The notes under the pieces were generated by a model. The model saw only the letters and a list, made by a program, of their open reading frames with translations, searched no databases and had not been told where the DNA came from. A stretch of DNA of 64,000 bases from Escherichia coli (GTDB lineage: Bacteria; Pseudomonadota; Gammaproteobacteria; Enterobacterales; Enterobacteriaceae), in NCBI RefSeq assembly GCF_003018255.1, contig NZ_CP027440.1; one strand, 5' to 3'. A program made the position numbers and the translations under genes. This document shows, piece after piece, positions 1 to 64,000 of the stretch (positions within the stretch are counted from its first letter, which is position 1; the number at the start of each line of letters is the position of its first letter).

Positions 1-19732: not shown

Positions 19733-21021
19733 AGGGAAAGATCACGCAACGCTGCTTTTTTGTACTAAATAATTCGCATTTTATGTTTAAAAATTGAGAT
19801 ATTCCTCATTACCTGAAGCTGTTTTTTATTGCTTATACATGATCAAATACTCCTTACATAATTAAGGAGAACAAAATGGAACTTAAAAAATTGATGGAGC
19901 ATATTTCTATTATCCCCGATTACAGACAAGCCTGGAAAGTGGAACATAAATTGTCGGATATTCTACTGTTGACTATTTGTGCCGTTATTTCTGGTGCAGA
20001 AGGCTGGGAAGATATAGAGGATTTTGGGGAAACACATCTCGATTTTTTGAAGCAATATGGTGATTTTGAAAATGGTATTCCTGTTCACGATACCATTGCC
20101 AGAGTTGTATCCTGTATCAGTCCTGCAAAATTTCACGAGTGCTTTATTAACTGGATGCGTGACTGCCATTCTTCAGATGATAAAGACGTTATTGCAATTG
20201 ATGGAAAAACGCTCCGGCATTCTTATGACAAGAGTCGCCGCAGGGGAGCGATTCATGTCATTAGTGCGTTCTCAACAATGCACAGTCTGGTCATCGGACA
20301 GATCAGGACGGATGAGAAATCCAATGAGATCACAGCTATCCATGAACTTCTTAACATGTTGGATATTAAAGGAAAAATTATCACAACTGATGCGATGGGT
20401 TGCCAGAAAGATATCGCAGAGAAGATACAAAAACAGGGCGGTGATTATTTATTCGCTGTAAAAGGAAATCAGGGGCGGCTTAATAAAGCCTTTGAGGAAA
20501 AATTCCCACTGAAAGAATTAAATAATCCAGAGCATGACAGTTACGCAATTAGTGAAAAGAGTCACGGCAGAGAAGAAATCCGTCTTCACATTGTTTGCGA
20601 TGTCCCTGATGAACTTATTGATTTCATGTTTGAATGGAAAGGTCTGAAGAAATTATGCGTGGCAGTCTCCTTTCGGTCAATAATAGCAGAACAAAAGAAA
20701 GAGCCAGAAATGACGGTCAGATATTATATCAGTTCTGCTGATTTAACCGCAGAGAAGTTCGCCACAGCAATCCGAAACCACTGGCACGTGGAGAATAAGC
20801 TGCACTGGCGTCTGGACGTGGTAATGAATGAAGACGACTGCAAAATAAGAAGAGGAAATGCAGCAGAATTATTTTCAGGGATACGGCACATCGCTATTAA
20901 TATTTTAACGAATGATAATGTATTCAAGGCAGGGTTAAGACGTAAGATGCGAAAAGCAGCCATGGACAGAAACTACCTGGCGTCAGTCCTTGCTGGGAGC
21001 GGGCTTTCGTAATCTTTCCCT
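19733..21021 (+). mobile_element. H-repeat (ISAs1-family) element, copy 3
   Basis: 1289 bp, same inverted repeats; nearly identical to copy 1. Confidence 0.8.
19876..21012 (+). CDS. H-repeat-associated transposase (ISAs1 family), intact
   Basis: 378 aa intact ORF. Confidence 0.8.
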
Positions 21022-21050
21022 GGGGGAGCGGGCTTTCGTAGTCTTACCCT
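21022..21050 (+). repeat. 29-bp degenerate remnant of an H-repeat right end
   Basis: GGGGGAGCGGGCTTTCGTAGTCTTACCCT, a decayed copy of the element terminus. Confidence 0.5.
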
Positions 21051-21081
21051 GACTCTCCCCAGCCCTAAACACAACCCCCAC

Positions 21082-21852
21082 TCACCACAACCTAAACTCA
21101 TCCGCATCCCGCCATGCCGGAAACTTTTCTCTATATTCCCGCAATGCCATCATCGACAGCTCCGCATCAATGCGCGTTGCCTGATGCGCGTCGGCAGTAG
21201 CGATAATCTCGCCTTGCGGATTAATCACCCGGCTGTCACCGCGATAATGGCAGCCGTTGCCATCGCTGCCGACGCGATTGCATCCCGCCACATACGCTTG
21301 ATTCTCAATCGCGCGGGCTGTCAGCAATGCCTGCCAGTGCAGAGAGCGCGGAGCAGGCCAGTTGGCGACGTACAGGGCGAGGTCATAATCGTTGAGATTG
21401 CGCGACCACACCGGAAAACGTAAGTCGTAGCACACCAGCGGCAAAATACGCCAGCCGCGCCATTCCACAATCACTCGCTCATTGCCCGCTTTATAATGCA
21501 GATGCTCATCTGCCATGCGGAACAGATGACGCTTATCATAAAAATGTACCGTGCCGCCCGGCTCAACCAGCAAAAAGCGGTTAACCGAACCAGACTCCGT
21601 TTGTAATGCAACACTGCCTGCAATCAGCGCATTGCACTGCTGCGCTTTAGCGGTCATCCAGTTCACTACGTCATCTTGTGCTAGCGACGAAGCTGCCGCT
21701 TCCATGGCAAAGCCGCTGGTAAACATCTCCGGTAGAACGATCACATCGCGCCCGGTAATACCTTCCAGTTGACGATCAAAATGGCGCAGGTTGGCAGGAC
21801 CATCCATCCACACCAGTGGTTGCTGCAAAAGCGTAATCTTCAAACCAGGCAC
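21082..21852 (-). CDS. yafV: 2-oxoglutaramate amidase / C-N hydrolase (nitrilase superfamily)
   Basis: About 256 aa from a GTG start with AAGGAG RBS; position matches K-12 yafV. Confidence 0.8.
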   Translation of the reverse strand: MPGLKITLLQQPLVWMDGPANLRHFDRQLEGITGRDVIVLPEMFTSGFAMEAAASSLAQDDVVNWMTAKAQQCNALIAGSVALQTESGSVNRFLLVEPGGTVHFYDKRHLFRMADEHLHYKAGNERVIVEWRGWRILPLVCYDLRFPVWSRNLNDYDLALYVANWPAPRSLHWQALLTARAIENQAYVAGCNRVGSDGNGCHYRGDSRVINPQGEIIATADAHQATRIDAELSMMALREYREKFPAWRDADEFRLW

Positions 21853-22005
21853 GGTGTACAACTCCTTTATGCGAAGGGTTTTATAACTCTAACACCTTAT
21901 CAGGCAGTTGCCTTAGCGCAGAATAAATTGATAACAAATGCTGATATTGGAAATATCTGATTTGCAAATTATCGTGTTATCGCCAGGCTTTAGGGAGTTA
22001 ATCAC

Positions 22006-22479
22006 ATGGGCAGGATAAGCCCGGGAGGAATGATGTTTAAGGCAATAACGACAGTCGCCGCTCTGGTCATCGCCACCAGTGCAATGGCGCAGGATGATTT
22101 AACCATTAGCAGTCTTGCAAAGGGCGAAACCACCAAAGCGGCGTTTAATCAGATGGTGCAAGGGCATAAGCTGCCTGCCTGGGTGATGAAAGGCGGTACT
22201 TATACTCCCGCACAAACCGTGACATTGGGAGATGAGACGTATCAGGTGATGAGCGCGTGCAAACCGCATGACTGTGGCTCGCAACGTATCGCTGTGATGT
22301 GGTCCGAGAAATCTAATCAGATGACGGGGCTGTTCTCGACTATTGATGAGAAAACGTCGCAAGAGAAACTCACCTGGTTGAATGTGAACGATGCGCTTTC
22401 TATTGATGGTAAAACGGTGCTGTTCGCGGCGTTGACCGGCAGCCTGGAAAACCATCCGGATGGCTTTAATTTTAAATAA
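22006..22479 (+). CDS. ivy: inhibitor of vertebrate lysozyme (periplasmic)
   Basis: 157 aa with signal peptide; conserved CKPHDC motif; position after yafV. Confidence 0.85.
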   Translation: MGRISPGGMMFKAITTVAALVIATSAMAQDDLTISSLAKGETTKAAFNQMVQGHKLPAWVMKGGTYTPAQTVTLGDETYQVMSACKPHDCGSQRIAVMWSEKSNQMTGLFSTIDEKTSQEKLTWLNVNDALSIDGKTVLFAALTGSLENHPDGFNFK

Positions 22480-22521
22480 TTAGCGGATAAAGAAACGGAG
22501 CCTTTCGGCTCCGTTATTCAA

Positions 22522-24966
22522 TTACGCGGCTTCAACTTTCCGCACTTTCTCCGGCAACTTTACCGGCTTCGTCGCCAGCTCTTCCGGATCAAAGTCATCA
22601 ACGTTAATACTGCGCAGACGGCTTTCTTCAGCTTTCACCAGAATAGCGGCTTCATCTTTATCAATCAGCCCCTTCGCCAGCGCGTTGTGCGCCAGTTCAT
22701 CCAGACGGGTAAACGGCAGGTTTTTACCCAGCTCTTTACAGATCCGCTGATGAATCGGGTCGGCGGCAATCACATCCACCAGCGCCTCTTCCAGTAAACC
22801 AACCGGGTTATGCTCGCTCGGCGTCAGGTACTGACCGCGACCAATGCGGGAACGGGTGGCGTTCGGCACTTGTAAAATCTTCGCCACCTTATGATCCAGC
22901 TTGTCAGAAGGTGCCAGATAATGACGTCCGGTCGGGAAGATCACCACATTCAGCAGCCCGGCAACCACGCGGTTCGGGAAGTTTTGCAGTAAATCGTCCA
23001 TCGCCTGTTCTGCCTGATACAGCGCATCCTGTACGCCCCAGTGCACCAGCGGCAGGTCGGCTTCGTTGCGGCCTTCGTCGTCATAACGCTTCAAAACGGC
23101 AGAGGCGAGGTAAAGCTGACTTAAAATATCCCCCAGACGTGCCGAGATACGCTCACGACGTTTCAGGCTGCCGCCCAGCACCGCCATCGAGACATCAGAA
23201 AGCAGGGCGAGGTTGGCGCTCAGGCGGTTCAGGTGCTGATAGTAGCGTTTAGTGGCATCGCCGGTTGGCGTGCTGCTGGTTAAACCGCGCGTCAGGCCCA
23301 GCCAGAAGCTGCGAACTTTGTTGCTACCGACGTGACCGATATGTTTGAACAGCAGTTTATCGAACGCATTTACGTCATTGTTCTTCGCCGCTTCCATCTC
23401 TTCCAGCACGTACGGATGGCAACGAATCGCTCCTTGTCCGAAGATCATCATGCTGCGGGTCAGAATGTTAGCCCCTTCAACGGTGATGGCAATCGGTGCG
23501 CCCTGGTAAGCACGGGCCAGGAAGTTACTTTGCCCGAGCATAATGCCTTTGCCACCAGTGATATCCATCGCATCAATAATCGACTGCTGCCCACGGTGGG
23601 TACAGTGATACTTAACGATAGCCGACAGCACGGCAGGTTTTTCACCGAGCATAATGCCGTAGGTAATCAGCGATGCCGCAGCATCCATTACATAAGCGTT
23701 TCCGGCAATACGCGCCAGCGGCTCTTCAATCCCTTCCATCTTACCAATAGAGATTTTGAACTGACGGCGGATGTGCGCATACGCACCCGTTGCCAGCGCT
23801 ACCGATTTCACGCCGCCGGTTGAGTTGGAAGGCAGGGTGATACCGCGGCCTACCGAGAGGCACTCCACCAGCATCCGCCAGCCTTGCCCGGCCATTTTGG
23901 GTCCGCCGATAATGTAATCGATCGGTACGAAGACATCTTTACCGCGCGTCGGTCCGTTCTGGAACGGCACGTTCAGCGGGAAGTGGCGACGACCAATTTC
24001 CACGCCCGGCGTGGTGGTCGGGATCAGCGCACAGGTAATACCTAAATCTTCTGCGCCACCCAGCAGTTTTTCCGGGTCGGAGAGTTTAAACGCCAGACCA
24101 AGCACGGTCGCAATCGGCGCGAGCGTAATGTAGCGTTTGTTCCAGGTCAGTCGCATCCCCAGCACCTGCTGGCCCTGCCACTCGCCCATGCAAACAATCC
24201 CGGTATCCGGAATCGCGCCCGCATCGGAACCCGCTTCGGGGCTGGTCAGTGCAAAGCAAGGGATCTCCTGACCACGCGCCAGACGCGGCAGATAGTGATC
24301 TTTCTGCTCGTCAGTGCCGTAATGTTGCAGTAGCTCACCCGGGCCTAATGAGTTTGGCACGCCGACGGTAATCGCCAGGATCCCGCTCACTCCGGAGAGT
24401 TTTTGCAGCACGCGAGACTGGGCATAAGCCGAGAACTCCAGCCCGCCGTACTCTTTTTTGATGATCATCGCGAAGAAGCGATGCTCTTTAAGATACGCCC
24501 ACAGCTCCGGCGGCAAATCCGCCAGCTCATGGGTAATCTGGAAATCATTCGCCATCCTGCAGGCTTCTTCTACCGGGCCGTCGAGAAACGCTTGCTCTTC
24601 TGCGGTCAGGCGCGGCTGCGGATAGTTATGCAGCTTTTTCCAGTCCGGCTTGCCCTGGAACAAATCGCCTTCCCACCAGGTGGTGCCCGCATCAATCGCT
24701 TCTTTCTCAGTGCGCGACATCGGCGGCATCACCTTACGGAAACCGCGAAATACCGGCGCGGAAATCATCGACTTACGCATAGGCGCAAAGTTAAATGGCA
24801 CGAGGATAATGGCCAGAGGCACCAGTACCCACGCCGACCACAGACCAGCAACGCCGAGTGCGGCTGTCCAGGCGAGCAAAATCAGACTGCTGATAAATAA
24901 GCTCACGCGGTGATAGAACAACGCGCCGAGCAGGACAACCGTAGCGAGAATACTCAAAATCATCAT
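22522..24966 (-). CDS. fadE: acyl-CoA dehydrogenase FadE
   Basis: 814 aa from the internal MMILSIL start (ORF track extends 26 codons upstream); N-terminal membrane segment plus acyl-CoA dehydrogenase body. Confidence 0.9.
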
Positions 24967-25205
24967 AACGAAAAGCCCCTTACTTGTAGGAGGTCTGACC
25001 ACTTGTGATGATATGGTTGTAGTGGATGTAAAAACATTTAGCAATACGTTTACAATATAATTACAACAAAGCTCACATTGTTGCTGTTTTTATCCGCACT
25101 TCAGGTCAAAAAGTCCTGGTCATAGCACCTGCCCGTACTTCTCGCTTTTGGCGGTATCCGGTACACTGCATTTTGTCTATTACATTTATGCTGAAGGATA
25201 TCCTC

Positions 25206-25784
25206 ATGTACCAGGATCTTATTCGTAACGAACTGAACGAAGCGGCGGAAACGCTGGCTAATTTTTTAAAAGATGACGCCAATATTCACGCCATTCAGCA
25301 CGCGGCGGTCCTGTTAGCAGACAGCTTTAAAGCCGGTGGCAAAGTGCTTTCCTGCGGCAACGGCGGCTCCCATTGCGACGCTATGCACTTTGCCGAAGAG
25401 TTGACCGGTCGCTACCGTGAAAACCGTCCGGGCTACCCGGCGATTGCCATTTCTGACGTCAGCCATATTTCCTGCGTCGGTAACGATTTTGGTTTCAATG
25501 ATATTTTCTCCCGTTACGTTGAAGCGGTAGGTCGCGAAGGCGATGTACTGCTGGGGATCTCCACCTCCGGTAACTCTGCAAACGTGATCAAAGCGATCGC
25601 GGCGGCGCGTGAGAAGGGGATGAAAGTGATCACCCTGACCGGTAAAGACGGCGGCAAAATGGCTGGCACAGCGGATATCGAAATTCGCGTACCGCACTTT
25701 GGTTATGCCGACCGCATTCAGGAGATCCACATTAAAGTGATCCATATCCTGATCCAGTTAATTGAAAAAGAGATGGTTAAGTAA
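25206..25784 (+). CDS. gmhA: D-sedoheptulose-7-phosphate isomerase
   Basis: 192 aa from [10 protein letters not shown] with AAGGA RBS; SIS-domain protein. Confidence 0.9.
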
Positions 25785-25899
25785 GGTCTTTTCTCCCTTT
25801 CAGGGAGAGGGCCGGGGTGAGGGTAACAGCCTGAACCTTTGTACTTTTTAATCAATCTTCGCCGGGGGCCATGCGCTCCCGCTGTTGTGGAGGTTACCC

Positions 25900-26667
25900 A
25901 TGTGCGAATTGCTCGGGATGAGCGCCAACGTCCCTACCGATATCTGCTTTAGTTTCACCGGACTTGTACAGCGTGGTGGTGGAACCGGGCCACATAAAGA
26001 TGGCTGGGGCATTACCTTTTACGAAGGTAAAGGCTGTCGCACATTTAAAGATCCGCAACCCAGCTTTAATTCCCCCATCGCCAAACTTGTCCAGGACTAC
26101 CCGATAAAATCCTGTTCGGTGGTGGCTCATATTCGCCAGGCTAATCGGGGCGAGGTGGCGCTGGAAAATACTCACCCGTTTACCCGCGAGTTATGGGGGC
26201 GTAACTGGACTTATGCCCATAATGGACAACTGACGGGCTACAAATCACTGGAAACCGGCAACTTCCGCCCGGTCGGTGAAACCGATAGCGAAAAAGCCTT
26301 TTGCTGGCTCCTGCATAAATTAACGCAGCGTTACCCGCGCACACCGGGCAACATGGCGGCAGTGTTTAAATATATCGCCTCACTGGCGGATGAACTGCGG
26401 CAGAAGGGCGTTTTCAACATGCTGCTTTCTGACGGGCGCTATGTAATGGCGTATTGCTCGACTAATTTACACTGGATCACCCGCCGCGCGCCGTTTGGCG
26501 TGGCAACGTTGCTGGATCAGGATGTGGAAATCGACTTCAGCTCGCAGACCACACCGAATGATGTGGTCACGGTGATTGCGACACAGCCGCTGACGGGCAA
26601 TGAAACCTGGCAAAAGATTATGCCAGGTGAATGGCGCTTATTTTGCCTCGGGGAGCGTGTAGTTTGA
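25900..26667 (+). CDS. yafJ: class II glutamine amidotransferase-like protein
   Basis: 255 aa starting MCELLGM (N-terminal Cys after Met), GGAGG RBS. Confidence 0.8.
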
Positions 26668-27378
26668 TGCCAGTTGTGGCTGCACAACTTCGTGGCTTAA
26701 CGGCTTGCTGACCACGTAACGGCCATTGACCACAGAAACGGTCGGTGGCTTACGGGTTTGCTCAAAGTAGTCGTAGCCTGGCTTCAGTTGCTCCCAGAAG
26801 TCCTTAAAGTTGGAATATTTATGGCGCTTCATATTGGCGTCGGTCATACGGAACGGGTAAATACTCACTTGCACGCTCGGCTGACCAAACACCAGCGCAC
26901 CAGTAACGAACTGGAAGATCTCATCAATACCCTGATTGGTCATCGCGTAGCAGCCGATGGAAACACAATCGCCGTGAATCATCAGGTATTTCCCTTCATA
27001 ACCATGCGCACGGTCATAGGCGTTTGGGAATCCAATATTAATCGCTTTGTAGTAACGGCTGTCTGGTTTTAACTGATTACGCTGGACGCTATAAAACCCT
27101 TCCGGGCTTTTGAAATCGCCCTGACGCTGTTTTGGCCCTAAGCCGCCGGAATATTTACAGATTTTATAGCTGTCGAGCAGTTGATATTGCTCGCCCATTT
27201 TGACGTAGAGATCGAGCGTACGTTCTTCCTTGAAGATCTGGATGTAGACAGGGGATCCCATCAACTGCTGCTTATACTCTTTGCTCACTGGCGTGGTCGA
27301 GCTACTGCTGCCCAGCAAACCGGCAAACGAAACGCACGGGATCAACAACATCGCAAGAATTAATGCGATTTTACGCAT
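26638..27378 (-). CDS. yafK: L,D-transpeptidase family periplasmic protein
   Basis: 246 aa with signal peptide; YkuD-like core. Confidence 0.8.
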
Positions 27379-27680
27379 ACTGCTTATTCCTTGATAAAAC
27401 GGTTACACACGCCAGGACGGCAAAATGAATCCCAAATCGGAATAGTCTGGATTTGGAAGGCTCACATTATCACCAAAAGAGTTTTACGCAAGCCTGTCGG
27501 CGCAGGGTTTACAAATTTAGCACAGGGGCAGTTTTCAAGAGTCCGAAAAGCGCATGGATTGTAGATTTATTTCTTATTTCCTAAGATTATGAAACCGCAA
27601 TAGTAATATGCAAATAAGCAATTAATAATCCCGTTTACTCCTCCGGTCTTTTAAAATTCTCACCTTCATTCAGCTGGTTT

Positions 27681-28439
27681 ATGTCCTTCATGTCTTCGTT
27701 CTTGCACGGCAGATTTCTGCATCCAGGCGTGTTTTCGTTATGCGTTTTGCTCCCTTTACTCGCCAGCGCCACCACATCACATATCTCTTTCAGCTACGCC
27801 GCCCGCCAGCGGATGCAAAACCGTGCGCGTTTATTAAAACAGTACCAAACCCATCTGAAAAAGCAGGCCAGCTATATTGTGGAAGGCAATGCCAAAAGCA
27901 GAAGGGCGCTGCGCCAGCATAATCGGGAGCAGATAAAACAGCATCCAGAATGGTTTCCTGCGCCGCTCAAGGCGAGTGACAGACGCTGGCAGGCGCTGGC
28001 GGAGAACAACCATTTCTTAAGCAGCGACCATCTACACAACATCACCGAAGTGGCGATTCACCGCATGGAGCAGCAGCTTGGTAAGCCTTACGTCTGGGGC
28101 GGCACGCGGCCCGATCAAGGCTTCGACTGTAGCGGGTTGGTTTTTTATGCCTACAACAAGATCCTCGAGGCGAAGCTCCCGCGTACGGCCAATGAGATGT
28201 ATCACTACCATCGGGCAACGATTGTGGCGAATAACGACCTGCGCCGGGGAGATTTGCTGTTTTTCCATATTCACAGCCGTGAGATTGCCGATCATATGGG
28301 CGTGTATCTGGGAGACGGGCAATTTATCGAATCGCCACGCACGGGGGAAACCATACGGGTAAGCCGGTTAGCCGAACCTTTCTGGCAGGACCACTTTTTG
28401 GGCGCGCGCAGGATTTTGACGGAAGAGACGATTTTGTAG
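27681..28439 (+). CDS. yafL: NlpC/P60-family peptidoglycan endopeptidase
   Basis: 252 aa; signal peptide; conserved Cys (FDCSGLV) and His of NlpC/P60. Confidence 0.8.
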   Translation: MSFMSSFLHGRFLHPGVFSLCVLLPLLASATTSHISFSYAARQRMQNRARLLKQYQTHLKKQASYIVEGNAKSRRALRQHNREQIKQHPEWFPAPLKASDRRWQALAENNHFLSSDHLHNITEVAIHRMEQQLGKPYVWGGTRPDQGFDCSGLVFYAYNKILEAKLPRTANEMYHYHRATIVANNDLRRGDLLFFHIHSREIADHMGVYLGDGQFIESPRTGETIRVSRLAEPFWQDHFLGARRILTEETIL

Positions 28440-28440
28440 G

Positions 28441-28530
28441 GCGGATAGGGCGTTTACGCCGCATCCGGCGGTTATGCGCCGATGCCTGATGCGACGCTGG
28501 CACGTCTTATCATGCCTACAAGTCTGCGAA
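28441..28530. repeat. REP (repetitive extragenic palindromic) sequence upstream of rayT
   Basis: GCCGCATCCGGCG...GCCTGATGCGACGCTGGCACGTCTTATCATGCCTAC REP-type palindromic unit. Confidence 0.7.
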
Positions 28531-28614
28531 TATTTTGCGAGCCGCTTTCCCGATATAACACACCCTCATTGTCGACTTTTCCTTTTCTTCTTACCGTTGA
28601 GAAAAGGAGCCGCT

Positions 28615-29112
28615 ATGTCTGAATATCGTCGTTATTACATCAAGGGTGGAACATGGTTTTTCACGGTAAATTTACGGAATCGTCGAAGCCAACTTTTGAC
28701 CGCTCAGTTCCAGATGCTCCGTAACGCCATTATTAACGTTAAGCGAGACAGGCCTTTTGAAATTAACGCCTGGGTCGTTTTGCCGGAACATATGCACTGT
28801 ATCTGGACATTACCCGAAAGCGATGATGATTTTTCCTCTCGCTGGCGGGAGATTAAAAAACAGTTCACCCATGCTTGTGGATTGCAAAATATGTGGCAAC
28901 CGCGTTTTTGGGAGCATGCCATTCGCAATACCAAAGATTATCGTCATCATGTTGATTATATTTACATAAATCCAGTGAAACATGGCTGGGTAAAGCAGGT
29001 GAGTGATTGGCCATTCTCAACGTTCCATCGCGATGTCGCGAAAGGTTTATATCCCATCGATTGGGCGGGGGACGTAACGGATTTTAGTGCCGGGGAGCGT
29101 ATTATTTTATAA
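28615..29112 (+). CDS. rayT: REP-associated tyrosine transposase (HUH family)
   Basis: 165 aa from MSEYRRYYIKGG with AAAAGGAG RBS; HMH motif and conserved Tyr; flanked by REP units. Confidence 0.85.
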   Translation: MSEYRRYYIKGGTWFFTVNLRNRRSQLLTAQFQMLRNAIINVKRDRPFEINAWVVLPEHMHCIWTLPESDDDFSSRWREIKKQFTHACGLQNMWQPRFWEHAIRNTKDYRHHVDYIYINPVKHGWVKQVSDWPFSTFHRDVAKGLYPIDWAGDVTDFSAGERIIL

Positions 29113-29329
29113 TTGTGCGCCGGTGCCGGATGCGCTTACGCTTATCCGGCCTACAAATCTGTGCCTTAACGGTAGGCCGGATAAGGCGTTCACGCCGCAT
29201 CCGGCGGTTGTGCGCAGATGCCTGATGCGACGCTAGCGCGTCTTATCATGCCTACAAATCTATGCCTTAACGGTAGGCCGGATAAGGCGTTCACGCCGCA
29301 TCCGGCAATTGTGCACCGATGCCGGATTC
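29113..29329. repeat. cluster of REP sequences (BIME-like) downstream of rayT
   Basis: Several tandem REP units (…GCCGGATAAGGCGTTCACGCCGCATCCGGC…). Confidence 0.75.
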
Positions 29330-31799
<2,470 letters not shown>

Positions 31800-31835
31800 A
31801 TGCTGAATCTTTACGCATTTCTCAAACCCTGAAAT

Positions 31836-31855
31836 CACTGTATACTTTACCAGTG
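31836..31855 (+). promoter_or_regulatory. LexA (SOS) box of dinB
   Basis: CACTGTATACTTTACCAGTG, a CTGT-N8-ACAG palindrome about 15 bp upstream of the dinB start. Confidence 0.75.
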
Positions 31856-31869
31856 TTGAGAGGTGAGCA

Positions 31870-32925
31870 ATGCGTAAAATCATTCATGTGGATATGGACT
31901 GCTTTTTCGCAGCGGTGGAGATGCGCGATAATCCCGCCCTGCGCGATATCCCTATTGCTATTGGCGGCAGCCGCGAACGACGGGGGGTGATCAGCACCGC
32001 CAATTATCCCGCGCGTAAATTTGGCGTACGTAGCGCTATGCCGACAGGGATGGCGCTCAAATTATGCCCGCATCTCACCTTGCTTCCGGGGCGCTTTGAC
32101 GCCTACAAAGAAGCCTCAAATCATATCCGTGAAATCTTCTCGCGCTACACCTCGCGTATTGAACCGTTGTCACTGGATGAAGCCTATCTCGATGTCACTG
32201 ATAGCGTCCATTGCCACGGTTCTGCGACCCTCATCGCCCAGGAAATCCGCCAGACGATCTTCAACGAGCTGCAACTGACGGCATCTGCGGGCGTGGCACC
32301 AGTAAAGTTTCTCGCCAAAATCGCCTCCGACATGAATAAACCCAACGGTCAGTTTGTGATTACGCCGGCAGAAGTTCCGGCATTTCTGCAAACCTTACCG
32401 CTGGCAAAAATTCCCGGCGTCGGCAAAGTCTCGGCGGCAAAACTGGAAGCGATGGGGCTGCGGACCTGCGGTGATGTGCAAAAGTGTGATCTGGTGATTC
32501 TGCTTAAACGCTTTGGCAAATTTGGCCGCATTTTGTGGGAGCGTAGTCAGGGGATTGACGAGCGCGACGTTAACAGTGAACGGTTGCGAAAATCCGTCGG
32601 CGTGGAACGCACGATGGCGGAAGATATTCATCACTGGTCTGAATGTGAAGCGATTATCGAGCGGCTGTATCCTGAACTTGAACGCCGTCTGGCAAAGGTG
32701 AAACCTGATTTACTGATCGCCCGTCAGGGAGTGAAATTAAAGTTCGACGATTTTCAGCAAACTACTCAGGAGCACGTCTGGCCACGGCTGAATAAAGCTG
32801 ATCTAATCGCCACTGCGCGTAAAACCTGGGATGAACGCCGCGGCGGGCGCGGTGTGCGACTGGTGGGGCTGCATGTGACGTTACTTGACCCGCAAATGGA
32901 AAGACAACTGGTGTTGGGATTATGA
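31870..32925 (+). CDS. dinB: DNA polymerase IV (Y-family translesion polymerase)
   Basis: 351 aa, [22 protein letters not shown]... canonical DinB N-terminus. Confidence 0.95.
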
Positions 32926-33374
32926 ATAACATACAAATAAGAGACTATCAGCCTGGCGATTTTCAGCAACTATGCGCTATTTTCCTTAGAGCGGTTACGA
33001 TGACCGCCAGTCAGCATTATTCACCACAACAAATTGCCGCCTGGGCGCAGAATGACGAATCTCGCTGGAAGGAGAAACTCGCGAAATCACAAGTGCGGGT
33101 TGCAGTCATTAATGCAAAACTGGTCGGCTTTATTACCTGCGTTGAACACTATATCGATATGTTATTTGTTGACCCTGAATACACCCGCCGCGGGGTTGCC
33201 AGCGCCTTGTTAAAACCTTTGATTAAGTCTGAATCCGAACTTACGGTGGACGCCAGCATAACCGCAAAACCCTTTTTTGAACGTTATGGTTTTCAGACAG
33301 TTAAGCAGCAGCACGTTGAATGCAGGGGAGCGTGGTTTACTAATTTTTCTATGCGATATAAACCGCAACATTAA
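32922..33374 (+). CDS. yafP: GNAT-family acetyltransferase
   Basis: 150 aa; start overlaps the dinB stop (ATGA). Confidence 0.8.
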
Positions 33375-33691
33375 ATCCAGCTTGCAATGAAAATAACACC
33401 CGCCTGGTATGTGCGCGTTTTCTTATTCCACAAACTGCAAGGAGGTAAATCATGACAAATCCTTTATCAATGACTCTTTGCAGACCTTTCCAGGATTAAT
33501 TCTTTTTTTCTTGCCCTGGATTCGTCTGCCATTTCCTGATTTTTATATTTATATACTCTAAATAATTCGAGTTGCAGGAAGGCGACAAGCGAGTGAATCC
33601 CCAGGAGCTTACTAAAGTAAGTGACTGGGGTGAACGAACGCGGTCGCAGTACATGCAACTTGAAGTATGACGAGTATAAATGGAATGATAC

Positions 33692-33946
33692 ATGGGCAAA
33701 TATATTCGTCCCTTATCCGATGCGGTATTTACCATCGCATCTGATGACCTGTGGATCGAGAGTTTAGCGATCCAACAATTACACACCACGGCAAATTTAC
33801 CCAACATGCAGCGCGTTGTGGGGATGCCAGATTTACATCCCGGACGCGGCTACCCGATTGGCGCAGCGTTCTTCTCTGTTGGTCGTTTTTACCCGGCAAG
33901 ACGTCGCGGTAACGGTGCTGGAAACAGAAACGGGCCGCTACTCTGA
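33692..33946 (+). pseudogene. ykfJ: RtcB-like RNA ligase fragment
   Basis: Short ORF with the RtcB motif [14 protein letters not shown], far shorter than an intact RtcB; neighbouring frames carry further fragments. Confidence 0.55.
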
Positions 33947-33988
33947 CACGCTGCGTTCGGCGCTGATTTCTCTGGATGGCGATAATGC

Positions 33989-34246
33989 ATGGGCATTAAG
34001 CGAAAGTTGGTGCGGCACTATTCAGTGTATTTGTCCGAGTCCGTATCGGCCTCATCATGGGCGCAAAAACTGGTTTCTGGGCATGCTAACAAGCGGCTGG
34101 CGCGATTGCTGATTGCCTGGAAGCTGGAACAACAGCAACAGGAAAATAGCGCGGCGCTGAAATCGCAGCGGCGAATGTTCCATCACCAGATTGAACGTGG
34201 CAACCCGCGACGAACGTTCACAGGGATGGCTTTTATCGAAGGATAA
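33989..34246 (+). pseudogene. prfH: peptide chain release factor homolog fragment
   Basis: 85-aa fragment in the position of the K-12 prfH pseudogene next to ykfJ. Confidence 0.45.
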
Positions 34247-34302
34247 TGAAGGATGAAACTGCCGGAAGGCGATTAAACGCCATCCGGCAGCAAATCAAAT
34301 AA

Positions 34303-35760
34303 TTACTTCGCCGGAATTTCTTTCAGCAGTTCAGTCAGTAGTGTCCAGTAATGACCTACGCTTTCGATGTGAACTTGCTCATCCGGAGAGTGTGGACCGG
34401 TGATGGTTGGCCCGATAGAAACCATGTCCATTTCCGGATACGGTTTTTTGAACAGACCACATTCCAGGCCCGCGTGGATAATCTGGATGTTCGGCGTCTT
34501 GTTGAACAGGCGCTGATAGGTTTCACGTACCAGATGCATCACCGGAGAATTAGCGTCCGGCTGCCAGCCAGGATATGCGCCTTTCGCTTCGGTTTTCGCG
34601 CCAGCCAGTTTACCCAGCGAATCCAGCATGCTCACCACGTAGTCTTTACCGCTGTCGATCAGAGAACGGATCAGGCAGTGAATTTCTACGTTATTGTCAG
34701 TCATGGTCACCACACCGACGTTCAGGGAGGTTTCGACCACACCTTTTGCCACGTCGGAGTTGCGGATCACACCGTTCGGGGTGGCGTTCAGCAGACGAAT
34801 AAAGGTATCGCGAGATTTCGCAATCAGGGCAGCTTTATCGTTCGCAACAGAGTCCAGCAACAAGGCCAGATTTTTCTCTTTCTCTGCCAGCTCGTTTTTC
34901 AGGATCTCCTGATAGGTATTCACCAGAGATTTCAAAGCGTCGACTTTATCAGCTGCGACAGCAATGGTCGCAAAGGCTTCACGCGGGATGGCGTTACGCA
35001 GTGTGCCGCCGTTGAAATCGATAAGGCGCAGGTCCAGTTCTTCTGCATGACCCGCCAGGAAGCGCACCAGCAGTTTGTTGGCATTACCCAGGCCAACGTG
35101 GATTTCACCGCCGGAGTGACCGCCTTTCAGGCCTTTTAAGGTTAACTTGAAGGTTTCAAAGCCAGCTGGAACCGCTTCACGATCTAAATGCAGGTTGGAG
35201 GTGAAGTCGATACCTCCCGCACAACCCATGTAGATTTCACCTTCTTCTTCGGAGTCGGTGTTAATCAGAATATCAGCCTGCAACCAGTTGCTCTGTAAGC
35301 CAAAAGCACCGTCCATACCGGCTTCTTCGGTCATGGTCAGCAGCACTTCCAGCGGGCCGTGAACCACGTTTTCGTCAGCCAGAACCGCCAGTGCAGAGGC
35401 CATACCAATGCCGTTATCCGCACCCAGCGTGGTGCCGCGTGCTTTAACCCATTCGCCATCAATATAAGGCTGGATAGGATCTTTGGTGAAGTCATGCACG
35501 GTGTCGTTATTTTTTTGCGGCACCATATCGAGGTGGGCCTGCAAGACGACCGGTTTACGATTTTCCATACCTGCGGTAGCAGGTTTACGAATCAGGATAT
35601 TACCTACCTGATCGCGTTCGACATGGAAACCTTTCTCTTTTGCCCAACCAACAATGTATTCAGCGAGTTGCTCTTCATGATAGGACGGGTGAGGAATAGA
35701 ACAGATTTTGGCAAAAATATCCCACAGCGGCTGTGGAGATAATTGAGACAGTTCAGACAC
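34303..35760 (-). CDS. pepD: cytosol nonspecific dipeptidase (aminoacyl-histidine dipeptidase)
   Basis: 485 aa M20-family peptidase. Confidence 0.9.
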   Translation of the reverse strand: MSELSQLSPQPLWDIFAKICSIPHPSYHEEQLAEYIVGWAKEKGFHVERDQVGNILIRKPATAGMENRKPVVLQAHLDMVPQKNNDTVHDFTKDPIQPYIDGEWVKARGTTLGADNGIGMASALAVLADENVVHGPLEVLLTMTEEAGMDGAFGLQSNWLQADILINTDSEEEGEIYMGCAGGIDFTSNLHLDREAVPAGFETFKLTLKGLKGGHSGGEIHVGLGNANKLLVRFLAGHAEELDLRLIDFNGGTLRNAIPREAFATIAVAADKVDALKSLVNTYQEILKNELAEKEKNLALLLDSVANDKAALIAKSRDTFIRLLNATPNGVIRNSDVAKGVVETSLNVGVVTMTDNNVEIHCLIRSLIDSGKDYVVSMLDSLGKLAGAKTEAKGAYPGWQPDANSPVMHLVRETYQRLFNKTPNIQIIHAGLECGLFKKPYPEMDMVSIGPTITGPHSPDEQVHIESVGHYWTLLTELLKEIPAK

Positions 35761-36020
35761 GTTAAGTCTCCTTGTCGATCACCCGCAAAACAGTATTGCA
35801 GGTCACAGGGTTAGCAGAAAATGTTGTCAACACAAGACAGGCTTGCGAGATATGTTTGAGAATACCACTTTATCCCGCGTCAGGGAGAGGCAGTGCGTAA
35901 AAAGACGCGGACTCATGTGAAATACTGGTTTTTAGTGCGCCAGATCTCTATAATCTCGCGCAACCTATTTTCCCCTCGAACACTTTTTAAGCCGTAGATA
36001 AACAGGCTGGGACACTTCAC

Positions 36021-36479
36021 ATGAGCGAAAAATACATCGTCACCTGGGACATGTTGCAGATCCATGCACGTAAACTCGCAAGCCGACTGATGCCTTCTGA
36101 ACAATGGAAAGGCATTATTGCCGTAAGCCGTGGCGGTCTGGTACCGGGTGCGTTACTGGCGCGTGAACTGGGTATTCGTCATGTCGATACCGTTTGTATT
36201 TCCAGCTACGATCACGACAACCAGCGCGAGCTTAAAGTGCTGAAACGCGCAGAAGGCGATGGCGAAGGCTTCATCGTTATTGATGACCTGGTAGATACCG
36301 GTGGTACTGCGGTTGCGATTCGTGAAATGTATCCAAAAGCGCACTTTGTCACCATCTTCGCAAAACCGGCTGGTCGTCCGCTGGTTGATGATTATGTTGT
36401 TGATATCCCGCAAAATACCTGGATCGAACAGCCGTGGGATATGGGCGTCGTATTCGTGCCGCCAATCTCCGGTCGCTAA
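36021..36479 (+). CDS. gpt: xanthine-guanine phosphoribosyltransferase
   Basis: 152 aa, [23 protein letters not shown]... Confidence 0.95.
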
Positions 36480-36570
36480 TCTTTTCAACGCCTGGCACTG
36501 CCGGGCGTTGTTCTTTTTAACTTCAGGCGGGTTACAATAGTTTCCAGTAAGTATTCTGGAGGCTGCATCC

Positions 36571-37815
36571 ATGACACAGGCAAACCTGAGCGAAACCCTG
36601 TTCAAACCCCGCTTTAAACATCCTGAAACCTCGACGCTAGTCCGCCGCTTTAGTCACGGCGCACAACTGCCTGTGCAGTCGGCCCTTGATGGTAAAACCA
36701 TCCCTCACTGGTATCGCATGATTAACCGTCTGATGTGGATCTGGCGCGGCATTGACCCCCGTGAAATCCTCGACGTCCAGGCGCGTATTGTGATGAGCGA
36801 TGCCGAACGTACCGACGATGATTTATACGATACGGTGATTGGCTACCGCGGCGGCAACTGGATTTATGAGTGGGCTACCCAGGCGATGGTGTGGCAACAA
36901 AAAGCCTGTGCGGAAGAAGATCCGCAACTCAGCGGTCGACACTGGCTGCATGCGGCTACGTTGTACAACATTGCTGCCTATCCTCATCTGAAAGGAGATG
37001 ACCTGGCCGAGCAAGCGCAGGCTTTGTCAAACCGCGCCTATGAAGAGGCCGCTCAGCGTCTGCCGGGCACGATGCGGCAGATGGAGTTTACCGTACCCGG
37101 CGGTGCGCCCATCACCGGCTTTTTGCATATGCCGAAAGGCGATGGCCCGTTCCCGACAGTATTAATGTGTGGTGGTCTGGATGCGATGCAGACGGACTAT
37201 TACAGCCTGTATGAACGTTATTTTGCGCCGCGCGGCATTGCTATGCTGACTATTGATATGCCGTCGGTGGGCTTTTCTTCAAAATGGAAGCTCACCCAGG
37301 ACTCCAGCCTGTTGCATCAGCACGTTTTAAAGGCGCTGCCTAACGTACCGTGGGTGGATCACACTCGCGTCGCGGCCTTTGGTTTCCGTTTCGGCGCTAA
37401 CGTTGCCGTGCGTCTGGCATACCTTGAATCGCCGCGTCTGAAAGTGGTTGCCTGTCTTGGTCCGGTAGTTCATACCCTGTTGAGTGATTTTAAGTGCCAG
37501 CAACAGGTGCCGGAAATGTATCTTGACGTTCTGGCCAGTCGTTTAGGGATGCATGATGCTTCCGATGAAGCGTTGCGAGTGGAGTTGAATCGCTATTCAT
37601 TAAAAGTGCAAGGATTGCTGGGACGTCGCTGCCCAACGCCAATGTTATCAGGCTACTGGAAGAACGATCCGTTCAGCCCGGAAGAGGACTCACGCTTAAT
37701 CACGTCGTCATCTGCTGACGGTAAATTATTAGAGATCCCATTTAACCCGGTGTATCGGAATTTTGACAAAGGCCTTCAGGAAATCACAGACTGGATCGAA
37801 AAACGTTTGTGTTAA
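36571..37815 (+). CDS. frsA: esterase FrsA (fermentation/respiration switch protein)
   Basis: 414 aa alpha/beta hydrolase. Confidence 0.9.
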
Positions 37816-38274
<459 letters not shown>

Positions 38275-38312
38275 ATGAAATGTGCCGGATGCATCACATC
38301 CGGCAATATTCA

Positions 38313-39368
38313 TTAAAACTGATACGTCATCCCAACCGCGACAATATCATCATTATTAATATTTAATTTGTTATCGCTTTCCAGTTGGTTGATTTTATAA
38401 TCAACAAACGCTGACATATTTTTGTTGAAATAATACGTAGCACCAACATCGACATAATTGACCAGATCTTCATCACCGATGCCCTCAATATCTTTCCCTT
38501 TCGATAAGACATAACCCAGCGATGGACGCAGACCAAAGTCAAACTGGTATTGAGCGACCGCTTCAAAGTTCTGCGTCTTATTGGCAAAGCCGCCAGTTAT
38601 TGGCGTCATTTTGCGTGTTTCAGAATAGAAAGTTGCCAGATAAATATTATTGGCATCGTATTTCAGACCTGTTGCCCATGCTTCTGCACGCTTGCCTGTG
38701 CCACGGCTTTGCAGGTTCTGCTCGTTGGTGCGATCAGAGTTGGTATAGGCTCCACTGATGGCGAAATCGCTGCCACCAAAGTCATATGTCAATGACGTGC
38801 CGAAGCCATCGCCGTTTTGCTTTTTAACGTCGCGGTTTTCGTTTTTCCCTTGATATTGCAGGGTTAAGTTCAGGCCATCGATAACGCCGAAGAAGTCGGT
38901 GTTCCGATACGTCGCCAGACCGCTGGCGCGTTTGGTCATAAAGTTGTCGGTCTGCGCCGAGGAGTCGCCACCAAATTCCGGGAACATATCGGTCCAGGCT
39001 TCCACGTCATACAACGCGCCCAGGTTACGACCATAATCGAAAGAACCCAAATCTTTATATTTCAACCCGGCAAAAGCGAGACGTGTTTTTTGCTGTGCAG
39101 TATCACTCTCTGCTTTATTACCGGCAAACTCTGCTTCCCAGCGACCATAACCGGTCAATTGATCGTTAATTTGTGTTTCGCCTTTAAAACCAAAACGGAT
39201 ATAACTCTGGTCGCCATCTTTACTGTCATTATCACTCATATAATGCATGGCTTTAACTTTGCCATAGACATCCAGTTTATTACCGTCTTTGTTATATATT
39301 TCTGCGGCCTGTACGGATACAGATGCCACAATGCCCATCACCACTAATGACAGAGTGCTCTTTTTCAT
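38313..39368 (-). CDS. phoE: outer membrane phosphoporin PhoE
   Basis: 351 aa from MKKSTL; signal peptide; C-terminal YQF typical of porins. Confidence 0.9.
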
Positions 39369-39447
39369 TTTCATTCCTGATTTTAATTAACGCGCGAATA
39401 TTCAGCGGGAGAGTCCCGTTGAAAACAGGAAAGTTTTTAACCTGAGA

Positions 39448-39467
39448 TTGTTAAAGATATATTACAG
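39448..39467 (-). promoter_or_regulatory. candidate Pho box upstream of phoE
   Basis: Minus-strand CTGTAATATATCTTTAACAA about 80 bp upstream of the phoE start, resembling the PhoB-binding consensus CTGTCATA-A-T-CTGTCA. Confidence 0.45.
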
Positions 39468-39656
39468 ATTAATAATATTCTTAAAATGTGGTAATTTATT
39501 AAATCTGTAATAAAAGCGTAAACAACTGCCGCTACGCTTGCTGATCCCGCGCAACAAAACGCCATGCTTTGCTCGCAGATGGTTGGCAACCGACGACAGT
39601 CCTGCTAAAACGTTCGTTTGATATCATTTTTTCCTAAAATTGAATGGCAGAGAATC

Positions 39657-40760
39657 ATGAGTGACAGCCAGACGCTGGTGGTAAAACTCGGCACCAGTGT
39701 GCTAACAGGCGGATCGCGCCGCCTGAACCGTGCCCATATCGTTGAACTTGTTCGCCAGTGCGCGCAGTTACATGCCGCCGGGCATCGGATTGTTATTGTG
39801 ACGTCGGGTGCGATTGCCGCCGGACGTGAGCACCTGGGGTACCCGGAATTGCCAGCGACTATCGCTTCAAAACAGCTGCTGGCGGCGGTAGGGCAGAGTC
39901 GACTGATTCAACTGTGGGAACAGCTGTTTTCAATTTACGGCATTCATGTCGGGCAGATGTTGCTGACCCGTGCTGATATGGAAGATCGTGAACGCTTCCT
40001 GAACGCCCGCGATACCCTGCGTGCGTTGCTCGATAACAATATCGTTCCGGTAATTAATGAGAACGATGCTGTCGCTACGGCAGAGATTAAGGTCGGTGAT
40101 AACGATAACCTTTCTGCGCTGGCGGCGATTCTGGCGGGTGCCGATAAACTGTTGCTGCTGACCGATCAAAAAGGTTTGTATACCGCTGACCCGCGCAGCA
40201 ATCCGCAGGCAGAACTGATTAAAGATGTGTACGGCATTGATGACGCACTGCGCGCGATTGCCGGTGATAGCGTTTCAGGCCTCGGAACTGGCGGTATGAG
40301 CACCAAATTGCAGGCCGCGGACGTGGCTTGCCGTGCGGGTATCGACACCATTATTGCCGCGGGCAGCAAGCCGGGCGTTATTGGTGATGTGATGGAAGGC
40401 ATTTCCGTCGGTACGCTGTTCCATGCCCAGGCGACTCCGCTTGAAAACCGTAAACGCTGGATTTTCGGTGCGCCGCCGGCGGGTGAAATCACGGTAGATG
40501 AAGGGGCAACCGCCGCCATTCTTGAACGCGGCAGCTCCCTGTTGCCGAAAGGCATTAAGAGCGTAACTGGCAATTTCTCGCGTGGTGAAGTCATCCGCAT
40601 TTGCAACCTCGAAGGTCGCGATATCGCCCACGGCGTCAGTCGTTACAACAGCGATGCATTACGCCGCATTGCCGGACACCACTCGCAAGAAATTGATGCA
40701 ATACTGGGATATGAATATGGCCCGGTTGCCGTTCACCGTGATGACATGATTACCCGTTAA
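39657..40760 (+). CDS. proB: glutamate 5-kinase
   Basis: 367 aa from [15 protein letters not shown]. Confidence 0.95.
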
Positions 40761-40771
40761 GGAGCTGGCCG

Positions 40772-42025
40772 ATGCTGGAACAAATGGGCATTGCCGCAAA
40801 GCAAGCCTCGTATAAATTAGCGCAACTCTCCAGCCGCGAAAAAAATCGTGTGCTGGAAAAAATCGCCGATGAACTGGAAGCACAAAGCGAAATCATCCTC
40901 AACGCTAACGCCCAGGATGTTGCTGACGCGCGTGCCAATGGCCTTAGCGAAGCGATGCTTGACCGTCTGGCACTGACGCCCGCACGGCTGAAAGGCATCG
41001 CCGACGATGTGCGTCAGGTGTGTAATCTCGCCGATCCGGTGGGGCAGGTAATCGATGGCGGCGTACTGGACAGTGGTCTGCGTCTGGAGCGCCGTCGCGT
41101 GCCGCTGGGGGTGATTGGCGTGATTTATGAAGCGCGCCCGAACGTGACGGTAGATGTCGCTTCGCTGTGCCTGAAAACAGGTAACGCGGTGATCCTGCGC
41201 GGCGGCAAAGAAACGTGTCGCACTAACGCTGCAACGGTGGCGGTGATTCAGGACGCCCTGAAATCCTGCAGCTTACCGGCGGGTGCCGTGCAGGCGATTG
41301 ATAATCCTGACCGCGCGCTGGTCAGTGAAATGCTGCGTATGGATAAATACATCGACATGCTGATCCCGCGCGGTGGCGCTGGCCTGCATAAACTGTGCCG
41401 CGAACAGTCGACGATCCCGGTGATCACAGGTGGTATAGGCGTATGCCATATTTACGTTGATGAAAGTGCAGAGATCGCTGAAGCCCTGAAAGTGATCGTC
41501 AACGCGAAAACTCAGCGACCGAGCACATGTAATACGGTTGAAACGTTGCTGGTGAATAAAAACATCGCCGATAGTTTCCTGCCCGCATTAAGCAAACAAA
41601 TGGCGGAAAGTGGCGTGACGTTACACGCTGATGCAGGTGCACTGGCGCAGTTGCAGACAGGCCCCGCGAAGGTGGTTGCTGTTAAAACCGAAGAGTATGA
41701 CGATGAGTTTCTGTCATTAGATTTGAACGTCAAAATCGTCAGCGATCTTGACGATGCCATCGCCCATATTCGTGAACACGGCACGCAACACTCCGATGCG
41801 ATCCTGACCCGCGATATGCGCAACGCCCAGCGTTTTGTTAACGAAGTAGATTCCTCCGCTGTTTACGTTAACGCCTCTACGCGTTTTACCGACGGCGGCC
41901 AGTTTGGACTGGGTGCGGAAGTGGCGGTAAGCACACAAAAACTCCACTCGCGTGGCCCAATGGGGCTGGAAGCACTGACCACTTACAAGTGGATCGGCAT
42001 TGGTGATTACACCATTCGTGCGTAA
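40772..42025 (+). CDS. proA: gamma-glutamyl phosphate reductase
   Basis: 417 aa immediately downstream of proB. Confidence 0.95.
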
Positions 42026-42139
42026 ATAAAACCGGGTGATGCAAAAGTAGCCATTTGATTCACAAGGCCATTGACGCATCGCCCGGTTAGTTTTAACCTT
42101 GTCCACCGTGATTCACGTTCGTGAACATGTCCTTTCAGG

Positions 42140-42215
42140 GCCGATATAGCTCAGTTGGTAGAGCAGCGCATTCGTAATGCGAAGGTCGGAGGTTCGACTC
42201 CTCTTATCGGCACCA
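42140..42215 (+). tRNA. thrW: tRNA-Thr (anticodon CGU)
   Basis: 76-nt sequence GCCGATATAGCTCAGTTGGTAGAGCAGCGCATTCGTAATGCG…CACCA with cloverleaf features, anticodon loop TTCGTAA, 3' CCA. Confidence 0.9.
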
Positions 42216-42835
42216 TTTAAATCAATAAGTTACACATCACTAATACCTTCCTTATTTTTTATTGGGACAGATTTGGGACCGATGGGTTCAGGATCGAATC
42301 TATTTACCGTGCGTGTTCGGTAAGGTGATTAGGTGCGAGGTGAGCATATCGACGAACCATTTCGAGAGTTTCCCATCCGCTCATTTTTAAGTGCAAGCAG
42401 GGAAACACCGGACCAAACCAATCAGCTGTTCGAAAATGGCAAGCGGATTAATATGCCATGGCGGCTTTGAGCCGCACGCATGGGGTGTGGCAAGCCTGAT
42501 GGATGTTACTGTGCTTGTGGTGGCGTCTTTGCTGGTCTGGTTGTTGGTTAATCGCGAAAATCATTATGCCAGAGGAATACCACAGGACGTTCAGGTTTTG
42601 CATAAAAAAGCCCACCATTAAGGTGGGCAAAAGGAATGATTTATATTCTCTGAGAGAAACATTACATTTCTCCTTGTCACTTCTAACATGAAAATATGGA
42701 GAAATAATGGAGCTTATATTAATTGGCGATTAGGTAACCATGTGGTTATACAAAACAATACAGTTCTTTACATTTGCCTTGTTTTATGAATACTCCTAAA
42801 GAGGTGTATAACATAATGGTACAAGCAGGGTAGAT

Positions 42836-43450
42836 ATGAATATATTTGAACAAACTCCACCAAACCGCAGACGTTATGGTCTTGCTGCATTCATTGGGCT
42901 GATTGCTGGCGTTGTTTCCGCATTTGTTAAGTGGGGGGCAGAAGTTCCATTGCCACCACGTAGTCCGGTTGATATGTTTAATGCAGCGTGTGGTCCGGAA
43001 TCATTAATCAGGGCTGCAGGCCAAATTGATTGCTCCCGTAACTTTCTCAATCCTCCGTACATTTTTCTTCGGGATTGGTTGGGACTGACAGATCCAAATT
43101 CGGCTGTTTATACCTTCGCCGGGCATGTCTTTAACTGGGTTGGTGTAACGCACATAATCTTTTCGATAGTTTTTGCCGTTGGTTACTGTGTGGTCGCCGA
43201 AGTATTTCCGAAAATTAAACTTTGGCAGGGCTTACTGGCAGGTGCTTTAGCGCAACTTTTTGTTCATATGATTTCATTCCCTCTCATGGGACTTACGCCA
43301 CCTCTCTTTGATCTTCCGTGGTATGAGAATGTCTCTGAAATTTTTGGACATTTAGTCTGGTTCTGGTCTATTGAAATTATTCGCAGAGATTTACGAAACA
43401 GAATTACCCATGAGCCAGATCCTGAGATCCCTTTAGGCTCAAATAGATAA
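42836..43450 (+). CDS. yagU: inner membrane protein (DUF1440 family)
   Basis: 204 aa with several hydrophobic segments; position matches K-12 yagU. Confidence 0.75.
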
Positions 43451-43698
43451 TGCTTTGAATGATAAAAATGGCGCAAATATAGCGCCATTTTTATAGGTTA
43501 AAAACGTTGCTTTTCATATTCTGATGCGGACAGTCAGTGATCATATCGCGCTACTTCAGGATGATGTAGATCCGGAGAACGCTACAGAAGAAGAGGCATT
43601 GTTGCTGGAAAATGGAAGAAGTTTCAGGTTTTGTTGTCCCTGAAAAACGAAGCCCCGCTATTACAGCTGGCGGGGCAATGCAATTAATTATTGTATAT

Positions 43699-44028
43699 TT
43701 ATAACGGTGTTAGCCCGTATTTAGCTCTTGCACGATTGCAAGCCTCATTGACTTCTCCGTTCTCACCAGACATGGCGAATTCTCTGCATGTGGACGATCG
43801 ATTTTCATATATCGTGCAGCAGGCATTTTTGCCCGGTGTTCCTGCAAGGGCAATACATCGGGGATTTTTCTGATTAGTACCGCTCATGCATCGGTGAAAA
43901 GGGGATATTTGTTCAGTGAGCCTGGCGGGAATGGTACCGCCAGCATCGTCAGCTTCGGCCCAGTAAAAAGAGACGCGGAAAAATGCACAACAGGCACCAC
44001 ACGTCATGCATGGATTCAGATTGCTCAT
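43699..44028 (-). CDS. ykgJ: Cys-rich ferredoxin-like protein
   Basis: 109 aa with CxxCxxCC and further Cys motifs. Confidence 0.75.
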
Positions 44029-44340
44029 AATTCACCAGTACAGCTATAAATCGTAAAGAGAACTGCGGTACGTCGTATGCAGGGATGTATCGCGGTTGGC
44101 TGGTGTACTTTCGATAGTGTGAGTATTGAATGATTTCCAGCCGTTACCGATTTTACGTCCTAATTAGTGAAGAAACCACTCGTTAGCAGGCCGCCTGGTA
44201 CCTTTCCGTGTCTCCTGAACACTGTGGTGTGCATATGAGAAAGCTCATCGTTACAGGTGACATTGACGATCGCTTCCACATCATTTAAACGATTTTTGAG
44301 TCTCTGAGGTGGAATTCTTCCCTCGTCCGATGGATAAGTC

Positions 44341-45051
44341 TTAGTCCGCCGAAGGGGGCTTAGCCGGACAGGAATCGCTAATCTTAATGAATTTGTCGTT
44401 ATAGACCAGATAATGATTCCCCGGCTGACGTAACTCAGGCTGATGAACCACGTCTCCCGGACGTAGATACCAGGCATCGCCTTCCTCTTCGGTCGAATCA
44501 CATCCTGGTTTAATCAGTAGCTTAAACCACGTGTTGCCGGTGTTACTTACCGTTCCGGTCACCTGATCGAAGGACCATTTAAACTGAACCTGACGTGGTC
44601 GTACTACCAGAATGGTATCCATCACCACCACCGGCTCCGTGCTGACCTCACCGCCGGTTGGGCTGCGTTTTGTCAGGTTACGAGTGGGGACCTCGCGAAA
44701 TGAGACCCGGTAGTAGCGCTCGCGGTTATCCCGTGGACCATGATAGTAAAATTTAAAATACTCGCTCTCACCAGTCTGCAACGCCAGCTGGCGGGGGGCG
44801 AAAAGTAGTTCACCATCCACCGGTCGGGTGCGCAATTCACTGCTGCCCGGGCTATCAATAGCACTGATGGCAATACGGTATATCCGCGCGCTTTTGTTGT
44901 TATTCACGACACGTTTGCTGACAAAGTCAGTCTCGGACGGCAGTGAAAAAGTCAGATTGCCGACCGAAATCGCCTGTGTCAAAGGTGCCGCCAGCATACA
45001 GACCACTGTCAGCAGGGCCTTAGTTAATGTTACGCCACGTCGCCTGAACAT
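44341..45051 (-). CDS. ecpE: E. coli common pilus chaperone EcpE
   Basis: About 236 aa from internal MFRRRG start with signal peptide; last gene of ecp operon. Confidence 0.75.
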
Positions 45052-46663
45052 GAATCTCTCCTGAAGCGCTGACTTCGCCAAACCAGCCGTTATCATCTAC
45101 CGTACGCAGAGAAATGGCGTTATCCATTGGAATCGAAAATTTGACTGTGGTCTTATCCATCTGCCCCACTTCGCCAGAGATATCAGTCCACGGTGTGGTC
45201 AACCACAGCGCATCGGTCATATCCCGCCAGCTATCATCGCACCCGGCATCGTAGGTTTTTGTAGCTCCGTTGCGGGTAATAAAGGAAAGCGTCGCCGGGA
45301 ACGGTACTTTCGCCTTACCGTCATCGGAGCTGAAGACACAATAGGAGCGCCCGCCAATCACCTGCGCGGGTCCGGTCACCTTGATCAGCACTTCGTCGGC
45401 AGCTGTTTTACCGCTGGTGGTTACGATATAGCCGAAATCGAGTGCCGACTCGCCGCTGCCAACATATCCCTCCCGCGACGGTGTCTGAGTATATTCATCG
45501 GAGATAATACTGATGCTGAAATCACGGGGTTTGATAATCAGCGTGTTGGAGGTAGAAAATTCATACCAGCCAGACTCCGGTGATGTGGTGTTCTGAAAGC
45601 GAAAGTTGAATAGATCTTTGGTGTTGATATCGCTGATCCCGAGGTTCACCATCTGTTTAAAGAAGTTGCTCGAGAAGAAAACATAGATCGAGTCTGCGCT
45701 CTTCATCTCGTTGAAGGTGTAGTAATAGGCAGTATTGCTCACCGGTTTCCATGAACTGCCATTCAGACTGAACTGCATATCGTACGCCCCGACGGCCGAG
45801 GCTAACGACGAGTTGGCGATCGCCGGGAATATATGGATTGAGGTGTTGCTGAGTCCGTTTGTTTGCAGGGTATAGTTAACCATCTTACAACTTAATCCTG
45901 AACGGCTGCCGATGGTTTGCGTCCGGCAGTCGGCGTTCCCTTCGCCCAGAGTCGGTACTCCGTCGCTGTTGATAAATACTTCCGCCAGCGAGTGGGTATT
46001 TATCAACCGCAGATTTGCTGCTTTCGTATGGGTGACGTTGCGAACATACCAGTTGCCGGAGGCCTGATCCTTACAGCGTGCGCCGCTGCTGGCGTCATAG
46101 TTCACAGAGGTCTGGCAGGCATTGATGGTCATTGTAAAGCTGCTGCCGACGGGCATTTGTTGCAGATACTGGTAAAACGCGTCTGACAACATGCCGTGCA
46201 TCCATTTCGCGCCGCCGCTGGTCACCGTCGCGCCATAAAATCCACTGGCGTCGGTGGTTTGCGGCAGGATAAGACTGGTGGTCATATTACACCCTGCGTA
46301 CCAGTTGATGCAGCGCAAGCCAGTTAAAGGAGATGAAACTGGTGAATTTTCCAGCCACATATCAAACTTCCAGTTGGTATAAAGGCCGGTGTTGTAACCG
46401 TTATCAATGTAGCCGAGGCTTTGCTGATAGATGGTTCCTGAACCATTGTATTTTAAACCGGTCCAGCGGTTGGCACCGGTCAGGCGCGGATCCAGCGCCC
46501 CGCCAGGAGTGACGAAAAAGTTGTCGTCTGAGTTGTTTTCGACAAACACAAACTCGCGTGCCGGAGCATCCGCCCAGGTTGTTTTGCTCACTGCCGCTCT
46601 GAGCGCGGTTGCAGGCCAGATTAGCGCAAAGATTATCATCGCTATCAGTAGGTTAACTCTCAT
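45020..46663 (-). CDS. ecpD: E. coli common pilus tip adhesin EcpD
   Basis: 547 aa with signal peptide. Confidence 0.85.
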
Positions 46664-49178
46664 TCTCTTCTCCTGTCTGCGTCACCGCCGCCCACGATGA
46701 GAGGCCGCTGCAGACCACATCACCGACCCAGACGGCACCGCGCGCCTGGTTGAGTTCCAGTGCCACTTCGCAGGTTTTATTGCCACTGTAGCGAAAATCG
46801 ATAGTGGGGTATTTCTTATCCACGTCCATGACAAACTCGCCGTTTTCATCGGTTCGGGTTCGGCCGATATGGTTGTTAATCCGTGCGTTAGCCAGCAGTG
46901 TGCCGTCTTCCGCACGGATACGACCGGAGACGGTAACCATCTGCTTCACCTCTGGCTCAATGACAGCGACATTGCCTGGATAGAGAGTCAGATGACTTTT
47001 GCGACCGCTGACGATATCGTAACTGTCGAGTGAGTTTTTGCTGTTCTGCAACTCCACCTCATATCTTCCATAGGGAGAGAGCGGGAGATAGTTACGCTTG
47101 CCGTTAAGCGGGAAAATCCGCCCGTTGATTTTGGCGCTGATCTGACCATCGTTCTCCAGGCCAGTGTCGAATATCACCCCAGCGTTGCCATCGGTCCGCC
47201 CGCTGGCAGCGATGTTTTTACCCTGCCAGCCGACGCTGCCGTTGGCGGTCAAATTAGTATTGATGTAGCCGTCCGCCGCGCTATTGACGTTCAGCGTTCC
47301 GCTGGCGTAACGAGCGTCGAACTGTGCATACGCCCCACCGCTGAGGGTTTTGTCATCACCGGTATCGCCGGAGATGGCTCGTGACAGATTGGCACCAACA
47401 GTGCGAATGGTTCCTTCATCAAACTGTTTGCGTGCTGACAGGTTTGCCATGGTGTAGCCGTTTTGATGGGTCATCCCTGCGCTAAACCAGTTGCCCAGTG
47501 GTAGCGAGAGATCGAGAGCGATATATTTCCCTGTATTGGCGCTGCTGTCGCCGTTGTTATAGCGCTGAATACCGGCCCGCAGGCCAAGCGAACCAAAGGT
47601 ACCGCTGTAGACACTTTGATAGTAATCTGCCGTGTAATAATGGCTGTTGTAGCGGCGGTCATCATTGTAGCTGATGCTGAACGTACCCAGCTTCGACCAC
47701 AGTGAGTTCAGGTTGAGTGTGCCGCCGATTGCACGGTTGTCGGCATCGCTACGTCGCAATTGATTGCCAATGCGGGTTTTTTCCTGGTTAACCCACAGCG
47801 AACTGAAGCCTCCAGGTAGAGTGGCGCTGATGCTGGCGATGTTGCTCCATGAGCTGTCACTGGCCAGCATGTTTTGCAGGTTAACGTTGATCGCCCCCCC
47901 AAGCGGCAGCGTCAGACGGGTTTCACCCACCGCCTGATTATCGTATCCATATCCCGTTGCCGCCCAGCTAAACGTACTCAGTGAGCCGGAGGTCGAGGCA
48001 CCTGCCAGCCAACTCTCTTTGGCTGGTCGCGTCTTTTTCCCGTTTTCCGACCAGCGATCCATATGAAAGCTACCGCCCCATATCTGCCACGCCAGCGGTG
48101 CACCGACGCCACGTCCCCGGCTAAACAGCTTATTGACCCGCTGGGTGCGTTTGCTGATCACGCGACCGTTAACGATTACCTCAACTTCCACATCGTAAAT
48201 ACCGTACGGTAGACCCCGGGTATCCACTTCATGATTGCCCATGGTGAAGTTCTGAACGCTTAGTAGCCGCCCATCACGGGTGAGATGTACTTCGCCCGCC
48301 GCCGGTAAAAAGGCGATCACTGGCGTGGCCGACTGGCTGCTGTCGAAGATGGTGGAGCTGGCCTGGTTTCCCCAGGAAAGGCCGTAAATCTTCCCTGCTG
48401 AAATGGCGGTCATCGGCCCTAAGGACTGCAAGTTCCAGGTGTCGAGCATTCCACCGGCAAATCGGTGACCAGCAAAATCGCGTTCATACATCGCTTTATA
48501 TAATTCACTGTCCTGTTGACCGCTACCAATCCCGTACAGTGAGCCGTCGAGCACCACGTGATGTTCGCGCAGCGCAGTAACGTTATTCAGCGACAGATAG
48601 CTGGAGGTGTTGCTCCCGCCGTTACGCAACTGGTTGTTATAGACGCCGAAGTTATAGCTCAGATTACTGCTGAGGGTGTTAACACTGGACTGCCCGATGT
48701 CTTCGCTACGTGAGCGTAGTACGGTGCCCAGCGCTTCGCGCTTGACCACCAGCTGCAGCAGCAGTTGGCGCAAGCTGAGATCCAACTGCGCGTTGTCAGT
48801 CAGGGGGATGGTAAGGGCCTCATTGAACGGGGCGTTGGCCAGAGTCATCAGCTGCTGTCGAGTTTGTTCGCTGACACTGGCGTTATCTTCACTCTCTTCC
48901 AGCTGTATTTTTCGGATGCGTAACTGTCCATCATCCAACCAGATAAAAGCGCTGCCGATTCGCTGATCGTCCTGGCGACCCTGGCTACCGGCGAGATGAA
49001 TATAAAGCGGGACGCTCATGCCGTCCTGGAGCGCCTGACTGAAGGCCTGCGGAATAATCACCCCACCTATTTGCTGCGCACTTATGTCAGCAGCGCTGGC
49101 ATCGGGCTGAACGAACAAAAAGACCATGCCGAAGGCAAACTGGGCTTTCAGTCCTGGGGAGAACCGTCGTAAAGGCAT
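46653..49178 (-). CDS. ecpC: E. coli common pilus usher EcpC
   Basis: 841 aa outer-membrane usher-like protein. Confidence 0.85.
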
Positions 49179-49203
49179 TGTCGTTATCCATCTGCACAGC
49201 TAT

Positions 49204-49872
49204 CTATTTCACGGGAATGAACTTATCACCCTGCCAAAGTGCAACCCGTCCTTTGTTATCCGCCGTGTCCACGCGGGTAAAACGACGCGACTTGCCCGGC
49301 ATCAGGTAGTAATTCTCTTTACACTCCTTACCATTGGCGGCTTTCAGGCAGGGGCCGTAGGCGAGGATCCGCAGCGTCGCATTTCCTGTATTTGTCAGGG
49401 AGCCGTTGGCGTACTGAAAGTGGTAGTTTGCCTGGCGGGGTGCGACGACCAGAATGGTGCCGATGCGGGCGGAAGCAGTGGCCACAGCGCTGCGGTTGGC
49501 ATTATCGCGCTGCGCATCACTGAGGGCCTGATCAAACCAGACAATGCGGTAGTAGCGCTCTTTTTCATCTGCTGGTCCCTTATAGAAGAAGCGGATCACT
49601 TCGCTGGCTTGGGCGGGTAGCAGCAAGCTGGCGGGAGTGAGTAGCAACTCATCCGGCTTGTCCATTGCGATAACCTGCCCGTCGTCAAGCGGTGAAGAGA
49701 GCCGTTCGAGACGGATATTGATGAGGCGGCCACTGTCGGTACTGTTTTGGATCGTTTTGCTTAGCGTGCTGCTGTCACTGTTCATAAACGATGATATATC
49801 GCCGACATCCAGCGCCTGGGCCGGTGATATTCCGGAAAACAGCAGAGCGAGAGGCAGAAGGTGCTTTTTCAT
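49204..49872 (-). CDS. ecpB: E. coli common pilus chaperone EcpB
   Basis: 222 aa from [20 protein letters not shown] signal peptide. Confidence 0.8.
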
Positions 49873-49928
49873 AACAATTCCGTCCAGGAATAAAGCAGGG
49901 GGGTACCCCTGCTGGTACATCAGAGAGA

Positions 49929-50516
49929 TTAACTGGTCCAGGTAGCGTCGAACTGTACGCTAACGTCGCCGCTCCAGATGCCTTCCGGTAGAGTGCTGTA
50001 ATCGGTTACTGCGGTGGTACCATTGGTGGTGCCGCTGATGATGGAGAAAGTGAAACCATCCTGTGCGGTGGTACGATTGCTGGCATTGTAACCGTTAGCC
50101 AGTGGGCTAAGGTTGCCGCCCAGTACGCCGTTGGCGGTATCGATCATCACGGTATCGCCAGTTTTTTCGACTGCCGCGCCGTTATAATCCACGCCCACAT
50201 TCAGTGTGGAACCTGAGGTATCCAACTGGGTTAAGGTGTTGGTGATAAGGCGTGAGGTCAGTTTAAAGGCGGTAGCCGTTGAGTCACCCTCGATAGCCAC
50301 GTCAAATAGACCTTTTTGTGAGTTAAAACCTTTAATGCCTTCGGCATACTGGAACGCCAGGCTACCGAGTGGCGTCACAACCAGCTTACTGGTGGTGTCT
50401 TTTTTGGCTGTTGCTGACCAGGTCGCTACAGCCTGAGCTGTTACGTCAGCAGCCTGCGCTACACCTGTACCGGTAAACACCGTTACCAGAGCTATTGCCA
50501 GAACCTTTTTTTTCAT
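49929..50516 (-). CDS. ecpA: E. coli common pilus major subunit EcpA (Mat fimbrillin)
   Basis: 195 aa, signal peptide [22 protein letters not shown]. Confidence 0.9.
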
Positions 50517-50589
50517 TGCTTTTCTTCCCGAGTTGAATTGAGGACATGAAGTCCCGGTGAGTCATTTTTAAAACTAACTTGCCTGGAGT

Positions 50590-51201
<612 letters not shown>

Positions 51202-51584
51202 TTACAGGTACATTCAGTTTCTTTAGTAAATCGGAAGTAAATAAGATACGTAGCACATATCAATATAGGTTAAACGAGATTAAGTTTTAATTATTTCGAT
51301 TAGGTTTAAATTTATGTTTTTTTCCTGATGAGTGTCAATATGTGAACAGAAAATGAATTCCATGGTTAAGTCAATATTTACAAAAAATGAAAATATTGCT
51401 TTTTTGATAAGAAGAAAAAGACATTCAGTTTCATAAGGTTATTGGCAATATAACGTTCAATTCTTACTTGCATTTTATATTAGCCAGGAACTTTGCCCTG
51501 AGGTGTTAGGAATAGTCTTAATGTGTTGTGTAATGGACTAGTAAAAAAACAAGTTTAAATGATAAGAAATGGAATATAAAACTA

Positions 51585-51809
51585 TCATAAGTCATAATTA
51601 AAGATGATTTGCCAATCAGTAAGGTGTTTTAATGGATTAACATGCCGCACAAAATGGTTGTGGGTGTTCATCCCAATAAGTGATGAAAAATTAAACAGGT
51701 GTAAGTACGTCATCTGTCCGGTAAGCCCCCCAAGAGCCAAATTAAGTGAAGTTAAACGAAGACTGCCAGTTGTCACAGGAACGATGGCCTCTTTGCCAGG
51801 GCACTGCAT
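51585..51809 (-). CDS. hypothetical small protein (possibly ykgL)
   Basis: 74-aa ORF in the ecpR-ykgO spacer; no recognisable features. Confidence 0.2.
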   Translation of the reverse strand: MQCPGKEAIVPVTTGSLRLTSLNLALGGLTGQMTYLHLFNFSSLIGMNTHNHFVRHVNPLKHLTDWQIIFNYDL

Positions 51810-52215
51810 TCAGTCATCTGTACGCGTTACTCTAACTGGCACTCGAACGTCGGCGATGGGGTTACCGATGGATCTGGCCGTTCCTGTGGCGTAAACGTTT
51901 TTATGTCAGTACCAACAGATTTACCACATTTATCATCTTAACAGTTTGAGTGTAAATGCAGGCTGCGTCGCAAAGGGAGGAAACTGAGTGGCGTGTTCAG
52001 TCTAAAATAGAGTTGATGCCAGCATACAGGGCGCAGCTGGTCAACAAGTCAACATTAATATAATGGAATATTCGGAGAGAAACGTCAGGCAGTTGACCTT
52101 AAATTAACAGGAAGATACATCCCCAGGAAAATTAATGCTGGTGTAATAAATACACCAACATTAATCCGGTATGATTATTAATCAGACAAATATCGTTAAT
52201 TCGTCGAATTTTGAA

Positions 52216-52356
52216 TCAACGTTTTTTCTTACGACCCTGAACGGCCTTAAAACGTGGATTAGATTTACAAATCACATACAGCCGTCCTTTTCGCTTCACA
52301 ATCTGACAGTCTGGATGGCGTTCTTTTGCGGTACGCAGAGAGTTAAGGACTTTCAT
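52216..52356 (-). CDS. ykgO: ribosomal protein L36 paralog (zinc-independent)
   Basis: 46 aa [46 protein letters not shown] translated by hand; start overlaps ykgM stop (ATGA). Confidence 0.85.
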
Positions 52357-52622
52357 CATGCCCCCTTTTTCGTGCTAACAAAACGACCAAAACGTTGGGT
52401 GAACCGTGCAACATTTCCTTCTGATGCCACTGTTCTCAGCTTCCCTGTATAGAACGGGTGCGATTTCGAAGAGACATCAATTGTTACGTACGGATACGTT
52501 ACGCCATCCAGCTCAATCTCACGGTCTGTTTTGATAGTCGAGCCGATTTTAAAGTACTCATCAACGCTGGTGTCGTGGAACACCACAGTACGATACTCAG
52601 GATGGATATTGGGTTTCATCAT
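52356..52622 (-). CDS. ykgM: ribosomal protein L31 paralog (type B, zinc-independent)
   Basis: 88 aa [24 protein letters not shown]…, lacks the Cys zinc ribbon. Confidence 0.9.
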
Positions 52623-52628
52623 TTTTAC

Positions 52629-52649
52629 CTGTTATGTTATAACATAACC
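52629..52649 (-). promoter_or_regulatory. Zur box upstream of ykgM-ykgO
   Basis: Palindrome GTTATGTTATAACATAAC immediately upstream of the ykgM RBS, matching the Zur consensus core TGTTATA-TATAACA. Confidence 0.65.
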
Positions 52650-52983
52650 GTAAAGATACATGCTCATCCGGATCATTTCAACACCCAATCACTGTGACTA
52701 TTTGTGGGATGTGGAATTTCCGCAACGGGGAAGTCTGGCATTGTTAGCAGCCATTGGCGACGCTCCCATAAACGCCTGGATGAGTGATTGATGATGGTTT
52801 CGCTGAGAGTATGGATTTTTCGAGAATGGAGGCTATCTCCACTTTACTGGCCGATGATTTATTGCAGCATGATTGATTACCTGACAATGTGTATTCCTCT
52901 CCCACGGATATAATAATTACTTACAAAAAAGGGAGAGGATGCATATTTTAAATATCACTGAAGTGAACAGTTTATTGCCGTTA

Positions 52984-53085
52984 TTAATAGAAATGGAGAA
53001 ATAAATAGGCGTATTCTACAATTGCGACAAAAACAACGATATTAATCAGTTTATGACTGATTTGCTGTACTTTATTCTCTTTCAT
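52984..53085 (-). CDS. ykgR: small hydrophobic membrane protein YkgR
   Basis: 33 aa MKENKVQQISHKLINIVVFVAIVEYAYLFLHFY found by hand translation; GAGGAAG RBS 6 nt upstream. Confidence 0.6.
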   Translation of the reverse strand: MKENKVQQISHKLINIVVFVAIVEYAYLFLHFY

Positions 53086-53565
53086 TGGTACTTCCTCGCT
53101 TTAAAAAAGAGTGCACTTCGTAAGTGCCCTTATATAAATAACGAGTTTGGTCAACCAATTTTTTGACATGTATCACAAATTTGAATAGATGTATTACATC
53201 GGCTATCTTTTATTGCCCCAACGTCATTGATATATGTCGCCTGAAATCAGTTACGGGAATGAGTCTGATCTCAAGACTGGCCCAGTCCTGGCGTTGATTG
53301 GCGCTGAGGAGCATATCGCATCTCATCGTAACGTCGTATCTCCTGGGGTGTTATACAAGATATCGTTGTAGGTAACCAGGGAGAGGAATTGAGTCTATTA
53401 AACCGTCAACTATGCCGGATACATACTGGATTACACTGCAGGCACGCCTTACGAGAGAACGTGCCGCAGTGACGGGTTAATTATCTGAAAGAATTTGCGA
53501 GGCTGTATCGGTTACTCATTGATTTGATAGTTTTACTCTCGGGAGAGTAATCGATATTTAATCCA

Positions 53566-53808
53566 TTAACGGAAACCAGCCAGTTCCTTTCGATGTCTGA
53601 ATTTCCTTGGCGTGACATAGGTATATCCTGTAATTACTAAACCAATATTTTGTGAGCGACGTTTATAATATTCGAGTTCTTGCTCAGAGATGGTTCCATC
53701 AGGATTAGCTGACCAGGTCGTCATAGGAGCCATAACGATACGATTACATGGCTTTATTTTTTCTGTCAGCATAAAAGGAGAAAACAGTGATAGGTGTTTA
53801 TTTGTCAT
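53566..53808 (-). pseudogene. Old Yellow Enzyme (NADH:flavin oxidoreductase) N-terminal fragment
   Basis: 80-aa ORF with OYE-like N-terminus (…NRIVMAPMT…) that terminates after about 60 conserved residues. Confidence 0.5.
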
Positions 53809-54101
53809 GACAATACCTCAAATGTTTATCTGATTTTGATGTGTATATTTAAACTGGTTAGTTGTTACCAGCTTTGGAACCAAGATTTTTGGCTTTGTTT
53901 TTATTTATAATTACTGTTAGTGCTTTTATTGATTTTATGGTGGAGAAAAGAGTAAAAATAGAAAGTTAATGATGTGTGTCAGAATATCGGTAAGAAGAAT
54001 GGCACAATCGTGAGGGTACGTTTATTCATAATAAATCTCCTGAAAGTTTAGAATTATTTTCGATACAGCCAGATTATCATTGTTACTAATAATGTGGTTA
54101 A

Positions 54102-56974
<2,873 letters not shown>

Positions 56975-57524
56975 TTATCGTTCATGAGAAGCATAACGTA
57001 AAGGGAAGAGCTCGATTAGACGGCAGGATTTGTCAGGGGTTATGAACAAAATTCATAAATCTGTTTGAGGGTTGAGATTAGTCGTGCAAGTTCGATATCC
57101 CCGGAATTTACAGTCCGATGAATAAAAATGAATGTCCATAAAAAATATATTGGTTTATCCCAGCGTATATACTTACTTCGACGTACTCCCAATAGCAGTT
57201 AATTAAAGACGGGTCATTATTATTCACTCTGAATAATGAATTATTCACTGCCCGCAGAGTAAGAAATATAACTTAAGTATCTATTTAATGACTTGCACAA
57301 AAAGCTAAATTTTTACCCATAAATAAAAATATAATCCCGCGCCCAACCACCTGATGAGTGGCTACAGACACTGGATATATTAGGTGGCGGTGTACTTTCT
57401 TACATAAAGGTATTTCCTTTTCTGTGGAAAAGGAAACCGGGAAATCCCCGGTTTTTCTGACAAGCAGACGCCATTATTTGTGTCTGCCTATGTTCGTTAA
57501 TTCGTTCATCAGGAAATTATCTCA

Positions 57525-60500
57525 ATGTCACGTTATAAAACAGACAATAAACAGCCACGATTTCGTTATTCAGTTCTGGCCCGCTGCGTGGCGTGGGCAA
57601 ATATCTCTGTTCAGGTTCTTTTTCCACTCGCAGTCACCTTTACGCCAGTAATGGCAGCACGTGCGCAGCATGCGGTTCAGCCACGGTTGAGCATGGAAAA
57701 TACTACGGTAACTGCTGATAATAACGTGGAGAAAAATGTCGCGTCGCTTGCCGCTAATGCCGGGACATTTTTAAGCAGTCAGCCAGATAGCGATGCGACA
57801 CGTAACTTTATTACCGGAATGGCCACCGCTAAAGCTAACCAGGAAATTCAGGAGTGGCTCGGGAAATACGGTACTGCGCGCGTCAAACTGAATGTCGATA
57901 AAGATTTCTCGCTGAAGGATTCTTCGCTGGAAATGCTTTATCCGATTTATGATACACCGACAAATATGTTGTTCACTCAGGGGGCAATACATCGTACCGA
58001 CGATCGTACTCAGTCAAATATTGGTTTTGGCTGGCGTCATTTTTCAGAAAATGACTGGATGGCGGGGGTGAATACTTTTATCGATCATGATTTATCCCGT
58101 AGTCATACCCGCATTGGTGTTGGTGCGGAATACTGGCGTGATTATTTGAAACTGAGCGCCAATGGTTATATCCGGGCTTCTGGCTGGAAAAAATCACCGG
58201 ATGTTGAGGATTATCAGGAACGCCCGGCGAATGGCTGGGATATTCGTGCTGAGGGCTATTTACCTGCCTGGCCGCAGCTTGGCGCAAGCCTGATGTATGA
58301 GCAGTATTATGGTGATGAAGTCGGGCTGTTTGGTAAAGATAAACGCCAGAAAGACCCGCATGCTATTTCTGCCGAGGTAACCTATACACCAGTGCCTCTT
58401 CTGACACTGAGCGCCGGGCATAAGCAGGGCAAGAGTGGTGAGAATGACACTCGCTTTGGCCTGGAAGTTAATTATCGGATTGGCGAACCTCTGGAAAAAC
58501 AACTCGATACAGACAGTATTCGCGAGCGTCGAATGCTGGCAGGCAGCCGCTATGACCTGGTTGAGCGTAATAACAATATCGTTCTTGAGTATCGCAAATC
58601 TGAAGTGATCCGTATTGCTCTGCCTGAGCGTATTGAAGGCAAGGGCGGCCAGACGGTTTCCCTGGGGCTTGTGGTCAGCAAAGCAACTCACGGTCTGAAA
58701 AATGTGCAATGGGAAGCGCCGTCTTTGCTGGCCGCAGGCGGAAAAATTACGGGGCAGGGCAATCAGTGGCAAGTGACGCTCCCGGCTTATCAGGCAGGCA
58801 AAGACAATTATTATGCGGTTTCAGCGATTGCCTACGATAACAAAGGCAATGCCTCGAAACGTGTGCAGACAGAAGTGGTTATTAGCGGAGCTGGTATGAG
58901 CGCCGATCGTACGGCGTTAACGCTTGACGGTCAGAGCCGTATTCAAATGCTTGCTAACGGTAATGAGCAAAAGCCGCTGGTGCTGTCTCTGCGCGACGCC
59001 GAGGGTCAGCCAGTCACGGGCATGAAAGATCAGATCAAGACTGAACTAACTTTCAAACCGGCTGGAAATATTGTGACTCGTTCTCTGAAGGCCACTAAAT
59101 CACAGGCAAAGCCAACACTGGGTGAGTTCACCGAAACTGAAGCAGGGGTGTATCAGTCTGTCTTTACTACCGGAACGCAGTCAGGTGAGGCAACGATTAC
59201 TGTTAGCGTTGATGGCATGAGCAAAACCGTCACTGCAGAACTGCGGGCCACGATGATGGATGTGGCAAACTCCACCCTGAGCGCTAACGAGCCGTCAGGT
59301 GACGTGGTTGCTGATGGTCAGCAAGCCTACACGCTGACGCTGACTGCGGTGGACTCCGAGGGTAATCCGGTGACGGGAGAAGCCAGCCGCCTGCGACTTG
59401 TTCCGCAAGACACTAATGGTGTTACCGTTGGTGCCATTTCGGAAATAAAACCAGGGGTTTACAGCGCCACGGTTTCTTCGACCCGTGCCGGAAACGTTGT
59501 TGTGCGTGCCTTCAGCGAGCAGTATCAGCTGGGCACATTACAACAAACGCTGAAGTTTGTTGCCGGGCCGCTTGATGCAGCACATTCGTCCATCACCCTG
59601 AATCCTGATAAACCGGTGGTCGGCGGTACAGTTACGGCAATCTGGACGGCAAAAGATGCCAATGACAACCCTGTAACAGGCCTCAATCCGGATGCACCGT
59701 CATTAGCGGGTGCCGCTGCTGTAGGTTCTACGGCATCGGGCTGGACAAATAATGGTGATGGGACGTGGACTGCGCAAATTACTCTCGGCTCTACGGCGGG
59801 TGAATTAGAAGTTATGCCGAAGCTAAATGGACAGGATGCGGCAGCAAACGCGGCAAAAGTAACCGTGGTGGCTGATGCATTATCTTCAAACCAGTCGAAA
59901 GTCTCTGTCGCAGAAGATCACGTAAAAGCCGGTGAAAGCACAACCGTAACGCTGGTGGCGAAAGATGCGCATGGCAACGCTATCAGTGGTCTTTCGTTGT
60001 CGGCAAGTTTGACGGGGACCGCCTCTGAAGGGGCGACCGTTTCCAGTTGGACCGAAAAAGGTGACGGTTCCTATGTTGCTACGTTAACTACAGGCGGAAA
60101 GACGGGCGAGCTTCGTGTCATGCCGCTCTTCAACGGCCAGCCTGCAGCCACCGAAGCCGCGCAGCTGACTGTTATTGCCGGAGAGATGTCATCAGCGAAC
60201 TCTACGCTTGTTGCGGACAATAAAACTCCAACGGTTAAAACGACGACGGAACTCACCTTCACCGTGAAGGATGCGTACGGGAATCCGGTCACCGGGCTGA
60301 AGCCAGATGCACCAGTGTTTAGTGGTGCCGCCAGCACGGGGAGTGAGCGTCCTTCAGTAGGAAACTGGACAGAGAAAGGTAATGGGGTCTACGTGTCGAC
60401 CTTAACGCTGGGATCTGCCGCGGGTCAGTTGTCTGTGATGCCGCGAGTGAACGGCCAAAATGCCGTTGCTCAGCCACTGGTGCTGAATGTTGCAGGTGAC

Positions 60501-61775
60501 GCATCTAAGGCTGAGATTCGTGATATGACAGTGAAGGTTAATAACCAACTGGCTAATGGACAGTCTGCTAACCAGATAACCCTGACCGTCGTGGACAGCT
60601 ATGGTAACCCGTTGCAGGGGCAAGAAGTTACGCTGACTTTACCGCAGGGTGTGACTAGCAAGACGGGGAATACAGTAACAACCAATGCGGCAGGTAAAGC
60701 GGATATTGAGTTGATATCAACCGTTGCAGGGGAACTTGAAATCGCGGCCGCGGTGAAAAACTCTCAGAAGACGGTCACGGTGAAATTCAACGCGGATGCC
60801 AGCACCGGTCAGGCAAACCTGCAGGTTGACACCGCCGTTCAAAAAGTGGCAAACGGCAAAGATGCCTTTACGCTGACGGCGACCGTTGAGGATAAAAACG
60901 GTAACCCTGTTCCAGGCACTCTGGTGACCTTTAATCTGCCCCGGGGTGTCAAGCCGCTTACTGGCGATAATGTCTGGGTGAAAGCCAACGATGAGGGGAA
61001 AGCGGAGTTGCAGGTGGTTTCCGTGACTGCCGGAACCTATGAGATCACGGCGTCGGCAGGAAATGACCAGCCTTCGGATGCGCAGACTATAACGTTTGTG
61101 GCCGATAAGGCGACCGCAACCGTCTCCGGTATTGAGGTGATTGGCAACTATGCACTGGCGGATGGCAAAGCCAAACAGACGTATAAAGTTACGGTGACTG
61201 ATGCCAATAACAACCTGTTGAAAGATAGCGAGGTGACGCTGACTGCCAGCCCGGCAAATTTAGCTCTGGATCCCGATGGGACGGCGAAAACTAATGAGCA
61301 AGGGCAGGCTATTTTCACCGCTACCACTACTGTTGCGGCGACATACACACTCAAGGCGCAAGTGAGTCAGACCAACGGTCAGGTATCAACGAAAACTGCC
61401 GAATCTAAATTCGTCGCGGATGATAAAAACGCGGAGCTCGCTGCATCTCCAGAGCGTGTAGATTCTCTGGTGGCGGACGGGAAGACTACTGCAACACTGA
61501 CGGTTACTCTGATGTCGGGTGTCAACCCCGTAGGAGGAACCATGTGGGTCGACATTGAGGCTCCGGAAGGGGTGACAGAGGCGGATTATCAGTTCCTGCC
61601 GTCGAAAAATGACCATTTCGCGAGCGGGAAAATCACGCGTACATTTAGTACCAACAAGCCAGGTACATACACATTCACATTCAACTCTTTGACATATGGA
61701 GGGTATGAAATGAAACCAGTGACTGTGACAATTAACGCCGTTCCTGCAGATACTGAAGGCGCTGAGGAGAAATAA
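57525..61775 (+). CDS. eaeH: intimin/invasin-like outer-membrane adhesin (EaeH/FdeC), apparently intact
   Basis: 1416 aa; N-terminal beta-barrel-like region followed by a long array of Ig-like repeats rich in T/V/A/G. Confidence 0.85.
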   Translation: MSRYKTDNKQPRFRYSVLARCVAWANISVQVLFPLAVTFTPVMAARAQHAVQPRLSMENTTVTADNNVEKNVASLAANAGTFLSSQPDSDATRNFITGMATAKANQEIQEWLGKYGTARVKLNVDKDFSLKDSSLEMLYPIYDTPTNMLFTQGAIHRTDDRTQSNIGFGWRHFSENDWMAGVNTFIDHDLSRSHTRIGVGAEYWRDYLKLSANGYIRASGWKKSPDVEDYQERPANGWDIRAEGYLPAWPQLGASLMYEQYYGDEVGLFGKDKRQKDPHAISAEVTYTPVPLLTLSAGHKQGKSGENDTRFGLEVNYRIGEPLEKQLDTDSIRERRMLAGSRYDLVERNNNIVLEYRKSEVIRIALPERIEGKGGQTVSLGLVVSKATHGLKNVQWEAPSLLAAGGKITGQGNQWQVTLPAYQAGKDNYYAVSAIAYDNKGNASKRVQTEVVISGAGMSADRTALTLDGQSRIQMLANGNEQKPLVLSLRDAEGQPVTGMKDQIKTELTFKPAGNIVTRSLKATKSQAKPTLGEFTETEAGVYQSVFTTGTQSGEATITVSVDGMSKTVTAELRATMMDVANSTLSANEPSGDVVADGQQAYTLTLTAVDSEGNPVTGEASRLRLVPQDTNGVTVGAISEIKPGVYSATVSSTRAGNVVVRAFSEQYQLGTLQQTLKFVAGPLDAAHSSITLNPDKPVVGGTVTAIWTAKDANDNPVTGLNPDAPSLAGAAAVGSTASGWTNNGDGTWTAQITLGSTAGELEVMPKLNGQDAAANAAKVTVVADALSSNQSKVSVAEDHVKAGESTTVTLVAKDAHGNAISGLSLSASLTGTASEGATVSSWTEKGDGSYVATLTTGGKTGELRVMPLFNGQPAATEAAQLTVIAGEMSSANSTLVADNKTPTVKTTTELTFTVKDAYGNPVTGLKPDAPVFSGAASTGSERPSVGNWTEKGNGVYVSTLTLGSAAGQLSVMPRVNGQNAVAQPLVLNVAGDASKAEIRDMTVKVNNQLANGQSANQITLTVVDSYGNPLQGQEVTLTLPQGVTSKTGNTVTTNAAGKADIELISTVAGELEIAAAVKNSQKTVTVKFNADASTGQANLQVDTAVQKVANGKDAFTLTATVEDKNGNPVPGTLVTFNLPRGVKPLTGDNVWVKANDEGKAELQVVSVTAGTYEITASAGNDQPSDAQTITFVADKATATVSGIEVIGNYALADGKAKQTYKVTVTDANNNLLKDSEVTLTASPANLALDPDGTAKTNEQGQAIFTATTTVAATYTLKAQVSQTNGQVSTKTAESKFVADDKNAELAASPERVDSLVADGKTTATLTVTLMSGVNPVGGTMWVDIEAPEGVTEADYQFLPSKNDHFASGKITRTFSTNKPGTYTFTFNSLTYGGYEMKPVTVTINAVPADTEGAEEK

Positions 61776-61899
61776 AAACGACGATGTAATAAATAATAAT
61801 GGCGTTGACATGCGCAGCGCCATTATTTACTGAATACCTACCCTGGTACCGATTAGACGGTGGCAGGGTAGGGTAAATCTTATGTGATGGATTTACAGG

Positions 61900-64000: not shown

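Follow-up and report, generated by a model that had tools for sequence, protein, structure and literature searches.

The yafK–yafL spacer of an Escherichia coli strain lacks dinJ-yafQ and very probably represents the ancestral, unoccupied allele

The dinJ-yafQ toxin–antitoxin (TA) module, which in K-12 separates yafK from yafL, is absent without remnant from the E. coli DNA analysed here. Comparison with outgroups makes it very probable that the locus is the ancestral, unoccupied yafK–yafL allele and that the module was not deleted from a K-12-like one. The analysis concerns a stretch of 64,000 nucleotides of contig NZ_CP027440.1 (RefSeq assembly GCF_003018255.1), called the window below, in which the genes follow the E. 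coli chromosomal order fadE, gmhA/lpcA, yafJ, yafK/dpaA, yafL, rayT, lfhA remnant, lafU, dinB, and yafP. The original prediction placed dinJ-yafQ between yafK and yafL in K-12, and this is the order seen in MG1655 (yafK-yafQ-dinJ-yafL), where the gap between yafK and yafL measures 906 bp. It also gave the window a spacer of about 300 bp, from 27379 to 27680. The spacer is indeed short, but its right end had been set by an ATG at 27681 that is not conserved: E. albertii, Escherichia sp. E1V33, SCPM-O-B-8794, and O145:H28 have ATA in its place. All four keep the ATG at 27690, which is the RefSeq start; with this start, the spacer is 311 bp long (27379–27689). RefSeq annotates no gene inside the empty spacer of the matching E. 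coli genomes. The features of the locus are the following:

26638–27378, minus strand: yafK/dpaA (peptidoglycan meso-DAP protein amidase), the left flank; from the list of open reading frames, a protein identical to K-12 YafK, and the RefSeq annotation of the collinear genome DETEC-S792.
27379–27518, no strand: part of the spacer next to yafK, common to both alleles; the left block of K-12 homology ends at 27518 (L001 2446).
27519–27753, no strand: the 235 bp peculiar to the empty allele; blastn finds nothing homologous in K-12 from one junction to the other.
27577–27632, no strand: AT-rich block, almost invariant in Escherichia empty alleles; from the alignment of eight such alleles.
27690–28439, plus strand: yafL (NlpC/P60, C40 peptidase), the right flank; RefSeq start in DETEC-S792.
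27690–27752, plus strand: codons 1–21 of yafL, inside the allele-specific segment; homology with K-12 resumes at 27754.

The absence of dinJ-yafQ, read originally from the letters of the sequence, is confirmed by homology searches over the whole window (tblastn with word size 2, blastn with word size 7), which returned chance matches alone. K-12 DinJ had a best E-value of 0.75 in the 64 kb, from short chance matches, and left no remnant in 27379–27753. The best E-value of YafQ over the same 64 kb was 2.1, and an 11-residue chance match at 27523–27555 had an E-value of 78. When the 830-bp K-12 cassette was searched with blastn against the 64-kb window, the best E-value was only 0.15. The spacer was also said to hold no open reading frame. 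This holds in substance: three mechanical ones (57, 43, and 46 aa) can be drawn in it, and none is conserved, as stops or frameshifts break them in related alleles. No site resembling a LexA box (CTGT-N8-ACAG, one mismatch allowed) occurs in 27379–27753, in a search that recovered the dinB box at 31838 as a positive control. Scans of the spacer gave no match in Rfam, nothing meaningful as a terminator, and no repeat pointing to the scar of a mobile element. Hence, the features by which the module would be recognised (an open reading frame for a DinJ/RelB antitoxin, another for a YafQ/RelE toxin, and a LexA-box promoter) are all lacking in the window.

The empty spacer is frequent among complete E. 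coli genomes. With the 302-nt query 27379–27680 and a required coverage of at least 80%, it was found in 2082 of 5426 genomes (approximately 38%), including ST131, strain 042, and O145:H28. Where dinJ-yafQ is present, the match is limited to nucleotides 1–140 of this query. The 830-bp K-12 cassette is present in 3340 of the 5426, among them K-12, BL21, and O157:H7, and at least 80% of it is carried by 3321. Because the two classes together account for 5422 of the 5426 genomes, the locus has essentially two alleles. Few cassettes are decayed or deleted: only 19 of 3340 fall below 80% coverage. These counts also bear on the trivial explanation that an assembly collapse or misjoin shortened the spacer of a strain that really has the module. 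We found nothing in favour of such an artefact and consider its probability negligible: this 302-bp spacer recurs over its full length and at 99%–100% identity in many genomes that were finished independently (coverage is at least 80% in 2082), the counts of cassette and empty-allele genomes are complementary, and the genes on either side are intact and in the order of DETEC-S792.

The empty alleles of other E. coli are very close to that of the window. The spacers of FDAARGOS_536 and others are 100% identical to it, and ST131 strain 4224 and GPEC1356 are 99.6%–100% identical over the allele-specific 235 bp, with the same gene order and junctions; the empty allele of strain 042, unlike that of the window, has an 11-bp deletion in the spacer. 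We take ST131 and strain 042 to belong to phylogroups B2 and D, respectively. The closest complete genomes are JNE23-011, with 100% identity over 12 kb, and DETEC-S792, with 98.4%–99.6% over the aligned blocks, and no other complete genome reaches 99% identity to the window. The closest named genome that we recognise as belonging to phylogroup B2 is APEC O1, which is 98.3% identical.

Aligning the spacer with K-12, as the original prediction had suggested, places the junctions and shows that the segment that differs is 27519–27753 and not the whole spacer. On the left, the homology takes in yafK and the adjoining 140 nt of the spacer (99% identical to K-12), ends at 27518, and has 313 of 317 positions identical. 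On the right, it restarts at 27754, in codon 22 of yafL, so that the polymorphic segment reaches 64 nt into this gene. Between the junctions lie 235 bp in the window and 830 bp in K-12; the K-12 block consists of yafQ and dinJ with their promoter, together with another version of the yafL upstream region and 21 codons. The two segments align no better than shuffled sequences (z of −0.2 for the non-coding part and of −0.3 for the 21 codons). Since they are unalignable and extend to codon 22, the alleles differ in the upstream region of yafL and in its signal peptide, which is MSSFLHGRFLHPGVFSLCVLLPLLASA in the window versus MSLPSIPSFVLSGLLLICLPFSSFASA in K-12. The start of mature YafL (TTSHISFSYAARQ) is the same in both.

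Two simpler accounts of this difference were tried and rejected. The 235 bp could have been a diverged homologue of the K-12 dinJ–yafL intergenic region. The parts of a global alignment scored a z of about 0 against shuffles, and we put down to composition the z of 2.3 obtained when the whole segment was aligned to that region. The other account was a clean insertion with duplication of a CAAAT target, as hinted by MAFFT. It was discarded because the DNA on the right side of dinJ is not the ancestral one. Judged from the alignments, the K-12 allele is a replacement block rather than a clean insertion, and its right junction is located inside yafL.

To polarise the difference between the alleles, we scanned the GTDB species representatives for YafK, which resulted in 80 loci; E. 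fergusonii and the E. coli type strain are not among them. In E. albertii, Escherichia sp. E1V33, 'E. coli' SCPM-O-B-8794, nine Citrobacter representatives, and Phytobacter massiliensis, yafL lies beside yafK and neither DinJ nor YafQ is present (GTDB treats E1V33 and SCPM-O-B-8794 as species separate from E. coli). A dinJ-yafQ pair beside yafK occurs in none of the 76 species representatives outside Escherichia. Among the 80 loci, the cassette is found only in Escherichia sp. MOD1-EC7003, with the same junctions as in K-12 and 96.9% identity to it (96.4% for yafK). This similarity implies that the derived allele is old or was exchanged between species. The 235 bp of the window are 78%–81% identical to E. 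albertii, E1V33, and SCPM-O-B-8794, and their alignment with E. albertii has a z of 42 against shuffles. The window and these three genomes also share the signal-peptide pattern ..R(F/L)L...(V)FSL..LLPLLAS, and the K-12-type signal peptide is seen only alongside the cassette, in K-12 and MOD1-EC7003. Removing dinJ-yafQ from an allele of the K-12 type would not bring back the ancestral 235 bp, so the empty allele would be the original one and the K-12 allele the derived one. The polarity thus defined rests on outgroups rather than on a dated tree, and the polymorphism may be old or the result of exchange between species.

The module described as missing is thus absent, and this should not be taken to mean that it was deleted: the window retains 235 bp of seemingly ancestral sequence no longer present in the K-12 allele. 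Secondary loss would require that a K-12-type ancestor lost dinJ-yafQ, either by deletion or by allelic replacement from a strain with the empty allele. A simple deletion is excluded by this same retained sequence. Replacement is harder to discard because it leaves no trace and one window cannot separate it from vertical inheritance. Recombination is frequent at this locus, as exemplified by the O145:H28 empty allele, which is 98.1% identical to that of E1V33 and 86.9% to that of the window. Mature yafL, at 93.6%–94.8% identity to other E. coli, suggests a mosaic region, and the flanks permit exchange, with yafK 98%–100% identical across both allele classes. Yet partial cassettes are rare (19 of 3340), and the published reconstruction by González-Alba and colleagues (PMC6896753) counts yafQ-dinJ among independent acquisitions, with the module in all genomes of the EB1A lineage and, in the FGB2 lineage, only in phylogroup F; it has gains in EB1A and phylogroup F and no loss elsewhere. 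We therefore consider secondary loss improbable, and retention of the ancestral allele remains our strongly preferred reading.

The yafL 5' region of the K-12-specific segment does not look like arbitrary DNA. Of this region, 48 nt match C. amalonaticus (81% identity, E-value 2e-6), and in alignments this 5' DNA is 45%–53% identical to Citrobacter and 38%–42% to the Escherichia empty alleles. The signal peptide that it encodes has equal length and conserved positions (M-S, P, L-x-G-L-L, C, and F-S). We infer that the K-12 cassette entered together with a xenologous yafL 5' end, from a diverged donor that already had dinJ-yafQ beside a yafL homologue. Under the preferred reading, the strain would have inherited the form of the locus that preceded the cassette, either vertically or by ordinary homologous recombination within the species. 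The cassette would have entered a part of the Escherichia population, where the 830-bp block displaced the 235 bp of spacer and the first 21 codons of yafL. This block would comprise yafQ, dinJ, the region of their LexA-box promoter, and a yafL upstream region with the start of the signal peptide, homologous yet of foreign origin. Most likely, it would have come from a diverged donor through recombination that crossed over in the spacer near yafK and again within yafL. YafQ-family toxins are found on 1185 plasmids of many genera, which fits a mobile family. Passages of Fraikin et al. (PMC7167474) and of PMC5120126, both citing earlier work, describe horizontal transfer and integration between core genes for endoribonuclease-type systems such as dinJ-yafQ.

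What the allele means for the flanking genes depends on the regulatory sites of the 235 bp. The AT-rich block at 27577–27632 probably holds a divergent yafK/yafL promoter or a regulatory site. Inside this block, at 27614–27586 on the minus strand, a sigma-70-like site directed towards yafK (TTTGCA-17-CATAAT) is predicted, purely as a match to the consensus. An AT-rich motif (TTAAT..TAATAA..TTATTAA) is found approximately 60–110 nt upstream of yafL in Escherichia, Citrobacter, and Phytobacter, and the K-12-specific segment has it as well; this motif is a candidate for the yafL promoter or for the site of a regulator. For K-12, yafK has been listed as a gene that lacks its own promoter and is probably co-transcribed with dinJ-yafQ (PMC5120126), and a binding peak of SrsR is reported between dinJ and yafL at position 246,530 (PMC9181523). 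The site of this peak is part of the K-12-specific segment, and nothing in the window corresponds to it. The strain would be without the ribosome-dependent mRNA interferase YafQ and the repressor DinJ (functions taken from the K-12 annotation and from the literature, PMC7167474). Its yafK/dpaA and yafL would probably run from the native divergent promoter region and not by read-through from the dinJ promoter, and its YafL would bear the native Escherichia signal peptide.

These differences allow a more far-reaching proposal, which we regard as rather unlikely: that the locus is a system of two haplotypes, in which the TA cassette travels with a foreign yafL promoter and signal peptide and displaces the native region that probably drives yafK/dpaA, with both haplotypes also present in other Escherichia species-level lineages. 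If this were true, the alleles could differ in the regulation or export of two peptidoglycan-remodelling genes, and they might be kept by selection and not by TA addiction alone. Comparisons or deletions of dinJ-yafQ may in any case confound the effects of the TA module with an altered expression of the neighbouring cell-wall genes, because the K-12 cassette also swapped the 5' end of yafL and the region upstream of yafK/dpaA. A concern about polar effects in such comparisons was raised earlier by Ramisetty et al. (PMC5120126).

The empty yafK–yafL site is, in itself, an ordinary, common, and already known polymorphism. Type II TA modules are unevenly spread over E. coli strains and phylogroups, according to a passage of Fraikin et al. 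(PMC7167474) that cites Fiedoruk 2015 and Ramisetty and Santhosh 2016. The K-12 dinJ-yafQ locus (b0226-b0225) has the same chromosomal site and flanking genes as the window, to which it is homologous in the 140 nt proximal to yafK and in yafL from codon 22 onwards. It differs in having dinJ, yafQ, a LexA-box promoter, and another yafL upstream region and signal peptide, none of which is in the window. K-12 should thus not be taken as the default for this locus: the TA-free form is very probably the older one, and over a third of the sequenced E. coli have it. The UTI89-type arrangement of dinB-yafP without yafNO is comparable in that a TA module is present or absent between core genes, but it involves a different module at a site 4 kb away. 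There, the absence of yafNO leaves dinB-yafP as an undisturbed operon (Fraikin et al., PMC7167474). The yafN-yafO pair is also absent from the window: dinB (31870–32925) overlaps yafP (32922–33374), and YafN and YafO have no tblastn match in the window.

Variation around the locus extends beyond this pair. In O145:H28 RM13516, a hicAB TA pair lies downstream of yafL (L087 3360–3987, approximately 28500–29200 in the window), in the place where the window has rayT; GPEC1356 has neither hicAB nor rayT downstream of yafL. The few kb around yafL look like a hotspot for small accessory modules. The O145:H28 empty allele for which the identities were given above (L087 2242–2670) looks like the product of introgression across Escherichia species at yafK–yafL. 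The yafL coding part of the window is a rarer allele: it is 99.7% identical to DETEC-S792 and 93.6%–94.8% to ST131, 042, and K-12. Over 27754–29112, the figures are 93.6%–94.8% for mature yafL against K-12, ST131, 042, and GPEC1356, and approximately 92%–93% for rayT where it is present; the neighbouring yafK is at 97%–100%. Such divergence of yafL–rayT is unusually high within a species and suggests recombination or imported alleles.

Further from yafL, positions 1–21000 of the window contain a type VI secretion cluster (tssK to tssB, hcp, and vgrG) followed by an Rhs core and orphan fragments. Three copies of ISEc1 (ISAs1 family), of about 1.3 kb each, lie at approximately 16.0, 17.8, and 19.7 kb. 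At the corresponding position, K-12 has no type VI cluster, Rhs fragments, or ISEc1 copies. At approximately 29229–31799, a truncated lfhA (flhA-like, with its N-terminus missing) abuts lafU, which is the deletion scar of the Flag-2 lateral flagellar system as in K-12; in ST131 strain 4224, the place of this lfhA remnant is taken by a full-length flhA. At approximately 42140–43650, proA and the tRNA-Thr gene are followed by no more than an integrase remnant, after which come yagU, ykgJ, and the ecp operon. The CP4-6 prophage, which occupies this tRNA-Thr (thrW) site in K-12, is absent. When 34200–46200 was used as a query, the match of most genomes ended approximately 8 kb in. Finally, REP-type palindromic repeats (GCCGGATGCGGCG.. 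/ TGCCTGATGCGACGCTG..) are found on both sides of rayT, at 28440–28560 and 29113–29330, as expected for the locus of a REP-associated tyrosine transposase.

Follow-up and report, generated by a model that had tools for sequence, protein, structure and literature searches.

The closest described system to the locus reported here is the REPtron of Escherichia coli K-12 MG1655 (PMC3333891; PMC3479197), in which the gene rayT, also named yafM or tnpAREP and in K-12 b0228, encodes a 165 amino acid protein within the order yafL-rayT-lfhA'-lafU-dinB. In the K-12 type of REPtron the left side holds one BIME and the right side a variable number; hicAB takes the place of tnpAREP in B1 strains, and some B2 strains have lost tnpAREP by a precise deletion (PMC3333891). 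In a collection of 110 strains, 74 were found to carry tnpAREP, always at one and the same site, between yafL and fhiA (Ton-Hoang et al. 2012, PMC3333891). Binding of REPs by the K-12 RayT requires the GTAG, an unpaired bulge, T11 and G32 (PMC3333891, PMC3479197, PMC8266576), the sequence of the bulge being tolerated provided that it is unpaired (PMC8266576). For cleavage the same enzyme requires a C|T, located either in the inverted REP alongside (iREP-I TGCC|TGAT, iREP-II GGCC|TACA) or within the linker (PMC3333891).

Three other groups of elements are related. The RAYT-REPIN systems (Nunvar 2010; PMC3116915; PMC5581495), within which the E. coli RAYTs make up Group 2 (Bertels et al. 2017, PMC5581495), likewise have a single-copy, vertically inherited Y1 gene and inverted doublets of the genome's commonest repeat; nothing in them differs in kind from the present locus, the only distinction being one of naming, y/z1/z2 BIME instead of REPIN. 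The IS200/IS605 family (IS608, ISDra2) shares with RayT the HUH/Y1 fold and chemistry, substrates that are exclusively ssDNA, and imperfect hairpins with a 5' tetranucleotide. RayT differs from this family in being a monomer, in having a C-terminal tail which supplies E161, in a GTAG which is bound by the protein instead of acting as a base-pairing guide, in its low cleavage specificity (C|T only), in a gene that is single-copy and immobile, and in a score below the threshold of the Y1_Tnp model. Finally, the REP325-derived RNA naRNA4 (Rfam RF02564) is itself the transcript of a y/z2 BIME, encoded at a locus different from that of the rayT BIMEs; its role in nucleoid compaction has been disputed.

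The window analysed in this work, that is the whole stretch of E. coli DNA of 64 kb, contains a locus which we read, with a probability of roughly 0.93, as an E. coli REPtron: a domesticated, single-copy Y1/HUH rayT gene at a fixed site, with one BIME on its 5' side and two BIMEs on its 3' side. Such a feature is already known, with genetic, biochemical and structural accounts of the REPtron available since 2010-2012 and rayT annotated by RefSeq; the locus carries little weight as a discovery, and the call made in the preliminary description was correct and can be closed. The features of the locus are the following.

28436..28469, plus strand: REP1, y type, GTAG followed by the imperfect hairpin GTAGGGCGGATAGGGCGTTTACGCCGCATCCGGC
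28484..28519, minus strand: REP2, z2 type, inverted with respect to REP1 and forming with it the single 5' BIME
28520..28614, plus strand: rayT leader, unique sequence, with the Shine-Dalgarno AAAAGGAG at 28602-28609
28615..29112, plus strand: rayT (yafM, tnpAREP) coding sequence, 165 aa, HUH/Y1 gene
29125..29154, minus strand: REP3, short 30-nt z1-like REP
29141..29327, no strand assigned: tandem repeat of a 101-nt BIME unit, 1.9 copies, 90% match
29172..29205, plus strand: REP4, y type, canonical
29220..29255, minus strand: REP5, z2 type, forming a BIME with REP4
29273..29306, plus strand: REP6, y type, identical to REP4
29320-29327: truncated REP stub TGCCGGAT, abutting the lfhA stop codon and ending the downstream array

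Compared to K-12, the gene lies in the same locus, the catalytic residues and the base-specific contacts of its product are kept, and the REP layout is the same, with one y/z2 BIME 5' and four REPs 3'. Alignments with K-12 and with 2014C-3338 show an architecture shared REP for REP, and in all three sequences the first GTAG includes the stop codon of yafL; in the window this stop codon (TAG, 28437-28439) sits within the GTAG of REP1 (28436-28439). The first downstream REP is a 36-nt z2 in K-12 and a 30-nt z1-like REP in the window. Further differences from K-12 are the A6G and A13G changes in REP1, eight amino acid substitutions in RayT including K91Q, and the lack, nearby, of dinJ-yafQ and yafNO, the gene order being otherwise that of K-12: yafJ, dpaA (yafK), yafL, rayT, lfhA', lafU, dinB, yafP. 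Genes yafL and rayT are in tandem, rayT and lfhA' are convergent.

The preliminary description had proposed an HUH tyrosine transposase gene, and the coding sequence at 28615-29112 bears this out. As judged from a curated protein model and from a match to the solved TnpAREP structure, the gene is RayT/TnpAREP. The single match among solved structures is PDB 4ER8, 'TnpArep' of E. coli MG1655 (E = 3e-113, residues 1-164), to which, as to the K-12 protein, 157 of the 165 residues are identical (95%). The NCBIfam equivalog NF047646 'REP-associated tyrosine transposase' gives a score of 176.6 bits against a cutoff of 80. Pfam at default threshold returned no match for RayT; the Y1_Tnp model (PF01797) reaches only a sub-threshold 16.3 bits (cutoff 23, E = 0.011) and covers residues 19-69 only, so that Pfam alone would miss this family. 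Such a score agrees with RayT forming a clade of its own among the Y1 enzymes. The residues whose roles were described by Messing et al. (PMC3479197) are all retained, namely the HUH motif H59-M60-H61, the catalytic Y115, the metal ligands N119 and H123, the C-terminal E161, and K82, which contacts the bases of the REP. Among the eight substitutions K91Q is the only one that falls in the listed set of DNA-backbone contacts.

The start codon at 28615 lies six nucleotides 3' of the Shine-Dalgarno AAAAGGAG and gives the length of the crystallised protein, 165 aa. A longer open reading frame, 28474-29112 (212 aa), was rejected as spurious: it begins within REP1/REP2 and its extra 47 residues have no match in 4ER8. 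Scanning of 28300-29450 for promoters and terminators was empty, and no sigma-70 consensus promoter was found for rayT in this interval.

REPs were said in the preliminary description to lie on both sides of the gene, one upstream and several downstream. Both sides indeed carry them and the downstream cluster is confirmed, with four REPs in two BIMEs, while the upstream side holds not one but two inverted REPs which form one y/z2 BIME; orientations alternate throughout. The interval proposed for the whole arrangement, 28441-29329, was essentially right and misses only the GTAG of the first REP. A search for the REP consensus across the 64 kb, made with two pattern searches and with an nhmmer profile built from the six REPs, returned exactly these six and no others, all of them beside rayT. 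One additional nhmmer match at 21887-21905 (E = 0.53) was inspected and rejected as a REP. In shuffled sequence the mean number of REP matches was 0.21 and none of 100 shuffles reached six, so the clustering around rayT is not due to chance.

All six repeats have the structure expected of REPs. The GTAG and T11 are present in each, and as ssDNA hairpins they fold with -7.6 to -12.2 kcal/mol (z-scores of -2.8 to -4.4 versus shuffles), and in every fold the stem is interrupted after GAT by an internal loop or bulge. Canonical REPs arranged in BIMEs and a layout matching the K-12 locus (PMC3333891) support the REPtron reading of the preliminary description. The Rfam model of naRNA4 (RF02564, gathering threshold 59.5) matches 28439-28516 at 62.1 bits and 29175-29252 at 78.5 bits, which, as a result of sequence similarity, would indicate only that the two sequences are y/z2 BIMEs.

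The sequence requirements established for the K-12 enzyme can be followed at this locus. Compared to the REP crystallised with TnpAREP (PMC3479197), REP1 has A6G and A13G changed and T11, C27 and G32 kept, and its mid-stem bulge is still unpaired, as A13G produces a G-G mismatch. Candidate cleavage motifs of the iREP-I type are found at 28483 (TGCC|TGAT, in REP2, top strand) and at 29219. Those of the iREP-II type are, on the top strand, at 28513 (TGCC|TACA, in REP2), 29148 and 29249, and on the bottom strand at 29178 and 29279. REP binding, cleavage and strand transfer have been shown in vitro for the K-12 enzyme, which is 95% identical (PMC3333891). As all required protein residues and DNA features are conserved, we infer that the RayT of this locus would bind REPs on ssDNA, cleave at C|T with formation of a covalent 5'-phosphotyrosine and carry out strand transfer. 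Two possible departures are present in the sequence, K91Q at a backbone contact and A13G in the bulge of REP1.

In the mechanism that may be proposed, the RayT monomer would bind the hairpin of a REP on ssDNA, reading the GTAG base-specifically and needing the unpaired mid-stem bulge, T11 and G32. Its cut would fall at a C|T of the adjoining inverted REP or of the linker; RayT would link itself to the 5' phosphate through Y115, with a metal ion presumably held by H59, H61, N119, H123 and E161, and would then rejoin the strands. In vivo, BIMEs or REPINs could thereby be excised, diversified, tandemly amplified and seeded elsewhere, rayT itself remaining stationary. Dissemination of REPs by RayT in vivo, like the advantage for which the gene would be retained by selection, stands at the level of a proposal, no REP transposition by RayT having been demonstrated in vivo (PMC3333891). 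The wording of the preliminary description, in which this arrangement was 'proposed' to mobilise REPs, is apt, cleavage and strand transfer by RayT being known in vitro only.

REPs are also found in many places where no role of RayT has to be invoked, and the flanking REPs could be ordinary intergenic hairpins unlinked to RayT, acting as partial Rho-dependent terminators, stabilisers of mRNA 3' ends, down-regulators of translation at stop codons or sites for gyrase, IHF or HU. REPs elsewhere do work as 3'-UTR terminators and stabilisers (bioRxiv 10.64898/2026.03.23.713779), and the positions occupied here, between tandem genes for the upstream BIME and between convergent genes for the downstream array, are both typical of REPs. 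The upstream BIME moreover begins inside the yafL stop codon, both BIMEs reach the gathering score of naRNA4, and genomes lacking rayT retain BIMEs. On this reading nothing would tie the REPs to the gene, whereas all six REPs of the 64 kb are found no further than 180 nt upstream or 200 nt downstream from rayT, and it is these very flanking REPs that the K-12 enzyme binds and cuts in vitro (PMC3333891). The same point is met in other species, where GTAG hairpins co-vary with RayT homologues at loci that are not syntenic, as described below. Taken as a replacement for the RayT link, the ordinary-hairpin reading is possible and rather unlikely; as the regulatory role and that of RayT substrate are compatible, it is better seen as an added function. 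The flanking REPs are probably also local 3'-UTR terminator or stabiliser hairpins for yafL and for the convergent rayT/lfhA' pair. A REP which starts at a stop codon may, as Liang, Rudd and Deutscher reportedly found in 2015, depress translation of the upstream gene, and REP1 at the yafL stop codon may in this way lower yafL translation.

The comparison with other species was done by scanning GTDB representative genomes for the coding motif WVVLPEHMHCIW (as a DNA pattern), which gave 38 loci, of which 19 were examined. In E. albertii rayT adjoins lfhA-lafU, the locus being cut inside rayT with the upstream flank unreadable, and in two further Escherichia representatives rayT is beside lfhA-lafU and/or yafL, from which a genus-wide synteny can be deduced. 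Citrobacter, Pseudescherichia, Siccibacter, Yokenella and proteobacteria further removed have RayT homologues of 45-75% identity at other genomic positions. GTAG hairpins flank the RayT homologue in all eighteen loci for which both flanks were readable (18 other species, 45-94% identity). The stems of these hairpins are clade-specific: GCCGGATAAG in Escherichia and Citrobacter, GCCCGGCAAG in P. vulneris, GGTGGGTAAG in Siccibacter and GGTGCAAT in Gallionellaceae, with GTCGGATAAG and GGCAGAAGAG as further stems among the 18 loci. The REP sequence co-varies with the RayT lineage. Pairing of the class of the flanking REPs with the RayT subtype, which the preliminary description had suggested as a check, was thus positive, and the cross-species comparison directly confirms that the GTAG-hairpin flanks track the RayT lineage.

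Within the species, 3567 of the 5426 complete E. coli genomes (66%) carry rayT; the median copy number is one and the maximum two, and the gene lies between yafL and lfhA in every annotated match; variants without rayT and variants bearing hicAB occur among the locus matches. This roughly confirms on 5426 complete genomes the figure of two-thirds of strains carrying rayT, first obtained from 110 genomes. The gene is single-copy, in a conserved locus and vertically inherited. By contrast to this single copy, the flanking REPs belong to a family highly repeated across E. coli genomes: the 84-nt BIME at 29172-29255 has a median of at least 38 sites per genome, with counting capped at 40 pieces, in 5425 of the 5426 genomes, including those without rayT. 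As a point against a role of RayT in REP dissemination, the one-third of E. coli genomes without rayT still hold dozens of BIMEs.

These data bear also on the idea that REP-rayT-REP is an autonomous insertion sequence of the IS200/IS605 type, transposing as a whole. A Y1 transposase between imperfect hairpins with a 5' tetranucleotide does resemble IS200/IS605 (PMC3333891, PMC8266576), there is a weak similarity to the Pfam Y1_Tnp model, and seven B2 strains are on record in which rayT was 'precisely excised' with the REPs remaining (PMC3333891). An element of this kind would be multi-copy and at variable loci, whereas rayT has a median of one copy and is beside yafL in all records examined, and is syntenic in E. 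albertii. The Y1_Tnp similarity stays below the cutoff, both REP orientations are found on each side, instead of a left end and a right end carried by the same strand, and a mobilome study saw no eccDNA from RAYT. Comparison of rayT with K-12 gives a dN/dS of 0.09 with a dS of 0.30, which indicates purifying selection on the gene; this value and the mosaicism by homologous recombination described below fit a resident gene. We regard an autonomous insertion sequence as extremely improbable, and the locus as a REPtron with a stationary rayT.

RayT could have been selected not for REP dissemination but for some other use of REPINs, for instance a defence in which it acts as a nuclease and the REPINs serve as bait, or a binding which modulates regulation by REPs. 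Bertels et al. 2017 (PMC5581495), who raise such ideas, consider the movement of REPINs insufficient by itself to maintain RAYTs; selection on the gene is strong though its known activity is estimated at about once per 1e8 generations, and the protection of REP regions from exonuclease under stress has been read in the literature as protein binding. Direct evidence for such a function is absent, one-third of E. coli genomes manage without rayT, and no defence genes adjoin rayT in the window, where its neighbours are yafL, dpaA and Flag-2 remnants. A selected function of this sort appears quite improbable, and a REPtron whose RayT acts on its REPs remains the preferred reading.

The allele of rayT in the window is a rare one, an identity of at least 95% being found in only 20 of 3580 records. 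The rayT locus is about 91% identical to that of most E. coli, a value which is explained by a divergent local haplotype together with a recombination patch. The segment pepD-gpt-frsA (34303-37815) is 98-99.9% identical to 5406 of the 5426 complete E. coli genomes, which rules out that the window originates from an Escherichia other than E. coli. The divergence is local also in comparison with K-12, the yafL-dinB segment being 94.7% identical and the adjacent yafJ-dpaA 98.3%. No interspecies donor of the haplotype closer than E. coli strains was found among E. albertii, Escherichia sp. MOD1-EC7003 and other representatives.

Strain JNE23-011 is the closest relative among complete genomes, with 83 differing sites over 27.5 kb. 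As many as 48 of these (one indel) fall within 28271-28752, a patch that runs from the 3' end of yafL across the 5' BIME and the leader into rayT, of which it includes the first 138 nt, and this patch is 100% identical to strain DETEC-S792. The latter strain is nearly identical from fadE to position 28787 in rayT, and differs further in the 3' part of rayT and in the REP array. From this pattern rayT in the window is deduced to combine two E. coli alleles in a mosaic produced by homologous recombination. Downstream of rayT, DETEC-S792 has two REPs and the window four, the difference being exactly one 101-nt unit. Recent amplification or conversion of the BIME, catalysed by RayT on its own flanks and including the swap of REP3 from z2 to z1-like, might account for this and is in our view improbable; unequal homologous recombination or replication slippage could equally explain a difference of 101 nt in BIME copy between close strains. 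If RayT did make the change, comparison of the locus over thousands of E. coli could provide a first in vivo rate and the signatures of C|T junctions. A rare recombinant allele with a polymorphic number of BIMEs is a possible entry point for a population study of BIME dynamics in the REPtron. Further along the window, a 135-nt match at 33551-33685 to the yafQ region of another strain was identified as an ERIC/IRU element and its reading as a toxin fragment was rejected.

The segment running from yafL through rayT, the gene of the REP-associated tyrosine transposase, the truncated lfhA and lafU to dinB (27754-32925) is 94.7% identical to K-12, and the adjoining yafJ-dpaA segment is 98.3% identical to the same strain. 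The rayT gene itself has a dS of 0.30 to K-12, while usual within-species values are far lower. The stretch 27754-32925 is a deep local haplotype. A closer relative of the segment was sought in E. albertii and other Escherichia representatives, and none was closer.

Differences between the window and its nearest complete genome, JNE23-011, are concentrated in two short patches, 28271-28752 and 31040-31989. The first of these, which covers the 3' end of yafL and continues up to codon 46 of rayT, differs from JNE23-011 and is 100% identical between the window and strain DETEC-S792; rayT is therefore a recombinant mosaic, with its crossover between 28753 and 28787.

Two contigs labelled as other genera also carry rayT. 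L014 (QNRL01000007.1, 2417-5681), labelled Pseudocitrobacter faecalis DSM 27453, has a yafL-rayT-lfhA' locus of the Escherichia type, with protein identities to the window of 90% for RayT and 98% for LfhA and a DNA identity of 90-92%. Its RayT is far nearer to that of the window than Citrobacter RayTs (about 72%). The presence of an Escherichia-type locus on this contig could be due to mislabelling, contamination or horizontal transfer. The second, L031 (JAIJJM010000828.1), is a 1.3-kb contig of a metagenome-assembled genome labelled Collinsella sp.; it holds the gene for an E. coli RayT (94% identical), and REPs of the z2 type follow downstream of the gene. In this actinobacterial assembly the contig is almost certainly a binning contaminant.

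Two toxin-antitoxin pairs of K-12 are missing from the window: dinJ-yafQ, located in K-12 between dpaA and yafL (site 27379-27680), and yafN-yafO, located between dinB and yafP (site 32925-33374). JNE23-011 and DETEC-S792 likewise lack both pairs. The lfhA gene (29330-31799) has no N-terminus, with a Pfam FHIPEP match that begins at position 99 of the profile, and the lafU ORF overlaps its 5' end. These features are the known deletion scar of the Flag-2 lateral flagella, shared with K-12.

Between yafP and the rtcB/prfH remnants lies a long imperfect palindrome of the ERIC/IRU type (33551-33685; about 127-135 nt, MFE -59 kcal/mol), a member of a second class of intergenic repeats in enterobacteria; in strain 2014C-3338 a 97.8% identical copy adjoins yafQ. 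Directly 3' of the pepD stop codon is a REP-like hairpin (34258-34290; CTGCCGGAAGGCG...CGCCATCCGGCAG), similar to a y REP but with a perfect stem and without the GTAG/CTAC tag. The hairpin probably serves as the terminator of pepD or is a REP that has decayed.

At the beginning of the window (248-15487) are the genes of a type VI secretion cluster and, after them, an Rhs toxin gene, downstream of which three ISEc1 copies stand in a row:

248-15487, type VI secretion cluster (TssJ, FHA protein, TssG, TssF, TssC/VipB, TssB/VipA, Hcp, VgrG), then Rhs
11279-15487, Rhs gene
16018-17308, ISEc1 (H-repeat, ISAs1 family), copy 1
17770-19061, ISEc1 (H-repeat, ISAs1 family), copy 2
19733-21030, ISEc1 (H-repeat, ISAs1 family), copy 3

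The three copies are 97.9-99.2% identical to each other, and the transposase ORF of copy 1 is shortened (302 aa versus 378). The secretion and Rhs part has no match in 2014C-3338 (blastn, E < 1e-20), and at this threshold the ISEc1 copies are the only matches of the first ~19.7 kb to that strain.

At 42140-43656 the tRNA-Thr(CGT) gene thrW is directly followed by yagU. This site, which we take to be occupied by the CP4-6 prophage in K-12, is annotated in two related strains with an integrase fragment only, without a prophage. The Rfam IS009 sRNA has a match at 43456-43656.

Follow-up and report, generated by a model that had tools for sequence, protein, structure and literature searches.

A two-gene dinB-yafP operon in Escherichia coli, probably left by deletion of yafN-yafO between 7-bp direct repeats

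The dinB operon in the stretch of E. coli chromosome analysed here, which is 64 kb long and referred to throughout as the window, consists of dinB and yafP only, with the stop codon of the first gene overlapping the start codon of the second. We consider it highly probable that this LexA-controlled operon represents the two-gene allele known from the uropathogenic strain CFT073, that it arose from an older four-gene operon by a deletion between two copies of the repeat ATTATGA, and that YafP is likely to be made from it by translational re-initiation. The allele is real, ordinary and has been in print since 2011, when a two-gene dinB-yafP operon with an ATGA overlap was described by Gutierrez, Elez, Clermont, Denamur and Matic (Nucleic Acids Res 2011, 39:4192; PMC3105422), who found dinB and yafP only in 40% of 98 sequenced E. 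coli and in 50% of ECOR strains and who had already proposed a deletion as the origin of the two-gene form. What can be added to that work is the 7-bp repeat, an outgroup genus that supports an old four-gene form, the recurrence of the change on several haplotypes and the uniformity of the yafN-yafO cassette (hereafter yafNO) within Escherichia. The practical meaning for the genome of the window is small, the relevance lying instead in the upkeep and loss of chromosomal toxin-antitoxin genes.

The dinB locus and its surroundings

The gene order across the window is yafV-ivy-fadE-gmhA-yafJ-dpaA-yafL-rayT-lfhA'-lafU'-dinB-yafP-(ykfJ/prfH remnants)-pepD-gpt-frsA-crl-phoE-proBA-thrW. The genes of the operon were identified from their open reading frames and by tblastn; dinB (31870 to 32925, plus strand) encodes DNA polymerase IV of 351 amino acids, which is 99.7% identical to K-12 DinB over 351 residues, and its reading frame closes with GGA TTA TGA. 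The second gene, yafP (32922 to 33374, plus strand), encodes a GNAT family N-acetyltransferase of 150 amino acids that is 91% identical to K-12 YafP and that matches the NCBIfam model NF007338 over positions 1-150 of 150 with 319.5 bits, against a cutoff of 146. The two genes differ in their G+C content, that of yafP (43.3%) being low like that of the cassette (41.9%) and that of dinB being 54.2%, and the YafP protein has evolved much faster than DinB (mean dN 0.031 against 0.005).

Upstream of dinB a consensus scan revealed a promoter-like pair of -35 and -10 hexamers, TTCTCA and TATACT, separated by a 16-nt spacer (31819 to 31846, plus strand). The -10 hexamer is overlapped by a LexA (SOS) box, CACTGTATACTTTACCAGTG (31836 to 31855, plus strand), which matches CTGT-N9-CAG at 31838-31853 and which we take to be the established SOS operator of dinB. 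Over the 60 nt that precede the dinB ATG, SOS box included, the window and K-12 are identical, and the same box was given as the dinB SOS operator in PMC3105422. A terminator scan of the plus strand found no intrinsic terminator 3' of yafP. With an intact dinB first, an intact yafP second, an ATGA overlap between them and a LexA box and promoter upstream, the locus belongs on sequence grounds to the two-gene dinB-yafP allele of the CFT073 type.

The surroundings of the operon combine features shared with K-12 and features that are not. Remnants of the lateral flagellar (Flag-2) cluster, lfhA and lafU (29330-31799), lie directly upstream of dinB as they do in K-12, and the interval between yafP and pepD (33400-34250) holds mere remnants of an rtcB-like ykfJ and of prfH, again as in K-12; in the same interval several other E. 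coli (e.g. loci L008, L010 and L015-L019) carry an intact 1,140-nt RtcB-family gene. At positions 1-9000, upstream of yafV, there are type VI secretion genes (e.g. the contractile sheath large subunit at 5394-6869), of which K-12 has none there. A VgrG gene (9104-11212) and an Rhs core gene (11279-15487) are followed, just downstream, by three successive copies of a 1.29-kb ISAs1-family transposase element that are 98-99% identical (16017-17308, 17769-19061 and 19733-21024), the first of them with an ORF shortened to 302 amino acids from 378. At the other end of the window the tRNA-Thr gene thrW (CGU, 42140-42215) is followed by genes that are not K-12-like (42800-62800), among them that for an inverse autotransporter (intimin/invasin-like) of 1,416 amino acids (57525-61775), and the region after thrW is likely to be a tRNA-associated island.

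The junction and the missing toxin-antitoxin genes

The two genes meet at ...CTGGTGTTGGGATTATGAATAAC..., within which the ATGA at 32922-32925 supplies both the TGA that stops dinB (32923-32925) and the ATG that starts yafP (32922-32924). An earlier sequence-only reading of this DNA had pointed out the overlap and had concluded that it leaves no room for yafN-yafO; the ORFs and the sequence agree with this, as the 4-nt overlap leaves zero space for the two genes and no homologue of either lies there. Alignment to K-12 and a junction table of 19 loci further identify ATTATGA at 32919-32925 (plus strand) as one copy of the 7-bp unit that brackets yafNO in four-gene alleles. The nearest complete genome, that of JNE23-011 (99.4% identical over 12 kb), has the same 4-nt overlap in its PGAP annotation, where the upstream gene is annotated as dinB, and likewise has no dinJ-yafQ.

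Two other possibilities were considered and ruled out. An assembly artefact is excluded by the presence of the same junction in 2,567 complete genomes. The window might also have come from a cryptic Escherichia clade, as its dinB-yafP is only ~97% identical to that of most E. coli; this idea was dropped because its pepD is 98.0% identical to that of K-12, a usual value within E. coli, and it is just the dinB-yafP region that varies more than the genes around it.

The same reading had proposed a search with YafN and YafO and had noted that dinJ-yafQ is missing too; for the window both absences were borne out. When K-12 YafN, YafO, DinJ and YafQ were compared with the whole 64 kb by tblastn only noise was returned (best E about 1-3, at most 21 bits), and neither a YafN-YafO type II system (a YafO of PF13957 adjacent to a PhD/YefM-type YafN) nor a DinJ-YafQ type II system between dpaA and yafL was found in the window. 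The search for toxin-antitoxin genes covers the 64-kb window of the genome; among the 2,847 E. coli genomes with yafNO, the median number of places at which it occurs per genome is one. Within that scope the SOS response of the window's strain would proceed without the ribosome-dependent mRNA interferase YafO, and also without YafQ.

The second of these absences differs in kind from the first. The gap between dpaA (26638-27378) and yafL (27681-28439) is 302 bp long here, as opposed to 906 bp in K-12; homology to K-12 stops after 27518, and the N-terminus of yafL is unlike that of K-12, the match beginning at residue 9, position 27714 (tblastn). The site of dinJ-yafQ therefore carries a substitution by about 195 bp of unrelated sequence, an unstranded filler at 27519-27713 that constitutes the empty allele, and not a plain deletion.

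Neither absence is rare. With 5,426 complete E. coli genomes as the denominator, the uninterrupted junction was found in 2,567 (47.3%) using a 100-bp query centred on it, and the K-12 yafNO segment in 2,847; the dinB/yafP flanks are present in 5,414 genomes, and 5,414 less 2,847 is exactly 2,567. The corresponding figures at the other site are 3,340 genomes with dinJ-yafQ and 2,084 with the filler, which sum to 5,424 and describe a clean two-allele, complementary polymorphism. The two-gene junction is an ordinary E. coli allele and the absence of dinJ-yafQ is a common allele too. Surveys of clinical isolates routinely score both toxin-antitoxin pairs as present or absent, for example one of 88 UTI isolates, 55 of which had yafNO and 23 dinJ-yafQ (PMC11059956).

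The 7-bp repeat and the proposed deletion

Alignment of the window with K-12 shows that 759 bp are lacking from the window, comprising the yafN operator region, yafN and yafO. In K-12 dinB ends with GGGATTATGA and yafP begins with TATATTATGA, the unit common to both being the 7-bp ATTATGA, and the segment from dinB to yafP in the four-gene form is 755 bp. The detailed comparison took in the window, K-12, 13 further E. coli and 4 representatives of GTDB species, 19 loci in all. ATTATGA is present at both ends of the segment in all eight four-gene loci as well as in the three-gene locus of Escherichia sp. E1V33, and the junction GGGATTATGAAYAAC is identical in 10 of the 10 two-gene loci. Removing one ATTATGA and the intervening 752 bp from the four-gene form produces exactly the junction of the window, and this modelled deletion leaves the dinB stop and the yafP start intact. 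The repeat at the predicted deletion end-points is the 7-bp ATTATGA, and not a 4-bp unit as in PMC3105422.

The proposed course of events is as follows. The ancestral four-gene Escherichia operon would have carried ATTATGA across the dinB stop and again across the yafP start, and the loss of one copy together with 752 bp (759 bp in total), likely through replication slippage or another form of short-homology recombination, would leave a single ATTATGA. In the product the last codons of dinB and its TGA would be kept, as would the ATG of yafP, with the two genes overlapping by ATGA. The lineage of the window may have undergone its own deletion, or it may have received an already deleted allele by homologous recombination. 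A short direct repeat alone gives no direction to the change, as an insertion with target duplication leaves the same pattern.

Which form is older

The direction can be approached through relatives outside E. coli. Contigs of Pseudocitrobacter were reached through a YafO relative with 85% identity, an assignment that rests on an exact YafP-like protein (AGB79531.1, strain FGI 57) and on the naming of members of the YafO cluster as Pseudocitrobacter. The order on these contigs is nqrF-nqrM-dinB-yafN-yafO-GNAT-pepD-gpt-frsA, and the stretch that directly follows the dinB stop there, TGTATACTACAATGTACA (TGTATACTA...), shows homology with its E. coli counterpart. Third-position synonymous differences between Pseudocitrobacter and K-12 are 45% for dinB, 42% for yafN and 48% for yafO; since the cassette is as diverged as dinB and is syntenic with it, the cassette appears to be as old as dinB at this site. 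The pair of ATTATGA repeats is absent from Pseudocitrobacter, where dinB ends with GGATTGTGA and the GNAT gene starts with AAATCATGAAC.

The four-gene form is also found in E. whittamii, and four genes were reported for E. fergusonii (PMC3105422). Apart from an unrelated GNAT of a planctomycete, outgroup sampling with exact YafP peptides as seeds yielded 4 loci, all from Escherichia, with none from E. fergusonii, E. albertii, Salmonella or Citrobacter. Two of the loci have a damaged yafO. Escherichia sp. E1V33 (L002, 3625-4000) has a third state, dinB-yafN-yafP, in which the toxin has been lost and the antitoxin kept; a 379-bp deletion has left no more than a 10-codon stub of its yafO (MRVFKTKLIL*), which is joined to yafP at a TTAT microhomology, an instance of short-repeat deletion within the cassette. 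In a GTDB representative labelled E. coli SCPM-O-B-8794 (L004, 3593-3991) yafO has a premature stop at codon 119 (…NNQMQ*IGK…), which would be another sign of a toxin gene decaying in place. Taken together these comparisons point to the four-gene form as ancestral, with the cassette subsequently decaying or being deleted, and favour this over an insertion in K-12.

The reverse history, in which the two-gene form is ancestral here and yafNO is a mobile cassette that was inserted in K-12-like strains with duplication of ATTATGA, would account directly for the 7-bp direct repeat that flanks the yafNO segment. It would also fit the difference in G+C content between the cassette and dinB, although yafP is low too, and the fact that the cassettes resemble one another much more closely than the flanks do, a contrast that extends to the comparison of E. 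coli with E. whittamii. Relatives of the pair are moreover found elsewhere: Klebsiella-type YafNO, at 69% identity, occurs in unrelated island contexts, and YafO-family genes at 32-37% identity are carried on 128 plasmids of Klebsiella, Enterobacter and Pseudomonas. Against this stand the four-gene synteny in Pseudocitrobacter, with a cassette as diverged as dinB, and the four-gene form in E. whittamii and E. fergusonii. A precise insertion would furthermore have to have happened separately on three or more flank haplotypes and would leave the states of partial deletion and nonsense decay in E1V33 and L004 to be explained. E. coli-type yafNO lies at the dinB locus in every cassette locus examined, has no associated integrase or transposase and lacks the marks of a mobile element, which would be its own recombinase and varied sites or plasmids. 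On plasmids it occurs, at 95% identity or more, in only 12 records (8 at ≥99% and 4 at 95-99%); the two of the 12 that are listed come from laboratory E. coli, measure 214 kb and 242 kb and are presumably F-primes. We therefore consider an insertion improbable.

One deletion or many

The two-gene alleles of E. coli do not form a group of their own. Neighbour-joining trees of both dinB and yafP have two-gene and four-gene alleles interleaved, and a table of variable sites over 250 nt on each side of the junction contains no junction-adjacent variants common to the two-gene alleles. The nearest neighbour of each two-gene allele is a cassette-bearing allele from the same haplotype family, and both states occur together in three or more such families. 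AHB2 (two-gene) differs from BH100N (four-gene) at 5 of 953 flank positions, and from 07_3636, which like AHB2 is two-gene, at 68 of 953. As two-gene and four-gene alleles that are near-identical in their flanks occur on at least three haplotypes, the change appears to have recurred, and recurrent deletion at the same repeat is the simplest reading of these sequences; recurrent deletion was also inferred from the ECOR tree in PMC3105422. Very short conversion tracts may provide an alternative to recurrence.

Such tracts would be needed if the deletion had happened once and the two-gene allele had then spread through E. coli by homologous recombination. The identical junction in all two-gene alleles, both in the 19-locus table and in PMC3105422, is what a single origin would produce, and the incongruence of the dinB and yafP trees indicates that recombination at the locus is frequent. 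The two-gene alleles nevertheless differ from one another close to the junction, for example at yafP positions 22 and 36 and at dinB positions -12 and -34, which would confine the conversion tracts to well under 100 bp on each side, and the contrast of 5 differences within a family with 68 between two-gene alleles also speaks for separate events. We regard a single origin as unlikely, if somewhat less so than an insertion of the cassette.

The uniformity of the cassette within Escherichia

A further observation concerns the cassette itself. Over 21 pairs of four-gene alleles the mean dS is 0.208 for dinB, 0.089 for yafN, 0.053 for yafO and 0.155 for yafP. Within Escherichia the third-position synonymous differences amount to 2-6% in the cassette against 12-17% in dinB and yafP combined (Fisher p 1.5e-9 to 0.03), and for pepD the difference between K-12 and E. 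whittamii is 14.8%. Cassette synonymous divergence is in this way 3-7 times below that of dinB, yafP and pepD (Escherichia loci L001, L005, L009, L011, L013 and L016), and the drop in divergence is fairly sharp at the borders of the cassette. An intrinsically low rate of synonymous change in yafNO, through composition or constraint, was ruled out, since yafNO is as diverged as dinB in the comparison of K-12 with Pseudocitrobacter and the uniformity can therefore not come from the mutation rate of the genes.

This pattern, from few loci, suggests that the Escherichia cassettes share a more recent ancestor than their flanks and that homologous recombination spread them again laterally, E. coli and E. 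whittamii being among the partners; a uniform cassette is not what would be expected had the four-gene form been inherited in a purely vertical way. It may be the one new nuance in the present data. A possible history, which we put forward tentatively and to which we give slightly less than an even chance, is that yafNO at the dinB locus is old, has repeatedly been lost through the ATTATGA deletion and has been regained laterally, in a cycle of loss and regain and not through few vertical losses as proposed in PMC3105422. If true, such a cycle would be the behaviour expected of an addictive, selfish module.

The sequence-only reading had judged the two absences consistent with both toxin-antitoxin pairs behaving as mobile accessory cassettes. 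That they are variable and accessory is borne out by their distribution, yafNO being present in 2,847 and dinJ-yafQ in 3,340 of the 5,426 genomes, whilst the part of the claim that implies mobile insertion is not, as the evidence points to loss. For yafNO the low divergence within Escherichia does fit lateral exchange; the synteny in Pseudocitrobacter, the ATTATGA repeats and the mere 12 plasmid records argue against calling it mobile.

Expression of yafP from the overlapping genes

Given the sequence identity with K-12, transcription of the two-gene operon would start from the unchanged dinB promoter with its SOS box. Ribosomes that terminate at the dinB UGA would most likely re-initiate at the overlapping AUG and so produce YafP, whose output, with yafNO gone, would be wholly dependent on the transcription and translation of dinB. 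A point against this is that yafP lacks a properly spaced Shine-Dalgarno sequence, with just GGTG (-12 to -9) and GGGA (-6 to -3) ahead of it. Coupled re-initiation in E. coli operons commonly uses ATGA overlaps, and the layout of dinB and yafP conforms to this arrangement. That the gene is expressed from such an operon has been shown for CFT073, in which a YafP-YFP fusion was made in stationary phase and after mitomycin C (PMC3105422).

The authors of that study saw no Shine-Dalgarno sequence either and proposed that ribosomes reach yafP through a programmed frameshift out of the dinB frame instead of by termination and re-initiation, a proposal with which the out-of-frame position of yafP relative to dinB is in keeping. 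The gene nonetheless keeps its own ATG and the N-terminus MNNIQIR that it also has as a cistron of its own in the four-gene operons, and a slippery heptamer is absent before the stop (TTGGGATTATGA). With the overlap also being of the kind used for coupled re-initiation, frameshifting seems to us very improbable, more so than any of the alternatives weighed above.

Comparison with known operons

The closest known counterpart of the operon in the window is that of CFT073 and about half of the ECOR strains (PMC3105422), which likewise has the ATGA overlap, is without yafN and yafO and has the dinB promoter and SOS box upstream. CFT073 is known here from that publication, in which the repeat is given as ATGA where the unit found here is ATTATGA. 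The window differs from the CFT073 type in its flanking haplotype; it has a synonymous T at dinB -12 (TTG vs CTG, Leu), and its yafP allele has 93.6-93.8% nucleotide identity to the BH100N-group alleles of SaT040, 2A and AHB2. The likeness to the four-gene operon of K-12 extends over the promoter and LexA box, DinB (99.7%) and YafP (91%) and the neighbours lfhA', lafU', the ykfJ/prfH remnants, pepD, gpt and frsA, the difference being the 759 bp with the yafN operator region, yafN and yafO that the window is without.

The three-gene variant of E1V33 resembles the window in that toxin-coding DNA appears to have been lost from the same locus by a short-repeat deletion, and differs from it in that yafO alone is deleted (379 bp), so that the antitoxin gene and the left copy of ATTATGA remain. 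Finally, trpE-trpD is an example of a translationally coupled overlapping gene pair. In pairs of this type the upstream stop overlaps the downstream start just as it does in dinB-yafP, and by analogy dinB and yafP would be coupled in the same manner.

Follow-up and report, generated by a model that had tools for sequence, protein, structure and literature searches.

RtcB2 and PrfH form a two-gene module that acts on ribosomes cut in the decoding centre. When colicin E3 or CdiA-CT(ECL) has cleaved the 16S rRNA between A1493 and G1494, PrfH recognises the damaged 70S ribosome and releases the nascent peptide via its GGQ domain; the 16S rRNA of the 30S subunit is then specifically re-ligated by RtcB2 (PMC9304027). 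Where the module is intact, PrfH enters the A site of the cut ribosome to release the peptide, and RtcB2 seals the rRNA once the 30S subunit has been freed. Rescue and repair of such ribosomes have been demonstrated in vitro and in vivo (PMC9304027, PMC9223846). The intact operon protects strain ATCC25922 against colicin E3. The K-12 derivative BW25113 has a truncated operon, which gives no protection and whose knock-outs behave as wild type (PMC9223846). The truncation was described by Baranov et al. in 2006 as a deletion of about 1000 nt in K-12 MG1655, W3110 and O157:H7 relative to the intact loci of CFT073, 042 and UTI89, and the K-12 genes were termed pseudogenes (PMC1586002).

The two proteins belong to the same superfamilies as canonical RtcB (RtcB1, of the rtcBA operon) and as RF1, RF2 and ArfB, respectively. 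Intact RtcB2 matches the Pfam RtcB profile, and intact PrfH matches RF-1 and, below cut-off, the prfA, prfB and ArfB models. Each nevertheless has an equivalog family of its own, TIGR03073 for RtcB2 and TIGR03072 for PrfH, and among such families it is only these two that the fragments described here match, in both cases partially.

We examined this locus in a stretch of 64,000 nucleotides from Escherichia coli (contig NZ_CP027440.1), referred to below as the window. The rtcB2-prfH rescue-and-repair operon of the window is very probably a non-functional relic that was destroyed in two steps, and nothing in the analysis contradicts this explanation. Fragment identities, deletion junctions, allele frequencies and the nesting of the second deletion within the first were determined directly, while the biochemical function of the module and the non-functionality of the first deletion allele are taken from the literature.

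The yafP-pepD interval and its intact counterparts

The gene order in the window is lfhA' (an flhA-like pseudogene), lafU, dinB (31870-32925), yafP (32922-33374), the relic region, pepD (34303-35760, minus strand), gpt and frsA, so that yafP and pepD are the flanking genes, as had been read from the sequence alone. The spacer between them covers 33375-34300 (926 bases), with the relic proper at 33692-34249. The whole spacer is 100% identical to that of E. coli JNE23-011 (NZ_AP045067), which was assembled independently. Since 26 SNPs separate the two strains across 6.9 kb, the window comes from a close relative but another isolate. The RefSeq annotation of the identical JNE23-011 sequence is two pseudogenes.

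The same slot between yafP and pepD holds an intact module in strains JJ2434 and AR436, with an rtcB2 gene of 1,140 bp (379 aa) whose end overlaps by 4 bases the start of a prfH gene of 615 bp (204 aa). The JJ2434 proteins score 642 bits against NF007153, 618.6 bits against TIGR03073 and 328.9 bits against TIGR03072, all above the curated cut-offs, and the 204-aa PrfH of the cryo-EM structure PDB 7SA4 matches JJ2434 PrfH (E 8.7e-137). The locus in the window is therefore orthologous to that of the intact RtcB2-PrfH module (ATCC25922, CFT073 and JJ2434; PMC9304027, PDB 7SA4; PMC9223846), and its fragments are 95-100% identical in DNA to the intact alleles. In contrast to these, the window lacks 82% of rtcB2 and about 43% of prfH, its reading frames are disrupted and none of the catalytic motifs remains.

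The sequence-only reading had proposed a pseudogene relic of a pair thought to form a ribosome or RNA repair system in other bacteria. The relic is borne out by the intact pair found in the same slot elsewhere, by the 1,018 and 169 bp that are missing from the window and by the RefSeq pseudogenes of JNE23-011. The proposed role was right, although it was put as a supposition when it has already been demonstrated in vitro and in vivo (PMC9304027, PMC9223846); an intact system does exist, although not just in other bacteria, as about half of E. coli genomes carry it at this very locus.

Several features of the neighbourhood were observed alongside. The dinB stop and the yafP start overlap (ATGA) at 32922-32925, as they do in JJ2434 and AR436, and the window has no yafN-yafO toxin-antitoxin pair, which K-12, PCN033 and others carry between dinB and yafP. 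About 2 kb from the rtcB2-prfH relic lies a second deletion relic, the scar of the Flag-2 (lateral flagella) cluster at 29330-31799. Here lfhA, the flhA-like pseudogene, lies on the minus strand directly next to a shortened lafU; in the near-identical strain lfhA is annotated without its N-terminus. The lafU gene is 786 bp in the window against 924 bp in JJ2434, where motA lies upstream.

Three gene fragments and two deletions

The rtcB2 remnant comprises codons 1-69 of 379 (ykfJ in K-12 nomenclature) and lies at 33692-33898 on the plus strand, where it was located by tblastn and profile matches. It opens an ORF of 84 codons (33692-33946, plus strand; MGKYIRPLSD...), which contains the 14-residue peptide that had earlier been singled out as RtcB-like. 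The 69 RtcB2 residues are followed by an out-of-frame tail of 15 residues and a stop codon (33899-33946), in which prfH DNA is translated in the rtcB2 frame. In tblastn, the 69 residues agree at every position with the start of the intact JJ2434 protein of 379 aa (100% identity, E 2e-47). They match NCBIfam NF007153 at positions 1-69 of 379 (E 6.6e-31) and TIGR03073 release_rtcB (E 5.4e-29), and the Pfam RtcB match is limited to profile positions 1-35 of 426. The scores of 107.6 bits (NF007153) and 101.3 bits (TIGR03073) are below the curated cut-offs of 407 and 271.8 bits, and the remnant represents part of a family member, no longer a functional one. In intact RtcB2, PF01139 positions 115-425 correspond to residues 100-372, and the alignment with solved RtcB structures begins at about residue 102. 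The remnant in the window ends at residue 69, and the catalytic core, with the metal-binding and GMP-histidine region, is absent from it.

Pairwise alignment with intact alleles shows that 1,018 bp have been lost at the end of the rtcB2 remnant (deletion 1), fusing rtcB2 to prfH out of frame. The junction (33890-33898, plus strand) consists of the one remaining copy of a 9-bp repeat, TACCCGGCA, at which the blastn pieces overlap by 9 bases. The left copy in intact rtcB2 is TACCCGGCA (codons 67-69), and the right copy in JJ2434 prfH is TACCCGACA (codons ~30-32); in the parental allele the right copy was presumably TACCCGGCA as well. Deletion 1 takes rtcB2 codons 70-379, the stop/start overlap of the two genes and prfH codons 1 to ~31. 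The two remnants are thus adjacent in their ancestral order, with the overlap itself deleted. A K-12-type deletion allele, as described in PMC1586002, is recognised by a loss of about 1 kb at the TACCCGGCA junction that takes the 3' portion of rtcB2 together with the 5' portion of prfH; the window has this loss, and its junction is identical to that of K-12 DH10B.

What follows the junction had been read as one release-factor-like piece. Matches to TIGR03072 uphold its identity, but there are two pieces, and hence three fragments overall. NCBIfam TIGR03072 was needed to identify them. Remnant a (33894-34083, plus strand) encodes residues ~32-94, part of the decoding-centre-binding domain, and matches TIGR03072 release_prfH at positions 32-94 of 200 (E 9.3e-25, 87.3 bits). 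Remnant b (34085-34249, plus strand) encodes residues 152-204 and the stop codon, its coding part (34085-34246) matching positions 151-200 of 200 (E 4.3e-15, 55.8 bits). Each is below the curated cut-off of 166.65 bits. PF00472, the RF-1 peptidyl-tRNA hydrolase domain, was not found in the window fragments in a Pfam search, while it is present in the intact and K-12 proteins; the prfH fragments have no Pfam match because RF-1, the sole Pfam domain of PrfH, lies inside the deleted part. The frames had been said to differ, which translation supports for remnant a, but remnant b shares the frame of the rtcB2 remnant.

Between remnants a and b, 169 bp are missing relative to both K-12 and the intact alleles (deletion 2), which causes a frameshift. 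Comparison with K-12 and JJ2434 places the junction at 34081-34084 (plus strand), at a 4-bp microhomology, GCAT. PrfH residues 95-151 are lost, including the GGQ motif at 120-122, and together the two deletions remove 1,187 bp (1,018 + 169 bp) relative to intact alleles. Mapping the region against intact alleles, as had been proposed from the sequence, thus located two separate deletions, which that reading had missed, as it had the loss of the GGQ region and the upstream ERIC repeat described below.

The relation to K-12 follows from these comparisons. The K-12 ykfJ-prfH pseudogene pair (PMC1586002) shares with the window the locus, the 1,018-bp deletion, the 9-bp junction, the 69-codon stump and the ERIC insertion, with 97.7% identity over the shared DNA. 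Of the two, only the window has the additional 169-bp frameshifting deletion, which takes the GGQ motif and the RF-1 domain that K-12 still encodes. K-12 also has the yafN-yafO pair, which the window lacks.

Because the catalytic parts of both proteins are gone, neither ligase nor hydrolase activity can be encoded in the window. The cleaved A1493 3'-phosphate is recognised by a pocket formed by R83, H85, H86, R88 and R189 together with the N-terminal segment (PMC9304027). Fragment a still codes for R83, H85, H86 and R88, and fragment b for R189. Residues 1-31, which contribute the pocket's other wall, have been lost, and no single chain can be translated from the two fragments.

A reading in which the frame changes are bypassed by programmed ribosomal frameshifting, yielding a release-factor-like protein, would have a precedent by analogy in the +1 frameshift of the paralogous prfB (RF2), mentioned in PMC1586002. 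Such recoding would have nothing to restore, as PrfH residues 1-31 with the prfH start codon and residues 95-151 with the GGQ domain are all absent, and the junctions coincide with deletion microhomologies and not with slippery sites. Alignment to intact alleles, in which sequence is deleted and not merely shifted, refutes it, and we regard its probability as negligible.

We favour instead a two-step loss of the operon. In the first step, a deletion of 1,018 bp between the 9-bp direct repeats would have joined the stumps of the two genes out of frame, giving the allele of K-12 and O157:H7. In the second step, within a sub-lineage, a deletion of 169 bp at the GCAT microhomology would have removed GGQ and shifted the frame. 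Both deletions may have arisen by slipped-strand or illegitimate recombination, and this order of events, deletion 1 before deletion 2, appears the likely one.

Recombination has also shaped the allele in the window, which is mosaic and has a few private SNPs. Among the deletion-1 alleles compared, its 3' end is mosaic, and substitutions at 33817, 33986 and 34028 (the last changing Trp76 to Cys) were not seen in the other sampled deletion-1 loci. Private substitutions and a mosaic 3' end are expected of an unconstrained, recombining relic. When relic alleles were aligned with intact ones in MAFFT, the 5' rtcB2 fragment was placed wrongly over the 1-kb gap, leaving the intact columns at 33698-33890 unusable; sequence comparisons were made among deletion-1 alleles themselves and, with intact alleles, by pairwise blastn.

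The upstream spacer and flanking hairpins

Alignment to JJ2434 identifies 33375-33691 (plus strand) as the spacer that originally separated yafP from rtcB2. It contains the 5' untranslated region of the former operon and, presumably, its promoter. Positions 33375-33546 and 33676-33898 align to the JJ2434 spacer and rtcB2 start, with about 129 extra bases between them. The ERIC element is an imperfect palindrome of about 127 bp with a conserved core for the ERIC1R and ERIC2 primers, present in multiple intergenic copies per genome. The insertion relative to JJ2434 (33547-33675, plus strand) is such an ERIC/IRU repeat, as identified by its primer cores, hairpin and multiple copies. When the primer sequences, reportedly those of Versalovic from 1991, were compared with the region, ERIC2 was found with one mismatch at 33615-33636 and ERIC1R with two mismatches at 33593-33614 on the minus strand, the chance expectation being 0 in each case. 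The repeat folds into a hairpin of −59.1 kcal/mol (z = −9.1), and the 926-base query that includes it matches a median of 6 places per E. coli genome. Searches of Rfam gave a sub-threshold match to V_AS5 (Vibrio AS5) at 33551-33674 and a chance-level snoRNA match, and thus no curated RNA family is found at the relic.

The length of this spacer is polymorphic: it measures 189 bp and has no ERIC repeat in JJ2434, about 245 bp at the AR436 and PCN033-type loci, and 317 bp in the window and K-12. The ~245-bp spacers perhaps contain a shorter form of the repeat. A simple consensus scan of the relic region found no sigma-70-like promoter, and a weak terminator-like site that such a scan gave at 33949-33962 was no better than in shuffled sequences and was discarded.

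A G+C-rich stem-loop lies at 34259-34291, between the convergent stops of prfH and pepD. As minus-strand RNA it folds with −28.1 kcal/mol (z = −6.5) into the stem CUGCCGGAUGGCG...CGCCUUCCGGCAG, of 13 bp with one internal mismatch, followed by UUUCAU. It is probably the terminator of pepD (and formerly of prfH), and was missed by the simple terminator scan because its T-run is short.

Distribution of the alleles and consequences of the loss

The frequencies of the alleles were obtained from 5,426 complete E. coli genomes. The rtcB2 interior, which is lost in deletion 1, is present in 2,715 of these (~50%), and the relic arrangement of the deletion-1 type, counted where at least 80% of the query matched in one place, in 2,647-2,668 (~49%). 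Deletion 2 was counted by a junction-specific 44-mer, whose arms are so short that a match can be seeded only across the junction, and was found in 658 genomes (12%). Deletion 1 alone is thus carried by about 37% of genomes and both deletions by about 12%, and null alleles of the locus make up around half of the sequenced E. coli genomes.

These numbers bear on whether the genes might really be intact and the relic a product of sequencing or assembly error. The missing 1,187 bp are beyond an error of a few bases. About 2,650 complete genomes share the deletion-1 arrangement and 658 share the deletion-2 junction, and they come from many laboratories and platforms; JNE23-011, an independent assembly, agrees with the window at 100% of the 926 bp. 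Given how much DNA is missing and how often both junctions recur among independent genomes, an artefact is excluded for practical purposes, and we give it only the slightest chance. A continuous full-length ORF after sequence correction had been named beforehand as what would speak against a relic; with more than 1 kb missing and junctions recurring in hundreds to thousands of genomes, the relic stands.

Each of the four deletion-2 loci that were inspected by annotation has deletion 1 as well; they vary in spacer length and in whether yafNO is present. An even sample of 60 rows from 5,423 records contained 8 loci with both deletions, 21 with deletion 1 only and 29 of the intact type, and none in which intact rtcB2 was combined with deletion 2. 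Together with the inspected loci, this resolves the nesting of the two deletions to about 90 genomes per sampled row, and rare alleles with intact rtcB2 and deletion 2 could exist. The distribution supports a stepwise decay, with deletion 1 followed by deletion 2 in a subset of strains.

The locus has also been eroded independently elsewhere. Strain 32F4 (2501-3035 of the locus examined) combines deletion 1 with a different prfH deletion of about 173 bp. In GMF054 (2971-3396 of the locus examined), one deletion of about 1.5 kb reaches from just after yafP into prfH and takes the spacer, all of rtcB2 and about 73 prfH codons. At least four different deletion events have therefore been seen: deletion 1, deletion 2, the ~173-bp deletion of 32F4 and the ~1.5-kb deletion of GMF054.

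Two further observations came from the same comparisons. As both deletions are found with and without yafNO, the presence or absence of this pair is independent of the state of the rtcB2-prfH allele. The rtcB2 interior also matched six plasmid-borne places, and some genomes had two places, so that the module may occasionally be mobile or exist in two copies.

The remnant could in principle have kept or gained a function, either through the 84-aa ORF as a small protein or through its transcript as a regulatory RNA with the ERIC hairpin. The ATG is kept, the first 69 residues are unchanged from the intact protein, a very stable ERIC hairpin lies just upstream and about half of E. coli genomes retain the remnant. 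However, the conserved RtcB core from about residue 102 onward is gone, the Pfam RtcB match being confined to the profile's first 35 of 426 positions, and the BW25113 knock-outs of the truncated genes were indistinguishable from wild type in colicin E3 assays (PMC9223846). Mentions of ykfJ in the available literature are incidental, amounting to one or two full-text occurrences, with none in a title or abstract, and the simple scan found no consensus promoter. Other strains are eroded further or differently, and the lack of the entire rtcB2 stump in GMF054 argues against constraint. A residual or new function is thus highly improbable, and a non-functional relic remains the preferred explanation.

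By extrapolation from K-12 derivatives, the strain is predicted to be without RtcB2-PrfH protection against colicin E3 and CdiA-type cleavage of 16S rRNA by this route. Why the loss is so widespread admits a selective explanation: where colicin E3 or CdiA pressure is absent, loss might be favoured, for example if PrfH or RtcB2 harmed undamaged ribosomes, and the polymorphism would then be held by balancing selection in toxin warfare, as opposed to arising by neutral decay. We consider this rather unlikely.

The finding itself is already known, from Baranov 2006 (PMC1586002), Tian 2022 (PMC9304027), Maviza 2022 (PMC9223846) and the RefSeq pseudogenes, the main deletion having been published since 2006. 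The nested deletion 2 is the sole added detail and a minor one, already flagged by PGAP as 'frameshifted'; it is not described in the available text of PMC1586002, PMC9304027 and PMC9223846, figures such as Baranov Figure 2A apart. The relic matters little beyond annotation: the strain would resemble K-12 in its predicted lack of tolerance to ribotoxins of the decoding centre (colicin E3, E. cloacae CdiA-CT). The census illustrates how a pseudogene erodes step by step and how a defence-like function can be polymorphic for presence and absence.

Follow-up and report, generated by a model that had tools for sequence, protein, structure and literature searches.

The 620-bp spacer that separates the threonine tRNA gene thrW from yagU in this Escherichia coli chromosome is very probably the decayed stub of an old prophage, in which a 14-codon open reading frame (ORF) on the minus strand would be a by-product and the hairpin at the end of that ORF an inherited terminator. 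The locus was analysed within a 64-kb stretch of DNA (hereafter, the window), where thrW (tRNA-Thr(CGT), 42140-42215, plus strand; ARAGORN, and Rfam tRNA at 71 bits) is the sole tRNA gene and the next long ORF after it is yagU (42836-43450, plus strand), whose 204-aa product, an inner-membrane protein, contains the Pfam domain DUF1440 and is identical to RefSeq YagU. The spacer spans 42216-42835, in agreement with a preliminary description of this DNA, which had placed yagU about 620 bp after the tRNA gene. On the left, the locus is flanked by phoE, proB and proA, and on the right by ykgJ, ecpE and ecpD.

The thrW gene is a well-documented integration hot spot (PMC7545054). Positions 42100-42900 are 100% identical to the E. 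coli strain JNE23-011, and positions 42575-42835 are 100% identical to the E. coli type strain ATCC 11775. RefSeq places two features in the spacer of JNE23-011, namely an integrase pseudogene (42230-42421, minus strand) and a “hypothetical protein” (42436-42621, plus strand), and no account of the thrW-yagU spacer was found in the literature on thrW, yagU and sRNA. As a prophage scar at a familiar integration hot spot, the locus is ordinary and has been annotated before; nothing in it would surprise a specialist. The features on which the argument rests are the following.

42171-42215, plus strand: attB core for thrW islands and phages, consisting of the 3' 45 nt of thrW.
42230-42421, minus strand: remnant of an integrase pseudogene, comprising the C-terminal ~60 codons of an SfII/SfV/P22-type tyrosine integrase and oriented with the 3' end toward thrW.
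42423-42555, plus strand: stub of phrog_1443, a lambdoid/P22-like late-end gene of unknown function, with codons 51-96 of a 97-aa gene.
42604-42628, minus strand: intrinsic-terminator-like hairpin, from a terminator scan and folding.
42618-42662, minus strand: 14-codon micro-ORF MFLSENINHSFCPP, judged to be a chance ORF.
42654-42675, minus strand: second palindrome (arms GAGAAA/TTTCTC, 42654-42672) with the Shine-Dalgarno (SD)-like AAGGAG (42670-42675), from folds.
42676-42835, plus strand: yagU 5' region, common to K-12-type strains and cdt-I prophages in alignments.
42767-42794, plus strand: candidate yagU promoter, from a promoter scan.
43456-43656, plus strand: tail-fibre-assembly (tfa) remnant, Rfam IS009 (RF02111), 197 bits.

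The statement that no integrase or prophage is present here, made in the preliminary description, does not hold, given that an integrase pseudogene begins 15 bp past thrW on the minus strand and is followed by a truncated phage late-gene fragment. The segment 42216-42386 matches the 3' end of int from the Shigella phages SfII, SfV, SfI and SfIV and from the Escherichia phage phi458 at 92% nucleotide identity, and P22 int at 76%. A full-length counterpart exists in strain Res13-Lact-PER04-33, where a 372-aa integrase occupies the identical position, with its 3' end toward thrW and phage early genes after it. When this protein is compared with the spacer by tblastn, residues 321-364 align at 86% amino acid identity, and the alignment reveals two in-frame stops, followed by a frameshift ahead of the last eight residues; about 310 N-terminal codons are gone. 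RefSeq describes the same stub in JNE23-011 as “integrase, frameshifted; internal stop; missing N-terminus”.

At about 42421/42423, the integrase stub abuts the remnant of phrog_1443. Alignments with the full-length prophage genes, tblastn and the PHROGs collection identify this remnant as the 46 C-terminal codons of a gene of 96-97 aa, from which the first 50 codons are absent. It has suffered a 5-nt deletion and has lost its stop, so that the frame continues up to a TAA in the loop of the hairpin. The RefSeq “hypothetical protein” (WP_000146240.1, ORF 42436-42621) is a chimeric frame that runs over this pseudogene. Together, the 3' stubs of int and phrog_1443, the two ends of the deleted prophage, account for about 330 of the 620 bp of the spacer.

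At the protein level, phrog_1443 was found in 70 deposited phage genomes, and in all five contexts examined it comes after tail-fibre or tailspike genes. In three annotated phages it stands just after the tail-fibre or tailspike gene, with leftward genes (int, dinI-int or sitDCBA) on its other side. In the P22-like phage Gally, for instance, the order is tailspike, phrog_1443, ~470 bp and then the 3' end of a convergent int, and in the Stx2k phage and Lambda_2E9 leftward genes likewise come after phrog_1443. From these arrangements it follows that the two genes lie at opposite ends of an integrated prophage. The junction between their stubs is identical in all the chromosomal copies examined, including a lineage that has diverged to ~93% identity and is without the 5-nt deletion in the phrog_1443 stub, which argues that the deletion joining the two stubs is old.

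A different reading, in which the spacer is intergenic DNA native to the chromosome, with an unoccupied attB site and no phage-derived sequence, would agree with the lack of an intact integrase, of a second att core and of island genes. Nevertheless, it is refuted by the int and phrog_1443 fragments, which combine significant nucleotide or protein homology with disabling lesions, and its probability is practically nil. The term “unoccupied”, used in the preliminary description, is therefore correct in that there is no intact island or prophage and that the attB core is single and intact, and incorrect in that the spacer is not native intergenic DNA.

In the 64-kb window, the thrW core is present as a single, intact copy. 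A search of the whole window for further copies, allowing up to 3 mismatches, found none, and no shorter repeat turned up in 42100-45200. Given that there is no second core, the window contains no intact island flanked by direct repeats at thrW. This direct-repeat feature marks an excisable element and not a scar, whose attR has been lost. The relation between the scar and the islands can be seen in other strains. In strain AVS0171, an island ends in a copy of the 45-nt thrW core (TTCGTAATGCGAAGG...GGCACCA), which serves as attR and is followed by the same scar and yagU, and in FDAARGOS_1287 (with vat and IS1), 98218 and 2D foreign genes are found directly upstream of the scar, so that in all four strains the islands sit between thrW and the scar. 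In strain IMT16316 the site is unoccupied, as in the window. When a query spanning thrW to the stub junction was used in BLAST, coverage alone did not separate unoccupied from occupied genomes. The thrW site is open for integration, and the scar, which lies outside it, forms a fixed flank.

The comparison with K-12, which had been proposed in order to locate the attachment core, places that core at 42171-42215, where it recurs at the end of CP4-6. As the preliminary description had stated, K-12 carries CP4-6 at this site (262898-297205, ending with the same 45-nt thrW core); the description had missed that yagP-paoDCBA additionally lies between CP4-6 and yagU. About 17 nt past the terminal core of CP4-6, K-12 continues with yagP-paoDCBA, ahead of yagU, and it rejoins the window sequence only at about 42675. 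In K-12-type strains, the segment 42676-42835 is part of the paoA-yagU intergenic region.

The right-hand part of the spacer has relatives in phage DNA as well. Counterparts of the block 42571-42835, with about 80-85% identity, were found in cdt-I converting prophages, namely a locus of strain PEC41 and five IMG/VR contigs. In these prophages phrog_1443 is complete and is followed without a break by the hairpin, the yagU upstream region and a 5' fragment of yagU (~16 codons), after which comes cdtABC. The block running from the hairpin to yagU was seen only in prophage contigs and chromosomes: a blastn search (11-base words) with 42575-42835 gave no match among 50,697 deposited phage genomes, and the only parts of the spacer matching deposited phages are the int stub, at the nucleotide level, and phrog_1443, at the protein level. 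When species-representative genomes were scanned with the conserved yagU-upstream pattern, it was found in E. coli only, in one contig (L022). In this contig the hairpin is adjoined by an insertion-sequence end that looks IS3-family-like, from its resemblance to the IS911 terminal repeat.

Phage associations also extend to yagU itself and to the DNA beyond it. YagU has its own PHROG family (phrog_25162), and homologues with 90% amino acid identity lie between the antiterminator Q and the holin in two Klebsiella prophages, where the yagU upstream regions have no homology to their E. coli counterpart and no hairpin. Beyond yagU, the tfa remnant contains an ORF (43524-43643) assigned to Pfam Caudo_TAP and aligns with tfa remnants that come after phrog_1443 genes in prophages. 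The sRNA EcsR2 has been mapped in the yagU-ykgJ spacer, where this remnant sits (PMC4350180; bioRxiv 10.1101/2021.10.18.464853). In the light of these neighbors, yagU is probably old prophage cargo, with debris of a lambdoid late region on both of its sides.

The most conspicuous element of the right-hand block is the hairpin. The preliminary description had reported a stem GCCCACC/GGTGGGC followed by a T-run, which is correct, with a loop ATTA, which is not, the loop being 5 nt long (TTAAT on the minus strand). The stem, at 42610-42628, has 7 bp, six of them G-C pairs; the minus-strand sequence after the hairpin is TTTTTTAT, with a U6 tract at 42609-42604 and the tail UUUUUUAU. The fold has a predicted energy of -15.2 kcal/mol (z = -3.9). 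Conservation of hairpin and micro-ORF was assessed in nine distinct copies of 42571-42835, which represent about three independent lineages, and this is the number on which the following statistic rests: stems and U-tract contain one variable column in 20, against 89 in 245 in the rest of the block (Fisher p = 0.003). In the loop, three of the five positions vary. Because the stems never vary, they lend no covariation support to the hairpin. With stems invariant, the loop variable, some three lineages and no compensatory change, the pattern suggests that the hairpin is constrained, and a role as a minus-strand intrinsic terminator is credible from the predicted structure.

Other identities for the hairpin were considered and rejected. 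A REP/BIME-type repeat is ruled out, the sequence being unique in the window, and so is a plus-strand terminator of the phrog_1443 gene, there being no U-tract after the hairpin on that strand. An origin as the terminator of the pao operon, left behind by a deletion of paoABCD-yagP, is contradicted by K-12, which has no such hairpin between yagP and attR, and also by the contiguity of hairpin and yagU that is common to the cdt prophages.

The hairpin and the second palindrome next to it might also be read as the remnant of a retroregulator of int similar to tI/sib of lambda, that is, a terminator and an extended hairpin on the int strand, located at the opposite end of the prophage. Both hairpins are indeed on the int strand, they are adjacent, one of them is a terminator, and they lie just past the last late gene, where an att-proximal element of the circular phage lands after integration. 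In lambda, sib is att-proximal. Here, however, no att core is found beside the hairpins, yagU (or, in the prophages, yagU'-cdtABC) intervenes, no deposited phage, lambda included, gives a sequence match, and the hairpin is better placed for the far (late-operon) end of the accessory region than for the location of sib. For these reasons we give this reading only a slim chance and prefer a terminator inherited from the border of the late operon.

The other proposal to be weighed concerns the micro-ORF, which the preliminary description had compared with a leader peptide or small RNA. The coordinates given for it are right: AAGGAG stands at 42675-42670 of the minus strand, 7 nt ahead of an ATG at 42662, from which the frame of the 14-residue peptide runs to a TAA (42620-42618) located in the loop of the hairpin. 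The ORF called mechanically is longer, with 23 codons from an upstream ATG at 42689. An SD at the ideal distance of 7 nt and a stop within a terminator loop are what would be expected from a translated small protein, or from a leader peptide controlling the terminator by attenuation. Conservation, which had been suggested as a check, speaks against both. In five of the nine distinct copies (AVS0171, all the cdt-type copies and L022), AAGGAG is replaced by AAAGAG, even though AVS0171 is 98.9% identical overall; the TAA is lost in three of the nine, all cdt-type, where the frame reads through the terminator; and the changes are mostly nonsynonymous, with three of the 14 residues replaced and one synonymous change. 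Additionally, folding of the minus-strand RNA predicts that the second palindrome pairs most of the SD and leaves the AUG in its loop.

The arrangement is not rare either. When AAGGAG was sought with a spacing of 5-9 nt to an ATG and at least 10 codons, the window yielded eight cases, six of them real genes and the other two micro-ORFs; shuffled sequences gave 1.6 +/- 1.3. Terminator-like sites were counted in the same manner in 42000-43600, with one found and 1.7 expected from shuffles. Neither the micro-ORF frequency nor the terminator-like site count is above chance.

As for attenuation, a leader peptide is rejected because there is no minus-strand gene downstream for it to regulate. Beyond 42604, the minus strand holds only the antisense of the phrog_1443 stub, the dead int stub and the antisense of thrW and proA, and in the prophage context, past the terminator, it holds the antisense of phrog_1443 and of tail-fibre genes. 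The peptide contains no run of regulatory codons, and the fold offers no alternative antiterminator pairing overlapping the terminator, the two hairpins not competing for bases. A translated or regulatory micro-ORF is therefore very improbable, and, judging from sequence comparison, the 14-codon ORF looks like a chance product beside an inherited phage terminator.

A further possibility is that the minus strand encodes an RNA rather than a peptide. In this case, a minus-strand transcript of ~85-200 nt would start in the yagU upstream region and run through the second hairpin, an A/U-rich linker and the terminator to end in U6, and the two-hairpin module (42604-42675, minus strand) would be a phage-derived sRNA gene, carried by cdt-I prophages and, within the scar, by roughly one E. 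coli genome in four. By analogy with EcsR2, which lies across yagU and offers a precedent, such a transcript might act as a regulatory RNA. Its architecture would be suitable, with two stem-loops of invariant stems and variable loops, single-stranded A/U-rich sequence between them and a U6 end. The module folds better than shuffled sequences (z = -3.3 for the window copy, -4.4 for that of the cdt prophages), and the cdt-I prophages have kept the block at the identity given above. In the cdt-prophage copy the second palindrome forms a perfect 12-bp stem, in which AAAGAG is paired with CTCTTT.

Several observations oppose this proposal. On the minus strand there is no sigma-70-like site scoring at least 9/12, and the two weak 8/12 sites are at 42840-42813 and 42722-42693, the -10 element of the second being altered in K-12-type and cdt-type sequences. 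Rfam has no family for the module: a search of the spacer against Rfam 15, with E up to 1, returned sub-threshold hits only, the best being Hrs12 (25.8 bits against a gathering score of 70, E = 0.23), in addition to Hrs1 (20.4 against 56.4 bits). Of 5426 complete E. coli genomes, no more than about 1300 contain the element. Finally, the palindromes are equally conserved at the DNA level whichever strand is considered. As for covariation, the stems of the module are invariant and show no compensatory changes, which speaks neither for nor against its structure. We consider an sRNA gene at this place rather unlikely.

The evidence is best accommodated by a history in which a mosaic temperate phage of P22/SfV/lambdoid type once resided in thrW, with int beside the tRNA gene. 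A deletion with one end within int and the other within phrog_1443, the last gene of the late region, would then have removed nearly all of the prophage and joined the two stubs at the present junction; a single deletion is the simplest course of events. The DNA to the right of the stubs (the two hairpins, the yagU promoter region, yagU and the tfa remnant) would also be of phage descent. Since there is no attR to the right of the scar, a history with one prophage needs a further loss; otherwise, the stubs come from two successive phages, which is possible. The attB core in thrW has stayed intact, so that the site still takes islands, inserted between thrW and the scar.

According to this prophage-scar history, the 14-codon ORF would be a by-product, arising from an AAGGAG that is one base away from the palindrome arm AAAGAG and from a TAA in a terminator loop, the same loop TAA that also serves as the stop of the plus-strand stub ORF. 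From its position and orientation, the hairpin would be an inherited Rho-independent terminator for leftward (int-strand) transcription, which may originally have bounded the late operon against the accessory, att-proximal region. In vivo, it probably still keeps stray minus-strand transcription that originates in the yagU promoter region from extending as antisense into thrW-proBA.

The scar can be placed among known systems at several levels. It shares its att site with the islands and prophages found at thrW in E. coli and Shigella, such as CP4-6, PAI III536 and the vat/tsh islands of ExPEC, the serotype-converting phages SfII/SfV/SfI/SfIV and their SHI-O remnants, and with P22 in Salmonella. 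It also resembles prophages of the SfII/SfV type in the nucleotide identity of the int stub, and its int 3' end points toward the tRNA, as in the Res13 prophage. In contrast with intact thrW elements, the scar keeps only ~60 int codons, carries neither an attR repeat nor any gene of gtr, vat or CP4-6, and cannot excise; it lies outside the att site used by the present-day islands.

EcsR2 shares with the spacer module both the locus and the raw material, a phage late-region remnant flanking yagU, and is derived from a degraded phage tail-fibre gene. It differs in being an experimentally mapped transcript, reported from every one of the 66 E. coli RefSeq genomes of that time (PMC4350180), whereas the predicted module 42604-42675 has no Rfam family and occurs in only about a quarter of E. 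coli genomes.

The hairpin itself resembles the terminators found at the convergent boundaries of lambdoid phages, between the late operon and the leftward accessory or int-side genes, in its G+C-rich 7-bp stem, 5-nt loop and U6 tract, and likewise sits just past the last late gene, in the opposite orientation. Unlike these, the chromosomal hairpin has lost the leftward unit that it would have closed and has only ~200 bp of yagU upstream DNA in front of it. The micro-ORF is similar to the trp, his and thr attenuators in being a short ORF behind an SD which ends at a terminator hairpin, but it lacks the downstream operon, the run of regulatory codons and the antiterminator pairing, and the ORF is not conserved.

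Even with this familiar setting, some consequences follow. WP_000146240.1 is shown to be a chimeric reading frame across a pseudogene, and a neat arrangement of SD, micro-ORF and terminator can arise from a one-base change in a palindrome together with a terminator loop. If the sRNA reading were true, the module would be a second sRNA born of phage debris around yagU, besides EcsR2. The view of yagU as old phage cargo is useful for tracing the history of the thrW hot spot. The main value of the analysis lies in a correction, namely that an apparently empty tRNA integration site may hold the fused ends of a deleted prophage.

Based on its surroundings and on the relatives found in prophages, the yagU gene looks like an old piece of phage cargo. 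In the window, it stands between two phage remnants, one on either side:

42423-42555, stub of the late gene phrog_1443, left flank
42836-43450, yagU
43456-43656, tail-fibre-assembly stub, right flank

The observation also covers L012 3318-3944, L013 3489-4115 and L006 5140-5640. Two Klebsiella prophages carry yagU homologues (with 90% amino-acid identity) between the antiterminator Q and the holin, and the upstream region of the E. coli yagU, together with its first ~16 codons, is retained in cdt-I converting prophages, where it is joined to the cdtABC upstream region.

Upstream of yagU lies a well conserved block (window 42676-42710, CTTCTAACATGAAAATATGGAGAAATAATGGA), in which 7 of the 35 columns are variable in the comparison of nine distinct copies, the K-12-type sequence being left out; this latter sequence also aligns closely to the block. 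An imperfect palindrome (TTCTAACAT-N6-ATGGAGAA) is found inside it, and the block could serve yagU as a regulator binding site. On the other side of the gene, the tail-fibre-assembly remnant (43456-43656) matches the Rfam family IS009 at full length, with 197 bits, and the sRNA EcsR2 was mapped to this same yagU-ykgJ spacer (PMC4350180). A perfect palindrome of 13 bp, at 43462-43494, is likely to be the bidirectional terminator of yagU.

The RefSeq annotation places a “hypothetical protein” (WP_000146240.1, window 42436-42621, plus strand) in the spacer between thrW and yagU. This is a chimeric reading frame, which begins at an out-of-frame start, regains the phrog_1443 frame through a 5-nt deletion, passes the lost stop and ends at a TAA in the terminator loop, and it is probably not a gene. 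In L022 (E. coli SCPM-O-B-8794 contig 7), the phrog_1443 stub is replaced by IS-like sequence reaching the A-tract of the terminator, which is one base shorter in this copy. Approximately 40 bp to the left of the hairpin, this sequence (GGCCAGTTTTTGTTGACC...) resembles a terminal inverted repeat, putatively that of an IS3-family element by its likeness to the IS911 end.

The combination of AAGGAG and an ATG micro-ORF, present in the spacer as a minus-strand ORF of 14 codons, has one sole other occurrence in the window, at 33452 (plus strand, 15 codons).

In the T-stem of thrW itself, positions 42189 and 42203 form a G-C pair in the window, as opposed to T-A in K-12, in strains Res13 and IMT16316 and in the attR copies, a compensatory double difference located inside the att core. 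When the K-12 sequence following the CP4-6 attR (L021 5211-5280) was compared with window 42216-42234, the two were found to agree over ~17-19 nt past the thrW core (ATTTAAATCAATAAGTTAC), a stretch that K-12 also has in the flank of thrW itself, with divergence beyond; therefore, the functional att region may extend past the tRNA gene.

Follow-up and report, generated by a model that had tools for sequence, protein, structure and literature searches.

Regulation of zinc-free ribosomal protein paralogs by Zur is best described for the ykgMO operon of Escherichia coli K-12 (Panina 2003; Gilston et al. 2014, PMC4219657), where two Zur dimers bind an 18-bp inverted repeat cooperatively, as a dimer-of-dimers (PMC4219657). 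The E. coli znuA/znuCB, zinT, and pliG operators share with it the RNNNYRNNRYNNYRNNNY architecture, the central TATA, and the dimer-of-dimers arrangement (PMC4219657), but the ykgM (L31p) site differs in being a perfect palindrome, and it is both the tightest (gel-shift Kd-app of 0.025e-18 M^2) and the most palindromic of the four operators (PMC4219657). Zur represses ~560-fold in vivo at the ykgM site, compared with 7- to 8-fold at znuC and pliG (PMC4219657). Expression of a ykgM-lacZ fusion, otherwise silent, increases almost 1000-fold upon addition of TPEN or in a zur::kan background (PMC7297116), and L31p represses translation of L31 (PMC9825181). In engineered E. coli Nissle, the ykgMO promoter already serves as a calprotectin/zinc biosensor (PMC10410751, PMC12279244). 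The same logic of a Zn-Zur-repressed, zinc-free paralog that is swapped into ribosomes under zinc starvation is seen in Bacillus subtilis (ytiA/rpmEB), Mycobacterium (the altRP operon), and Neisseria (rpmE2) (PMC9825181, PMC13343924, and in part general background), although outside the Proteobacteria the operator sequences differ from that of E. coli, and operon content differs from that of ykgMO, the mycobacteria having four or five alternative proteins.

The window examined here (the whole stretch of E. coli DNA that was analyzed, 64,000 nucleotides in length) contains what is almost certainly the E. coli ykgM-ykgO operon together with its Zur operator, and the site is an already known one, with nothing new in its identity. 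The features of the locus are collected in Table 1. A sequence-only reading of the window had proposed a Zur box upstream of zinc-independent L31 and L36 paralogs in the segment 52216-52649, which begins at the ykgO stop codon and extends 1 nt beyond the palindrome, and both parts of that proposal hold. The operator, the Shine-Dalgarno (SD) sequence, and both promoter-like hexamers are the same as those of K-12, for which Zur binding and repression are published (PMC4219657), and the gene order and neighbors (ecpR, ykgL, ykgO, ykgM, ykgR) are also those of K-12. The strain differs from K-12 in having a C for a T two bases upstream of the box, in two synonymous changes in ykgM (AAA replacing AAG at Lys2 and GCA replacing GCG in the final sense codon), and in the deletions present in the DNA upstream of ykgR. 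The reporter experiment with and without a zinc chelator that the sequence-only reading proposed is likewise already in the literature, as the ykgM-lacZ response to TPEN noted above.

Table 1. Features of the ykgMO locus, with positions numbered from the first base of the window
Feature	Coordinates	Strand	Basis or remark
Promoter-like -35, TTGAAA	52676..52681	-	Predicted; consensus scan, 17-nt spacer, 9/12 matches
Promoter-like -10, TATCTT	52653..52658	-	Predicted; consensus scan; 4 nt upstream of operator
Zur operator, 18-bp inverted repeat, arms GTTATGTTA and TAACATAAC	52631..52648		Form RNNNYRNNR*YNNYRNNNY
ykgM Shine-Dalgarno, AGGT	52627..52630	-	Read from sequence; immediately 3' of operator
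ykgM, type B (zinc-free) L31, 87 aa from annotated ATG	52356..52619	-	RefSeq, NCBIfam, Pfam
SD-like AAGGGGG for ykgO	52361..52367	-	Read from sequence; inside ykgM 3' end
ykgM/ykgO junction, ATGATG	52354..52359	-	ykgM stop TGA 52358..52356; annotated ykgO ATG 52356..52354
ykgO, type B L36, 46 aa	52216..52356	-	RefSeq, NCBIfam, Pfam
Terminator-like hairpin, 15-bp stem, 5-nt loop, then UUUUCC	52125..52165	-	Inverted-repeat search and RNA fold

The assignment of the two products to the zinc-independent type is borne out by their RefSeq names, by NCBIfam models, and by structure. YkgM scores 122.9 bits against the type B L31 model NF002462 (cut-off 86) and YkgO scores 91 bits against the type B L36 model NF002021 (cut-off 70), with Pfam matches to Ribosomal_L31 (PF01197, 8.9e-25) and PF00444 (4.7e-19), respectively. 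Residues 1-68 of YkgM are identical to chain D7 of PDB 6i7v (6i7v_D7), an E. coli ribosome, and residues 1-45 of YkgO to chain C5 (6i7v_C5). Type A L31 proteins carry their zinc ligands at CxxC...CxxC positions (Makarova 2001), and type B L36 proteins are marked by loss of the N-terminal CxxC pair. YkgM has no cysteine among its 87 residues, and YkgO has only Cys17 and Cys30, without a CxxC pair, and the zinc ligand sets known from the literature for type A L31 and L36 are thus absent from the two predicted proteins.

The operator GTTATGTTATAACATAAC is perfectly palindromic over 18 nt, being identical to its reverse complement, and consists of two 9-nt arms without a spacer; its plus-strand context is ...CATCATTTTTACCT GTTATGTTATAACATAAC CGTAAAG.... 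Written as GTTAT GTTA*TAAC ATAAC, it agrees with every R/Y position of the RNNNYRNNR*YNNYRNNNY form and has TATA across its center. On the minus strand, from which both genes are read, the order is TTGAAA, 17 nt, TATCTT, TACG, the 18-mer, AGGT, AAAA, and then ATG ATG AAA CCC..., such that the 18-mer passes into the AGGT without a gap, in keeping with the earlier proposal that the palindrome sits directly upstream of the ykgM ribosome-binding site. The strand itself was absent from that proposal.

Palindromy alone is not significant and is little proof of function, because 0.24 perfect 18-nt palindromes of any sequence are expected per 64-kb window, and at least one is present in 21% of block shuffles. 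GTTATGTTATAACATAAC has a single match in the window even when up to 3 mismatches are allowed (0.01 expected), and the 20-mer at 52630-52649 departs from the structure-based Zur pattern TGWNAYRWTATAWYRTNWCA at one position only (19 of 20 matching). A scan with TGWNAYRWTATAWYRTNWCA at no more than 1 mismatch finds this one site in the window against 0.01 expected, a test that is circular in part, since the znuABC, L31p, and zinT operators from which the pattern was derived include the K-12 version of the site being tested. The RNNNY skeleton by itself does not discriminate in the window (237 found and 268 expected). The older 23-bp Panina-type consensus GAAATGTTATANTATAACATTTC (GAAATGTTATA-N-TATAACATTTC) has no match in the window within 3 mismatches, and by eye ~16 of 22 positions agree with the operator in one register; this consensus is looser and earlier, has a different center, and was not what the structural work relied on, and the mismatch is not taken as excluding the site from the regulon. 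A TGWNAYRWTATAWYRTNWCA scan of the 334-bp ykgR-ykgM spacer does not find a second Zur-like site.

At 3 mismatches, TGWNAYRWTATAWYRTNWCA has further matches at 17002, 18754, and 20717, all within a single sequence shared by three transposase copies, plus a lone match at 26363; none of these is a Zur site. The transposase copies belong to a region (11279-21012) that codes for a 1,402-aa Rhs protein (RHS repeats, DUF6531, and RHS core) followed by three tandem DDE_Tnp_1 transposase open reading frames (ORFs) of the H-repeat type, of which the copy at 16161-17069 is truncated (302 aa) and those at 17913-19049 and 19876-21012 are 378 aa each. Two further perfect palindromes, of 16 nt, are present in the window, TGCAGGAATTCCTGCA at 8497-8512 and AAAAATATATATTTTT at 15503-15518, the latter just after the Rhs ORF. 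A gene for Ivy, an inhibitor of vertebrate lysozyme, is located at 22006-22479 on the plus strand and is unrelated to the Zur-regulated pliG; the TGWNAYRWTATAWYRTNWCA scan of the window gives no Zur-like site in its surroundings.

The promoter-like hexamers are predictions from a consensus scan that shows no excess of sites (3, compared with 3.6 in shuffles), and with them the operator would span roughly -2 to +16. In the aligned relatives, the -35 hexamer is TTGAAA, TTGTAA, or TTGATA and the -10 hexamer is TATCTT, TATTCT, or TATTTT. At the other end of the operon, the terminator-like hairpin lies 51 nt downstream of the ykgO stop codon and probably ends the ykgMO transcript, judging from the RNA fold of 52095-52220 on the minus strand (126 nt, z = -4.97); a simple terminator scan missed it. 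The hairpin (52131-52165) is inside the annotated span of ykgL (51956-52181, plus strand), a gene that converges on ykgO; the closest genomes have ykgL annotated as a frameshifted pseudogene, and its first ORF here is only 35 aa. Upstream of the operon, 334 bp from the Zur box and in the same orientation, is ykgR (52984-53085, minus strand), which codes for a 33-aa small membrane protein. The terminator scan predicted no terminator between ykgR and ykgM, so that read-through into the operator may occur; including the whole intergenic region gave a 68% lower reporter background (PMC10410751).

Of 5,426 complete E. coli genomes, 5,061 contain the 701-bp region, annotated as ykgM/ykgO, and 5,057 contain the 74-bp promoter piece with the box; 4,708 of these 5,057 have at least 28 identical contiguous bases over 52620-52649. 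A megablast match to 52100-52800 is missing in 365 of the 5,426, and 13 matches to the locus are on plasmid-labeled records, such as the 10.6-kb NZ_AP027498.1. When the window is aligned with K-12, E. albertii, a divergent Escherichia, and two variant E. coli strains (six sequences in all), neither the 18-mer nor the adjoining AGG shows any change, while the flanks vary. The DNA upstream of ykgR is in decay, with only remnants of an NADH-dependent flavin oxidoreductase gene at 53604-53916. Relative to E. coli CFIAFB20120266, ~0.9 kb is missing inside the flavin oxidoreductase gene, as is a ~2.06-kb stretch carrying an alpha/beta hydrolase gene and, of two LysR regulator genes, the greater part of the first, whereas decay in K-12 takes a different form, with the ykgP pseudogene, eaeH, and IS3.

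The exact 18-mer, scanned in one genome per species, is present in at least 120 contigs of alpha-, beta-, and gammaproteobacteria and, among the matches listed, in one spirochaete MAG. The spirochaete MAG contig is from Brevinema andersonii, and two Moritella strains have the exact 18-mer 3 to 4 times per genome. By tblastn, L31/L36 paralogs are beside the 18-mer at only ~10 of the 120 loci listed, and all flanking ORFs were therefore classified with Pfam instead, taking from each side the closest ORF directed away from the site (221 ORFs from the matches listed) and pooling the counts over ORFs, not per locus. Among these 221 ORFs, the families recovered were cobW/COG0523 (30 ORFs), FUR-family regulators (14), ZnuC-like ABC proteins (ABC_tran; 12), ZnuA and TonB-receptor Plug (8 each), Peripla_BP_2 and Ribosomal_L31 (7 each), FolE2 (GCHY-1; 6), ZinT (4), DUF1826 (3), and ZrgA (2). 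These are the usual, recognized members of the Zur regulon, and the behavior of the 18-mer as a zinc-regulon operator thus extends well past E. coli.

Two other readings of the palindrome bear on this assignment, and no evidence against the core Zur-operator claim was found. The palindrome might act as RNA, with a hairpin in the 5' leader next to the SD controlling translation, for example by autogenous binding of L31B, and there is some basis for this in that a 7-bp hairpin is possible within the 18-mer, with its end 2 nt ahead of the SD, and the rpmE leader contains an RNA hairpin to which L31 and L31B bind (PMC9825181, PMC7297116). The fold is unexceptional, however (-7.0 kcal/mol, z = -0.68, with 44 of 200 shuffles as good), 51900-53200 has no Rfam match, and the hairpin would be incomplete in the message because a transcript from the predicted -10 would start inside the palindrome. 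Furthermore, bL31 supplied in trans left ykgM-lacZ unchanged (PMC7297116), and among the matches listed in other genomes the 18-mer is found in either orientation beside unrelated genes, the behavior expected of a DNA site, which together make an RNA role very improbable. Even less credible is that the site is an operator for another member of the Fur family, such as Fur itself, or a functionless AT-rich palindrome that arose by chance. Fur boxes, like Zur boxes, are AT-rich inverted repeats, and the chance expectation for perfect palindromes given above is appreciable; yet the window contains no match to the Fur box consensus within 3 mismatches, the central TATA is described as Zur specific (PMC4219657), the neighbors of the 18-mer in the at least 120 contigs are zinc genes and not iron genes, the box is invariant in the Escherichia alignment while its flanks vary, and Zur dependence is published (PMC4219657, PMC7297116). 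The Zur operator is thus the reading that we retain.

The junction of the two genes, GCATGATGAAA, reads GGG GCA TGA in the ykgM frame and ATG ATG AAA GTC in the ykgO frame, with the annotated ykgO ATG sharing position 52356 with the ykgM TGA, giving a 1-nt overlap (TGATG), and with a second, upstream ykgO ATG at 52359..52357 giving a 4-nt overlap (ATGA). The sequence-only reading reported a one-base overlap written as ATGA; the one-base overlap stands for the annotated start, and the ATGA is the separate 4-base overlap of the upstream ATG, the two having been merged. The K-12 junction GCGTGATG (GCG TGA TG) is without the upstream ykgO ATG, which is present in this strain because the synonymous GCA replaces GCG as the last ykgM sense codon. 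There is similarly an in-frame ATG one codon upstream of the annotated ykgM start, at 52622..52620, which is ATA in E. coli HCM-28C-2 and in the divergent Escherichia and AAA in E. albertii. Unlike this variable first ATG, the annotated ykgM ATG is invariant in the six-sequence alignment, which supports the annotated MK- N terminus of YkgM. Both ykgM (52617-52622) and ykgO (52354-52359) therefore start with ATGATG in this strain, and the GCG-to-GCA change, like the ykgM ATGATG, could conceivably shift start use, yielding MMK- isoforms or an altered L31B:L36B ratio between lineages, although we regard such an effect as improbable.

The only live alternative about ykgMO concerns the coupling of translation between the genes, which the sequence-only reading also proposed. 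The junction is ATGA in E. albertii, TAATG in Aliivibrio, TGAtATG in Moritella, and TAAtcaATG in Enterovibrio, and in all eight junctions compared the ykgM-ykgO spacing is -4 to +3 nt, the exact overlap not being conserved. Such spacing is the geometry in which termination-reinitiation usually works, and translational coupling of ykgO to ykgM is plausible from this arrangement. Ribosomes might instead start on ykgO independently, at AAGGGGG, with the stop/start overlap reflecting compact packing only, a view to which we give appreciable, if lesser, weight. The SD-like sequence is strong and its spacing to the annotated ykgO ATG (4 nt) is workable, the junction geometry varies between species (ATGA, TGATG, TAATG, TGAtATG, and TAAtcaATG), and PMC9825181 and PMC7297116 report no ykgM-ykgO coupling experiment. 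Against independence is the close spacing maintained throughout the eight junctions, and in any case independent initiation and coupling at ykgO are compatible, not exclusive, mechanisms. An AAGG(A/G)G motif occupies the position of the ykgO SD-like sequence in Moritella, Aliivibrio, and the divergent Escherichia.

Zur binding, dependence on zinc and Zur, and incorporation of the products into ribosomes come from experiments on the identical K-12 sequence; the promoter hexamers, the transcription start, steric occlusion, the terminator, and coupling are what we infer here from the DNA. Regulation by the Zur operator would then proceed as follows. When zinc is sufficient, two Zn-loaded Zur dimers would sit cooperatively on opposite faces of 52631-52648, and since the repeat spans the interval from 4 nt past the likely -10 to the ykgM SD, their ~30-bp footprint would cover both the likely transcription start and the SD, blocking transcription several hundred-fold. 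As free zinc falls, Zur would lose the zinc from its sensing site and leave the DNA, and derepression would give a short-leader bicistronic mRNA. Initiation at ykgO would probably draw on two sources, the gene's own SD (AAGGGGG) and ribosomes that terminate on ykgM. The cysteine-free L31B and the L36B lacking CxxC made from this mRNA would replace the zinc-binding L31 and L36 in ribosomes, and L31B would also act as a translational repressor of the zinc-binding L31. Zinc-sparing ribosome remodeling has a textbook case in the ykgMO Zur operator, and the site serves as a positive control, in that a reading from sequence alone recovered a validated regulatory site together with its targets.

Follow-up and report, generated by a model that had tools for sequence, protein, structure and literature searches.

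We identified an ATG-initiated ORF encoding 33 amino acids on the minus strand at 52984..53085 of the window (the whole 64,000-nucleotide stretch of E. coli DNA that was analysed); its product is MKENKVQQISHKLINIVVFVAIVEYAYLFLHFY and its stop codon is TAA. Read from 53085 to 52984, the minus strand runs ATG AAA GAG AAT ... TTC TAT TAA. The ORF, its ribosome-binding site and the genes that lie downstream of it are as follows, where loci carrying a valine-to-isoleucine variant at residue 6 (V6I) are called E. fergusonii-type (they are named Escherichia or E. fergusonii in the source databases):

53091..53097, minus strand: Shine-Dalgarno sequence GAGGAAG, read from the sequence; the same in all E. 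coli and E. fergusonii-type loci
52984..53085, minus strand: ykgR coding sequence, 33 codons plus TAA (cytoplasmic N-terminus, residues 1-12; transmembrane segment, residues 13-32; one C-terminal residue)
52356..52622, minus strand: ykgM (ORF list)
52216..52359, minus strand: ykgO (ORF list)
50590..51180, minus strand: ecpR (ORF list)
49929..50516, minus strand: ecpA (ORF list)

The best 19-residue Kyte-Doolittle window of MKENKVQQISHKLINIVVFVAIVEYAYLFLHFY covers residues 13-31 (mean 2.01) and the best 15-residue window covers residues 16-30 (mean 2.43); residues 1-12 include three lysines and one glutamate, and the hydrophobic segment extends to the penultimate residue. Coordinates, frame and hydropathy profile all agree with the small hydrophobic 33-codon protein that the initial annotation had proposed here, and the GAGGAAG ribosome-binding site it had named is present at 53097..53091; a gap of 5 nt separates its last G, and one of 8 nt its GAGG core, from the ATG. 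Its prediction of a single transmembrane helix also holds, with one hydrophobic segment (residues 13-32) and the same TMHMM segmentation in Table S1 of PMC10470546. As a control for chance, we collected the ATG ORFs of 25-50 amino acids in all six frames of the window: there are 262, five of which are equally hydrophobic, and ykgR is the only one of the five with a correctly spaced Shine-Dalgarno core. The initial annotation had further described the ORF as missed by the ORF track; it is indeed not in the supplied track, solely because of the 60-amino-acid cutoff, but it is not a missed gene, as RefSeq annotates ykgR routinely. The case has value as a control, in that hand translation guided by ribosome-binding sites and hydrophobicity can retrieve genuine small proteins that fall under an ORF-length cutoff.

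Identity of the ORF as ykgR

The ORF is almost certainly ykgR, a genuine, monocistronic small-protein gene of Escherichia. Of the 5,426 complete E. coli genomes, 5,084 have matches to a 701-bp query around the ORF, and in 5,050 of the 5,426 one place covers at least 80% of the query; the locus is single-copy (a median of one place per genome with this query, in complete E. coli genomes). Many E. coli chromosomes are 100% identical in DNA over the 701 bp, and the matches listed carry the annotation "ykgR: small membrane protein YkgR". In K-12 MG1655 the gene is annotated as b4671, with a translation identical to the window protein, and UniRef has this exact sequence as YKGR_ECOLI. The match to the NCBIfam equivalog NF041474 (membrane_YkgR) scores 78.1 bits (E = 2.6e-22), where the curated cutoff is 40, and residues 1-33 fall on model positions 1-33. 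PF28062:YkgR is attached to homologues in precomputed annotations; the local Pfam-A scan of YkgR gave no match. The protein corresponds to the description of the family, having about 33 residues, a short basic N-terminus and a single transmembrane segment that reaches the C-terminus, and the gene order ykgR, ykgM, ykgO, ykgL, ecpR, ecpA is found in the window, in SK1144 and in K-12.

The gene is already known, annotated and experimentally studied; the finding is correct, not new. The Storz and Rudd groups reportedly discovered ykgR in 2008, and studies of membrane-protein targeting and of RseP proteolysis have since used YkgR as a model substrate.

With the same 701-bp query (52700..53400), some genomes have up to four places with partial matches, and 13 matching places lie on plasmids; from these multiple and plasmid matches, a sub-segment of the sequence flanking ykgR is therefore repeated or mobile.

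Coding signature and conservation

Among seven E. coli genomes, the ykgR ORF shows one synonymous CAG/CAA change and one frameshift in its 102 bp; over the 301 bp upstream, 23 columns vary. The 115 bp directly 5′ of ykgR are as conserved as the ORF itself, and because the stretch from -115 to +102 is almost invariant throughout, comparisons within E. coli cannot separate coding from non-coding constraint. More distant loci carry a clear codon pattern. The window ORF differs from the E. fergusonii-type ORF at seven of 102 positions, namely six synonymous third-position changes and one conservative GTA to ATA change (V6I); the binomial probability of at least six of seven substitutions at third positions is about 0.007 if codon position is irrelevant. 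The ORF of a metagenomic locus (L012) has four further synonymous changes, and its replacements (V6I, Q8E and H11N) all lie in the hydrophilic N-terminus. Combining the E. fergusonii-type loci and L012 gives 10 synonymous changes versus four replacements, and the transmembrane segment is without replacement.

These substitutions bear on whether the ORF is a gene at all. It is very short, it lies in a region (-115 to +102) whose near-invariance within E. coli leaves coding and non-coding constraint inseparable, and its family is very narrow, with nine representatives, mostly artefacts, in 1.84 billion proteins; all of this would suit a chance intergenic ORF that is untranslated and owes its conservation to a promoter or a non-coding RNA. 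Such an ORF would not, however, be expected to show codon-periodic substitutions (10 synonymous versus four replacements, none in the transmembrane segment) or to be the only short hydrophobic ORF of the window with a Shine-Dalgarno sequence; no Rfam family matches either strand here, and the protein has been detected and biochemically characterised (PMC7549839; PMC10470546). We give the chance-ORF explanation practically no credence. The initial annotation had taken the lack of a translation signal as the observation that would speak against its small protein; tagged YkgR has in fact been detected in vivo and made in vitro (PMC7549839; PMC10470546).

E. coli and the E. fergusonii-type loci share conserved sequence only around ykgR. 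Identity of the window to these loci is 111/115 over promoter and leader and 95/102 over the ORF; it drops to about 35% upstream of -115 and, taken over the entire downstream flank, to about 44%. The aligned stretch is:

52891..53213, minus strand: conserved ykgR module, comprising CRP-like site, promoter, leader, ORF and 3′ inverted repeat; E. coli aligns with the E. fergusonii-type loci over this stretch only

Downstream of ykgR, the E. fergusonii-type genomes contain integrase/prophage genes or proline-biosynthesis-like genes (with aldehyde dehydrogenase and amino-acid kinase Pfam domains), and no ykgMO. The limits of the alignment and these unrelated downstream neighbours indicate that the ykgR stretch of about 320 bp is an autonomous module and not a leader of ykgMO.

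The position of ykgR 361 nt upstream of ykgM on the same strand, together with suppressor or adaptive mutations that map to the ykgM-ykgR intergenic region (PMC11705850; PMC5818497), could otherwise suggest a leader peptide that controls the downstream zinc-responsive ykgM-ykgO operon, which encodes the ribosomal proteins L31B and L36B. We hold such a role to be extremely improbable: ykgM has a promoter-like site of its own at 52681..52653 as well as a Zur-box-like palindrome, the ykgR module is intact in the E. fergusonii-type loci, where ykgMO is absent and the downstream genes are unrelated, O157-type strains show the ykgR and ykgMO units separating, and YkgR, a stable membrane protein, is inserted and degraded by a pathway of its own.

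Several observations concern individual loci of the module. In four E. fergusonii-type loci (L008-L011, 3001..3102 plus flanks), the ykgR module follows the same aldo-keto reductase/LysR gene pair as in the window, and the content downstream of ykgR is variable (integrase/prophage, PerC-like and proline-biosynthesis-like genes); this variability suggests a recombination or integration hotspot directly downstream of ykgR. In another locus (L013 3001..3105; GCA_900603405.1), two compensating pairs of indels (+2/+1 and +1/-1) preserve the frame and yield MKEENKYSKSVIKLINIVIFVAIVGIRYLFLHFY, and the promoter spacer has a 5-bp deletion; this allele reflects either divergence or assembly error.

Flanking genes and the O157-type allele

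The ykgM promoter region lies at about 52634..52681 on the minus strand and includes TTGAAA-17-TATCTT at 52681..52653, the same sequence that Shimada et al. (2014) list for the constitutive ykgMO promoter. The palindrome TTATGTTATAACAT, which follows the ykgM promoter hexamers, is Zur-box-like, and the promoter and TTATGTTATAACAT together fit a zinc-regulated operon of L31B/L36B paralogues.

Upstream of ykgR, at 53558..53808 on the minus strand, is the remnant of an NADH-dependent flavin oxidoreductase gene, in which hardly anything separates the first 203 nt from the last 47 nt; compared with SK1144, about 890 bp have been deleted from the interior of the gene. SK1144 also has a second LysR regulator gene and an alpha/beta hydrolase gene, neither of which is present in the window, and K-12 has a different remnant, ykgP, at the position of the flavin oxidoreductase remnant.

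Two O157-type E. coli genomes (L004 751..851 and L014 751..851) carry ykgR as a pseudogene, in which a run of five T is shortened to four (T5 to T4) and the transmembrane segment is frameshifted; the site corresponds to codon 18 of the window gene, at about 53032-53036. In both genomes, an ISEc8 transposase stands in place of ykgM. The loss of ykgR may be O157-wide, judging from these two genomes, and because O157-type strains carry the frameshift, at least one lineage can dispense with ykgR.

Taxonomic range

Searched exhaustively with HMMER, 1.84 billion cluster representatives yielded only nine matches at E <= 0.001, most of which are truncations, read-through products or adapter chimeras. 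Real diverged forms of YkgR are found only in Escherichia-like contexts, and YkgR is a genus-restricted small protein, confined to Escherichia.

We rejected as variants the chimeric 'homologues' that end in Nextera-type adapter sequence, for example CTGTCTCTTATACACATCT in L012. We take CTGTCTCTTATACACATCT to be Nextera adapter sequence, which gives peptide tails such as ...LSLIHI. The apparent C-terminus of the L012 protein is accordingly an artefact, its contig ending in adapter-like sequence (L012 3080..3106). Chimeras of ykgR and adapter are thus present in a large public protein collection (P0017, P0022 and L012), and the CLLYTSDAADDAPRV and SYTHLTLPTNSRV tails probably arose likewise; such chimeras call for caution in small-protein homology searches.

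Promoter, leader and 3′ region

The conserved module includes four further elements in addition to the ORF and its Shine-Dalgarno sequence, all on the same strand:

53162..53177, minus strand: CRP-like site TGTGATACATGTCAAA, found by pattern search, matching 9 of 10 consensus positions, with its centre about 41-48 nt before the likely transcription start
53129..53158, minus strand: promoter-like hexamers, with TTGGTT or TTGACC as -35 and TATATA or TATAAG as -10; the spacer is 16-18 nt with TTGGTT
53103..53127, minus strand: leader stem-loop GCACTT-ACG-AAGTGC, followed by ACTC and T6, found by the terminator scan between the promoter-like hexamers and the ribosome-binding site
52895..52939, minus strand: inverted repeat TCCTCTCCC ... 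GGGAGAGGA, found by RNA folding, with 9-bp arms and a 27-nt AT-rich loop, starting 45 nt past the stop codon

The overlapping -35-like TTGGTT/TTGACC lies at 53158..53149 and the -10-like TATATA/TATAAG at 53136..53129, and these hexamers hardly vary among E. coli and E. fergusonii-type loci; the stringent consensus promoter scan called no promoter for ykgR. In the CRP pattern search, TGTGATACATGTCAAA is the only match in the window with at most one mismatch, a result that is not significant alone, with about two such matches expected by chance in 64 kb. Because of these expected chance matches, TGTGATACATGTCAAA counts only together with its position and its conservation: the E. fergusonii-type loci have kept it, and L012 has kept it in part. 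The site fits the phrase "CRP activation of ykgR", which the abstract of Hemm et al. 2010 (J Bacteriol 192:46) is said to include. A sigma-70-type promoter just downstream of the CRP-like site would drive a short ykgR mRNA, whose leader would present a stable stem-loop first and a strong, exposed Shine-Dalgarno sequence after it.

The 6-bp stem-loop itself is at 53127..53113 and was scored as terminator-like. It is kept in all four homologue types, with predicted energies of -6.3 to -7.5 kcal/mol, with wobble or shifted pairs in L012, and because of the position of the -10 element it is probably at or near the 5′ end of the mRNA. There it could serve as a 5′ stabiliser of the mRNA or as an attenuator; no published description of the hairpin was found in the literature searched. 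The Shine-Dalgarno sequence is mostly unpaired in both the predicted minimum-free-energy fold and the centroid fold, and the ykgR mRNA as a whole has no extra stability compared with shuffled sequences (z = -0.87). Downstream of the ORF, the arms of the inverted repeat TCCTCTCCC/GGGAGAGGA are conserved in the E. fergusonii-type loci and its loop is diverged. With no T-run after it in either direction, the repeat does not qualify as a canonical terminator; it may be a 3′ structure of the transcript. An Rfam scan of both strands over 52000..54200 gave no match at E <= 1.

It is conceivable, though on balance we doubt it, that the 320-bp module holds uncharacterised regulation, in which the hairpin and T6 would act as a transcription attenuator or as a 5′ element that interacts with Hfq or an RNase, in a unit that is autonomous in E. 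fergusonii-type genomes and frameshifted in O157. If true, such regulation, together with the persistence of the module and its loss in O157, would hint at an undescribed, lineage- and condition-specific role of YkgR.

Biochemistry and proposed life cycle of YkgR

Detection of YkgR in the literature we found is with plasmid-borne tagged constructs. Hemm is said to have observed in 2008 that chromosomal SPA-tagged YkgR accumulates. According to Steinberg et al. 2020 (PMC7549839), arabinose-induced His-tagged YkgR is visible by western blot, and the cross-link between YkgR and SRP is insensitive to puromycin and is lost on addition of membrane vesicles; these two properties of the cross-link indicate that recognition of YkgR by SRP is post-translational. 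Reviews restate the recognition by SRP; one of them says that YkgR does not insert spontaneously into liposomes (PMC12648545), and YkgR is described as induced in stationary phase (PMC10502375). In Yokoyama et al. 2023, all four RseP cleavage assays were positive for YkgR, hence a class I substrate; the proteolysis was seen both in vivo and in vitro (PMC10470546). In Table S1 of the same paper, residues 1-12 are given as cytoplasmic and LINIVVFVAIVEYAYLFLHF as the transmembrane segment, with an N-in/C-out topology that was both predicted by TMHMM and experimentally examined; Fontaine et al. 2011 is cited in its text for the topology of small membrane proteins. A function or phenotype of YkgR is not reported in the literature covered here; the 2025 review (PMC12648545) presents it only as an SRP client, and a 2025 regulatory survey lists ykgR among uncharacterised genes.

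On these data, YkgR is a type II (N-in/C-out), single-pass inner-membrane protein, with its net-positive 12-residue N-terminus in the cytoplasm and a helix that runs practically to the C-terminus. The chain escapes co-translational recognition because the whole of it fits in the ribosome exit tunnel, and, as the cross-linking shows, SRP binds YkgR after its release from the ribosome. By analogy with YohP, SRP would then hand YkgR to FtsY and on to SecYEG or YidC. Intramembrane proteolysis by RseP limits the level of YkgR. In the manner of MgtS, AcrZ, MgrB and CydX, YkgR most likely binds and modulates a larger membrane protein in carbon limitation or stationary phase.

The same properties recall the toxins of type I toxin-antitoxin systems. 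The size of YkgR, its single transmembrane helix and its N-in/C-out topology resemble those of the Hok proteins, and its class I RseP status is common to HokB and HokE, so that ykgR might be read as encoding a Hok-, Ldr-, Ibs- or TisB-like toxin that an antisense RNA restrains. Several features of the locus argue against a toxin: the Rfam scan of both strands detected no antisense-RNA or sRNA family, the Shine-Dalgarno sequence is exposed and not sequestered in the predicted fold, and the locus is single-copy. Regulation of ykgR is also apparently by a nutritional activator, as Hemm 2010 reportedly found. Arabinose-induced YkgR, moreover, reaches detectable levels in vivo with no mention of toxicity in the accessible text of PMC7549839. 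A toxin role is therefore very improbable in our estimate.

Comparison with known systems

HokB and HokE are, like YkgR, small N-in/C-out single-pass proteins and class I substrates of RseP (PMC10470546). Unlike the Hok proteins, YkgR is without a periplasmic tail, and unlike the Hok loci, the ykgR locus showed neither an antisense RNA in the Rfam scan nor a fold-back mRNA architecture in the RNA fold. YohP (27 amino acids) is, like YkgR, a single-helix inner-membrane protein of fewer than 50 amino acids that is associated with stress or stationary phase and is recognised by SRP after release from the ribosome (PMC7549839; PMC10502375), without any sequence relationship between the two. For YohP the full pathway from FtsY to SecYEG or YidC has been reconstituted, whereas for YkgR PMC7549839 gives the SRP cross-link only.

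Compared with K-12 ykgR (b4671, YKGR_ECOLI, NF041474, PF28062), the window differs in the upstream context: it has the deleted flavin oxidoreductase gene together with LysR regulator and aldo-keto reductase genes, where K-12 has ykgP, eaeH and IS3. The 33-amino-acid sequence, ribosome-binding site, leader and promoter region are identical in the two, and in both ykgR occupies the same position upstream of ykgM-ykgO-ykgL-ecpR-ecpA.
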